Origin: Centroscyllium fabricii
Lineage: Eukaryota
Assembly (NCBI GenBank): GCA_051313645.2
Contig: JBNRSN020000010.1
Location: 199,020,001-199,084,000, forward strand
Length of the DNA stretch: 64,000 nt
Direction of reading: 5' to 3'
Shown here: positions 1 through 64,000 of the stretch, piece after piece
Position numbering within the stretch: the first letter of the stretch is position 1
How the letters are laid out: every line of letters begins with the position of its first letter
Made by a program: the position numbers and the translations under genes
The notes under the pieces: model-generated
Told to the model about the DNA's origin: nothing
What the model saw: only the letters and a program-made list of their open reading frames with translations
Database searches by the model: none

Positions 1-344
1 TAATGTGGGCCCTGACAGACTTATAATTTTTTTAGTACTGTATGCAGTAGAGTCTATGCTTCCTTTTTCTGTTCCTTGCTCAGGCAATTTATTTCCACCT
101 GTCAGCCTGAAGTGGCTGGGCCGACACTAAATAGGACAGCCCAGAGGATACTGGACACATTCGTTTGCTGGGTTTTTGCAAATCTCTTCAGCATGAAAAT
201 TGGAAGGCGTTCAGACTGCTCTGTTTCCATCTTTTTTTTTGTTGGCATTTTTCCATCTTCCCGTCCTCACTTGCTGGGTACAATTCCTCCTTTCCAATCC
301 CTCTTCCAACTGAGTCTCTGTCAGGTGACCAGGCAGATTATTTC

Positions 345-583
345 ACCATGGAAAACTTGACATGAATCAGTCACTCATGAAAGAAAGCCTTATGAAATAA
401 TGCTGAGCGGCCTGCGGGCGGCGCTGTCCAGGGAGAGTATAAATACTCGGGTACAGGCCCAGCTTGCGCAGGACATTCTTTAACAGGAACTAGTGAAGGA
501 CAACTAGACCGCCATGTTGTAAAACACTTGATTAAAGCTTTGTTTTACGCTTAGACCAAGTGCCTAGTAGTTTTCTTGTGTCA
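345..583 (+). mobile_element. LTR-like dispersed repeat (second copy ~39130-39767)
   Basis: Shares gggagagtataaatactcgg...acattctttaacaggaac...gcttagaccaagtgcctagtagttttct..tca with 39190-39767. Has a TATA, attaaa and a CA end. No TSD seen. Confidence 0.5.
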
Positions 584-614
584 AAACTGCTTGCTGTTCT
601 GACCTGAAATCTGC

Positions 615-1410
615 AGACACACACACCGATAAACACACACACAGATTTTAGACCAACATAGTCAAACTCACAGACAGACACGCACACAGAAAAACAGNNN
701 NNNNNNNNNNNNNNNNNNNNNNNNNNNNNNNNNNNNNNNNNNNNNNNNNNNNNNNNNNNNNNNNNNNNNNNNNNNNNNNNNNNNNNNNNNNNNNNNNNNN
801 NNNNNNNNNNNNNNNNNNNNNNNNNNNNNNNNNNNNNNNAAATACACAGATGCACACAGACACACACACACAGACACACACAAACACACGCACAGACANN
901 NNNNNNNNNNNNNNNNNNNNNNNNNNNNNNNNNNNNNNNNNNNNNNNNNNNNNNNNNNNNNNNNNNNNNNNNNNNNNNNNNNNNNNNNNNNNNNNNNNNN
1001 NNNNNNNNNNNNNNNNNNNNNNNNNNNNNNNNNNNNNNNNNNNNNNNNNNNNCAAACATGCACACACACAGACACACACACATACACACACAGACAGACA
1101 CACAGACAAATACACAGCCACACACAGACACAGCCACACACACGTACAGGCACACACAGACACATATATGCACATACACACACAGACAGACACACAAATG
1201 CACACTCAGACACACACACACACACACATACTGACACACACGCACACACACTTCCAGCAGGTGGCACTGGAAGGAAATCACACACACAGACACACACACT
1301 TACACACAGACACACACTCACACACATACAGACAGATACACACACATACAGACAGACACAGACAGACACACACACACACATACAGACAGACACACAAACA
1401 TGCACACACA
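615..1410. repeat. Compound (CA)n/(CAGA)n microsatellite with two N gaps
   Basis: Direct inspection; N runs at 698-839 and 899-1052. Confidence 0.95.
1254..1267 (+). promoter_or_regulatory. CTCF-like motif (variant copy at 1414-1427)
   Basis: CCAGCAGGTGGCAC matches the CTCF core CCASYAGRKGGCRS. Confidence 0.35.
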
Positions 1411-1984
1411 CTTCCAGCAGGTGTCACTGGAAGGAAACCAGGAATGAGAACTGACCTGCTCCCCTTCCCGCCGAATCCAATAGCGCTAAGGTCAATTGTA
1501 ACACGCCTACTGCTTCCTGACCGATATCAGCCGCTTGACAGGGTCCAGGGAGTGCACCAACCACCTTCCAGGTCCATGTGAGTTAAGTGATGTCAGTCGA
1601 GCAGCAGTAGCAGGATTCCAATTCTTCAATGTGCAGTTGGGCCTCTCCACCTTCATTACATTGTGTGGTCTGGAGAAAACTGCTCAGTGCTTTGAAATGC
1701 TTCTGTTATGTTCTTGAAGGAATTACACAGGATCAATGCACAGTGCTCAGGGAGTGTTGAAAGGTTTATATGGTTTATATAGATTTTGCGGTGTTTTATG
1801 ATCTTAATTTTATGCAGACATTGGATTGTGGGTTTAATCTCATGTACATCCACATTGCCCCCATGTTCAACCCCTGGTCAGTGCTGAGTTAACTGGTTTC
1901 AGTCGGGCCGTTAGCTATTAGTTTGGAATTTGGCCCTTCAACATCCTGAACTACAAATGGGGGCGGAAGAAAAATCAACCAACA

Positions 1985-2710
1985 ACAACAACTTGCGTTT
2001 ATACAGCGCCTATCACGTGGTAAAGCATCCCAGGACATAGAAACATAGAAGATAGGAGCAGGAGTAGGCAATTCGGCCCTTCGAGCCTGCTCCGCCATTC
2101 AATGAGATCATGGCTGATCATCCAAACCCAGTGCCTTGTCCCCATATCGCTCGATCCCTATCGGGCCTACACCGACACATATCCCACCCTATCCCCGTAA
2201 CCCCACATATTCAATCCCCCTAACACCAAGGGTCAATTTATCATGGCCAATCAACCTAACCCGCACATCTTTGGACTGTGGGAGGAAACCGGAGCACCCG
2301 GAGGAAACCCACACAGACACGGGGAGAATGTGCAAACTCCACACAGATAGTACTCGAGGCTGGATTTGAACCCGGGTCTCCAGTGCTGTGAGGCAACAGA
2401 GCTAATCAGACAAAACCTGACACAAGCCACATGAGATACTAGGGCAGGTGAGCAGAAACTTGGTCAAAGAGGTCGGTTTTAAGAAGCCTTTTAAAGGAAG
2501 GGGGTAGCAAGTCAGAGCTGTTTAGGGAGGGAATTCCAGAGCTTAGGGGTCCAGGCAGCTGAAGGCACGGCCACCAATGGTGGGGCGATCCAAATTGGGG
2601 CTGTTCAAGAGGCCAGAATTGGAGGAGCGCAGGGGTCTCGGGAGGAGGTGACGGAGCTAGGGGGGGCGAGGCCGTGGAGGAATTTGAAAACAAGGATGGG
2701 AATTTTAAAA
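1985..2710 (-). mobile_element. L2-type LINE 3' fragment interrupted by a SINE
   Basis: Similar to the + strand copies at 35890-36232 and 61125-61625 (ccttcagctg..., cctaagctctggaattccctccctaaa, ...tataaatgcaagttgttg tail). Confidence 0.6.
2036..2408 (-). mobile_element. HE1-like V-SINE, CR1-tailed variant
   Basis: V-domain gtggagtttgcacattctccccgtgtctg..tgggtttcctccgggtgctccggtttcctcccacagtccaaaga and (tctatgtt)n tail. Confidence 0.85.
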
Positions 2711-3117
2711 TTGTGGAGGGGGGGCGGGGTGGTGGACTGGGGGCGGAGTGCGGCAACACCAGCTCAGCATTAGATCGTGCTCAGCTGCAACGCCAAACCA
2801 TGCTCAAACAGCCAGCCAACGTTCACAGACCAGGCTCACACACGCAAAATGGTCCTTTGAGCGAGTGGGCCCGTGAAACCATAGCAACCAGCAGTCCACT
2901 CCTCGGGAGTAGAAAAACATATTTTGGGGGGGGGGGTGCAATAAATGGAGACAGAAAAATAACTGAAAGCGATATTGAAATGAAAAGTCTGATTTTATAA
3001 AATGGTGACGGCCGCTGTGAAGTTGAAGGATGGGGGGCTGTGGGAGAGGAGTCCCCTTTAATTCAGAGCTGAGCAGTACCAGAGACAAGTGGACTAACAA
3101 ACTGATTCAATGGCTTT

Positions 3118-3602
3118 TTATTTTTTTTTATCCATTGATGGGATGTGGACGTCGTTGGCTGGCTAGGCCTGCATTTAGTAGTGCCCATCCCTAATTGCCC
3201 TTGAGAAGATGGTGGTGAGCCACCTTCTTGAACCGCTGCAGTCCATATGGTGTCTTATTGTTTTTCGTAGCGGTTGTTTACACTGAGTGTCTTGCTGGGC
3301 CATTTCAGAGGGCGGTTAAGAGTCAACCACATTGCTGTGGGTCTGGATTCACATGTAGGCCAGACCAGGTAAGGACGGCAGATTTCCTTCCCTAAAGGAC
3401 ATTAGTGAACCAGATGGGTTTTTGCAACAATCGAATCATGGTCGCCATTACTAAGACTAACATTTAATTCCAGAATTAAATTGAATTGCATTTAAATTCC
3501 ACCAGCTGCCGTGGTGGGATTTGAACCCATATCCTCAGAGTATTTGACTGAGTCTCTGGCTTACTAGTCTAGTGACAGAACCACTACGCCACCGCCTCCC
3601 CC
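3118..3602 (-). mobile_element. tRNA-headed non-autonomous derivative of the LINE at 14428-24480
   Basis: Head ggcggtggcgtagtgg...gggttcaaatcccacc (A/B-box-like). Middle matches 24280-24480 and the tail matches 14430-14550. Confidence 0.65.
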
Positions 3603-3924
3603 ATATTGATAATGAAAGGAGCACTTCTACCTCATTCAGAATTCGCTAATCACCAGGGCGTTTAAAGGCTGCGTTGGATGTGGCGTATTGCACTTGCTGT
3701 CTGTCACGGAGCCGCTTGTTTGTGGTGCGTGCATGCGCGCACGCGCTCGCTCTCCTGTTGAGGGCGTTAGTGTCCACGAGAGTCTCCAGCTCCTGCTGGC
3801 TTCCTTATCCGAGCATGTCTGTCCCGCTGTCCTACCCCCAGGGCAGATCCAAACTCAAGCCTCTCACGTGAGATTCTCCAGCTGCTCACCGCCTGGCAAG
3901 AGTGGCTGCGGCGGCAGCCAACAA

Positions 3925-4572
3925 ACGCACAGCAAGCTCCCACAAACGGCAATGCGATAGTGGCCAGATGATCTGTTTTTAGTGACGTTGATTGAGGGAT
4001 AAATATTGGCCCCAGGACACCGGGGATAACTCCCCCGATCTTCTCCGAAATAGCGCCCGTGGGATCTTTTACGTCCACCTGAGAAAGCAGACGGGGCCAC
4101 GGTTTAACGTCTCATCCGAAAAACGACACCTCTGACAGTGCAGCGCTCCCACAGTACTGCACTGGAGTGGTGCCCAGGGAAGGTGTGGCACAGGGCCAAC
4201 AGCAAGTTCGGGAGGATCACAATGCATCCTACGAAACCCAGGCAGAGAGGACCTGCGAGAAGGAGGGAGGAGGACAGTAGGAGTATGTGTGTGTGTGCTA
4301 GGCCATTATAGCAGAGCCTGGTCTCCAATCGTCTTGGACTTTCAAATGAAGTTCGGGACCTGGAACGTCAGCTCCCTCATGGACAAAGAGACCGTAGGTC
4401 CCGCATTGGACACATCGGTCACCTGAGAACTCATATTTAATGTGGAAGCAAGTCATCCTCGATTCCGTGGGACAGCCAAAGAGAAGAGAGACTGGAGTGT
4501 CAGCCTAGATTGTGTGCTCAAGTCTCTGGAGTGGGAGTTGAACCCACAACCTTCTGACTCAGGGGCGAGTGT
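3925..4572 (-). mobile_element. DeuSINE (SacSINE1/AmnSINE-like)
   Basis: Deu-domain ggatgagacgttaaaccg...aggtggacgtaaaagatccc...gccaatatttatccctcaa plus a tRNA-like head. Other copies at 42925-43975, 44548-44945 and 55928-56580. Confidence 0.75.
4170..4490 (+). mobile_element. Internally deleted RTE-type element
   Basis: 9-bp TSD actggagtg (4161-4169 / 4491-4499). Encodes the APE start MKFGTWNVSSLMD fused directly to a 3' end with a gagaaga tail. Confidence 0.65.
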
Positions 4573-4574
4573 GT

Positions 4575-5042
4575 TACCCGGGATGGCAGGAATGACGTGT
4601 GAGGAGAGATTGGGTCAATTAGGCTTATATTTGCTAGAGTTTAGAAGAATGAGGGGATCTCATTGAAATTTATAAAATTCTAACAGGACTGGACAGACTA
4701 GATGCAGGAAGGATGTTCCCGATGGCGGGGGAGTCCAGAACCAGGGGTCACAGTCTAAGGATAAGGGGCAAGCCATTTAGGACAGAGATGAGGAGGAATT
4801 TCTTCCCCCAGAGTGGTGAACCTGTGGAATTCTCTACCACACAGGGCAGTTGAGGCCAATTCATTAAATATATTCAAGAAGGAGTTGGATATATTTCTTA
4901 AGGCTAAAGGGATCACGGGATATGGAGAGAGGGCAGGTACGGGGTACTGAATTTTGATGATCAGCCATGATCTCATTGAATGGCGGAGCAGGCTCGAGGG
5001 GCCGAATGGCCTCCTCCTGCTCCTATCTTCCATGTTTCTATG
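4575..5042 (+). mobile_element. 5'-truncated CR1 LINE
   Basis: ORF2 C-terminus (GLYLLEFRRMRG...VVNLWNSLP) and CR1 3' tail. Confidence 0.9.
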
Positions 5043-6316
5043 AGCCACGTTTAACACACCTGAACGAATGTGCGTCTGCAACTAGCACAAGGTCATTGTT
5101 TTACATTCGAACTCAAGAGCCATTTATTTTTCCACATCCTCACTTCTCGCCTCTCGCCCTCCCCACCCCGACACCCCGAACTTAGATTGGAGAAAGTTCA
5201 CAGGTGAGGAGAAAGTCTGCAAAGGGGAGAGGCGCGGAGTGGGGGGGTGAGCGGCGGGTGAGATGAGTGGAAGAGCTGCATCAGGTCACAAATGGTTCAG
5301 CGGGTGCAGCAAGGGAGCAGAGGCGGATACTTAGATGGAAAATGGAGACGGAGAGGCAACTGCCTCTCCCAGGCTGGACAGCAGCTTCTTGTTCACCTCC
5401 TTATCAATAAAGATTGCCTCCCGCCCAGCCCTGCCACACAGAGTGAATGGAATTACACTCCCTGGAGGCCTAGAAATTCGGCTGCTTTGCACCTGCCATT
5501 CGTGTCTCCGGGGGGCACAAAGGGCTTATCGTCTGGGGCATTGCTGAGGTGCAGCCCAATAACGCCGCGCCCCCGCTGGTAGCACCCCGGGCCACTGCTC
5601 CGCCGGGGATGACATCATCACCGTGCGCCGCAACCTCTTACCGCCCCGCGATATAAATTTGGCTGCGCCCTGAGAGCAATGTCAGCCCCAGCCTCGTGGG
5701 TCACGAGCCGGCTCGACCTCCGCTGGCAGGGCAGTATTTAAAGGGGAGGTGTGTCTGCCACCCATTTTCTTTTTGTCACCAACCTCTGGGCCGGCCCCCC
5801 CGTGGCGCGGTCATGGCTGCCATCGCGCAGCCCGGCGCCAATATGCGGTGCGGCCGCGGCACCACGCCGCCCTGGTGGCCTAGTGTGGGCCGTAGGAGGC
5901 CCGGCATTGCTCGCAGCGGCCCTCCCCTTTAACTGAAGGGGGAGGGGCGATGAAACGCGGCAGCAACATCGCCTCGGTTACCGCCCCACCAGGAAGTGTA
6001 ACACCCAACATTGTGCTCCGCTTCCTGTGCGGGGCGGTAAGCCGAATTAAGCAGCCAGGATGATACTTCCGCGCCGGGCGCTAAATGCCCAGCCTTACCT
6101 CGTTTACTGCCCCCCAAATGGGCATAACCGAATTTTGCGCTCTCGATGGATTTTGTGTTGTTTGTAAACTTAAAAATGTAAATTTGCCTTGGCCTTCACA
6201 CACAGTCTTCCTCAGTAAAATACTTTAAAACAAAATCAAAACCGGTTGCCACAGAATGCCCTGCCAAAGACATGGCACATTTGCATATTTAGCAGCCAGG
6301 ATGATACTTCCGCGCC

Positions 6317-6566
6317 AGTCCAAAGATGTGCGGGTTAGGTTGATTGGCCAGGATAAATTGACACTTAGTGTTAGGGGGATTAAATATGTGGGGTTACGGG
6401 GATAGGGTGGGATATGTGTCGATGCAGGCTCGATAGGGATCGAGGGATATGGGGAGAGGGGCGGGGTACTGGGTTTTGATGATCAGCCATGATCTCATTG
6501 AATGGCGGAGCAGGCTCGAAGGGCCGAATGGCCTACTCCTGCTCCTAGTTTCTATGTTTCTATGTT
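6317..6566 (+). mobile_element. 5'-truncated CR1-tailed V-SINE
   Basis: Matches the 3' half of 22501-22902. Confidence 0.85.
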
Positions 6567-6731
6567 AAAGAGTCCACTGTCTGACTTAAGCTGGCCCTTC
6601 GGTCACAGTGGAGGTAGGAACGGGGGCGGTAAGTCGTTCCCCAACATTTGCGGAGCGCTATTGCCCCGTTTGTGCTGGATGGGAGTCCTCAAGTTCTTGA
6701 CTGAAACCCAGCCCCTGACTAATGCGAGCTA

Positions 6732-7078
6732 AGTCAGAGCACCGGTAATCCGGCACCCGATGGTCCGGCAGCTTCAGTGGTCCGGCACGATTGGAAACCG
6801 GCGCTCTTCATTTTGCGGAGCAGCCGCTCGGCGGCGCCACCGTTTCCCGCGAAGGTTGAGCGAGCCCCAAAGGCGTCGGGCGTTTGGGTTTCTGTTTTTT
6901 TTAGGTTCTGTAAGTGTTCTATCCCCGGGCTCCCTCCCGGGGAGTGTTCTACCTTGCGCTCCGGGCCCTGGGGAGTGTTCTACTGTGCGCTCCCCCCCGA
7001 ACCTTCAATGGTTCGGAATTTTCAGTGGTCCGGCACCGGCCTGGTTCCGAGGGTGCCGGATTAACGGTGCTCAACCTG
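6732..7078. mobile_element. TA-flanked MITE (Tc1/mariner-pogo type)
   Basis: Right TIR gggtgccggattaacggtgctcaacctg followed by TA; degenerate left TIR gagcaccggtaatccggcaccc. Confidence 0.6.
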
Positions 7079-7099
7079 TATTGCTTAAGGCTAAAGGGA

Positions 7100-7497
7100 A
7101 CATAGAAACATAGAAGATAGGAGCAGGAGTAGGCCATTTGGCCCTTCGAGCCTGCTCTGCCATTCAGTGAGATCATGGCTGATCATCCAAACCCAGCACC
7201 CCGCCCCTGCCCTCTCCCCATGTCCCCCGATCCCTATCGAGCCTGCACCGACACATATCCCACCCTATCCCCGTAACCCCACATATTCAATCCCCCAAAC
7301 ACTAAGGGTCAATTTATCCTGGCCAATCAACCTAACCCGCACATCTTTGGACTGTGGGAGGAAACCGGAGCACCCGGAGGAAACCCACGCACACACGGGG
7401 AGAATGTGCAAACTCCACACAGATAGTACCCGAGGCCGGATTTGAACCCGGGTCTCCAGTGCTGTGAGACAGCAGTGCTAACCACTGTGCCACCGTG
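7100..7497 (-). mobile_element. CR1-tailed V-SINE inserted into a CR1 3' end (7084-7636, +)
   Basis: Near-complete SINE. The host CR1 tail aaggctaaaggga|tcaaggg is split around it. Confidence 0.85.
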
Positions 7498-8339
7498 CAA
7501 TCAAGGGATCAAGGGTTATGGGGAGAAGGCAGGGACAGGGTACTGAGTTTGGATGATCAGCCATGATCTCGTTGAATGGCGGAGCAGGCTCGAGGGGCCG
7601 ATTGGCCTACTCCTGCTCCTATCTTCTATGTTTCTAAGAGGCACAGTTGGGTGGGGGTGAGGGTGAGGTGGGTGGGGGGTGGGGGGTGGCGGGAAAGGAG
7701 TCCCATTTTGAAGGTGTTGGAATGTTTTGTTGCCGAAAGAACACGAGTTTAAACAGCATGCTGTACGCAGTTAATTAGGAAAAAAATGTTTTTAGGGGGT
7801 TGACAAGCTTGTTTATAACCCATATTTCATCGTTGAAATTTACTGGCAGCTGTAAGTGCCTTGCACGCTGCGTTGCAATCGCGTTATGGCATTGTGATGA
7901 CTGTGCAATTATAAGAGGCAGAGTAAAATGATAGATTGGGCCAGTTAATGTCAAGTCGCACCACTTGGCAGACCGAGAGACGACCGACTGCTGAGTTAAA
8001 TCCGACAGCTTCCCGTGTGTGTTCCCTGCTCAGTCCCGGTGGGAGAATGATGGCGCAACAGGGGAGGACGGAGGGGCGGGATGTGAGCACAAGCAGGACT
8101 CATTGTCAGAGGGAGAGACAGTCACAGACAGCAGCCGTTTCCACCCTCACTTCCACCCTGTGCCTGCTCCCCTCGCCCACATCTCTCTCGCCGACCGCCC
8201 CCCCCCCACCCCGCCATGGGCAGTGTATTCGTTTCGGCAATTGGACGAGCAATTTGGGCTGTGGGGGTGGGGGTGGGGGGAGGTGGGGGGGGGGGGGGGC
8301 GGCGGTGGTGATGGGTGTGAAGAGAATACTTGCCCGGCC

Positions 8340-9213
8340 TCAGACCCCTTCCCCTATAATAAAATAGTCTGTTCCCTCTGCAGTGCAATCCCAGCTTCAC
8401 TGATTTGCTATTAGGAGTGTGAAGATTTGCATAGTCTTGCCTAGTTTTTTTTTAAATGCTTCTGGTCTCCTCATTCAGTATTGCTTGGTGGCTGCAGTCC
8501 ATCTACACACTGCTGTGTGTGTGTATGTGAATGTGGACGTCTGTGTGGAGATGCTGTGTTCCACCAAGTGCTCACAGGGTTAACATTCTTACATCTGAGT
8601 TGCTGGGAACAGTACTGAGAGGCTGAGGCGTCTAAATAGTTCTGCACTGCACTGCATCAGTCAGGAGGAGACTGGTACTGGGGAGCAGAAAAGGTCTTGA
8701 GGACTGCTGAACCTTTTTGTTTTAAACTCTTCTATTTTTTGAGGGGAGGGGTGTGTGTGTGTGTGAGACAGAGTGTGTGCCTTCTGCTCGCTTGCCACCA
8801 CCCGGGTACCTTGGATCACAGGAACCAGAGGAGAGATTGTTCTTCCTCCCCATCCCTCCACCCAAGTCTCAAGCTTTCTCCAGCCCAGAAGAAGCCTCGG
8901 ATGAGCAGCATTTTTTTTTCTTGTTGTTGTTGGTCAGCTGGCATGCACAGAGAAGCAACCTCAGCGGTGGCCTCTTGAGATACCCTCAAGGACATCACCC
9001 CCCCTCCACCCCAACACAGGAGGAGGACAGGTTGGAGGATTTTTGGGGGTTCCAGCAGTTGGTCATCTTATCTGGTCGATTTGGTGGGGTGGGGGAGAGA
9101 GAGGTGGCAGGGGCGAGATACCAGCGACTTAACTATGGGCTTCATACCATCATGAACCATCCCCTTCGCCTGGGAGCATTGCTGTGTCTCTGCGGGCTGC
9201 CAGAGCGCCGACC
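8340..9213 (+). promoter_or_regulatory. Putative NRXN3 beta promoter / 5'UTR
   Basis: TE-free stretch directly upstream of the beta ATG. TATA-like tataataaaa at 8355 and octamer ATTTGCAT at 8425-8432. The TSS cannot be determined from sequence. Confidence 0.5.
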
Positions 9214-9442
9214 ATGCACCTGAGGATCTCAGCCTGCCTCTCACCGAAGCAATGCCCCTCTCGCTGCTGCCGCCCAGCGCCCTGGATCTGGTCCCTGGCT
9301 CTGGGATGCCTGGTCAGCACCGTGTGGAGTTCGTCCGGCGGCTCTTCCTCGACACAGCATGAACACCACTTCCAAGGCAGCAAGCATCACTCACTGCCTA
9401 TCTCCATCTACCGCTCCCCAGCCTCCCTGCGGGGCGGTCACG
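9214..9442 (+). CDS. NRXN3: Neurexin-3 beta first coding exon (signal peptide plus His-rich beta-specific N-terminus)
   Basis: ATG in ccgaccATGc context. Translation [76 protein letters not shown] matches the NRXN3 beta N-terminus (MHLRI...GC..S.VWSSS...[26 protein letters not shown]). It ends CAC G|gtgcgt, the expected phase-1 donor. Confidence 0.93.
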
Positions 9443-9720
9443 GTGCGTCTCTGTCTGTGTCTCTCTCTGTGTGTGTCTCTGTCTGTGTGTGTCTCTGTCT
9501 GTGTGTGTCTGTTGTTGCTGCTGCTTCAAACTTGCCTGCCTTCTTGCTGTTTCTTCCGTGCATGCTCAGAGAGTCTCGCAGCCTCTTCGGTTTGTGCGTG
9601 TCAAATGTGGGCAGTCAGGATGCATTCAGTGTGGAGCATGCCAGCACAATCCTTGGAGTTTAAAATCAAACTGCAATCCAAGGGCTTGTTGAGTTATTTT
9701 AAGTTCTTGAATTCGGTGCT

Positions 9721-9958
9721 GTGTGTAAAGGGGGAAAGGGGGCAATGTTTTCTCTCTGACCTGGAATCTGTGTGCAAAGGGGTAAAGGGGGCAATGTTTT
9801 CTCTCTGACCTGGAATCTTTGTGCAAAGGGGGAAAGGGGGCAATGTTTTCTCTCTGACCTGGAATCTGTGTGCAAAGGGGGAAAGGGGGCAATGTTTTCT
9901 CTCTGACCTGGAATGTGTATGCAAAGGGGGAAAGGGGCAATGCTTTCTCTGTAACCTG
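9721..9958. repeat. 49-bp minisatellite, ~5 copies, ~280 bp downstream of the beta exon donor
   Basis: Unit gtgtgcaaagggggaaagggggcaatgttttctctctgacctggaatct starting at 9721, 9770, 9819, 9868 and 9917. Confidence 0.9.
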
Positions 9959-12134
9959 GGATATTTAACAAGTTGCTGTGCTTCGTGCATTGGCACACAC
10001 AGCTTGGTACAGTTCAATAAAGAAACACTGGTTAACGGTGAGAATCCAGGTGCGAGAGCGAAATGGGTATTTTCTCGAGAAGCAGTGCAGAATATTTTTG
10101 CTCTAGCCCTTTTCCTGGACAGAAATTTCCAGTGTTGCAGATTGAAACTTAGATATTTGAGCATTCGCCGGTTAAAAAAAAAAGGGTTCGAGCAGGCNNN
10201 NNNNNNNNNNNNNNNNNNNNNNNNNNNNNNNNNNNNNNNNNNNNNNNNNNNNNNNNNNNNNNNNNNNNNNNNNNNNNNNNNNNNNNNNNNNNNNNNNNNN
10301 NNNNNNNNNNNNNNNNNNNNNNNNNNNNNNNNNNNNNNNNNNNNNNNNNNNNNNNNNNNNNNNNNNNNNNNNNNNNNNNNNNNNNNNNNNNNNNNNNCGC
10401 GTTACCGACCCGGAGCACACTGTTTCTCCCATTACTTTGCCAAACAGCTGCACCTTCTCAATCAAATCCTTTGATGAATACTTTGAGGCTTAATTGCTTG
10501 GAAGAATTCATCGAGTGGAAAAATGAAATCAGATAGGAACCTTGGGGAAAGAAATTATTAGAATAATTTTGTATTGTGTTGGTGGGGGTATCTCAATATC
10601 ACTGACTCCCTGTCACAGGGAAACTTGTTTTTTGTTAATATATATATATATATATTTAAATTCACACGGTATATCAATATCTTGCTCTCTCATGCAACAT
10701 TGGTGCTGATGCTGTTTTACACTTAATGCCAAGCAACACCACGCTGTGAAATAAAGCCCAGCGAATGGCTTCTTACAAAGCACCATGGGGTACGGGTAAT
10801 AAGCTGGTTAGATCGTAGAATCACACAACATAGAAGGAGTCCGCCTGGCCCATCGTGCCTCTTTCAAAGAGCTATCCAATTATTCCCACTGCCCCCCCCA
10901 CCCCGCCCCACTTCCTGCTCATTTCCCCCCATCCCCCCCCCACTTCCTGCTCATTTCCCCCATCCCCCCCCACTTCCTGCTCATTTCCCCCCATCCCCCA
11001 CCCCCCCACACCACTGTAGCCCTGCAAACAAAAAAATGTTTTCCTCCTTTCAAAGTATTCGTCTAATTCCCTTTCGAAAGTTATTATTGAAACTGCTTCA
11101 GGTAGCGATTGTCAGGGTTTGGATGAAGGGATGTTATTGGTGAGCAAATCTCGGTGAGGTAAATGGTTCTGAGGGACATCACTGATGCATTTAAAGAGAA
11201 GCGAGATAAACGCACGAGGGAGGAACAAAAATCATAGATATGCCGATAGAGTGAGGTGAAGTGAGGGGTGGGAAGAGGCTCGTGTGGGCCGGCATAAACC
11301 AGCTGGGCCGAATGGCCTGTTTCTGTGCTGTGCATTCTACACAATCCTCTGTCTGAGTTTGGATGATCAGCCATGATCTCATCGAATGGTGGAGCAGGTT
11401 CGAGGGGCCGAATGGCCTACTCCTGCTCCTATCTTCTATGTTTCTATGTCTGCCTGTCTTTCCCTTGAAGTTTCTGCTTGTTCTGCAAAGCATATGTTCT
11501 CGGAGAGAGGGAGGGGGTGGGAAATAATGGTCACTAAAACCTGATTTCTTTTTGCTAAGCATTTCAGCCCTACAGCAGCGTTAACGCGTCTGAATTAGAA
11601 TTCCACCACCGCTTTCCCTTCCAGCAGCAGCCTGAAGTGTCTGAGGAATCAAACGTTGTTAAAAAGCCTCGTTTCGCTGCCAGAGCTCAGCAGCCAGGTG
11701 CTGAAAGATAGGCTGCTGATTCAAATCTGGAAAACGCCAATCTCCTTTTAATTCTTCCCGATTCAATTACTCCCTCCTCCCTCCCCGTCCGCCGCCTTCC
11801 CCCCCCTCCCCCCGCCCCATCCCCATTCACCCGCTCCTCTTTCCCAACTGCACCGACACCTCATCAAATGAGTTTGACCCATTGTATATATATGTGACAC
11901 TGCTGCTTGGTGCAGGGGTCTCGATGCAGGACCAACAACGTCAAGCTCAATCTAGGCTAATCGCGGTTGAGTCTCTTCGGGCGCTGCTGATCATTTTTTC
12001 ATCTTCACGGCTCAGTGCGCTGCCGGTAAACTGACGTAAGGTGCAGCGGGCAGACGTTAACCTGCTCACCAGCTGCGTGTTGCTGAGCTCTGCTGTCTGG
12101 AGCTTGTCACTGCCTCAGTTTAGAATGCATCAAA

Positions 12135-13288
12135 AATACAGTTACAATGGTGATCAAATAATGTCAGTAATACAGTTACAATGGTGATCAAATAATGTCA
12201 GTAATACAGTTACAATGGTGATCAAATAATGTCAGTAATACAGTTACAATGGTGATCGAATAATGTCAGTAATACAGTTACAATGGTGATCAAATAATGT
12301 CAGTAATACAGTTACAATGGTGATCAAATAATGTCAGTAATACAGTTACAATGGTGATCAAATAATGTCAGTAATACAGTTACAATGGTGATCGAATAAT
12401 GTCAGTAATACAGTTACAATGGTGATCAAATAATGTCAGTAATACAGTTACAATGGTGATCGAATAATGTCAGTAATACAGTTACAATGGTGATCAAATA
12501 ATGTCAGTAATACAGTTACAATGGTGATCAAATAATGTCAGCAATACAGTTACAATGGTGATCAAATAATGTCAGTAATACAGTTACAATGGTGATCAAA
12601 CAATGTCAGTAATACAGTTACAATGGTGATCAAATAATGTCAGTAATACAGTTACAATGTTGATCAAATAATGTCAGTAATACAGTTACAATGGTGATCG
12701 AATAATGTCAGTAATACAGTTACAATGGTGATCAAATAATGTCAGTAATACAGTTACAATGGTGATCAAATAATGTCAGTAATACAGTTACAATGGTGAT
12801 CAAATAATGTCAGTAATACAGTTACAATGGTGATCGAATAATGTCAGTAATACAGTTACAATGGTGATCAAATAATGTCAGTAATACAGTTACAATGGTG
12901 ATCAAATAATGTCAGTAATACAGTTACAATGGTGATCAAATAATGTCAGTAATACAGTTACAATGGTGATCGAATAATGTCAGTAATACAGTTACAATGG
13001 TGATCGAATAATGTCAGTAATACAGTTACAATGGTGATCGAATAATGTCAGTAATACAGTTACAATGGTGATCAAATAATGTCAGTAATACAGTTACAAT
13101 GGTGATCGAATAATGTCAGTAATACAGTTACAATGGTGATCAAATAATGTCAGTAATACAGTTACAATGGTGATCAAATAATGTCAGTAATACAGTTACA
13201 ATGGTGATCAAATAATGTCAGTAATACAGTTACAATGGTGATCAAATAGTGTCAGTAATACAGTTACAATGCTGATCAAATAGTGTCA
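12135..13288. repeat. 34-bp minisatellite, ~34 near-identical copies, resuming at 14370-14410 after a CR1 insertion
   Basis: Unit aatacagttacaatggtgatc(a/g)aataatgtcagt with period 34 and no spacers. Confidence 0.97.
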
Positions 13289-13820
13289 TAGAATCATAGA
13301 AGATAGGAGCAGGAGTAGGCCATTCGGCCCTGCTCCGCCATTCAATGAGATCATGGCTGATCTTTAGCAAGCTAGTACCCCATCCCCGCCTTTTCTCCGT
13401 AACCTTTAATCCCTTTAGCTTGAAGAAATATATCCAATTCCCTCTTGAATATGTTTAATGAACTGGCCTCCACCGCCCTCTGTGGCAAGGAATTCCACAG
13501 GCCCACCACTCTCTGAGTGAAGAAATTTTTCCTCATGTCTGTCCTAAATGGTTTACCCCTTATTCTTAGACCGTGGCCCTTGGTTCTGGACTCCCCCGCC
13601 ATTGGAAACATTCTCTCTGAATCTAACCTGTCCAGACCTTTCAGAATTTTATACGTCTCAATGAGATCGCCTCTTCTTCTTCTTGTCGTATCTTCTTTCG
13701 AAGTGGTGGATGGAGTTTTTAACAGACCGGTTAACGGTCTGCTTTTTGACCGCGCGTTAGCGCCTCCTCCGTGGTCACTGCCTGCTATTGCACCTGGTCT
13801 TCCCCGATGGTCTCCCATCC

Positions 13821-13853
<33 letters not shown>

Positions 13854-14369
13854 CGAGGTCGACTTGGGATCGGGCGTTCTAGACTAGCACGCCTCTCAAT
13901 CTTCTAAACTCCAACGAGTACAAGCCCAGACTACATAATCTCTCCTCGTAGGTCATTCCTGCCATTCCAGGAATCAGCCTGGTGAAACGCCGCTGCACTC
14001 CTTCCATGGCAAGAACATCCTTCCTCAGGCGAGGCGACCAGAACTGTACACAATACTAGAGGTGTGGTCTCACCAGTGCCTTGTACAGCTGTAGTAAGGT
14101 ATCCTTATTCCTATACTCGAACCCTCTTGATATGAAGGCTAACACACCATTTGCCTTCCTAACCGCCTGCTGCACCTGCGTGCTCGCCTTCAACGACTGG
14201 TGCACAAGAACACCCAGGTCTCTTTGCACCTCCCCATCTCCCAATCTATTGCCATTTAAGTAATAATCTACCCTCCTGTTTTTGCCCCCAAAGTGGATAA
14301 CCTCACATTTATCCACATTATAGTGCATCTGCCATCTATCTGCCCAGTCCCCCAACTTATCCCCCAACT
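13289..14369 (-). mobile_element. 5'-truncated CR1 inserted in the 34-bp array
   Basis: RT C-terminus WQMHYNVDKCEVIHFG...LVRPHL. TSD tagtgtca at 13281-13288 / 14370-14377. Confidence 0.92.
13675..13889 (-). mobile_element. 5S rRNA-headed SINE (SINE3 type) with (GAA)n tail
   Basis: Minus strand ctcggaagctaagcagagtcaggcctggtcagtacttggatgggagacc matches the 5S internal control region. TSD cgcctct at 13668-13674 / 13890-13896. Confidence 0.85.
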
Positions 14370-16819
14370 TAGTGTCAGTAATACAGTTACAATGCTGATC
14401 AAGTAGCGTCCACTACACTTGCAATGATTTTTTTTTATTCATTCACGGGAAGTGTGCATCGCTGGCAATGTCGGCATTTATCACCCATCTCTAATTGCCC
14501 TCGAGAAGGTGGTGGTGAGTCGCCCTCCTGAACCACTGCAGTCCATGTGGTGAAGGTGCTCCCACAGCGCTGTTAGGGAGGGAGTTCCAGGATTTTGACC
14601 CAGCGATGATGAAGGATCGGCCGATATACTTCCAAGTCAGGATGGTGTGTGACTTGGAGGGGAACTTGGAGGTGGTGGTGTTCCCATGCACCTGCTGCCC
14701 TTGTCCTTCTAGGTGGAAGAGGTCGCGGGTTTGGAAGGTGCTGCCGAAGAAGCCTTGGGGAGTTGCTGCAGTGCATCTTGTAGATGGTACACACTGCAGC
14801 CACGTTGCACCGGTGGCAGCAGGAGTGAATGTTTTCGGTGGTGGGTCGGGTGCCAATCAAGGGGGCTGCTTTGTCCTGGATGGTGTCAAGCTTCTTGAGT
14901 GTTGTTGGAGCTGCACTCATCCAGGTAAGTGGAGAGTATTCCATCACACTCCTGACTTGTGCCTTGTAGATGGTGGAAAGGTTTTGGGGAGTCAGGAGGT
15001 GAGTCACTTGCTGCAGCATACCCAGCCTCTCATAGCACTTGTAGTCACAGTATTTATGTGGCTGGTGTGGTTAAGTTTCTGGTCAATGGTGACCCCCAGG
15101 ATGTTGATGGTGGGGGATTCGACGATGGTAATGCTGTTGAATGTCAAGGGGAGGTGGTTAGACTCTTGTTGAAGTTGGTCATTGCCTGACACTTGTGTGG
15201 CACGAATGTTAGCTGCCACTTATCAGCCCAAGACTGAATGTTGTTCAGGTCTTGTTGCATGCGGGCATGGACTGCTTCATTATCTGAGGAGTTGTGAATG
15301 GCACTGAACACTGTGCAGTCATCAGCGAACATCCTCACTTCTGACCTTATGTTGGAGGGAAGGTCATTGATGAAGCATCTGAAGATGGGTGGGCCGAGGA
15401 CACTACCCTGAGGAACTCCTGCAGCGATGTCCTGGGGTTGAGATGATTGGCCTCCAACAACCATAACCATCTTCCTTTGTACTTGGCATGGCTCCAGCCA
15501 GTGGAGAGATTCCCCCCCACCCCTCCCCCCCGCGATTCCAATTGACTTCAATTTTACGAGGGCTCCTTGATGCTACACTCTGTCAAATGCTGCCTTGCTG
15601 TCAAAAGCTGTCACTCTTACCTCACCTCTGGAATTCAGCTCTTTTGTCCATGTTTGAACCAAGGCTGTAATGAGGTCTGGAGCAGTGTGGTCCTGGTGGA
15701 ACCCAAACTAAACACCGGTGAGCAGGTTATTGGTGAGTAAGTGCCACTTGATAGCACTGTCGATGACCCTTTCCATCACTTTGCTGATGATTGAGGCTGA
15801 TGGGGTGGCAATTGGCCAAATTGGATTTGTCCTGCTTTTTGGGAATAGGAAGTACCTGGACAAATTTTCACTTTGTCGGGTAGATGCCAGTGTTGTAGCT
15901 GTACTGGAACAGCTTGGCTAGAGGCACGGCTAGTTCTGGAGCACAAGTCTTCAGCACTACAGCCAGGATGCTTTTGGGGCCTAAAGAATTTGCTGTATCC
16001 AGTGCGCTCAGCCGTTTCTTGATATCACGCGGAGTGAATCGAATTGGCTGAAGATTGGCCTCTGTGATGGTGGGGACCTCAGGAGGAGGTCGAGATGGAT
16101 CATCCACTCGGCACTTCTGGCTGAAGATGGTTGCAAACGCTTCAGCCTTGTCTTTTGCACTCGCTTGCTGGGCTCCGCCATCATTGAGGATGAGGATATT
16201 CATGGATCCTCCTCCTCCCGTTAGTTGTTCAATTGTCCACCACCAGTCACGACTGGATGTGGCAGGACTGCAGAGCTTTGATCTGATCCGTTGGCAGTGG
16301 GATCACTTAGCCCTGCCTATAGCGTGCTGTTTAGCATGCATGTATTGTAGCTTCACAGAGCTGGCACCTCATTATTAGGTACATTTGTAGAATACGCCTA
16401 GTGCTGCTCCTGGCATGCTCTTCTACACTCATAAGAACTTAAGAACATAAGAAATAGGAGCAGGAGTCGGCCATTTAGCCCCTCGAGCCTGCTCCGCCAT
16501 TCAATAAGATCATGGCTGATCTTCAACCTCAACTCCACTTTCCTGCACTATCTCCATATCCCTTGATTCCCTTAACATCTGAAAATCTATCGCTCTCTGT
16601 CTTGAATATATTCAACGACTGAGCCTCCACAGCCCTCTGGGGTAGAGAGCTCCAAAGATTCACCACCCTCTGAGTGAAGAAATTTCTCCCCATCTCAGTC
16701 CTAAATGGCCGACCCCTTATTCTGAGACTGTGACCCCTGGTTCTAGACTCCCCAGCCAGGGGAAAACATCCTCCCTGCATCAACCCTGTCAAGTCATTCT
16801 TCTAAACTCCAGAGAATAT

Positions 16820-16926
16820 AGTACGATAGCAAAATACTGCAGATTAACAAACGTTAACTCTGTTTCTCTCTTCACGGATGTTGCCTGGCCTGCTGAGTTT
16901 TTCCAGCATTTTCTGTTGTTATTTCT
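16820..16926. mobile_element. Penelope-like pLTR fragment with short inverted end
   Basis: acgttaactctgtttctctc...gcctgctgagtttttccagca. TSD agagaatat at 16811-16819 / 16927-16935. Confidence 0.65.
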
Positions 16927-17174
16927 AGAGAATATCGGCCTACTCTACTCAATCTCTCCTCATGGGACAATCCCCCCATCCCAGGAACCAGTCTGGTGAA
17001 CCTTCATCGCACTCCCTCTGTGGCCCGTATATCCTTCCTTAGGGAAAGAGACCAAAACTGTACACAATACTCCAGGTGTGGTCTCACCAGGGCCCTATAT
17101 AATTGCAGTAAGACATCTTTACTCTTATACTCAAATCTTCTTGTAATAAAATACCATTTGCTTTCCTAATTGTT

Positions 17175-17545
17175 GGACGACACGGTGGCGCAGTGGTTAG
17201 CACTGCTGCCTCGCAATAAGGAGCTCCTGGGTTCGAATCCTGCTTGGCCCGGGTCCTCTCTGCGTGGAGTTTGCATGTTCTCCCCGTGTTCGTGTGGGTT
17301 TCCTCCGGGTACTCCGGTTTCCTCCCACCACCCAAAGACATGCAGGTTAGGTGAATTGGAGATACTAAAAATTGCCCATGAGTTTGTGTGTGAGATATAG
17401 TTCTTAGAGTTGGGGGTGTCGGGGGATACGGGCAGAGGGTAGGAGGGGGGTGCTGGGTTTGGATGATCAGCCATGATCTCATCAAAATGGCGGAGCAGGC
17501 TCGAAGGGCCAAATGGCCAACTCCTGCTCCTATTTCTGTGTTGCT
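17175..17545 (+). mobile_element. V-SINE, divergent head variant with CR1 tail
   Basis: cacggtggcgcagtggttagc...ggttcgaatcc head, V-domain and CR1 tail. Confidence 0.8.
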
Positions 17546-17820
17546 GTACCTGCATGTTAACATTCAGTGATTCGTGTACAAGGACACCCAGGTCCCTCTG
17601 AACACCAACATTTCCTCATCCCTCACCATTTAAAAAATACTCTGCTTTTCTATTTTTCCTACCAAAGTTGATAACTTCACATTTCTCCACATTATATTCC
17701 ATTTGCCATGTTCTTGCCCACTCACTGAGCCTGTCTATATCCCCTTGATGGCTCTTTGCATCCTCCTCACAACTTACATTCCCACCCAGCTTTGTATTAT
17801 CAGCAAACTTGGATATATTA

Positions 17821-18227
17821 CACAGAAGCACAGAAGATAGGAGCAGGAGTCGGCCATTCGGCCCTTCGAGCCTGCTCCGCCATTCAATGAGATCATGGCT
17901 GATCATCCAAACCCAGCACCCCGCCCTCCTACCCTCTCCCCATATCCCCCGACACCCCCCAATTCTAAGAACTATCACATATCCTACCCTATCCCCGTAA
18001 CCCCCACATATTTAATCCCCCTAACACTAAGGGTCAATTTATCCTGGCCAATCAACCTAACCTGCACATCTTTGGACTGTGGGAGGAAACCGGAGCACCC
18101 GGAGGAAACCCATGCAGACACGGGGAGTATATGCAAACTCCACACAGATAGGACCCGAGGCCGGATTTGAACCCGGGCCCCTAGCGCTGTAAGGCAACAG
18201 TGCTAACCACTATGCTACCGTGCCGTC
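17821..18227 (-). mobile_element. CR1-tailed V-SINE
   Basis: As 22501-22902. Confidence 0.85.
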
Positions 18228-18997
18228 CATTTGGTCCCCTCATCAAATCATTGATATAGATTGTGAATAGCTGAGGCCCAAGCACTGATCCTTGCGGCAC
18301 CCCACTAGTTACAGCCTGCCAACCTGAAAAGTACCCGTTTATTCCTACTCTTTGTTTTGTGTCCTTTAACCAATCCTCAATCCATGCTAGTATATTACCC
18401 CCAATCCCATGAGCCCTAATATTGTTTAATAACCACTTGTGTGGCACCTTATCGAATGCCTTCTGAAAATCCAAATGCACCACATCCACTGGATGCCCCT
18501 TATCTATTCTGCTAGTTACAACCTCAAAAAACTCTTAACAGATTTGTCACACACGATTTCCCTTTCATAAATCTGTGTTGACTCTGCCCAATCCTATTAT
18601 AATTTCTAAGTGCCCTTTTACCATGTCCTTAAAATAGATTCTAGCATTTTCTCTACTATTGATGTCAGGCTAACTGGTCTGTAGATCCCTGTTTTCTCTC
18701 TCCCTCCTTTCTTAAATAGTGGGGTTACATTTGCTACCTTCCAATCCGCGGGAATTGTTCTAGAATCTATGCAATTTTAGAAAATGCCAACCAATGCATC
18801 CACTATCTCTATAGCCACCTCTTTCAAAACATAGGATGTCGGCCATCAGGTCCAGGGGATTTATCGGCTTTCAGTCCCATTAATTTCTCCAGTACTATTT
18901 TTTTTTTTACTAATACTAATTTCTTTCAGTGCCTCATTCTCGCCAGACCCTGGGTTCTCCATTGTTTCCAGGAAGTTTTATGCATCTTCTTTCGTGA

Positions 18998-19760
18998 AAA
19001 CAATTTTGAGCGAGCCGTGAGGCAGGTTTTCCGGCGGGGCGCAAAATAGAAAAACGGGGGGTCCCAACCCGGATCGCCGCGGCTTTGCAATTTCCCGCCG
19101 CCGTGTCTGCCCGCCCCGAATCTTTCCCGCCCGCGACCGACGGGAATGGTCGTTAGGCTCCTTAAGCACCCTTAATTGGCATGTATAATGCCATTTTAAG
19201 GGGCCCTTGCTATTTTCAGGTGTTCCCCACCCATAACCCGCCAGCTTGAAACCCCGCCAGTGAAACCTGGCGGGGACATAATCGGCTTGCTGAGTATCAG
19301 CTGCAAGCCAAAGAATGACATGGAATCAGCTGTACCAGAAGTCGTCCCTGGGCCGCAGCCTGCAGGAGGGCTAACTGTATCCCCAGGGTGTACAATATCA
19401 GTGAGATTATAGCTTTTTATAAACTCACCTTGCAGCTCTTTCTCATGCTTGACAGATAGCTCTGCAGCAGCTGTCAATGAAAGGGTTGTGCTGCACTTCC
19501 CATTGTAACTGACCAGCAGCTGTCAGTCAAAGGGTTGTGCTGCGCTTCACATTGTAACGGGGCTCTTGTCTTTAAACAGCCGGCACCCCGTCGACTTTCA
19601 CACTGGAAATAGTCAATTGGCAAGGGTTCCCACATGCAGGGAATCAATTGGCCAATTGAGGCAAAATTGCGTGGGTCTCCCAGGCCCTTTAACATTCATG
19701 TCAGAAACCTGACCTGCCTGAAACCCACCAATTCCCCACACCTATGGGAAAATTGACGCC
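18998..19760. mobile_element. GC-rich non-autonomous DNA element (family Y-like) in CR1
   Basis: Interrupts CR1 sequence. Inverted similarity to 54993-55824 (ccgtgagg, aaaccccgc..gtgaaacc, ttaattgg). caatttt/aaaattg near the ends. Confidence 0.55.
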
Positions 19761-19832
19761 AAAGTATTTGTTTAATTTCTCTGCCATTTCCTTATTTCCC
19801 ATTATAATTTCTCCTGTCTCAGCCTGTAAGGG

Positions 19833-20288
19833 ACATAAGAACATAAGAAATAGAAGCAGGAGTAGGCCAATTGGCTCCTCGAGCCTGCTCCGCCATTTAA
19901 CAAGATCATGGCTGATCTGATCCTATCCTCAAATCTACTTTCACTCTCCATCCCGCCCGAACCCATGTGATCTCCTGGGAGAGGCGAAAAAACCAGACAA
20001 AATCCCAGTGGCCAATTTGGGAGAAGAAACCTGGGAAATTCCTCTCCGACCCATCTAGGCGATCGAAACTTGTCCAGGAGATCACATTGCCGATCTGAAC
20101 CTAGCTTCACGTCTACTTAGCTGCCCGCTCACCGTAACCTCTAATTCCCTTTACTTTCAAGAACCTGCCAATCTCGGTTTTAAATGTATTCAGAGTAGTA
20201 GCTTCCACAGCTATCTGGGGCAGCAAATTCCACAGACCTACCACCCTCTGAGTGAAGAAGTTTCTTCTCATCTCAGTTTTGAAAGGGA
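19833..20288 (-). mobile_element. CR1 3' end with long structured 3'UTR
   Basis: Same subfamily as 44995-46135. Confidence 0.85.
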
Positions 20289-20721
20289 CCATTATTTAAA
20301 AGGACCTATATTTACTTTCGCTAATCCTTTCCTTTTTGCATACCTAGAGAATCTTTTACAGTCTGTTTTTATGTCTCTCGCTAATTTACTCTCATATTCT
20401 ATTGTCCCTTTCTTCATCAATTTCTTGGTCCTCCTTTGCTGAATTCTAAAATCGTCCCAATCCTCAGGCTTACTTATCGTTTTGGAAACATTATAAGCCT
20501 CTTCCTTTGATCTAATACTATCTTTAACTTCTCTTGTTAGCCACAGTTGGACCACTTTTCCTGTGGGGTTTTTATGCCTTAAAGGAATGCATATTTGTTG
20601 TAAATGATGTATTAATCCTTTTAATGATAGCCATTGCTTGTCTACCTTCATACCTTTTAATGTAGTTTCCCAATCTACCTTAGCCGACTCGCCCCTCATA
20701 CCTACGTAGTTTGCTTTGTTT

Positions 20722-21140
20722 ACATAGAAACAGAAACATAGAAACTAGGAGCAGGAGTAGGCCATTCGGCCCTTCGAGCCTGCTCCGCCATTCAATGAGA
20801 TCATGGCTGATCATCCAAACCCAGCACCCCGTCCCTGCCCTCTACCCATATCCCTTAATCACTATCGAGCCTCCATCGACACAAATCCCACCCTATCCCC
20901 GTAACCCCACATATTCAAACCCCAAAACACTAAGGGTCAATTTATCCTGGCCAATCAACCTAACCCGCACATCTTTGGACTGTGGGAGGAAACCGGAGCA
21001 CCCGGAGGAAACCCACGCAGACACGGGGAGAATGTGCAAACTCCACACAGATAGTACCCGAGGCTAGATTCGAACCCGGGTCTCCAGTGCTGTGAGACAG
21101 CAGTGCTAACCACTGTGCCACTGTGCCACCGTGCCGCCCT
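20722..21140 (-). mobile_element. CR1-tailed V-SINE
   Basis: Full length; head ggggcggcacggtggcac. Confidence 0.88.
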
Positions 21141-21192
21141 TAGATTTAAGACCCAAGTTTCGGATTTAACTAAATCATTTTCAAACTCAATA

Positions 21193-22079
21193 CAGGTACA
21201 CAACCCCTTATCCGCAACTCCAAAAACCGAAATCCCGAGTTGCGCCAAAATAACCATTTTTTTTCTTAAATAAATTGAAGGAAGTGACCAGCTGCAGCGG
21301 AAAAAAATCTGTTTTTACCTTGATTTCGCGCTGTTGATGCCGTGCTGAGGAAATAAATCATAGAATCATAGAAGATAGGAGCAGGAGTAGGCCATTCGGC
21401 CCTTCGAGCCTGCTCCGCCATTCAATGAGATCATGGCTGATCTTACACGTTCAGTACCCAGTCCCTGCCTTCTCCCCATATCCCTTAATCCCTTTAGCCT
21501 GAAGAAATATATCCAGTTCCCTCTTGAATATATTCAATGAACCGGCCTCCACCGCCCTCTGTGGCAAGGAATTCCACAGGTTCACCACTCTCTGGGTGAA
21601 GAATTTCCTCCTCATCTCAGTCCTACAAGGCTTACCCCTTATCCTTAGACTATGCCCCCTGGTTCTCGACTCCCCGGCCATCGGAAACATCCTTTCTGCA
21701 TCTATCCTGTCCAAGCCTGACAGAATTTTATAAGTCTCGATGAGATCCCCTCTTAATCTTCTAAACTCCAGCGAGTATAAGCCCAGACTACACAATCTCT
21801 CCTCATAAGGCATTCCTGCCATCCCAGGTATCTGCATGGTGAATCGTCGCTGTACTCCCTCCATGGCAAGAACATCCTTCCTCAGATGCGGCGACCAAAA
21901 CTGCCGATATGCCGTGCCAAACGGCCGATGTGCCGTTCCCCGACTGCGAAATGGGCCGCAAACACGGACATGCGCATATGATCTGCACATGCGCACTGGG
22001 CAAACTCTAAAAACCGAAAAATCCCGAAAACCAAGACCCGCCCGGTCCCGAGGTTTTCGGATAAAGGGTTGTGTACCTG
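21193..22079. mobile_element. TA-flanked MITE containing a CR1 insertion (21358-21903, -)
   Basis: TIRs CAGGTACACAACCCCTTATCCG / CGGATAAAGGGTTGTGTACCTG, with TA on both sides. Confidence 0.88.
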
Positions 22080-22180
22080 TATACAATTCTTTCATATTAT
22101 GGCCAGTCTTCCCTAAAGGCCCCTTTAGTACAAGGTTATTAATTAACCCTTTCTCATTGTACAATACTAGATCTCAAATA

Positions 22181-22352
22181 TGATGTGGAGGTGCCGGTGT
22201 TGGACTGGGGTGGACAATTGCAAGAAGTCACACAACACCAGGTTATAGTCCAACAGTTTTATTTTAAATCACAAGCTTTCGGAGCGGCTGCCCCTTCGTC
22301 AGGTGAAAGAGAGACGAAGGGGCAGAAGCTCCGAAAGCTTGTGATTTAAAAT
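22181..22352 (-). mobile_element. Penelope-like pLTR with inverted partial copy
   Basis: Inverted repeat 22260-22300 / 22313-22352. TSD tagatct(c/a)aaata. Second copy at 46158-46290. Confidence 0.75.
22269..22306 (-). ncRNA. Minimal type I hammerhead ribozyme (PLE type)
   Basis: TCAC-CTGACGA-A-GGGGC agcc GCTCC-GAAA-GC-TT-GTGA: paired stem I, intact core, stem II and palindromic stem III (AAGCTT). Confidence 0.75.
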
Positions 22353-22500
22353 AGATCTAAAATAGCCTGTTCCCTAGTTGGTTCCTCAACAGACTGATCT
22401 AGAAAACTATCTTGCATACATTCCATGAATTCGTCCTCCACACTATTACTGCAAATTTGGTTTGCCCAGTTTCTGTAGATTAAAGTCCCCCATGATTACT

Positions 22501-22902
22501 GGGGCGGCACGGTGGCTTAGTGGTTAGCATTGTTGCCTCACAGCACTGGAGACCCCGGTTCAAATCCAGCCTCGGGTACAATCTGTGTGGAGTTTGCACA
22601 TTCTCCCCGTGTCTGCGTGGGTTTCCCCCGGGTGCTCCGGTTTCCTCCCACAGTCCAAAGATGTGCGGGTTAGGTTGATTGGCCAGGCTAAATTGACCCT
22701 TAGTGTTAGGGAGATTGAATATGTGGGGTTACGGGGATAGGGTGGGATATGTGTCGGTGCAGGCTCGATAGGGATATGGGGAGAGGGCACGGGGCGGGGT
22801 ATTGGGTTTGGATGATCAGCCATGATCTCGTTGAATGGCGGAGCAGGCTCGAAGGGCCGAATGGCCTACTCCTGCTCCTAGTTTCTATGTTTCTACGTTT
22901 CT
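22501..22902 (+). mobile_element. Full-length HE1-like V-SINE with CR1 tail
   Basis: tRNA-like A box ggtggcttagtgg, B box ggttcaaatcc, V-domain, then ggatatggggagag...gatcagccatgatctc...cctactcctgctcct tail. Confidence 0.9.
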
Positions 22903-23531
22903 ACCCTTATTATATCCGCCTCTAATTTCCTGATTTACACTCTGTCCTACATTACAACTACTGCCATCCTCTTTTTCCATTTTGTCTATCTCTTCTAAAA
23001 GTTAAGTATCCTGGAATATTTAGTTCACACTTGAACCAGGGTTGGTCCCCTGGCTTGATGGTGAAGGTAGTGTGAGGAATATCCCATCAGTTGACAGATT
23101 GTGGTGGAATATAATTCTGCCGCTGCTGATGGCCCACAGTGCCTCAGATTTGAGCTGCTAGATCTGTTCTGAATCTATCCCAGTTAGCACCGTGGTAGAG
23201 CCACACAACAGCGTGTTCAGTGTGACGACAGGACTTCGTCTCCACAGGAACTGCGCGGTGGTCACTCATAGGTCAAATAGATTTTACCCTCGTGTTGGTT
23301 CTCTCAGCACCTGCCGCAAGCTCAGTCTGGCAGCTATGCCATTCAGGACTCGGCCAGCTCGGTCAACAGTAGTGCTACTGAGCCACCCTTGGTGATGGAC
23401 ATTGAAGTTCCCCACCCAAAGTACATTCTGTGCCCTTGCTGCCCTCAGTGCATCTTCCTAAGTGGTGTTCAACATGAAGAAGTACTGATTCATCAGTTGA
23501 AGGAGGGCGGTCGGTGGTAATCAGCAAGATG

Positions 23532-23900
23532 TATAGAAACTAGGAGCAGGAGTAGGCCATTCGGCCCTTCGAGCCTGATCATCCAAACCCAGTATCCCAC
23601 CCCTGCCCTCTCCCCATATCCCTCGATCCCTATCGAGCCTGCATCAACACATACCCCACCCTATCCCCGTAACCCCACATATTTAATCCCCCTAACACTA
23701 AGGGTCAATTTATCATGGCCAATCAACCTTCCCCGCACATCTTTGGACTGTGGGAGGAAACCGGAGCACCCGGAGGAAACCCACGCAGACACGGGGAGAA
23801 TGTGCAAACTCCACACAGATAGTACCCGAGGCAGGTTTTGAACCCGGGTCTCCAGTGCTGTGAGGCAACAATGCTAACCACTGTGCCACCGTGCCGCCCC
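23532..23900 (-). mobile_element. CR1-tailed V-SINE with small deletion in tail
   Basis: As 22501-22902. Confidence 0.85.
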
Positions 23901-24481
23901 TTAACCATGCTTGACCTGATGCAATGAGACTTCATGGGGTACAGAGTCAATGTTGAGGACTCCCAGTGCCACTCCCTCCCGACGGTATGTCACAGTGCCG
24001 CCACCTCTGGTGGGTCCGTCCTGCAGGTGGGACAGGTCATACCCAGGGATGGTGATGGAGGAGTCTGGGACGTTAGCTGAACAGTGTAATTCTGAGTATG
24101 ACTATGTCAGGCTGTTGTTTGACTAGTCTGTGGGACAGCTCTCCCAATTTTGGCACAAGTCCCCAGATGTTAATGAAAAGGACTTTGCAGGGTTGACTGG
24201 GCTGGGTGTGCCATTGCCGTGTCCGTAGCCGATGCCTAGATCGATGCCGGCCGATCCGTCCAGTTCTATTCTTACTGTTTTTCGTAGTGGTTTGATGCAA
24301 CTGAGTGGATTGCTAGACCATTTCAAAGGGCAGTTAAGAGTCAACCACATTGGATTGTGGATCCGGAGTCACTTCTAAGCCAGACTGGGACAGGGCGGCA
24401 GATTTCCATCCCTAAACGGCATGAGTGCACCAGTTGGGTTTTTACGACAATTTGGTAGTTTCACGGTCACGATTGCTGATA

Positions 24482-25013
24482 CAGGTTGTGCACCATTAAT
24501 CCGCCACGGGCGGGACCAGGCCCGTGCCGGGAAACAGAAAAAACCGGGAGAACGAGGTTGGACACTGCGCATGCGCACCATTCAAAATGGCCGCGCGCAT
24601 GCGCACAACATTGGGATTGGCTGGCGCGCGCATGCGCAGATCGGGCCCAGGTCCACCTTCGCTCTCCATCGCCTTTCGGGTTGCTGCTGCCGCCGAGCCG
24701 GACTCAGGCTGACAGCTGTTGCCTAGTGACTGTCCGCCTCAGTCACGGGGCTCAGCTGTCGAGAAAATAACCGGCGGCCGTATTGAATTATCTGCGCATG
24801 CGCTAACCGTCCGGCGACGCATGCGCAGATCATTCAAAACACCCGGCAGCTGTTTTGAATGATCTGCGCATGCGCTGGGCGCATGCGCAGATCATTCGCT
24901 GAAGCCACGATGGCGGCGGCCATCTTGCGCATGCGCAGTGCAGTCGGGGCAATTTGTGCCGGCAGACTGAAGCTGCCGGCTATTCGGGACACGGATTTTC
25001 GGTGCACAACCTG
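24482..25013. mobile_element. TA-flanked MITE rich in GCGCATGCGC
   Basis: TIRs CAGGTTGTGCACC / GGTGCACAACCTG with TA on both sides. Confidence 0.88.
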
Positions 25014-25509
25014 TACTGAATTTTGCCCTAAACAAACGGGTGGGTTTGCAGCATGGATTGGGGGTGGGGGGGGGGGAGGTTAAATTATTAGCTATCGGAT
25101 TCCCAACCTGATTCCACCTCCAACCCGCCCACTTCCGGTTTTAACGGGGGCGGGACAGGGGTGAGCGACCAATCCGCTCCCAGGGGGGCGGAACGTAAAT
25201 TTAAATATAATGAGGCTGCAAGCCTCTTTTTAACCTCCATTTTAAATTGAACTCAGGTGGGTAATGCTGGTCCGGGAGGTAATTGGACCCAGGACCCCCT
25301 GCCTAAGCTATCCCCCTCATGAAGCCTCCGATCGCCGCCTCAGGCCCCTGATCACCACCATGAGGGTTCACCACCCCCCATCGATGGTGCTGAGGTCTGC
25401 CCCAATCCTCTTGACCCCACTGCCAATTCCGCAGGCGGCCTCACCAACTGACCCACTCACCCCGGCGACCCCTGAACCCCCACCTGACCCTGGACCCCCC
25501 GAATCCCAA

Positions 25510-28500
25510 TAATGACCCCATCCCCAACCCCCCACCCTCAATACTGCCCCCACCCCAATACTGCCCCCACCCCCCGATACTGCCCCCACCCCCCGATACT
25601 GCTCCCCACCCCGATACTACCCCCCACCCTCGATACTGCCCCGTTACTGCTCCCCCACCGCCCGATACTGACCCAATCCCCGATACTGACCACGCATCCC
25701 CCATACTGCCCCCCACCCCCGATACTGCCCCCACCCCCGATACTGCCCCCCACTCCCGATACTGCCCACATCCCCCCGATACTGACCCCGATACCCCGAT
25801 ACTGTCCCCCGATACTGCCCCCCAACCCCCGATACTGACCCCCATCCCCGATACTGCCCCCCACCCCCGATACTAACCCCACCCCCGATACTGCCCCATC
25901 CCCCCGATACTGCCCCATCCCCCGATACTGCCCCATCCCCGATACTGCCCCCAACCCCCGATACTGCCCCCCACCCCCCGATACTGCCCCCCATACGGCA
26001 ATACTGCCCCCCACCCCCCGATACTGCCCCCGCACCATCGCGATACTGCCCCCCACACCCCAATCCCCGCCCCCACTCCCGATACTGCCCCCAGCCCCCA
26101 ATACTGCCCCCCACCCCCCGATACTGCCCCCACTCCCCAATACTGCCCCAACCCCCAATACTGCCACCCACCCCGGATACTGCCCCCCACCCCCGATACT
26201 GCCCCCCACCCCCGATACTGCCCCTCACCCCCCCGATACCGGCCCCATCCCCGATACTGCCCCCCACCCCCCGATACTGCCCCAACCGCCGATACTGTCG
26301 CCCACCCGATACTGCCCCCACCCCCGATACTGCCCCCACCCCCCGATACCGCCCGCACCCCCGATACTGACCCCCCACCCCCGATACTGTCCCCACCCCT
26401 GATACTGCCCCCAACCCGATACTGCCCCACCCCTGATACTGCCCCCATCCCCCTGATACTGCCCTCACCACCCGCTACTGTCCCCCCCCCAGATACTGGC
26501 CCCCCATACCCCGATACAGACCCCAATCCCCTGATACTGCCCCACAAACCCCCGATACTGCACCCCCACCCACGAAACTGCCACCCATCCTCCGAAACTG
26601 TGCCCCACACCCCCGATACTGCCCTCATCCCCCGATAATGCCCCACCCCCCCGATACTGCCCCCCACCCCCGATACTGCCCCCCACCCCCCGATACTTCC
26701 CCCCCACCCGCCAGATACTGCCCCCGCCCCCGATATTGCCCCCACCCCCCGATACTGCCCCCACCCCCGATACTGCCCTCACCCCCGATACTGCCCCCAC
26801 CCCCGATACTACACCCCACCTCCCGATACTGCCCCATCCCCCGATACTGCCCCACCCCTTGATACTGACCCCTGCCCCTTATACAGCCCCCCGTCCACCG
26901 ATACTGACCCCACCCCTGATACTAACCCCCACCCCCCATACTGACCCCCAGCCCCAATACTGACTCCACCCCTGATACTGACCCCCACCCCACGATACTG
27001 CCCCCCACCCCCGATACTGCCCCCCACCCCCGATATTGCCCCCACCCCCCAATACTGCCCTCACCCCCGATACTGCCCCCACCCTCGATACTGCCCCCCA
27101 CCCCCCGATACTGCCCCCGATATTAACCCCCTCCCCCGATACTGCACCCCACCCCCGATACTGCCCCATCCCCCGATATTGCCCCACCCCTTGATACTGA
27201 CCCTTGCCCCTGATACTGCCCCCCACCCACCGATACTGACCCCACCCCTGATACTAAACCCCACCCCCGATACTGACTCTCAGCCCCGATACTGACTCCA
27301 CCCCGATACTGACCCCCACCCCACGACACTGACACCCACCCCCGATACTGACTCCACCCCTGATACTGACCCCCACCCCACGATACTGACACCCACCCCC
27401 GATACTGCTCCCCACCCCCGATACTCCCCCACCCCTGATACTGACCCCTGCCTCCGATACTGCTCCCACCCCCCGATACTGACCCCTGCCTCTGATACTG
27501 CCCCCCACCCCCGATACTGCCCCCACCCCCGATACTGACTCCCCACCCCCGATACTGACTCCCCACCCCCGATACTGACTCCCCACCCCCGATACTGACT
27601 CCCCATCCCCCGGCACTGCCCCCACCCCCCGATACTGCCCCCATCCCCCTGATACTGCCCCCAGCCCCCTGATACTGCCCCCCAATACTGCCCCCCTCCC
27701 CGATACTGCCCTCACCACCCGCTACTGTCCCCCACCCCCCCCCCCTGATACTGCCCCCCATCCCCCGATACTGCCCCCCATCTCCCGATACTGCCACCCA
27801 CCCCCTGATACTGCCCCCCCCGATACTGGCCCCCATCCCCCGATACTGCCCTCATCCCCCGATACTGCCCCACCCTCCGATACTGCCCCCAACCCCCGAT
27901 ACTGCCCCCAACCCCCGATACTGCCCCATCCCCCGATACTGCCCCCACCCCGCGATACTGCCCCCCATCCCCCTGATACTGCCCCCCACCCTCCAATACA
28001 TACAGCCCCACCCCGATACTGCCCCCCACCTCCCCGATACTGACCTCGTCCCCCGATAATGCCCCATCCGCCGATACTGCCCTCAGCCCCCGATACTGCT
28101 CCCCACCCCCGATACTATCCTCCACTCGATACTGCCCCCCACCCCCCGATACTGCCCCCAATCGCCAGATATTGCCCCCCACCCCCCGATACTGCCCCCA
28201 CTCCCCAATACAGACCCCACCCCCGATACTGCCCCCACCCCCGATACTGACCCCCCATCGCCGATACTGCCCCCCACTCTGATACTGCACCCCGATACTA
28301 CCCCCACCCCCGATACTACCCCCACCCCCGATACTGCCCCCCCACCCCCCGATACTGACTCCCCACCCCCCCAATACTGACTCCCCACCCCCCGATACTG
28401 ACTCCCCACCCCCCGATACTGCCCCCCACCACCCCGATACTGACTCCCCACCCCCGATACCGACCCCCATCTCCGATACTGCCCCCCACTCTGATACTGC

Positions 28501-28635
28501 ACCCCGATACTACCCCCACTCCCGATACTACCCCCACCCCCGATACTGACTCCTGACCCCGCGATACTGACCCCCGCCCCCCCGATACTGACTCCCCACC
28601 CCCGATACTGCCCCCCACCCCCGATACTGGCCCCC
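25510..28635. repeat. C-rich minisatellite, ~17-20-bp unit (ccccgatactgcccccca), ~3.1 kb
   Basis: Conserved GATACTG core separated by variable C-runs. Confidence 0.97.
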
Positions 28636-29222
28636 TGAGGCTTCCTGCGGGTGCAAGCCTCCAACGCACACTTACGGAGAGCACCTGCCGTTCTCCTCTT
28701 CTGGGATTTGAAATCCCGATTCCAGGCCCTGCTCCAGGCCCCACGCGTCGCGCTGAGGCAACTCAGCATCAGAGTTAGTAGGGAAGCTCCGCGGGGAGCC
28801 AATCACAGGAAAGAATCCTCCATTCATAACTTTGACAGAGAGATCTGTCAAAGTTAAGAAATGGAAGAGACCCACAAACACACTAAACATTAAAATAATT
28901 TTTTTTAAACACCACATTTTTTAACATTACTATCACTAACATAAATTACCTATTTTAAACAAAAGTAAAAATGTTGAAAATATATTTTATGTTTTTAACT
29001 GGGTTAAAAAACTACTTACCTTTGTTTAAATTATTTAAAAATAAAAAACCTGTAAAAAAAACACTCCGGCTCCTGACCACCGCCCCCCCCTACCCTAGAC
29101 CCGGCATCGGAAGTGCTGGTTTTGTGCGCATGCTCGGTGCACGCACAGAACCAGCACTTCCGAGGGGCGCACGCGTGAGTACACCGTCCGTACTCGCGCG
29201 ATGTGGCCCTAATTTCTGGGCC
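28636..29222. mobile_element. Family X MITE lacking its left end
   Basis: Colinear with 43078-43823; right TIR ccctaatttctgggcc. Confidence 0.75.
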
Positions 29223-29335
29223 TGTGTTTCTCTCTCCACTGATGCTGCCTGGCCTGCTGAGTTTTTCCAGCAGTTTTTGTTGTTATTTTGACCATTAACA
29301 TAGGTAGCAGATGATGATCCATTAGTGTCAGTAAC

Positions 29336-29750
29336 ACAAAAACAGGATGCCCAGAGAAATGAGCTATTAGGAGGTGGGGAGTGTGATCAAACGCTTTGTC
29401 AAAGACTTGGAACATAAGGAGGGCCTCAGGAAAATGCTCAAATGCCCAATTGCTCAAAATGTGCCGGTTATAATTACAGAGAAAAACAGTTTCCAGTAAT
29501 ACAGTTGCAAATAGATTGAATTATCACCAGTCGTTATAATGGTGATCGATGGGATGTAATATCCAATGGAAAATCGGGAGACTGTTTTTCTCTGTAATTA
29601 TAACCGGCACATTTTGAGCAATTGGGCATTTTAGTCGAGTGGGTTTGATCATTTTCCTAAGGCCCTCCTTATATTCCAAGTCTTTGTCAAAGCGTTTGAT
29701 CACACTCCCCACCTCCTAATAGCTCCTTTCTCTGGGCATCGTCTTTTTGT
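29336..29750. repeat. Long inverted repeat (arms 29336-29494 and 29577-29750, ~82-nt loop)
   Basis: For example aaatgcccaattgctcaaaatgtgccggttataattacagagaaaaacagt and its exact reverse complement. Confidence 0.95.
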
Positions 29751-30262
29751 CTGATCACGCAGGATCTTCAAATTCAAAATCGTTGTTGTGTTTTTTCAGT
29801 AAATGTAAAAGAGCAGGCAATCTTTATTTTTCCCCCCCGCAGCGAGGAACGAATTCCCTGCCGGCAGTGTCGGTGACAGATACATGTACAGCGGGGTGAG
29901 GAGTGACAGTGCAATATACGTTGATAAAGGGCAAGAGATTCACAAAAGACAATTCTTGCAATGTTTCTCCTTGCTGCGTGAGTTTCCCAGCTGTCAGGTT
30001 CGATGTGCAGAGTGACAGCTCTAGATATTCCACTCAGAGAGTTACCCCGGCTGCCGGGACGGAGAGAGGAAAGCTGAATCAATGATGTTTGCACATTGAC
30101 TGTCTGTGTTGCCTCAAAGATAAGGCTGCATGTTGAAGCATTATTAAATGCAGCCTAAAAAAAAACCCTCACATCAGTTGTATCCACGGCAAACACAGTG
30201 TGGAAATGCCGCCTGATCAACGTTTTTTTTACTGAATTAAAATTCAGCCCGTCGCTGTATTT

Positions 30263-31361
30263 ATAGAATATAGAACATAGAACATACAGCACTGTACAGG
30301 CCCTTGGGCCCTCAATGTAGTGCCGCGCTTAGTCCGTCTCTGATTTTTCCTGTCCCCCCTACTCTTCCTTCCCCTCCATGTACCTATCTATCATCCTTTT
30401 AAAAGCTCCCAGACTGTCCGCTTCCACTATTTCAGATGGTAGCCTATTCCACACCCCGACCACTCTCTGTGTAAAGGCCCTGTCACACCTAGACGATTTA
30501 GCCAGCGTATGCAAATTTGGCTAAAACGCTGGTTTACGTCGGATACGTTATGGGTACGTTATGCATACGTTAAGAGCACGTTGCCATACGCTGGACATAC
30601 GTTGTATACGTCGTTGAATGTCGAGTAAGTCGAGATTTTTTGTGCATGCACAAAAAATCACGACGTATCAATGTTACGATTTATACGTTCCGCATACGCT
30701 GGCCATACGTTGTAGGCACGTTAGGCGATCGTTGAACACACATTACCTTGCCCCTGTCATGCCCTGTCACACCTTGACGATTTAAGCTAGCGTTTTCCAA
30801 TTTATCAAAATTTATCTAAAACGTCGGCGATACGCTGCCGCGCGCTATGCATACGTTAGACTATCGTTGGGCATAAGTTGTGAACGCTAAGCATTCGTTG
30901 GTATAAGTTATCTGTAAGTTATTGATATGCTCTGTGTACGTTACTAATACGATACGTCCAATACGTTATGAATACGCTATTATACGCCCAAAACTGAAAA
31001 AAAAGGTCAAAAGTTCAGCGTTTTAGCCAAATTTGCATACGCTGGCTAAAACGTCTAGGTGTGACAGGGCCTTTAAGAACTTGCCCCTGCCATCCCTTCT
31101 GAATCTTCCTCCTTGAATCTTGTGTTCGTGCCCTCTTGTTGTCGTTCTTCCCACCCGGGGAAACAGTCTCTGCACGTTTACTCTATCAATCCCCTTCATC
31201 ATCTTAAACATCTCTATTAAGTCCCCCCTCTTCCTTCTCCGCTCCAGGGAGAAGAGTCCCAGCTCCCTCAACCTCTCCTCGTACGACTTTCCCCCCATTC
31301 CCGGCAGCATCCTGGCGAATCTCCTCTGTACCCTCTCCAACGCCTCCACATCCCTCCTGTA
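30263..31361 (-). mobile_element. CR1 3' part, same young family as 39939-41866
   Basis: Near-identical YYRRDVEALERVQRR...RRDGRGKF. TSD gtattt. Confidence 0.9.
30475..31072. mobile_element. PIF/Harbinger-type MITE
   Basis: ~55-bp TIR AGGCCCTGTCACACCTAGACG..TTAGCCAGCGTATGCAAATTTGGCTAAAACGCTG, flanked by TAA/TTA. Confidence 0.88.
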
Positions 31362-31902
31362 GTATTTGATTAACAACAGAAAATGCTGGAAAAACTCAGC
31401 AGGCCAGGCAACATCCGTGGAGAGAAATCCGAGTCGACGTTTCGACTCGGGACAGAAATTCGGGTTGGAGGCTTCCCGCGAGTGCAAGCCTCCAACCCAC
31501 GCTTACCTACCGCGCCGGCCATTCAGCAATGCACCCGCCTGAAATCCCGATGTTAAGCCCTCGTGAAGTGTCGGCGCGCCGCGCTCCTGGATCTGAACGG
31601 TGCAGTTAGTGCGAGATATTGCGCGGAGAGCCAATCAGAGCACAGAATGCTACATTCATATGTTTGACAGGAAGACCTGTCAAACTTATGAATACGACAG
31701 CCCCAAAACCTCAGTAAATCCTAAAATAATTTTTTTTGAATCACATTTAAAAAAATAACTTAATTACATAAATTAGCTATGATAAACAAAAATTAAAAAT
31801 TAAAAAAAAAAAAAAGTATTTAACAGGGCTAAAAAATCAACTTACCTTTCTTTAAAGTATTTAAAAATGAAAAACCTGTGGATAATTTTTTTTTAATTGA
31901 AT

Positions 31903-32640
31903 GGGCCAGAAATTCCAGTCTGCGAGCGCACCAGAGCTTAAACCCGCAGGAAGCAGCCGTTTGCGCTGCTTCAGTCATTCCTGTGCCGGCCAGCGGGGGG
32001 GTTGGAGTTCCTGCGAGGGCTAGCGCAGGAACCATCGAACTACGGGGTGCGTCCAGTCATTCCGTTTTTTAAAAAACTTTTTCTACGGACCAAGACCAGG
32101 AGATTCTACGCTGGAAAAAAGCAATCGTAAGTAGCCGCTTTTATCTGGTAAGTGTGTATTTTATTCATTTTAATTGGGTTTTTTTCAGGTTTTTAATTGT
32201 TGATAACTTTAAAGACAGGTAAGTATTTTTTTAGACCTGTTAGAAGTTGAATAATTTTTCTGTAAATTTTTATTTTTTCTTTAAAATGGGTTATTTGTGT
32301 TAGTTGAGGTAATGTTAAAAAATGTGGTGTTTTTAAAATTTTATTTTTGAGTTTAGATGTCTTTTGGTTAATCTCTCCTTTCAAAACTTGCACAGATTTC
32401 TCAGTGGAAATTTTGAACGGAGGACTGCTTCCACTGATTGGCTCCCTGCCAATCAGGTGGTCTCAAAAGCCATCTCGCACTAATTACGCCCTTCAGATGC
32501 CCATGAAGCTCGCACGGAGCTCTGACAGGCTGGGCTAACTGCAATTCCTGAGTGCAAAAAAGCAAACCTGAATATGGGCAGTTCAAGTGCAACTAGCAGG
32601 CACTGCACCCGCACGAAGGCGCCACTGCAATTTCTGGGCC
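31903..32640. mobile_element. X-related MITE (Z), 3-bp TSD
   Basis: TIRs gggccagaaattccagt / actgcaatttctgggcc. TSD AAT. Confidence 0.8.
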
Positions 32641-32892
32641 AATGAATTCACCACTTACCTTCTGAAAAGGGGTCTTTGCGCTTGAAAGAAGCAGACGTAT
32701 CTTTCTCCATACTTACCCGGATAAAAACCTGTGAAAAAAATCACAAGTGCCGCGCACCCGCTGCTGCGCACGCGTTCCGATCCCTGACCCCTTCTTTGAG
32801 GGGATCGGAAGTGCCGGAGACGCGCGCATGCGGGGTGCATGCCGAAAACTGCCACTTCCGATGGGCCTACGGGTGAGTACCCAGCGCATACT

Positions 32893-33159
32893 TGAGATGC
32901 CTCAAATCGAAGACGGCAGCGAGTTCTTAAATAAGTGGCTTTTATTAACAAGGAACTGAACCGTGTCCCCGATGAGCAAGCCCGGAATGAGAGATAAGTG
33001 GGCGGAGCATTCTCCTTTATACTAGTACCCAGAGGCGGGGTCAGCTGGTACAGGTCCTCACAGAAAGGGTACAGATATTAACAGATATATAACAAACACA
33101 TGAAACAAAACTATATACAATAACCGTACAGTGTGAACCACCCCAAAAGGTTCATCACA
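32893..33159 (-). mobile_element. Solo LTR
   Basis: TG...CA ends and 5-bp TSD atact. tataaag and aataaaa on the minus strand. Confidence 0.85.
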
Positions 33160-33687
33160 ATACTCACCCGGGGCGATCGGAATTTCTGGCTCATATATAT
33201 TTCTCTCCATGGATGCTGCCTGGCCTGCTGAGTTTTTCCAGCATTTTCTGTTGTTATTTCGGGTTTCCAGCATCCGCAGTATTTTGCTATCGTGCTGTAT
33301 TTGATTAATTGGACCTCGTGCATCATTTTCAACAGTAACAAAAGCCTTGGGTAAGGAATAACTCCCATCTTATCAATGCATTGTTTCCCCACCGCCCCGC
33401 CCCCACCTCCCCCCGCCATACACTCTTTAATGAAATGGCTCAGTAATGATGATAAATGCTAAGAGTGAGGATCTTTACATTACCGCTGCGGAGTCCCCAT
33501 TCATTTACATTAAGAATCAGAGGCACTATTTAATTAGGTCTGCTACCTGATCGAAATGACATTCAGATGCTCCCTCATGAGGAATTTGGTTCAGCCTCTT
33601 GATGGTGGAAAGCCGCAGCCTGCAGTGACTGAGTGGGGAGCTGCGGTCCGCATGGTGGGATTCAACATTACAAATAGTTCGGGGAAA

Positions 33688-34086
33688 CATAGAAACATAG
33701 AAGATAGGAGCAGGAGTAGGCCATTCGGCCCTTCGAGCCTGCTCCGCCATTCAATGAGATCATGGCTGATCATCCAAACCCAGTACCCCGTCCCTGCCTT
33801 GTCCCCATATCCCTCGATCCCTAGCGAGCCTGCACCCACACATATCCCACCCTATCCCCGTAACCCCACATTTTCAATTCCCCTAACACTAAGGGTCAAT
33901 TTATCATGGTCAATCAACCTAACCCGCACATCTTTGGACTGTGGGAGGAAACCGGAGCACCCGGAGGAAACCCACGCAGACACGGGGAGAATGTGCAAAC
34001 TCCACACAGATAGTACCCGAGGCTGGATTTGAACCCAGGTCTCCAGAGCTGTGAAGCAACAGTGCTTACCACTATGCCACCGTGCC
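33688..34086 (-). mobile_element. CR1-tailed V-SINE
   Basis: As 22501-22902. Confidence 0.88.
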
Positions 34087-34681
34087 GAGGAGCAGCACCT
34101 CATCTTCCGATTCGGCACTTTAGAGTCATAGAGAGTTATACAGCACAGAAAGAGGCCCTTCGGCCCATCGTGTCCGCATTGTCCATCAAGCCCTGTCTAT
34201 TCTAATCCCATTTTCCAGCATTTGGTCCGTAGCCTTGTATGCTATGGCATTTCAAGTGCTCATCTAAATGCTTCTTGAATGTTGTGAGGGTTCCTGCCTC
34301 TACCGCCCTTTCAGGCAGTGAGTTCCAGATTCCAACCACCCGCTGGGTGAAAAAAGTTCCTCCTCAAATCCCCTTTAAACCTCCTGCCCCTTACCTTGAA
34401 ACTATGCCCCCTGGTTATTGACCCCTCTACTAAGGGGAAAAGTTCCTTTCTATCTACCCTATCTATGCCCCTCATAATTTTGTACACCTCAATAAGGTCC
34501 CCCCTCAGCCTTCTCTGCTCCAAGGAAAACAACCCCAGCCTGTCCAGTCTCTCTTCATAGCTGAAGCGCTCCAGCCCAGGTAACATCCTGGTGAATCTCC
34601 TCTGCACCCTCTCCAAAGCAATCACATCCTTCCTATGGTGTGGTGATCAGAACTGCACACAGTACTGCAGCTGTGGTCTTA

Positions 34682-35269
34682 AGGCCCTGTCACACCTAGA
34701 CGTTTTAGCCAGCGTATGCAAATTTGGCTAAAACGCTGAACTTTTGACTTTTTTTCAGTTTTGGGCATATAATAGCGTATTCATAACGTATGCATAACGT
34801 ATTAGTAACGTACACAGAACGTATCGATAACTTACAGATAACTTATACCAACGAATGCTTAGCGTGTTGTCGGCGTTCTCAACTTATGCCCAACGATAGT
34901 CTAACGTATGCATAGCGCGCGGCAGCGTATCGCCGACGTTTTAGATAAATGTTGATACGTTGGCATACGAAATCGTCAAGGTGTGACAGGGCATGACAGG
35001 GGCACAGGTAAGGTGTGTTCAACGATCGCCTAACGTGCCTACAGCGTATGGCCAGCGTATGCGGAACGTGTGCATCATACGCTAGATACGTCGAGATTTT
35101 TTGTGCATGGTCAAAAATTCTCGACTTACTCGAAGTACAACGACGTATGCAACGTATGCCCAGCGTTCTCGTAACGTATGCATAACGTACCCATAACGTA
35201 TCCGACGTAACCCAGCGTTTTAGCCAAATTTGCATACGCTGGCTAAAACGTCTAGGTGTGACAGGGCCT
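34682..35269. mobile_element. PIF/Harbinger-type MITE, inverted relative to 30475-31072
   Basis: Same TIR with a perfect TTA TSD. Confidence 0.9.
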
Positions 35270-35687
35270 TTACCAGCGTTTTGTACAGCTCCATCATAAC
35301 CTCCCTGCTCTTATTTTCTATGCCTCGGCTAATGAAGGCAAGTATCCCATATGCCTTTTTAACCACCTTATCCACCTGTCCTGCTGCCTTCCGGACTCAA
35401 TATCGAGTTCAACAATTTCAGATCATAACCTCAGACCCTATTACATTTTTACATATATTTGTTATTCACACCTTTGATTTATGCACTTCCCCCCTTTTTT
35501 CTCTCCCTCATTCTGTCAACGCATTTCACACCTAAACTAGAGCCGTCTTCTGTCTCCTCTAGTCCTATCACCATCTCGTCTCATTTTGAACACCTCGCAA
35601 TGTCTCTTCGCTTCTATTTTGTTCTTTCAGCCCCATTTCCCAGCCCCCGAACTGGCCTTTTAATCTGTTTCATTTCCTGTGTTTCTT

Positions 35688-35724
35688 CAGTCCTGACGAA
35701 GGGTTTTGACCTGAAACGTTAACT
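35688..35724 (+). ncRNA. Minimal hammerhead ribozyme motif, second PLE family
   Basis: CAGTC-CTGACGA-A-GGGT tttg ACCT-GAAA-CG-TT-AACT. Intact core, with a C.A mismatch at the base of stem I. Confidence 0.6.
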
Positions 35725-35889
35725 CTGTTTCTCTCTCCACTGATGTTGCCCGGGCCTGCTGAGTTTCTCCAGCGTTTTCTGTTGTTGTTTCGGATTTCCA
35801 GCATCCGCAGTATTTTGCTATCACACAAACAGGAAGGTCTTGGGTTCAACCCCTGTTCTGTGAGCTGATTTTAGCCAGGACCTCGGTCC

Positions 35890-36232
35890 CTGTAACCTCC
35901 TCCAGCCCTACAACGCTCCGACATCTCTGCGCTCCTCCAATTCTGCTCCTTTGCACATCCCTGATTTTAGTCGCTCCACCATTGGCGGCCGTGCCTTCAG
36001 CTGCTGAGAGCCTAAGCTCTGAAATTCCCTCCCCAAACCTCTCCGCCACCGCCACCCCCCGCCCCCCCCCCCCCCCCCACCACCTCTCTCCTCCTTTAAG
36101 ACACTCCTTAAAACCTACCTGTCCTAATATCCTCTAATGAGGCTCGGTGTCATATTTTGTCTGATAATCGTTCCTGTGAAGCTCCTTGCGACGTTTTACT
36201 ATGTTAAAGGTGCTATATAAATGCAAGTTGTT
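35890..36232 (+). mobile_element. L2-type LINE 3' end
   Basis: ctccattggcggccgtgccttcagc-like sequence through ggtgctatataaatgcaagttgttg. Confidence 0.65.
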
Positions 36233-36939
36233 GGATGCTGGAGAGGCAGAGAGTGAAGGTTGAACAGCGGCAGGTTATCTAGGTCCGGGGACAGAGGCTA
36301 TGGACAAATCTGTAATTCAAATCTTCTTATTTTTGAAAGAGAAAAGATTTTTTTTTCTCTGCTTATTATTTTAGTTAATAAATATATATTGGCAGATCTA
36401 CTGTGGCATTGCTCATATGAAACATTGTATCATGAGGACCATATGAAACCATGTCATGCAGCATGTATTATTACATAGGAATACGCAGTATCTACTTGTT
36501 GTTAAGTAAGCACTGGGTGAAGTCAGAGTTTAACTTCTTCAGCTGACAGTTCTGATGTATTGTCTCCTTTTTTTCCTTTTGAAGCGTAATTAAAGCTTGT
36601 GGATATTGTCATCAATCTAAGATAGTCACTAATCAATCCAATAAGAGAATTCAGAAGCAACCTCTTTACCCAGAGAGTGGTGAGAATGTGGAACTCTCTG
36701 CCACAGCGAGTGGTTGAGGCGAATCGCAGAGATGCATTTAAGGGGAATCCGGATAAGTGCCTGAGGGAGAAAGGAGTAAACATAGAAACATAGAAGATAG
36801 GAGCAGGAGTAGGCCATTCAGCCCTTCGAGCCTGCTCTGCCATTCAACGAGATCATGGCTGATCATCCAAACCCAGCACCCTTTCCTTGCCTTGTCCCCA
36901 TATCCCTCGATCCCTATTGAGCCTGCACCGATACATATC

Positions 36940-37991
36940 GGGGACAGAGACTTCATCAAGTCTGAGGTGAAGCGGCTCCTGAAGGAGGGGGTCATCAAGG
37001 CCAGTAATAGCCCATGGAGGGCACAGGTAGTGGTTGTGAAGACCGGAGCCAAACACCGGATGGTCGTGGACTACAGTCAGACCATTAACCGGTTTACGCA
37101 ACTAGATGCGTATTCCCTCCCCCGCATAGCGGATATGGTGAACCAGATCGCTCAGTATCGGGTCTTCAGACCATCGATCTGAAGTCTGCGTACCACCAGC
37201 TCCCCATCCGCTCAGAGGACTGCCACTATACTGCCTTCGAGGCAGACGGCCGCCTCTATCACTTCCTCAGGGTTCCGTTTGGTGTCACCAACGGGGTCTA
37301 TGTCTTCCAAAGAGAGATGGACCGAATGGTTGATCAGTACGGACTGCGAGCCACCTTTCCGTATCTTGATAATGTGACCATCTACGGCCACGACCAGCAG
37401 GACCACGACACCAACCTCCAGAAATTTCTCCACACCGCCAAAAATCTGAACCTGACCTATAACACGGAAAAATGTGTGTTCAGGACAACCCGCCTCGCCA
37501 TCCTCGGCAGTGTTGTGGAGAATGGGGTCATCGGTCCCGACCCGGACCGCATGCGCCCCCTCCTGGAGCTCCCCTTCCCCCACTCCCTCAAGGCCCTGAA
37601 AAGGTGCCTGGGGTTATTTTCTTATTATGCCCAGTGGGTCCCTAATTATGCGGACAAAGCCCGCCCACCACTCAAATCAACCTCCTTTCCCCTGTCGGCA
37701 GAGGCCCGCACGGCCTTCTGCGGCATAAAACAAGACATTGCAAAGGCCGTGATGCACGCTGTGGATGAGGCCGTCCCGTACCAGGTAGCGAGCGATGCGT
37801 CCGACTTTGCCCTGGCCGCCACCCTTAACCAGGCAGGCAGACCCGTGGCCTTCTTCTCGCGCACCCTCCAGGGCCCCGAGACCCGACACTCTTCCATGGA
37901 GATGGAGGCCCAGGCCATTGTTGAAGCAATGCGACACTGGAAGCACTACCTGGCCGGCAAACGATTTACCCTGCTGACTGACCAACGCTGA
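36940..37991 (+). pseudogene. Gypsy/Ty3 pol fragment (RT plus RNase H) with a frameshift near 37170
   Basis: SPWRAQVVVV..RMVVDY..IDLKSAYHQ..TAF..VPFGVTNG..YLDN..DASDFAL..RPVAFFSRTL..FTLLTDQ. Confidence 0.92.
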
Positions 37992-39341
37992 TCGGTCCCG
38001 ACCCGGACCGCATGCGCCCCCTCCTGGAGCTCCCCTTCCCCCACTCCCTCAAGGCCCTACAGGGATAGGGTGGGATATGTGTCGATGCAGGCTCGATAGG
38101 AATCGAGGGATATGGGGAGAGGGCAGGGGCAGGGGCAGGGGCGGGGTGCTGGGTTTGGATGATCAGCCATGATCTCATTGAATGGCGGAGCAGGCTCGAA
38201 GGGCCGAATGGCCTACTCCTGCTCCTAGTTTCTATGTTTCTATGTTTCTGTATCCCACCCAATCCCCGTAACCCCACATATTCAATCCCCCTAACACTAA
38301 GGGTCAATTTATCCTGGCCAATCAACCTAACCCGCACATCTTTGGAGTAGAAGGATTTGCTGATGGGGTGAGATGATGTAAGGGTGGGAGGAGGCCCGTG
38401 TGGAGCACAACCACCGGCACGGACCAGTTGGGCCGAATGGCCTGTATCTGTGCTGTGCATTCTATGTAATGTAATGTTGTGGTTGCTTTGTCAAATGCCT
38501 GCCTTTGTTCCTTTTATAATCACGCAAAACTATGACGCAGATGTCTGACAAGCAGGAGATACACACTAGATTTACTGGTGCGGGTCTTCCTGGTTCTGTA
38601 TGCACAAATATCCACCCATTAAGATGAAATACGGAAGCGGTTATTTCCACAGCCGCTGTTGTAATATTATACAAGAACCTGCCTCTGCAAACAAAAGGAA
38701 GCCTCAAAAACTGTCTCTGAAAGCAAAAAGGCCCCATATTGTACACAACCACCCCCCCCCCCCCGCCCCACCGCCCCTGCTGTAAAGCAGCATAAAATAT
38801 GCTGCGCGGCCCATTCACAGTTTCCCACATGCGCTAAACTTAACATTGGAAAAGTCAACCCTCCAATATTGCCCTGGAGCCTCCAGGAATTAAAAACACA
38901 AATCCACTGCTGGGAGCCAAGCAGGAGAAAATCCACAGTTTTAATATGAGGATTTCGCGATCACACTGAGAGGGATGGGACAGCCCCTACTCCAGAGCAT
39001 TCTGTTGCTAGCCCAGCGAGAGAAAGCAAAAAAAAAAGACGTTTGCAAATCCCACAGCCAAACCGGGCCAGAGGAAGAAAGAAAAGGAAGTTTGGAGGGA
39101 AGAGGGGAATGAAAAAGACCATGAGGTAGAAATTGGCCATGGGCGGTGACATGAATCTTGTCATTCACGTGGAAATGACTTATTAAATATTACTGGGCGG
39201 CCTGCTGGTGGCACTGCCCAGGGAGAGTATAAATACTCGGGCATGGGCCCAGCTTGCTTACGACATTCTTTAACAGGAACCAGTGAAGGGCAGAACTAGA
39301 TCTCCATGTTGAAAAACAGTTGAGTGAAGCCTTGTTTAATA

Positions 39342-39731
39342 CAGGTCCGACACCGTTAATCTGGACACCGGCAGTCCGGAAACTTCAGTCGTCCGGAACG
39401 AATCCGGCTGACTGGTCTGCGCATGCGCAAAATGGCCGCGCATGCCCGGGCTTCTCCCCGACTGCCCTGTGCATGCGCAAAATGGCCACAGTGCTTGGCT
39501 GCGCATGCACAAAATGGCCACCGCGCTTGGCTGCGCATGCCTGGGCCTCTCCCCGAACGATTGATGCTTCGCCGAGCGCATGCGCAGACCATTCAAAATG
39601 GCCACCGGCCTTCGTGGCGGCCCTTTAGAATGGGCTGCGCATGCGCTCGCCAAAGCTTCAATCGTTCACATTTTTCACTAGTACGGAACCAGCCTGGTCC
39701 CGTCGGTTCCGGATTAACAGTGTCGGACCTG
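39342..39731. mobile_element. MITE with NRF1/YY1-like repeats, inserted in the LTR-like repeat
   Basis: TIRs CAGGTCCGACACCGTTAATC / GATTAACAGTGTCGGACCTG with TA on the left. The empty site is visible in the copy at 540-560. Confidence 0.85.
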
Positions 39732-39938
39732 TGCTTAGACCAAGTGCCTAGTAGTTTTCTTACATCAGGCGGTATCACATTGACCACCTGTCACACGCCT
39801 CACTTGAGATTCAGCCCTGTTGAAGTAAACGGAACTGAATATTGGGCTGGAAAGGTTAACAAGGGGACAATTCGAGACCACCCATCTTGCACTACCGCCC
39901 AATTCCTGCAGGCATATTTATCGTCACCTTAGTCAAGA

Positions 39939-41774
39939 ATGAGAAAGCAGAGTACAGCAGGGGCGGGAAGGGAGTACAAAGAAGCAAGGAAAAAACTGAA
40001 GAATGGGCTAAGGAAGGCAAAGGGAGGGCATGAGAAGGCATTAGCGGGAAGGATAAAGGAGAACCCTAAGGCTTTCTATGCTTACGTACGAAATAAAAGG
40101 ATGACTAAGATAAGAGTAGGGCCGATCAAAGACGGCAAGGGAGAAATGTGCACGGAGTCAGAGGAAATTGGGGAAGCACTAAATGAATATTTTGCGTCCG
40201 TGTTCACAAGGGAGAGGGAACTAAAAGTAGAGGAGGAGTTCAAGATACAAGGGGAAAGGATGGGGGAAGTAAATATTCAGAGGGGGGAGGTATTAGATAT
40301 TCTGGAGAAACTGAAGGTAGACAAATCTCCTGGGCCGGACGGGATATATCCAAGGATTCTCTGGGAAGCGAGGAATGAAATCGCAGAGCCACTGACCTCT
40401 ATCTTTAGTTCCTCGCTATCCTCGGGGATAGTCCCTGAGGACTGGAGAGAGGCGAATGTGGTTCCCATATTTAAAAAGGGGAGCAGGGACGTGCCAGGGA
40501 ACTACAGACCAGTCAGCCTTACCTCGGTGGTCAGAAAGGTGATGGAAAGGGTCCTGAGGGACAGGATCTACGACCATCTAGAAAGGGGCAAATTAATCAG
40601 GAGCAGTCAGCATGGATTCGTTAAGGGCAAATCGTGCCTGACCAACCTGATAGAATTCTTTGAAGAGGTGACCAAGTGTGTGGACGAGGGAAAGGCGGTT
40701 GATGTCATATATATGGACTTCAGCAAGGCGTTCGACAAGGTCCCGCACGGTCGACTCATGAAGAAAGTAAGGAGTTGCGGGGTAAACAACGAAGTGGTGG
40801 GATGGATTGAGAACTGGCTGGCTCAGAGGAAGCAGAGGGTAGTGGTAGAGGGCCAATACTCGGGTTGGAGACCGGTCACCAGTGGGGTACCACAGGGGTC
40901 GGTGTTGGGGCCACTGCTATTTGTAATCTTTATCAATGACTTGGAGGAGGGGACTGAGGGGTGGGTCAGCAAATTTGCGGATGACACAAAGATTGGGGGA
41001 GTAGTGGATGAGGAGGAAGGAAGTAGAAAGATTCAGAGGGATATAGATAGGATGCAGAGCTGGGCTGAAGAATGGCAAATGGAGTTCAACACGGGGAAAT
41101 GCGAGGTGATGCACTTCGGTAGGGCAAATAGGAAGAGGGAATATAGGGTCAATGGCAGGGTCCTGAGTGAAGCAGAGGAGCAAAGGGACCTGGGAGTATA
41201 TGTACACAGATCATTGAAGGCTGCCACCCAGGTGGACAAGGCAGTAAAAAAGGCCTTTGGTGTATTGGCCTTCATCAACAGGGGAATAGAGTTTAAGAAC
41301 CGGGAGGTCATGCTGTACAGGTCACTGGTGAGACCACACTTGGAGTACTGTGTGCAGTTCTGGGCACCGTACTACAGGAGAGATGTGGAGGCGCTGGAGA
41401 GGGTGCAGAGGAGACTCACCAGGATGCTGCCGGGAATGGGGGGAAAGTCGTACGAGGAGAGGCTGAGGGAGCTGGGACTCTTCTCCCTGGAACGGAGAAG
41501 GAAGAGGGGGGACTTAATAGAGATGTTTAAAATGATGAAGGGGATCGATAGAGTAAACGTGCAGAAACTGTTTCCCCGGGTGGGAAGAACGACAACAAGA
41601 GGGCACGAGCACAAGATTCAAGGAGGAAGATTCAGAAGGGATGGCAGGGGCAAGTTCTTTACGCAGAGAGTGGTCGGGGAATGGAACAGGCTACCATCTG
41701 AAATAGTGGATGCGGACAGTCTGGGTGCTTTTAAAAGGATGATAGATAGGTACATGGAGGGGAAGGAGGAGTAG
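39939..41774 (+). mobile_element. Young 5'-truncated CR1 LINE with a 611-aa open ORF2 fragment (RT, no endonuclease); tail to ~41866
   Basis: [39 protein letters not shown] and KFADD; (ttctatg)n tail. Confidence 0.95.
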
Positions 41775-41895
41775 GGGGTACAGGAAAAAATCAGAGACGG
41801 ACTAAGCGCGGCACTACATTGAGGGCCCAAGGGCCTGTACAGTGCTGTATGTTCTATGTTCTATATAACTGCACCTTAAAATGCATTCCAGTGCA

Positions 41896-42535
41896 CATAG
41901 AAACATAGAAACATAGAAGATAGGAGCAGGAGTAGGCCATTCGGCCCCTCGAGCCTGCTCCGCCATTCGATGAGATCATGGCTGATCATCCAAATTCAGT
42001 ACCCTGTCCTTGCTTTCTCCCCATGTCCCTTGATCCCTTTAGCCTTAAGAAATATATCTAACTCCTTCTTGAATATATTTAATGAATTGACCTCAACTAC
42101 ATTCTGTGGTAGAGAATTCCACAGGTTCACCACTCTCTGGGTGAAGAAATTCTTCCTCATCTCTGTCCTAAATGGCTTACCCCTTATCCTTAGACTGTGA
42201 CCCCTGGTTCTGGACTCCCCGATGAACGGGAACATCCTTCCTGCATCTAGTCTGTCCAGTCCTGTTAGAATTTTATAGGTTTCGATGAGATCCCCTCTCA
42301 CTCTTCTAAACTCCAGCAAGTATAAACCCAATCGACCCAATCTCTCCTGATTCGTCATTCCTGCCATCCCAGGCATCAGTTTGGTGAATCTTCGCTGCAC
42401 TCTCTCCATGGCAAGAACATCCTTCCTCAGATAAGGTGACCAAAACTGCACACAATACTCAAGATGTGGTCTCACCAAGGCCCTGTACAACTGCAGCAAG
42501 ACATCCTTGCTCAGATAAGGCGACCAAAACTGCAC
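41896..42535 (-). mobile_element. 5'-truncated CR1
   Basis: ORF 41996-42535, RT C-terminus. Confidence 0.9.
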
Positions 42536-43077
42536 CTACATACGCTTAAATACGCAGGTGTTTTGTGAAAGGACTTGAGCCCGTATTGAGAACTGCAATG
42601 AGCTCTCGGGGCTGGAATGGTTAAGCGCAGAGAATGAAACATCTGGAGGGAAGCTGCTGAATGCACCAACGGCTTATGTCATCCAGAATTTAAGATGATG
42701 AAGTAAATGTTGGCGATAGCTGTGCTACATTTAAAGATCAATTATCCTCTGACTAACAGGCTATAATTGTGACTCTGCATAGAAGAAAAGACTGTGATTA
42801 GCAAGAGAAAAAGAATTTTGAGATTATATGGACCATTTACTAGAATTGAGTAGAATGGTACCAGGAATGAGGGACTTCAATTATGTGGAGAGACTGGAGA
42901 AGCTGGGATTGTTCGCCATAGAAAGAAGGACTTGCATTTCTGTAGCGCCTTTCAGGACAACCCGACATCCCAAAGCGCTTTACAGCCAATAAAGTACTTC
43001 TGAAATGTAGTCGCTGTTGTAATGTTGGGAAACAAAGCAGCCAATTTGCGCACAGCAAGCTCCCACAAACAACAAAT

Positions 43078-43823
43078 GGCCCAGAAATTCGGGTCGGAGG
43101 CTGCCCGCGAGTGCAAGCCTCCAACCCACACTTACGGACCGCGCCGGCCGTTCACCACTGCGCCCGCATGAAAGCCCGATGTTGGGCTCTCCTGAACTGC
43201 CGGCGCGCTGTGCTCCTGGATTTGAGCGGCGTAGTTAGTGCGAGATATCGCGCGGGATCACGTGGTCCCCGGAGAGCCAATCAGAGCACAGAATGCTCCA
43301 TTCATAAGTTTGACAGGAAGACCTGTCAAACTTCGGAATACTACAAGCTCCAAAACATCAGTAAATCTTCAAATAAATTTACAAAAAAAAATCACATTTT
43401 TAAAAATAACGATCAATTACCCAAATTAGCTATTTTAAACAAAAATTCAAAATTTTGAAAAAAATAATTGAATTATTTAACAGGGCTAAAAATCAACTTA
43501 CCTTTCTTTAAAGTATTTAAAAATGAAAAACCTGTGGAAAAAATGTTTTAAATTGAATTAAATCACCACTTACCTGCTGAAAACCAGTCTTTCCGCTTGA
43601 AAAAAAGCAGACGTATCTTTTTCTAATACTTACCCGGGTAAAAAGCTGCAAGAAATTCGGAAGTCCATTGCGCACCCGCTGCCGCGCACGCGTTCCGACC
43701 CCTGGCCCTTTCAGGGGATCGGAAGTGCCGGTTTCGCGTGCATGCCGGAAACCGGTAATTCCGATGGGCCCACGCGTGAGTACCCAGCGCGTACTCACGC
43801 ATTGGGACCCTAATTTGTGGCCC
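43078..43823. mobile_element. Family X MITE (Harbinger-like), complete copy inside a DeuSINE
   Basis: TIRs ggcccagaaattcgggtc / gaccctaatttgtggccc. TSD AAT. Confidence 0.82.
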
Positions 43824-44142
43824 AATGTGATTATGACCAGATAATCTGTTTTTAGTGATGTTGGTCAAGGGATAAATATTGGCCCCAGGTCACCGGGGAC
43901 ACCTCACCTGCTCTTCTTCGAAAAAGTGCCATGGGATCTTTTACGTCCACCCGAGAGGGTAGACGGGGGCCTCTCCATCTGGAGACGTAGTTCTACAGAG
44001 CGGAGAAAATTAAGGGGAGATGTAAAAGAGGTGTTCAAAACTATAAGGGGTTTTGATAGATTAGATAGGGAAGAAACTGTTTCCACTGGCAGGAGGGTCG
44101 GTAACCAGAGGACTTAGATTTAAGAAGATCGACAAAAGTAAC

Positions 44143-44386
44143 TAATAATAATTCAATAACTATTGTCATTATACAATGTACAAGTACATGAACAACGAAA
44201 TGTGATCTTGCAAGCTCCCAAGAATCCAGCAAAGCCGCTGCGTCTGTGCGCGCCGCCATTCCATCATTCCGACAATCTTCAGCCAACCGCCCCTCCCCGG
44301 GGCTCCTTTCGTGACCTTCTGCACCTGGTATTCCCTGGTGGTCACCCATCCAAGTACTAACCAGGCCTGGCTCTGCTTAGCTTCCA
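44143..44386 (-). mobile_element. Second 5S-headed SINE with a different body and tail
   Basis: ggaagctaagcagagccaggcctggttagtacttggatgggtgaccaccagggaataccaggtgc, then tail atttcgttgt...aatgacaata. Interrupts a CR1. Confidence 0.75.
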
Positions 44387-44994
44387 AGCCTTGCCAGTGA
44401 CCCTGTCCCTAGTCCCAGGAACAGGAACAGACCAAAGGGAAGATGAGATTTATTTTTCCGCAGCGAGTTGTTACGATCTGGAATGCACTGCCTGAAAGGG
44501 TTGAGGAAGTAACGTACAAAAGGGAATTGGACATATAAAGAAAAAAGTTGCATTTATATAGCGCTTATCACAACCTCAGGATGTCCAAAGTGCTGTACAG
44601 CCAATGAAGTACTTTTGAAGTGTAGTCACTGTTGTAATGTGGGAAACGCAGCAGCCAACATGCGCACAGCAAGCTCCCACAAACAGCGAGGTGATAATGA
44701 CCAGATAGTCTGTTTTTAGGTGTTAGTTGAGGGCTAAATATTGGAAAATAGTGCCATGGGATCTTTCACATCCGTCCGAGAGGGCAGACGGGGCCGCAAT
44801 TTAAAAATCTAATCTGAAAGACGGCACCTCCGACAGTGCAACGGAGGCTCCCTCAGTACTGCACTGGACTGTCAGCCTGAATTATGTGATGAAGCCTCTG
44901 GAGTGGGACTTGTAGGCACAAGAACTACCCACTGAGCCACAACACATAGGCTGTGTTTAAATGAATCTCTTTTACATACACCTGAGGAAGGAGC

Positions 44995-46135
44995 ATAAGA
45001 AATAGGAGCAGGAGTCGGCCAATCGGCCCCTCGAGCCTGCTCCGCCATTCAACAAGATCATGGCTGATCTGATCCTAACCTCAATTTTATTTTAACTCTC
45101 CACCCCGCCCAAACCCATGTGATCACCCGGGAGAGGCGAAAAACCAGATATAAAAAACCCAGTAGCCAATTTGGGAGAAAAAATCTGGGAAATTCCTCTC
45201 CGACCCATCTAGGCGATCGAAAACTGGTCCAGGAGATGACATGGCCGATCTGAACCTATCCTCACGTCCACTTACCTGCCCGCTCACCATAACCCCTAAT
45301 TCCCTTTACTTCCAGGAAACTGTCTATCTCTTTTTTTAAATTATTCAAAGTAGTAGCTTCCACAGCTCTCTGGGGCAGCAAATTCCACAGCCCCACCACC
45401 CTCTGAGTGAAGAAATTCCTCCTCATCTCTGTCCTAAATGAGTCACCCCTTATCCTTAGACTATGGCCCCTGGTTCTGGACTCTCCTACCATCGGGAACA
45501 TTCTTCCTGCATCAAGTCTGTCCAGACCAGTTAGAATTTTATACGTTTCGATGAGATCCCCTCTCAATCTTCTAAACTCCAGAGAGTACAAACCCAGTCT
45601 ACCCAGTCTCTCCCCATATGTCAATCCTGCCATCCCAGGTATCAGCCTGGTGAATCTCCTCTGCACTCCCTCCATGGCAAGAACGTCCTTCCTTAGATAA
45701 GGAGACCAAAACTGCACACAGTACTCAAGGCTTGGTCTCACCAAGGCCCTGTACAACTGCAGCAAGACCTCCCTATTCCTGTACTCAAAACCTCTCGCTA
45801 TGAAGGCCAACATACCATTTGCCTTCTTAACCGCCTGCTGCACCTGCATGCTCACACCTAGCGACCGGTGCACCAGGACACCCAGGTCTCGTTGTACTTC
45901 CCTTTCTCCCAATCTATTGCCATTCAGATAATAGTCGGCATTTCTATTTTTTCCCCCAAAGTGGATAACCTCGCATTTATCCACATTATACTGCATCTGC
46001 CATGTCTCGGCCCACTCGCCCAACCTGTCCAAATCATCCTGGAGCATCCTGGTATCCTTCTCGCAGCACACACGCCCTCCCAGCTTTGTGTCATCTGCAA
46101 ACTTGGAGACATTACATTTAGTTCCCTTTTCTAAA
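44995..46135 (-). mobile_element. 5'-truncated CR1 with long structured 3'UTR
   Basis: 269-aa open ORF2 C-terminus (45262-46071). Confidence 0.92.
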
Positions 46136-46245
46136 TCTTCTTACAACATATAGGTGCGATGTGGAGGTGCCGGTGTTGGACTGGGGTGGACAAATGCCAG
46201 AAGTCACACAAACACCAGGTTATAGTCCAACAGTTTTATTTGAAA

Positions 46246-46282
46246 TCACAAGCTTTCGGAGCGCTGCTCCTTCCTCAGGTGA
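46246..46282 (-). ncRNA. Minimal hammerhead ribozyme in PLE pLTR (46158-46290)
   Basis: TCAC-CTGAGGA-A-GGAGC agc GCTCC-GAAA-GC-TT-GTGA. Confidence 0.75.
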
Positions 46283-46904
46283 AAGAGAAGTTGATTTAAA
46301 GACAGCACATATACAAGGGCGAGAGCAATCTAATCTCTCCCACATCACACTTCAGTAGACAGACACACAGAGCAGACAAAGGTGTTTTAACGTATTTTAA
46401 CATATTAATCAGGCACCAGTCTGAGATCAATGCGGTACAGTCACAAAGGGTCAAATGTTGCAGCCTTGTGTCTGTGTGATAACACACAGAATGATTTAAA
46501 AAATATAGGTCAGCATTGGTGTATGCAGTTGGGAGTTTGGCCCCCGACAAAAAGTTAGTGCATAATACTGTACTAGAAGTTGCTGTTTCTTTAGCATGCA
46601 ATACCCCATGGTATTGTTGACTTCCAGTCTTTGGAAGGCACTTGCCAATTTTGAGGGTTTAGTGCCTTGTCTCCGACTCTTGAGCCATTGCAAATTTAAG
46701 ACTGTTGAGACTCTGAAGCTTACTGTTCCTGACAGGAGAATGGCTATTGAGTTCCATTGGAGTTCACATGCACTGCTTGCACAAGGGATAGCTGGCTCTT
46801 ACTAGCTATTGACGATGCTTTGTCTTGCTCCATCCCGACTGTGCAATCAGGGCCAGCCTCGGGGGGAAATGGCGCCCTGGGCGAACTTAGATCTTGGCGA
46901 CACA

Positions 46905-49355
46905 AAAAGAAAATACCGCAGATGCTGGAAATCTGAAATAAAAACAGAACATGCTGGAGATGCTCAGCAGGTCAGGGCAGCGTCTGTGAAGAGAGAAACA
47001 GAGTTAACGGGCTGGATTTTCTTTGGGCCATGGAGTCGGGATTGGAGGCGTGTGGGGGGTTAAAATCCCGGAATCGGCGGGGGTGGGGGGGGGGGGTGCG
47101 GGGGGCGGGTGCACAAACCCATCCCGCCCCCAACCTGCATCCATGCCAGTTTCAAAGGAGGCGGGTACCCGCCCCGCACTGAGACCCACCTCCCCGAGGC
47201 GGGAAGGGGATTAGTGCCAATTAACTGCCTGTTAACAGGTAGTTAACACGTAGTTAACAGGCGGCTTTTAGCCTAATCCCTATTTTCATTGGTGAAATGT
47301 GGGATTCCCAACGGCTCCAAACTGCGGCAAGTTAGCGAGGTGGGCCGTCGGGATGAAGGGCTTGGAGGGTTCGAGATGTCCGGTGTTCAGGTGAGTGATG
47401 GGTGCATAAGTGCAGAGGTAAGTGTGTTTGGTGTGTGTAGAGTGTTTAAAGAAGTTCTACTAACCTTTACAGCCTTCCTTCCTTCAGGTCTCGTGAGTTC
47501 CTCATCTCACCGGCACAGAAAGCAGAATGGCTGCAATCTGTCAAAAGTTCCAGCATTCAGCTTTCTGTTCCGGGGAGATCTCTAAATCAGCCTGAGAGGA
47601 AGGAATTAACCTGGAGTGCAGATTGTCAGTGTTTGACAGCTTCAAACAGCTGTCAAACGCTGATATTTCATCTGTCAAATGGTCTTGACAGGTGAAATAT
47701 CAATCTGTGATGTCACCTGTTGCCGGGTGGCCCTTAATTGGCCTGCTGAGCCCGCTGGGCGGGCCCAACAAGGTCAATCAAGTCAAAATCGCGTGGATTG
47801 GCTAGAACTCGATGGAGGCGGGACTACTACCCCAAAAGTTGTAGGCCCACCTCCTACCCGTCTCCTCAATTAAAATCCAGCCCAACGTTTTAGGTTGATG
47901 CACTTTTGTCAGAACTGGAAAAAAACAGGAAATGGAACAGATTTTTTAAGCAAGTGTAGTGGCTGGGAAATGGGGGCGGGGATGAAAGAACAAAAGGGAA
48001 GGGATAGGATAGAAGGCAGGAGAGATTAAGAGACATTGAGAGAGATTCAAGGCAGAAGAAGGTGGTAATGGGACAGGTTAAGGAACAAAGGATGGCTCGA
48101 GATGAAGTGTGAATTGCGCTGGCAGAATGAAAGACAGCTGCCCTGTGGGAAAGAAGAACAGAAGGCAAAAACAAAAACTGCGGATAAAAAATATATATAT
48201 ATGATAGGGGCCAGGTTATGATCTGAAATAGTTGGAATAAATGGGTCTTTTTCCGAGTGGCAGGCAGACAGGGTTCCACAGGGATCGGTCCTAGGACCCC
48301 AGCTATTCACAATATATATTAATGATCTAGACGAGGGAACTAGATGTAATATCTCCAAGTTTGCAGATGACACAAAGCTGGGTGGGTGTGTGTGCTGTGA
48401 GGAGGATGCCGAGAAACTCCAGTGTGATTTGGACAGGTTGGATGATTGGGCAGAAGCGTGGCAGATGCAGTATAATGTGAATAAATGCGAGGTTATCCAC
48501 TTTGGTGGCAAAAACAGGAAGGCAGATTATTATCTGAATGGCAATAGATTCGGAGAAGGGGAAGTGTAACGAGACCTGGGTGTCCTTGTGCACCAGTCGC
48601 TGAAGGTAAGCATGCAGGTGCAGCAGGCGGTTAAGAAGGCAAATGGTATGTTGGCCTTTGTAGCGAGAGGATTCGAGTACAGGAACAAGAATGTCTTTCT
48701 GCAGCTCTACAGGGCCTTGGTGAGACCACATCTTGAGTATTGTGCGCTGTTTTGGTCACCTTATCTGAGGAAGGATGTTCTTGCCATTGAGGGAGTGCAG
48801 CGAAGATTCACCAGACTGATACCTGGGATGTCAGGAATGACGTATGAGGAGAGATTGGGTCGATTGGGCTCATACTCGCTGGAGTTTAGAAGAATGAGAG
48901 GGGATCTCATTGAAACGTATAAAATTCTAACAGGACTAGACAGACTAGATGCAGGAAGGATGTTCCTGATGGCCGGGGAGTCCAGAACCAGGGGTCACAG
49001 TCTAAGGATAAGAGGTAAACCATTTAGGACTGAGATGAGGAGGAATTTCTTCACCCAGAGAGTGGTGAACCTGTGGAATTCTCTACCACAGAAGGCAGTT
49101 GAGACCAATTAATTAAATATATTCAAGAAGGAGTTAGATATATTTCTTCAGGCTAAAGGGATCAAGGGATATGGGGAGAAGGCAGGGACAGGGAACTGAG
49201 TTTGGATGATCAGCCATGATCGCATTGAATGGCGGAGCAGGTTCGAGGGGCGGAATGGCCTACTCCTGCTCCTATCTTCTATGTTTCTGTGAAATTGTTG
49301 AACTTTATGTTGGGTCCAGAAGGCTGTAAAGTGCCTAATGGAAAATGAGGTACCT
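46905..49355 (-). mobile_element. Degenerate PLE 3' end interrupted by a MITE and a CR1 (48230-49289, +)
   Basis: pLTR at 46905-47008 and 47884-48230; GIY-YIG end at 49290-49355. Confidence 0.7.
47009..47883. mobile_element. Family Y-type MITE, 3-bp TSD
   Basis: Perfect TIR GGGCTGGATTTT / AAAATCCAGCCC. TSD AAC. Confidence 0.85.
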
Positions 49356-49529
49356 TTTTATGAGTTTAAGTATGTAGGACTATCAACGAAAGTTTCAGGA
49401 ATAAAGCTGTAATCGCAAACGTTTATTTATAATTTAAATAATTAATGATATGTCATAAAAAATAATATTGCAGCTGACTGACAAATACACTAAACATTAA
49501 ATTAAGCACTAAACTAATAAATAACAATA

Positions 49530-49800
49530 ATAAATTGTTCACCAAGATATTTTGAGCCATGTCATTCTCAATAGAGAGGATGGCCAGTGAAGATAGTCTG
49601 CCGTCTCCCACGGTCGATTGCAAATATGTTTTTATGAGCTTCAAATTCGCGAAGCCCCAATTGCTGCTCACCACCAATAGAGACACGGTCAGCAGTATCC
49701 TGAGCGCTATCCACGTGGTTTGGGAACTTGCTCTAGAAACTTGAAATTTGCTCTTCTTGAGGAGTGTGACAGTCGGTTGGAAGCAGACTTCGGAGATGGC
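49530..49800 (-). pseudogene. hAT transposase dimerisation-domain remnant
   Basis: LRILLT...FANLKLIKTYLQSTVGDGRLSSLAILSIE. Confidence 0.75.
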
Positions 49801-50877
49801 CAAGTTCTTCGCAGAGGTCTACGACGTTAATGTAAGACCCTCTTAACCATGACACCCCCCACCGACCACAGCACCCTGGGTGGTCGCCCACATTGCACTG
49901 TGGATAATATTAGTTGCACCCTTTTCTTAAAGTATAAGATGCCCTGCTGTTCCCTGTTGACACACTGAGGGGCAGTCATTGCCATCATCATGTTAACAGT
50001 CGCACCTGGAAGGCAAATATCATTTAATATGTAACAGCAGGCAGGGTTGACGGCATACTGATATAATGAATGCAGTTACAACGCAAGATAAAACTAAACT
50101 TGACAAACAGTTCAAAAGCCGTGTTGAAAATGCCCAGCCCGCCGCAGATGAGCTGTGAAATTGTCTTGGCGTCTTGCGCGGTTTCGTCTGCGGGCGCCTT
50201 TTCGGAAGGAATTTGCTCGCAGTCATTCAGAAAACAGCCACAGAAGGCAGTTGAGACCAATTCATTAAATATATTCAAGAAGGAGTTAGATATATTTCTT
50301 CAGGCTAAAGGGATCAAGGGATATGGGGAGAAGGCAGGTACGGGGTACTGAGTTTGGATGATCAGCCACGATCGCATTGAATGGCAAAGGATTTCCCAAC
50401 GCCACCCTTTTAAAACTGCCCCACGGTTATTATTTTTTCTTTGTCGCTGTTAATCAGTAGCTGAGAATGGAAAGAGAGAGAATGCAAGAATTATTGCCCG
50501 CTGCTGTTCAGCCTTGTCACACGCCACAGCAGAAGCAAAACCGGGGCTCGGCAGCTTCACTGAGCTGCGGAATTGGCAGGCGTACCCCTAGTTCAGCACA
50601 CTTGGAGTTGGCCGATATCACGGCAACGTGTGGGAAGCCGACGGAAGAAGCTCCAATGTTCCTTTAATGACAGGACAGCTGGTAAAAAGAATGGGAAACT
50701 GGGAACTGAGTCAGAGGCTGCTTACAATGTGCTGTTGGACCAGTTGATCATGTTCAGTGGTATCTTTGGTAGCAACGCCACTTTTTATAAAACACTGGTT
50801 CGGGCCTCAGCTGGAGTGTCCAATTTCTGGGCACCGCACGTTAGGAAGGCTGTCAAGGCCTTGCAGCGGGTGCAGTG

Positions 50878-51133
50878 TGATACCGTATCAATGACCTCGG
50901 AGACGAGAAGTTACGAGGTGAATAAAGGCTTTTATTCGCTAAAGGTTGGGCATGCACCAGCTAGTCGACTGCTCCCGGAATGAATGGGGGGAGGGAGACA
51001 GTCACCATTATACCTGTCCTGGGAGGAGGAGTCACAGGCGGGGTTAGCATGGGCATGCCCAGACAAACAGTACACACAGAACTATATACAATATTACAGG
51101 CCGTTGGTTATATATACAAAGTGCTTTACCACA
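50878..51133 (-). mobile_element. Solo LTR, family A
   Basis: TGTGGT...ATCA on the minus strand. TSD cagtg. Inside a CR1. Confidence 0.88.
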
Positions 51134-51372
51134 CAGTGGAGATTGACCAGAACGGTATCCGGGATGAGGGATAGAATGAATTGGAGAGACTGGAGAAGCT
51201 GGGGTTGTTCTCCTTGAAGCAGAGAAGATTAAGGGGAGATGTAATAGAGGCATTCAAATCTATGAAGGGTTTTGAGGTGAGTAAATAAGGAGAAACTGTT
51301 TCCACTGGCAGGAAGGGCCAGTAACCTGAGGACACAGATTTAAGGTAAGATACGAACCAGAGGGACGATGAA

Positions 51373-52220
51373 CGTAAGAACATAAGAAGTAGGAGCCGGA
51401 GTAGGCCATACGGCCCCTCGGCCCTGCTCCGCCATTCAATAGGATCATGGCTGATCCGAACTTAGACTCACGTCCACTTCCCTGCCCGTTCCCCGTAACC
51501 CCTCATTCCCTTATCAGCTAGGAAACTGTCTATCTCCGTTTTAAATTTATTTAATGTCGCAGCTTCCACAGCTCTCTGAGGCAGCAAATTCCAAAGATTC
51601 ACCACCCTCTGAGTGAAGAAGTTCCTCCTCATCTCAGTTTTGAAAGGGCAGCCCCTTATTATAAGATTATGCCCACTAGTTCTAGTCTCACCCATGGGCG
51701 GCACGGTGGCATAGTGGTTAGCACTGTTGCCTCACAGCGCTAGGGGCCTGGGTTGAAATCCGGCCTCGGGTGACAATCTGTGTGGCGTTTTCACATTCTC
51801 CCCGTGTCTGCGTGGGTTTCCTCCGAGTGCTCCGGTTTCCTCCCACAGTCCAAAGATGTGCGGGTTAGGTTGATTGGCCATGATAAATTGACCCTTAGTG
51901 TTAGGGGGATTGAATATGTGGGGTTACGGGAATAGGGTGGGATATGTGTCGATGCAGGCTCGATGGGCCGAAATGGCCTCTATCTGCACTGTAGGGATTC
52001 TATGATCAGTGGAAACATCCTCACCGCATCCACCCGATCAAGCCCCCTCACAATCTTATATGTTTCGATAAGATCGCCTCTCATTGTTCTGAACTCCAAT
52101 GAGTAGAGGCCCAACCTACTCAACCTTTCCTCATAAGTCAACCCCCTCATCTCCGGAATCAACCAAGTGAACCTTCTCTGAACTGCCTTGAGAGCAAGTA
52201 TATCCTTTCTTAAATATGGA
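51373..52220 (-). mobile_element. CR1 3' part with short 3'UTR
   Basis: ORF2 C-terminus ...YGERAGKWT*. Confidence 0.85.
51696..52005 (+). mobile_element. HE1-like V-SINE, short-tail form
   Basis: Ends gcaggctcgatgggccgaaatggcctctatctgcactgtagggattctatga. Confidence 0.88.
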
Positions 52221-53267
52221 AACCTAGAATCGGCCTTTACTTGAGCGGACCCGCCCCCGTTCCCCCATAGGTCAGTTGGGTCAACGGGAGCCGCTCCTGA
52301 TTGGTCCGTGGGGCTGTCAATCAACAGCCCCCACAATGCCTTGCGATTTCATGCCATTTCTCTCAGTTCTGTGTTGATGGTGTTTGAATAAAGAAGTGTT
52401 TTACTTTGCTCTGCTGCTTCCTCCGTTTATTGAATATTTTAAGGTGGAAAGCTTAGGTTTCCAGTACCCTGTATAACTGCAGCAAGAGTATCCTGCTTTT
52501 ACACTCTGCACCCCTTGCAATAAAAGCCAAGATTCCATTGGCCTTCCTGATCATTCTCGATGAGGAGAATTTTTTTTTACACTGCAATTTGTTATGGTCT
52601 GGCAAGCATTGCCTGGAAGGATGGTGGAGATAGACTCAAAAGTAACTTCCAAATGGGTCTTTATCTGAAATAGAAATATTTGCAGGGCTATGGGGAAAGA
52701 GCAAGTGTGTGGGACTAATTGAGCCGGTACAGGTACGATGGGCCGAATTGCCTCCTCCTGTATGTTTCTATTCTATGATCGCCAAATGTGCGTTAAAATG
52801 GTGATCGTATTATAAGATGGGGGAACCTTTGTTTTAGGAATTAGCTTTCATTTCAGGTTAGAGAAACTGAAAATCGCTGCACATTCATTTAGTAAAAAAA
52901 AATGATTACTGATCTTTGTTCGCAGTGAAAACAATCTTTTTCTTCACCTTCTTGAGCAAAGGGCAAGTGGGCGGATCTTTAAGACATGAAAAATGTCTTT
53001 TCTTTAATGCACATCCTCTAATGCACAATGATCAGGAGAAGATGATGAAAGGAAGGCTGTGAGAGGAAAAGTTGGATAAGGAGAAATAAAACCTCTCTCT
53101 CCCTCCCATCCCCTCACAATTTCTGCATAGGTAATATGCTCATGGAGGCTGTTTTGTGGTTAGTGGTAGAGTTTCCCACCACATTAGGCCCAATATCCTT
53201 CGGCGGAGCAGGAGTAGGCCAGATGACCCCTCGAGCCCACTCCGCCATTCAGTAAGATCATGGCTGA

Positions 53268-53673
53268 TCATAGAAACATAGAAACTAGGAGCAGGAGTAG
53301 GCCATTCGGCCCTTCGAGCCTGCTCCGCCATTCAATGAGATCATGGCTGATGATCCAAACCCAGTAACCTGCCCCTGCCCTCTCCCCATATCGCTCGATC
53401 CCTATCGAGCCTGCACCGACACACATCCCACCACCCTATCCCCGTAACCCCACACATTCAATCCCCCTAACACTAAGGGTCAATTTATCCTGGCCAATCA
53501 ACATAACCCGCACATCTTTGGACTGTGGGAGGAAACCGGAGCACCCGGAGGAAACCCACACAGACACAGGGAGAATGTGCAAACTCCACACAGATAGTAC
53601 CCGAGGCTGGATTTGAACCCAGGTCTCCAGTGCTGTGAGACAACAGTGCTAACCACTGTGCCACTGTGCCGCC
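53268..53673 (-). mobile_element. CR1-tailed V-SINE inside a CR1 (53200-54350, -)
   Basis: As 22501-22902. Confidence 0.85.
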
Positions 53674-54000
53674 ATCGACCTCAACTCCACCTTCCCGCCC
53701 AATCTCCATAATCCCATGATTTCCTTCGTGTCTATCGATCTCAGCCTTGAATATACTCAATGACTGAGCATCCACAGCCCTCTGGAGTGGAGAATTCCGA
53801 GACTCACCACCCTCTGAGTGAAGAAATTCTTCCTCATCGCAGTCTTAAATGGCCAGCCCCCTTATCCTGAGACTATGACCCCTAGTTCTAGACTCTCCAG
53901 CCAGGGGAAACAACCTCTCAGCATCTACCCTGTCAATCCCCCCTCAGAATCGGATATGTTTCAATGAGATCTCTTGTCATTCTTCTAAACTCGAGAGAGT

Positions 54001-54287
54001 TTTGGTAAACCACTGTTATATATCTGTACCATATCTATAACCTTTAGCATTGTATGTATGACCCCCTCTGTGTATATATAGTTCTCCCTGTATAGCTTGT
54101 CTGGGCATGCCCGTGCTGACTCCGCCTGTGGCTCCTCCCCCCCTGGACCAGGTATAAAGGTGACTGTCTCCCTCCCCCCATCATTCAGGGAGCAGTCGAC
54201 TAGCTGGGGCATGCCCATGTCTTAGCGAATAAAAGCCTTTTATTCACCACATAACTTCTCGTCTCCGAGGTTATTGATAAGGTATCA
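54001..54287 (+). mobile_element. Solo LTR, family A
   Basis: Homologous to 50878-51133. TSD agagt; tataaagg and aataaa. Confidence 0.88.
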
Positions 54288-54992
54288 AGAGTATAGGCCC
54301 ATTCTACACAATCTCTCCTCCCAGGACAGCCCTCTCATCCCTGGAATCAATCAATCTGTTTCTTTCTCCTTGAATCACTTGGTGGAAGTTATTGTCAACA
54401 AGGAGGAGGCAGGCAGCCATTGGCCCCCCCCTTGTCTCTTCCCCTCCCGTCCGACGGTCCAAACCGCCTCCCCAGTTGGAACTATCGCTGCATTGCGGGC
54501 TCGGCGTTGGATTTCGCAGCCGCTCGGTTGCTCGCCTCACGCGCTTGTGATGAATGATTGCACAAACTAAACGATAAGCATGAAAACCCGGCCTGTTTTA
54601 TATCAGTGCACACCAGCAGGACTCGGTCCCCAGGGAGGGAGCGTGACTGTGCCCTTAACAGGTCTGCAATCCATCCTGTATTTCAGCCAAACTAATTACT
54701 TCCTCATAAAGGAAAGCAGTACCTCTGAGTGTCTTGATGGATTAACTCTACCTCTCGGAATCGTTCAGCAACCATCCCTGGGTTAGCGAGGCTCCGTAAA
54801 TTAGATTAAATGGAAGTTGTCCAGCTCCTTAAAGGGTAAATGCCCTCTCTTTAGTGGAGACATTAAGTTGCTCGCAGTTTAGCTTAGATCACCTAGATAT
54901 TTGGGTGGGATTTTATGTACTTTTCTTGCTGGTTTTCCTTCTCTCTTCTTTGCTGAAGACCTTTTACGAGGGAATGGTTCCACAAAAACTGA

Positions 54993-55824
54993 GGGGGAGA
55001 TTTCCCCGAAGGTGCGGGAACCTGGGGGAGATTGGTCGGGTCGGGTTTCTGTCCCGCCCGCCCAAGGGCCTGGAAACCCCACAAAAATTTGCTGAAATCG
55101 ATCATTTAAATCCCTGCGTACGGGGAGCCCCTTATAATTGCCTGACTCGAGTCGATAATCAAGGCACTGCAGCGGGGAGCGAGGAGCTTGACAGGCAGTT
55201 CCAGGGACTGTCTGTTGACAGTTCCCATGGAAACACTCCATTGTGACATCACAATGGAGTGCAAGCAATCGGAAAGGCCAAGTGCTTTGACTGACAGATG
55301 GACGGGCGGGCTGCAAATCTTTGACAGCTAGGGAGCGTCTCTGAATGGATCTGTCAAGGTAAGCTTTTTAAGTGTTTTCTTCACAGCTGGTCTTCACCCA
55401 AGGGAGTCACTTATACCTCCAGGGTGCTGAAGGCCTGGAAAGCATTCTGCTGTAGGTCCTTCAATACCTTGAAGGAGAAAGTGACCAAGGTCACTGTGCT
55501 CCCGCTGGGTTTCACCAGCGGGGTTTCAGGATGGCGAGGTTTGGGTGGGAAGGGCTGGAAAATAGGTGAGGGCCATTAAAATGGCGTTATCCAGACCAAT
55601 TAAGGGCCCTCAATTACTTAAACGAGCATCCCCGCCAGCGGCGGGCAGGAAATTTTCGGGACGGCGGGACACGCCACCCGAAACTGACAATCTGGCGGCG
55701 ATCCAGCAGGGTGGGGGGCATTGGGTGGGGGGGGCATTGGGTGGGGGTGGGACCACCCAGCTCTGCGATTTTAGGCCCCGCCCCACTGGAAAGCCGCCCT
55801 CACGGACCGAGGAAAATCCCCACC
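54993..55824. mobile_element. Family Y MITE
   Basis: Ends gggggagatttcc / ggaaaatccccacc. TSD TGA. Colinear with 62753-63543. Confidence 0.8.
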
Positions 55825-57809
55825 TGAGTGTTCTTCAATACCATCATGAAGTGGCTGTTGATCGGTGACTGTCTACAGGCGATTCAGCTGCGGGGCTGTC
55901 ACAGCTGGGACGACTCCTGACCGCATGTGTCAGCCGTGGCTCAGTGGGTAGCACTTTTGCCTCTGAGTCAGAAGGTCGTGGGTTCAAGTCCCACTCCAGA
56001 GACATGAGCGGACGGGCGGGCTGCAAATCTTTGATAGCTTGGCTGACACTCCCAGTGCAGTGCTGTTGGAGCGTGGCACTGTCGGAGGAGACGTTAAATC
56101 GAGGCCTTGGCTGCTCACTCAGATGGACTTAAATGATCCATAGAAACATAGAAGATAGGAGCAGGAGTAGGCCATTCGGCCCCTCGAGCCTGCTCCGCCA
56201 TTCAATGAGATCATGGCTGATCATCCAAACTCAGTACCCTATCCCTGCCTTCTCCCCATATCCCTTGATCCCTCTAGCCTTAAGAAATACATCCAGCTCC
56301 TTCTTGAATATATTCAATGAACTAGCCTCCACTATTTCACTATTTTGAAGACGGGCAGGGGAGTTCTCCCCGGTGTCCTGGGCAATATTTTTCCCTCCAC
56401 CAACAGCACTAAAACAATTTATGTAGCGTCTTTCACGACCTCAGGATGCCTCAAAGTGTGCTGCAGCCAAGGAAGTACTTTTGAAGTGAAGTCACTGTTG
56501 GTAAATTAGGGAAACGCGTCAACCAACTTGTGCACAGCAAGCTCCCACCAACAGCAATGTGATACTGACCAGAGAATCTGGGAATTTTTTTTGATGATGA
56601 TGGTTGCGGGACGAAAGTTGACCAAGAACATCCCTGCCGTCTTCAACTTGTCGGCGCAAAATGGCTGCCACGTTTGCCCAAATACCAAAAGTTCTGGATT
56701 TTGAAAAGTAGTTCGTGATATGAAGTATTTTTTGAGGCATTTTATTGCGACAACGTGGTGCATGAATTCATGGAAGTCATGAATGATGACTGCCGCCACG
56801 GTTTGGATTCTGAAAATAGGTCTTAGCCTTACCCTTGTGGCATGTTAGACCCTGCCTGGTTTTACGCTCCATTGAAGACAAAAAAGCCCAGGTCCACTGT
56901 GCAGGAAGCTAAGTCGGCGAGATCTATTCATTGTTACACCCAGGGGATCCAATTAAGAAATCGTGGTATTAAGGCTGCTGCTGAGCAATGTAGAATGTGA
57001 AAGTGATGAGAAAGATTTCAAAGACTCAGAGTTTTGAAAAATAACTGTTCACCCTTTCTTGGGGCCAAAGTTTCACAAGTGTTGCTATGGTGACTTGATT
57101 TGTGATGGTTTCCACACTGTCGCCTTGAGCCCTCGACACCTAAGGAAGTTGGTTGAACCCGGAATGGAGTTCGGAGAAGATTTGGTTGGAATAATGTGAC
57201 TTTATTTCCACAAAAATTCCGAGCATTCCCGTTCCACCATTTTATTGATCTTCCTCATATCAGCACAGGCACGATGGGCCAAATGGCCTCCTTCTGTGCT
57301 GTATGAATCTATTGTAATTGAAGAACGGGAACAGCCTATCTAAATGGAATTTTTTTTAAAATTCGTTTACAGGATGTGGGCATTGCTGGCAAGGCCAGCA
57401 TTTATTGCCCATCCCTAGTTGCTCTTGAGAAGACGGTGGTGAGCCACTGAAGGTGCTCCCATAGTGCTGCTAAGGAGGGAGTTCCAGGATTTTGACCCAG
57501 CGACGATGAAGGATGGGCTGATATACTTCTAAGTCAGGATGGTGTGTGACTTGGAGGGGAACTTGGAGGTGGTGGTGTTCCCATGCGCCTGCTGCCCTTG
57601 TCCTTCTTGGTGGAAGAGGTCGTGGGTTTGGGAGGTGCTGCCGAAGAAGCCTTGGCGAGTTGCTGCAGTGCATCTTGTAGATGGTACACACTGCAGCCAC
57701 GGTGCGCCGGTGGTGGAGAGGGTGAATGTTTAAGGTGGTGGATGGGGTGCCAATCAAGCTGGTGGCTTTGGCCTGGATGGTGTATATTGCTTGCATATAA
57801 AGTTTCACT

Positions 57810-58335
57810 TGCAATGCCCCGAGCACGTGATCTGCAGGGAGCCAATCAATGGAAGTAATCCTCCATTCATAACTTACACGGAGAAATCTGTGTAAGTTAT
57901 GAAAAGGAAGAGCTTCAAAAACACATCTAAACACAAAAATAAAATTTTAAAAACACCACATTTTTTAACAATACTCTAACTAACATGCGTAAAATAATAC
58001 TTACCTGTCTTTAAAGTAAAAAAAAATTTAAAACCTGTTAAAACAATACTTAAATTCTGTAAAATAAAGACTTACCTGCTAAAAAGGGGTGGTTACGGCT
58101 GATATTTTTAAGTGTAAAATCTTCCATACTTACCCCGATAAAGAACTCGGAAAAAAATCGGATGTCCACTGCGCACCTCCTGGTGCGCAGGCGAACGAGA
58201 TCCAGCTCGCGATCCCCCGCTGGACGGCATCGGAATTGCAGGTAGTAGCGGGAAATCGGGACCCCCCCCCCCCCCGGTTTTGCGATTTTAGGCCCCGCCG
58301 GAAAGCCGCCCTCACGGACCCGCAAAAATTAGTCC
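57810..58335. mobile_element. Mosaic X/Y MITE fragment
   Basis: Interior resembles X (agccaatca...cctccattcataact); the right end resembles Y (gcgattttaggccccgcc..gaaagccgccctcacggacc). Confidence 0.6.
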
Positions 58336-59132
58336 GATCTTCTCTACGTCTAGCCTATCGAACCCCTTCATCATTTTAAATACCTCTATTACGTCACTGC
58401 TCACCCTTATCTTTTCTAGAGAAAGGTGCCCCCGCCAGTTTAGTCTTTCCTGATAGTTATAACCTCTCAGTTCTGGTATCCCCCTTGTAAATCCGTTTTG
58501 TACACATTCTCCGGTGCCGCAATATCCCTTTTATAATATGGAGTCCTGGGGAAAGATAAATCTTGTACTTTGAGCAAAAGTGCTGACTGTAGACTTTTGT
58601 TCCTCTTTAAGGTAGACTATAAGATTGAAATAGTTCTCACAGTTGCAGGAACTTTGAGGGCTGCATTTAGTGCCAGCATTAGCCCTGGCCTGAAAGGAGA
58701 TGATGGGTAATTCCCCCATCAGTCATGCCTGGAACCTACACTGCTCTAAGTCATAGAGTCATAATGGCACAGAAGGAGGCCATTCAGCGCATCGAGTCCG
58801 TGCCGGCTCTCTGTAGAGCGAGCCAGTCAGTCCCATTCGCCCGCTGTAGCCCTGTAAGTTTATTTCCCTCAAGTGCCTATCCAGTCTCCCCTTGAAAACA
58901 TCGAGTGTCTCCGCTTCCACCACTTCCGTTGGCAGCGAGTTCCAGGTCCTCATCACTCGCTGCGTAAAAAAGTTTTCCCTCACATCCCCCCTGTATCTCT
59001 TGCCCAAAACCTTAAATCTGTGTCCCCTAGTCCTTGTACCATCAACTAGTGGGAACAGCCTGTCCCCATCTAGCCTATCCACACCCATCATAATCTTGTA
59101 CACCTCTATCGAATCACCCCTCATCACACCTC

Positions 59133-59413
59133 TGTGGTAATACGGTTTACCACCAATGTATATAGTTATCTGTACTGTAACTGCATTGTATATAGTTGCC
59201 TCTTGTGGTTGCCTCTTGCCTACCTGGGATGCCTCAGCTGGCTCCGCCTCCGGACTCCACCCACAGGCTGCCGTATAAAGGTCACAGCCCTGCTGACCTC
59301 GTGGCATTCCAGGGTCAGTTAGTAACAAGATAAGACCTGTACTCCAGTTCTTAGTTAATAAAAGCCTCAGTTGTATTCTTAACTTCGTCTTGAGTATAAT
59401 TGATCGTGCATCA
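59133..59413 (+). mobile_element. Solo LTR, family B, inside a CR1 (58750-59522, -)
   Basis: TGTGGT...GCATCA. TSD acctc. Confidence 0.9.
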
Positions 59414-59911
59414 ACCTCCTTTGCTCCAATGAAGACAAATCCAGTTTCTCCAACCTGTCCTTGTAGCTAAGATCCCCCATCCCCGGAACCATTCTGGTAA
59501 ATCTCCTCTGCACCCTCTCAAGGACTGGGATTGATTTGATGCGCATAATTTATATTCTGCAAGTATCCTCCACTCAGTGCACTTTGCTGGAGAAATCCTT
59601 CTGCTTTTACGGGGATAAGTTGCTGAGTTCCATTTTCTGCTGCAGGTGGTCATCGACTCCTTTTAAATAGATTTTGTTTTGCTTTGCTGAGGACAAGCTG
59701 TATGTCCCGCCCCACCTCCAGTTCATTGGCTGACACCGTGGTGACAAAAGACTCTCCAAAGTTGAGAGTTTCGATTGTGCTTCCAGACACGTATCTCTTG
59801 CACATGCGGTTGAGTTTATTTTTCAAGCTTTCATGCCGAAGAGATTTCCGTTGGAGGGTCTCATTCAGCTCTGTGCCATGTGGTATCAATCCACAGGTCT
59901 ACAAAGCGGTA

Positions 59912-60627
59912 GAAATATAGAAACATAGAAGATAGGAGCAGGAGTAGGCCATTCGGCCCTTCGAGCCTGCTCCGCCATTCAATGAGATCATGGCTGATCT
60001 TTGGCTGATCTTTCAAGTTCAGTACCCCGTCCCCGCCTTCTCTCCGTAACCCTTGATCCCTTTAGCCTGAAGAAATATATCCAATTCCCTCTTAAATATA
60101 TTTAATGAACTGGCCTCCACTGCCCTCTGTGGCAAGGAATTCCACAGGCTCACCACTCTCTGGGTGAAGAAATTCTTCCTCATATCTGTCCTAAATGGTT
60201 TACCCCTTATCCTTAGACTGTGGCCCCTGGTTCTGGACTCCCCCGCCATTGGAAACATTCTTTCTGAATTTAACCTGTCCAGGCCTGTCAGAATTTTATA
60301 TGTTTCGATGAGATCCCCTCTCAATATTCTAAACTCCAGCGAGTACAAGCCCAAACAACACAATCTCTCCTCGTAGGTCATTCCTGCCATTCCAGGTATC
60401 ATCCTGGTGAATCGCCGCTGCACTCCTTCCATGGCAAGAACATCCTTCCTCAGATGAGGCGACCAAAACTGTACACAATACTCAAGGTGTGGTCTCACCA
60501 GTGCCTTGTACAGCTGTAGTAAGGTATCCTTATTCCTATACTCGAACCCTCTTGATATGAAGGCCAACATAGCATTTGCCTTCTTAACCGCCTGTTGCAC
60601 CTGCATGCTCGCCCTCAGTGACTGGTG
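59912..60627 (-). mobile_element. 5'-truncated CR1
   Basis: Open ORF2 C-terminus (60019-60627). Confidence 0.92.
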
Positions 60628-61301
60628 CTTTGGCCTGAATTCCCCCCCCCCCCCCCCCCCCCCCCCCACTACTCCCTGCCCCGGCCACCCAGCGGGTTCC
60701 CTATCTCAGTCAGGTCATCAATCCCAGAGGTGCAAGATCTAGTTAGAGCTGAGTGCCTCGTGATATTACGTGCCATGTCTCCTCCAGATGGTTTAAGTTA
60801 AGGTGAATGCCAAGTGATCTTGTGCACATCACTGTTTAACCATAGCTGCACACAAATGCAGGTAAATAAAAACCATTTATATAGAAAGAATTTAGCCAGG
60901 CTAAAGCAAATTGAATGGGCTTGGTCCTTCTGAGGAACCTCGTCCTACCCCTGGGACCTGGCTCAGACAGTGATCCGTGGAGGCAATTGCATTGAGTTGA
61001 ATGTAAAACCCTCTCAAACTACGGTGTTACATAGGGAGCAGAGGGTAGAAAATAAATAAGTTTGAAATCTGGAATGTACTGTCACCTTAAGTAGATCAGC
61101 CGATCACAAAATGAAAACTTGACTTTAGGCCCTAAGCTCTGGAATTCCTTCCCTAAAACCTCTCCGCTTCTCGTTCCTCCTTGAAATCACTTCTTAAAAC
61201 CCATCTCTTTGACCAAGCCGGTCTGAATATCTCTGGATGTGGCTCAGGGTCAAACCTTGTCTGCTATCGCTCCTGTGAAGCACCTTGGGATATTTTACTA
61301 T

Positions 61302-61591
61302 TGTGGTGATACAGTTTACCACTAATGCTGTACTGTATATAGTTATCTGGACACTAACACTGTATTATACATGGTTACCTCTTGTCCACCTGAGGTCTAC
61401 CTGGGATGCCTTCAGCCGGCTCCGCCTCCTGGCTCCACCCACAGGCTGCCGTATAAAGGTCATAGCCCTGCTGACCTTGTGGCATTCCAGGACCGGTTAG
61501 TAACAAGACAAGACCTGTACTCCAGTTCTTAGTTTATAAAAGCCTCAGTTGTATTCTTAACTTCGTCTTGAGTATAATTGATCGTGCATCA
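61302..61591 (+). mobile_element. Solo LTR, family B, inside an L2 tail
   Basis: TGTGGT...GCATCA. TSD actat. Confidence 0.9.
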
Positions 61592-62214
61592 ACTATGTTA
61601 AAGGTGCTATATAAATGCAAACTGTTGTTGTTGTTGTTTACTCTTTGATGAAGTAATAGGCGACCCGCGCTATTCTGAAATGTTAGGAACGTGGCTTTAT
61701 GTTGAGCCTGCTGACTCTTAGAAAGCTTGACACATGTTGAGGCTGCTGTGTAAGATGAATTAAATTCTTCCCCTACCATTGCATTCTTAAACTGGAGCAA
61801 GTCAAGTTGCTATATAGGCAGAGGAGTTAATGCGTCTTTCTCTTGCACAGCAAGCAGTCCTGTCATTAACTGGTTTCCCATAATCCCACTGGTCTGGGGG
61901 TTGGATTGACGTCATCAGGACATCAATCAGCAACAACAGAACATCCTCCTCTGTTAACTGCTTGACGTACTGGCTGAACTTTCCCAGTAGATGTACAGAA
62001 TGAAGGCTGAATGCTAATTACTCTTTAACGCAAAAGTAATTTTAGCTGCTGGCGTGTGCTTGGGATGCTCTAGGGTGGGGTGGCATGGTGCGATGTTATG
62101 TAAGCAGTTTAGATGAGTGAAGACCCATAAAACTTGCACGATGGCTCTTAACCCTTTCTACCCTGGCCATGCTCCAAATTGCACCCGAGTTCTGATTCAA
62201 CCGAACATGTGAGA

Positions 62215-63650
62215 GACGCGAAATAACAACAGAAAATGCTGGAAAAACTCAGCAGGCCAGGCGACATCCGTGGAGAGTGAAACAGAGCCAACGTTTCGGG
62301 TCGGGACCCTTTGTCAAGACTGAAAGAGCAAGGAAATGAAACAGATTAGAAGGCCAGTAGGGGGCTGGGAGAGAACAAAGAGAAGAGAAGAGACATTAAG
62401 AGGTATTCAAAGCGGGACGAGTTGGTGATAGGACTAGAGGAGACAAAAGACGGCTCTAGATTAGGTGTGAAATGTTCTGGCAGAATGAGTGACAGCTGCC
62501 ATGTGGGAGAAAGAAAAAAAAGGAGGGGGAGGGCCAAAACAAACGTGTGGATAAAAAAATCAGTAAAAATATAATCGGGGCTGAGGTTATGATCTGAAAT
62601 TGTTGAACTCGATATTGAGTCCGGAGGGCTGTAAAGTGCCTAATCGGAAGATGAGGTGTTGTTCCTGGAGCTTACGCTGAGCTTCTCCGTGGGACAATGT
62701 AAAAGGCCGAGGACTTTTTCAGTCTTGACAAAGGGTCCGGACCCGAAACGTTGGTGGGGGGGTGATTTCGCCGGAAGGGCGGGAACCTGGCGGGGATTGG
62801 TCTGGGCCGCCTGCCCAAACAGCTGGGAAGGCCACGCAATTTTAGTTTAATTAGGTTGTTAAATCCACGCCGGCGGCAGCGGGAGGTAATTAGGTCAATC
62901 GAGTCGGGCTGCATCGGGGCTGCGAGGAGTTTGATTGACAGTTCCAGCACTGGTTGTTGACAGTTCCCATGGAAACACTCCACTGTGCCATCACAGTGGA
63001 GTGGAACCAATGGGTACAGTCAAGTGCTGGTGACTGACAGGTGGGCGGGCGGGCCCAGAATTCTTGACAGCTCGCAGCGGCTGTGAGGAAATGTTCAGAA
63101 CTGAGATTTCTCAGTTTCTGCTCACAGCTGCTGCAGCCACAGCGGAGTTACTTACTCCTCTAAGGTGCTGGAGGCATTCCAAGCATTTGGCAGCATGTCC
63201 TTCACACCTTGAAGGAGAAAGTTATAACCAGTGCTGTGCTCCCGCTGGGTTTCACCTAGCGGGGTTTAAGGTGACGGGGTTAGGGCGGGAAACAGGGCAA
63301 AATGGCTGAGGGCCCTTAAAATGGCATTAAAGATGCCAATTAAGGGCCTTTAACGAGGTGACAACCCATCCCCACCGGCCGGCGGCGGGAAGGTTTCGGG
63401 GCGGGGAATCTGGGCGGGGGAAAATGAGAAAGCGGCAGGGATACGGCGGGGGTGAGTGGGACCTGCCGGTTCCGCTATTTTGCCAGCCGGGCCGCCAAAA
63501 ACCCCGCCTCATGGGGCCATGAAAATCCCCCCCCCCGCCCCCCGTTGACTCCTATTTCTCTCTTCACGGATGTTGCCTGGCCTGCTGAGTTTTTCCAGCA
63601 TTTTCTGTTGTTATTTCATATTTCCAGCATCTGCAGTATTTTGCTATCGT
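62215..63650 (-). mobile_element. Penelope-like element with inverted pLTR
   Basis: Minus-strand EAQRKLQEQHLIFRLGTLQPSGLNIEFNNFRS* plus pLTR (62215-62715). Inverted pLTR at 62716-62752 and 63544-63650. Confidence 0.8.
62753..63543. mobile_element. Family Y MITE inserted at the hammerhead cleavage triplet
   Basis: G-rich/C-rich ends (gggtgattt / aaaatcccc). TSD GTT at 62750-62752 / 63544-63546. Confidence 0.8.
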
Positions 63651-63671
63651 ATGTGAGAGACATGTGTGTGT

Positions 63672-63702
<31 letters not shown>

Positions 63703-64000
63703 GCCTGAGTCATGTAGACCTAATTTGCATTGCAACACTGCCTCTGCAACAATATAGAACTAAATCCTTGCCTTTATACAGTGCCTTAGCAAATCATTAA
63801 AACATCTCAAAGTGCTTTACACAATGAATTCCTGTTTTTTGGAACATAGTGACTTATTATGGGACTAACAGTGCTCAGAAGAGATAACAACGCCAGGGTT
63901 GAGATTTAACTTGCGCTGTGGCGCAAATGGGGTGGTAGCATGCCATGTGATTGAAAGGAACATCGGGCGGGGTGTGTAATGTCCTGGGCGAGACGCTGCT

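Follow-up and report, generated by a model that had tools for sequence, protein, structure and literature searches.

Why do two different MITEs interrupt separate copies of a Penelope retroelement at the same three bases, and why are these bases the cleavage triplet (NUH) of a hammerhead ribozyme? Both cases lie in one window, the whole stretch of 64,000 nucleotides analysed here. The account that we favour, with reasonable rather than high confidence, is that the hammerhead GTT received two separate insertions, by Harbinger-type MITEs unrelated to each other. The site would then be a nested-insertion hotspot, owing to its likeness to a generic landing sequence and its very high copy number, and not the object of a ribozyme-directed attack. 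The interrupted sites, and the empty sites with which they can be compared, are as follows.

46910..47008, minus strand: pLTR copy A (subfamily of older appearance), the portion lying 3' of the NUH; includes one TSD copy at 47006-47008
47009..47883, no strand assigned: Y1 MITE, 875 bp, TIR GGGCTGGATTTT matching 12/12, TSD AAC (GTT on the ribozyme strand)
47884..47917, minus strand: copy A hammerhead, 5' part (helix I 5' strand, degenerate core, stem II, AAAAC, GTT)
47918..48234, minus strand: Penelope 3' fragment preceding the copy A hammerhead; 74% to 62388-62605, 65% to 35410-35720
62220..62345, minus strand: inverted twin pLTR with an empty hammerhead at 62286-62321, NUH 62290-62292; tail 92-94% to its twin
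62587..62718, minus strand: frame with the C-terminal tail of a Penelope ORF, ending in LQEQHLIFRLGTLQPSGLNIEFNNFRS and a stop; 3/8 candidates are homologues
62721..62752, plus strand: copy B hammerhead, 5' part; GTT at 62750-62752 is the NUH and first TSD copy
62753..63543, no strand assigned: Y2 MITE, 791 bp, TSD GTT, ragged poly-G/C ends
63544..63650, plus strand: copy B second TSD copy, helix I 3' strand (GACT), remaining pLTR
35689..35822, plus strand: empty pLTR, canonical core CTGACGA...GAAAC-GTT-AACT, NUH 35718-35720

Two independent insertions at the NUH are confirmed. The original prediction had the coordinates and TSDs of both MITEs right: GTT stands at 62750-62752 and 63544-63546, while the first insertion consists of AAC at 47006-47008, the element GGGCTGGATTTT...AAAATCCAGCCC (TIR 12/12), and AAC at 47884-47886. 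Read along the ribozyme strand, the two sites give AAAC-GTT-(MITE)-GTT-RACT. Each MITE thus duplicates the GTT of a Penelope minimal hammerhead, in different pLTR copies as proposed, and the columns coincide in an alignment. The predicted empty site in the inverted twin is also present, reading GAAAC-GTT-GGCT, and a further empty NUH is found at 35718-35720 on the plus strand.

In minimal hammerheads the NUH directly follows GAAAC, and helix III is almost absent. All boxes of such a motif (CUGANGA core, stem II, GAAA, NUH, helix I) are held by 35689-35724, with an ORF tail upstream. Stem II forms in the predicted fold of this segment; monomer fold z-scores were -0.56 and 0.38, and an Rfam search returned no hammerhead match. 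The canonical CTGACGA core occurs in the window only at 35693. Both interrupted hammerheads are non-canonical, with CTGACAA...AAAAC at 47k and TTGACAA in the 62k twins. Copy A is 78-86% identical to other pLTR copies. The frame at 62587..62718, which we take to be the endonuclease tail of Penelope, has three homologues among eight candidates at 72-79% identity, one of them with a precomputed PF26215; Pfam scans of the frame gave no match.

Metazoan Penelope-like elements are described as carrying a type I minimal hammerhead motif in the pLTR, with a palindromic 15.2-16.2 region and mostly as solo copies (Cervera and De la Pena, PMC4209133). Some of these motifs lie on opposite strands, 100-700 bp apart. 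The copies studied here share the type I minimal pLTR motif, and the TTGACAA core fits a U3-A8 core variant from the same work; insertion into the motif is unmentioned in the available part of that source. A pLTR pattern search of viral, metagenome and genome contigs gave 0 matches, as did a search of metagenome contigs for the hammerhead-plus-TIR junction pattern.

One explanation of the shared triplet is conflict between elements, in which MITEs were selected to strike the cleavage site and so disable the Penelope ribozyme. In its favour, the TSD is exactly the NUH and the insertion displaces the 3' strand of helix I. Against it, the hit copies are truncated and their hammerhead cores already non-canonical, no Penelope ORF of at least 150 aa is found in the window, transposases work on DNA, most Y1 flanks lie elsewhere, and the anole Penelope is reported to insert in vitro without hammerhead cleavage (PMC11167929). 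Such conflict is very improbable. The earlier claim that the ribozyme is disabled fares no better: the hit pLTRs are all truncated, ORF-less copies, and therefore nothing active was lost.

The two insertions could also descend from a single ancestral MITE-pLTR composite that was later amplified. The composite check called for by the original prediction was run and points to separate insertions. Y1 and Y2 do not align to each other, sharing matches of only 10-27 nt with E of at least 0.02, and their host pLTRs are 84% alike; their insertions are therefore independent. Two X parts are likewise only 71-75% alike, against 89% for their pLTRs. Nothing was found in favour of a composite, which is refuted for the two Y copies and as a general explanation comes close to impossible.

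Further members of the MITE families, including family X, are found in the window.

54993..55824, plus strand: Y2-family MITE, TSD TGA, outside any pLTR
19005..19760, minus strand: third Y2-family copy, inside a CR1-like fragment; degraded at its right end, with AAATAC-TTT as left flank
43078..43823, plus strand: X MITE, TIR GG[C/G]CCAGAAATT, TSD AAT, within another repeated element
31903..32640, minus strand: X MITE, TSD AAT, nested inside the X element 31449-33192
31449..33192, plus strand: X element between inverted twin pLTRs 31371-31448 and 33193-33293 (97% alike), ~5-8 nt 3' of the NUH
28637..29222, plus strand: X element; meets a pLTR on its right, +6 from the NUH; its left end is missing, beside a 19-bp tandem array

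The ends at 29222, 31449 and 33192 do abut pLTR sequence, as had been claimed, but they fall ~5-8 nt 3' of the GTT and not on it. Two of them, 31449 and 33192, are opposite ends of a single X element, and none of the X-pLTR junctions in the window has a verifiable TSD. In both inverted twin pLTR pairs of the window, the sense twin holds a MITE.

Copies elsewhere had also been predicted, and were recovered with TSD TGA at 54993-55824 and TSD AAT at 43078-43823 and 31903-32640. Four of the six MITEs with readable insertion sites in the window lie outside the hammerhead NUH. The host repeat of 43078..43823 has empty copies at 3914-4026, 44635-44744 and 56509-56599. No empty copy of the 19005..19760 site, and no second copy of the 54993..55824 flanks, was found within the window. 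The Y2 MITE, which fails a strict TIR scan, resembles 54990-55664 and 19015-19274 at 72% each. Single TIR ends at 5467, 30250, 39817, 54593 and 54903 have neither partner nor TSD and were excluded from every count; de novo scan matches at 24773 (twice), 37270 and 53478 were discarded as chance.

The assignment of these elements to the PIF/Harbinger type is supported by their exact 3-bp TSDs, present in all five MITEs with two intact ends (AAC, GTT, TGA, AAT, AAT), and by an extended target preference. PIF/Harbinger TIRs start with GG, and vertebrate Harbingers favour a 15-bp palindrome centred on the 3-bp TSD. Here, GG-starting TIRs of ~12 bp are found in three elements (12/12, 11/12 and 10/12), the Y2 copies being ragged. 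A Pfam scan of 11 MITE frames gave no match above cut-off, no coding remnant was found in the Y1 MITE, and no autonomous partner was seen.

An extended preference, of 15 bp in vertebrates, is known for Harbingers (PMC2836001). For instance, Harbinger3_DR of zebrafish targets AAACACCWGGTCTTT, that is AAACAC-CWG-GTCTTT (PMC3016246). The present MITEs resemble this element and PIF/Harbinger MITEs in being short, non-coding TIR elements with a 3-bp TSD and an extended preference (PMC3016246, PMC2836001, PMC9179366), and their AGACAC left flank resembles both AAACAC and the mirror of GTCTTT. They differ in a central triplet that is ATT/AAT-like rather than CWG, and in TIRs of only ~12 bp where 25-50 bp is usual (PMC9179366). 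The same source describes Harbingers as absent from the elephant shark and other cartilaginous fish as untested; the motif described below is a first estimate for abundant Harbinger-type MITEs of a shark-like genome.

The target motif was taken from the sequence before 47009 at loose ends in public contigs of run X15, apparently from the same species (median length 255). The 345 other left flanks of the Y1 MITE are heterogeneous, with an agreement of 0.39. Their consensus ends in AGACACATT, that is AGACAC-ATT, which is not pLTR; its 21 distal letters are A/T with few exceptions, and the G/C letters of the pLTR are absent. This motif is one plurality consensus from one end of one family in one run, its palindromy and its use by Y2 and X being assumed. 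The observed consensus would be unlikely (A=T 0.285-0.30) with opposite-orientation pLTR junctions in more than ~10-15% of the 345 flanks. This bound is soft: at A=T 0.32 it rises to ~20%, it applies to a single orientation, and it depends on contigs that can collapse recurrent repeat-repeat junctions. Loose ends among those listed set no bound on same-orientation insertions, and none of the pieces listed crosses 47008/47009, which is uninformative. The lack of strand-change joints was dropped as a bound on inverted insertions; among the listed joints even the empty site has a depth of at most 446, which leaves these joints with next to no power. With heterogeneous flanks, a generic motif and four of six sites elsewhere, the proposal that these MITEs preferentially target and disable the ribozyme is unsupported.

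How could a generic motif lead to the cleavage triplet? The sequence (T/C)GAAAC-GTT-RACTC(T) matches this motif, and the transposase would read its conserved GAAAC box as a half-site of the generic palindromic Harbinger landing sequence. The three duplicated bases would then necessarily be the NUH, which comes immediately after GAAAC. Nine bases away, a facing GTTTC(T) would offer another register at +6, apparently the one taken by the X element at 29222. In copies already truncated, the loss of helix I would be a by-product. On this account, a constraint at the RNA level likely keeps intact a DNA site on which an unrelated transposon can land.

Scores against the motif are consistent with this mechanism. 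Of the 15 bases of the Harbinger-like motif, GAAAC-GTT-RACTC matches 8-10 at the six NUH sites; a score of at least 9 is reached by 0.7% of positions in the window. Among the 481 positions of one empty Penelope fragment the NUH ties for 1st place, and among the 431 of another it ties for 3rd; in one of the two the +6 register is among the top ten. The half-site also occurs at insertions outside pLTRs: AAAAAC-TGA-GTGTTC at 54993..55824 (flank matches 8/12), ATCAC-ATT, and AAATAC-TTT. The 31903 site scores only 3/12. The summed depth of the Y1 MITE is very high in all four public runs.

Is the motif sufficient? Under uniform insertion, six NUH sites in ~60,000 positions would almost never receive two of five insertions. 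Consensus-motif models enrich the NUH sites 5-62-fold and give them 0.05-0.6% of insertions; the probability is 2e-6 to 4e-4 for at least two of five and 3e-5 to 6e-4 for at least two of six, values unadjusted for the post hoc choice of the window from a large scan. With the X abutments counted in, at least four of seven has P <1e-7. So the crude motif under-predicts the window, unless the NUH site is favoured more strongly by the true matrix or selection of the window picked out an outlier.

The second of these options amounts to chance and ascertainment, with the NUH only mildly favoured and the window chosen as a rare double hit. A genome-wide NUH share of 1-2% gives at least two of five with P 1e-3 to 4e-3, which is attainable among many windows, and the X abutments lie near usual Penelope stub starts (the 16849 stub) and perhaps did not arise by insertion into pLTRs. 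This reading is unlikely: the X cases must be dismissed, and the NUH is among the best-scoring Penelope positions, so some hotspot is expected regardless.

Alternatively, the hotspot may exceed any linear motif, with hammerhead DNA or an evolved preference drawing several percent of X and Y insertions to a dispensable repeat of high copy number that serves as a safe harbour. The DNA features invoked are the facing GAAAC/GTTTC repeats, the AACGTT and GTTAAC palindromes, the stem II hairpin and the inverted-twin pLTRs. Consensus models fall 1-2 orders of magnitude short. The window becomes unremarkable if the genome-wide share is 5-10% (P 0.02-0.11), which is compatible with the flank bound, and the sense twins of both inverted pairs hold a MITE. 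Yet the flank consensus is a generic Harbinger-like motif that does not mimic the pLTR, most readable sites are elsewhere, and the sample is tiny and selected. We regard this as possible, though not likely. Rather doubtful is its fuller form, that several shark Harbinger MITE families put several percent of their copies into the Penelope hammerhead, well above the prediction of the target matrix, using ribozyme DNA as a preferred safe harbour in which conservation of GAAAC stops target drift. Should enrichment prove to exceed the motif, a DNA transposon would be added to the few elements with a preference for other mobile elements.

Dada DNA transposons reportedly target small-RNA genes. The present MITEs are similar in landing in a multicopy RNA-related sequence. 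Dada is strictly target-specific, whereas Y1 flanks are heterogeneous; most copies at one site, as in Dada or Tx1, is not what the flank agreement, the missing pLTR signature and the window's sites show. A search of open-licence literature listed no paper whose title concerns Harbinger elements inserting into Penelope hammerheads.

The shared site is probably a real nested hotspot, and the generic landing-sequence account is best read as a case of this known phenomenon. Nested TE types mostly use fixed hotspots; for instance, the hAT element MER1 inserts at positions 154 and 160 of MIR3 (Levy, Schwartz and Ast, PMC2836564). In both systems a DNA transposon reuses fixed positions of a high-copy repeat, at two positions 6 nt apart (here 0 and ~+6). 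Unlike the hotspots of that study, counted in hundreds of thousands of events, the window offers 2-4, namely only two exact insertions and two nearby abutments, and its host position is a ribozyme cleavage triplet.

Two MITEs of different families interrupt separate copies of the Penelope terminal repeat (pLTR).

47009-47883: Y1 MITE, 875 bp, TIR GGGCTGGATTTT (12/12), TSD AAC; splits pLTR copy A
62753-63543: Y2 MITE, 791 bp, TSD GTT, ragged poly-G/C ends; splits pLTR copy B

On the ribozyme strand, both divide AAAC-GTT-RACT at one common column, bearing out the proposal that they share an identical hammerhead triplet. GTT is the cleavage triplet (NUH) because, in the minimal hammerhead as the available text of PMC4209133 describes it, NUH directly follows GAAAC. 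Separately, Y1 carries intron-like signals on the + strand at 47380-47490 (GTGAGT and GTAAGT donors, a CTAAC branch, a pyrimidine tract and CAG).

The host pLTR lies after a frame ending …LQEQHLIFRLGTLQPSGLNIEFNNFRS*, which we take to be the Penelope endonuclease tail. Eight candidates yielded three eukaryotic homologues of it, and Pfam profile scans of the frame found no domain. Copy 35689-35724 has all boxes of the minimal hammerhead as defined in the accessible part of PMC4209133. An Rfam search did not detect this hammerhead and its monomer fold was no better than shuffles, as expected of a motif thought to act as a dimer. Both MITE-split hammerheads have non-canonical cores: CTGACAA…AAAAC in copy A and TTGACAA in copy B. 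The latter core, in place of CTGACGA, is common to copy B (62721-62752, +) and its empty twin (62286-62321, -). It may be a subfamily trait or CpG decay, and matches a U3-A8 covariation described in the sections of PMC4209133 available.

Insertion pushes away the 3' strand of helix I, as would suit the original prediction that a transposon group disables the ribozyme in inter-element conflict. However, the hit Penelope copies were already truncated, and anole Penelope inserts in vitro without needing hammerhead cleavage, according to the available portion of PMC11167929. No basis was seen for MITEs having been selected to disable the ribozyme.

Y1 and Y2 share only 10-27-nt matches. Other members of the Y2 family lie at 54993 and about 19005-19760, and identity between the two host pLTRs is 84%. 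By sequence comparison, a single amplified MITE+pLTR composite is therefore excluded and the insertions are independent.

The choice of triplet can be examined by scoring sites against a 15-base target, AGACAC-(ATT/AAT)-GTGTCT, whose symmetry is an assumption. With the insertions removed, the window has six NUH sites, which reach 9, 9, 9, 10, 8 and 8 of 15; 431 of about 63,500 positions (0.7%) reach at least 9. In two long empty Penelope fragments, NUH ranks joint first of 481 and joint third of 431 positions. The pLTR's GAAAC and GTTTC boxes face each other nine bases apart, so two 3-bp registers, 0 and +6, are on offer, and both appear to be used by MITEs. The catalytic GAAAC box could thus double as a transposase half-site, which would pin the TSD to NUH. 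The half-site also occurs at non-pLTR insertions (AAAAAC-TGA-GTGTTC, 8/12; ATCAC-ATT, 6/12; AAATAC-TTT); the 31903 site fits poorly (3/12).

Public contig sets from four of 20 listed runs were compared with 46760-48080. Run X15 is probably the same species as the window, since its contigs match the unique left flank without differences (depth 11.7). The MITE and pLTR are both very abundant, with summed depths each near 1e6, which is not a copy number. For X15, the one run whose tally was displayed, 345 contigs join the left end of Y1 to flanks other than this one. These flanks agree at 0.39, with a consensus of an A/T-rich stretch followed by AGACAC-ATT. This resembles the Harbinger3_DR target AAACACCWGGTCTTT (PMC3016246, available text) and fits the extended target preference of the superfamily (PMC2836001, likewise in part). 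None of the pLTR's 9-11 distal G/C letters is present in the consensus. In simulation, opposite-orientation pLTR junctions make up less than about 10-15% of flanks at A=T 0.285-0.30, or about 20% at 0.32, a soft bound because contigs may collapse recurrent repeat-repeat junctions. Y1 and the pLTR are also abundant in three further organisms (runs X19, X20 and X11), and X19 has the orthologous flank continuing into the pLTR. Both families and the copy A Penelope thus appear older than the species.

Consensus models (18 settings) make NUH sites 5-62-fold enriched but only 0.05-0.6% of insertions. P is 2e-6 to 4e-4 for at least 2 of 5, 3e-5 to 6e-4 for at least 2 of 6 with the 19760 copy, and below 1e-7 for at least 4 of 7 counting X abutments; these figures rely on a consensus, a poor proxy for the true matrix, and on a window picked after the fact. 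This under-prediction counts against a motif-driven hotspot. Genome-wide, NUH may take a few percent of insertions, more than the crude model gives but less than the simulated bound. These are two real, independent insertions, probably in a motif-driven nested hotspot of known type. In the available text of PMC2836564, 82% of nested insertion types are non-random and hAT MER1 enters MIR3 at two positions six bases apart; the MITEs here behave likewise. They do not show Dada-type strict target specificity (PMC3706591). Searches of open-licence literature listed no report of such MITEs inserting into Penelope hammerheads, and PMC5753468 contributed nothing further.

X MITEs had been said to abut the same pLTR region; they lie close to the triplet and not at it. 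The ends at 31449 and 33192 belong to a single X element, about 5-8 nt 3' of NUH, between inverted twin pLTRs. Another X end, 29222, adjoins a pLTR at +6. For neither element can a TSD be checked.

31371-31448 and 33193-33293: twin pLTRs, 97% identical, flanking the X element
32893-33160: insert of about 270 bp within it, TG...CA ends, 5-bp duplication ATACT; looks like a solo LTR
16825-16925: pLTR stub beginning AAACGTT, with 20 nt of pLTR tail in inverted orientation ahead of it

Without the X element, the twins would make up an almost perfect palindrome around a loop of 4 nt (…GAGTCGA-CGTT-TCGACTC…). GACTC, exactly at the hammerhead cleavage position, appears to be where the sense twin begins, and the stub is another pLTR copy starting at the ribozyme. 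X elements contain the reverse complement of AGGTAAGT.

The window is vertebrate DNA dense in repeats, including CR1-like RT frames and 5S-derived repeats, and the character of these repeats looks shark-like.

13786-13900 and 44316-44432 (-): 5S rRNA-derived heads adjoining CR1-like sequence; probably SINE3-type repeats
25528-28635: 19-bp C-rich array, 164 copies, standing where the X element at 28637 should have its left end
12135-13288: 34 copies of a 34-bp unit in a very uniform array (98% matches)
29336-29750: near-palindromic element, 415 bp, 107-nt arms 93% complementary
30471-31075 and 34677-35273: element pair, 89% identical, 58-60-bp TIRs beginning AGGCCCTGTCACAC

The last pair is not Harbinger-like; each member has 4-bp T/A-rich flanks and lies within a CR1-like fragment.
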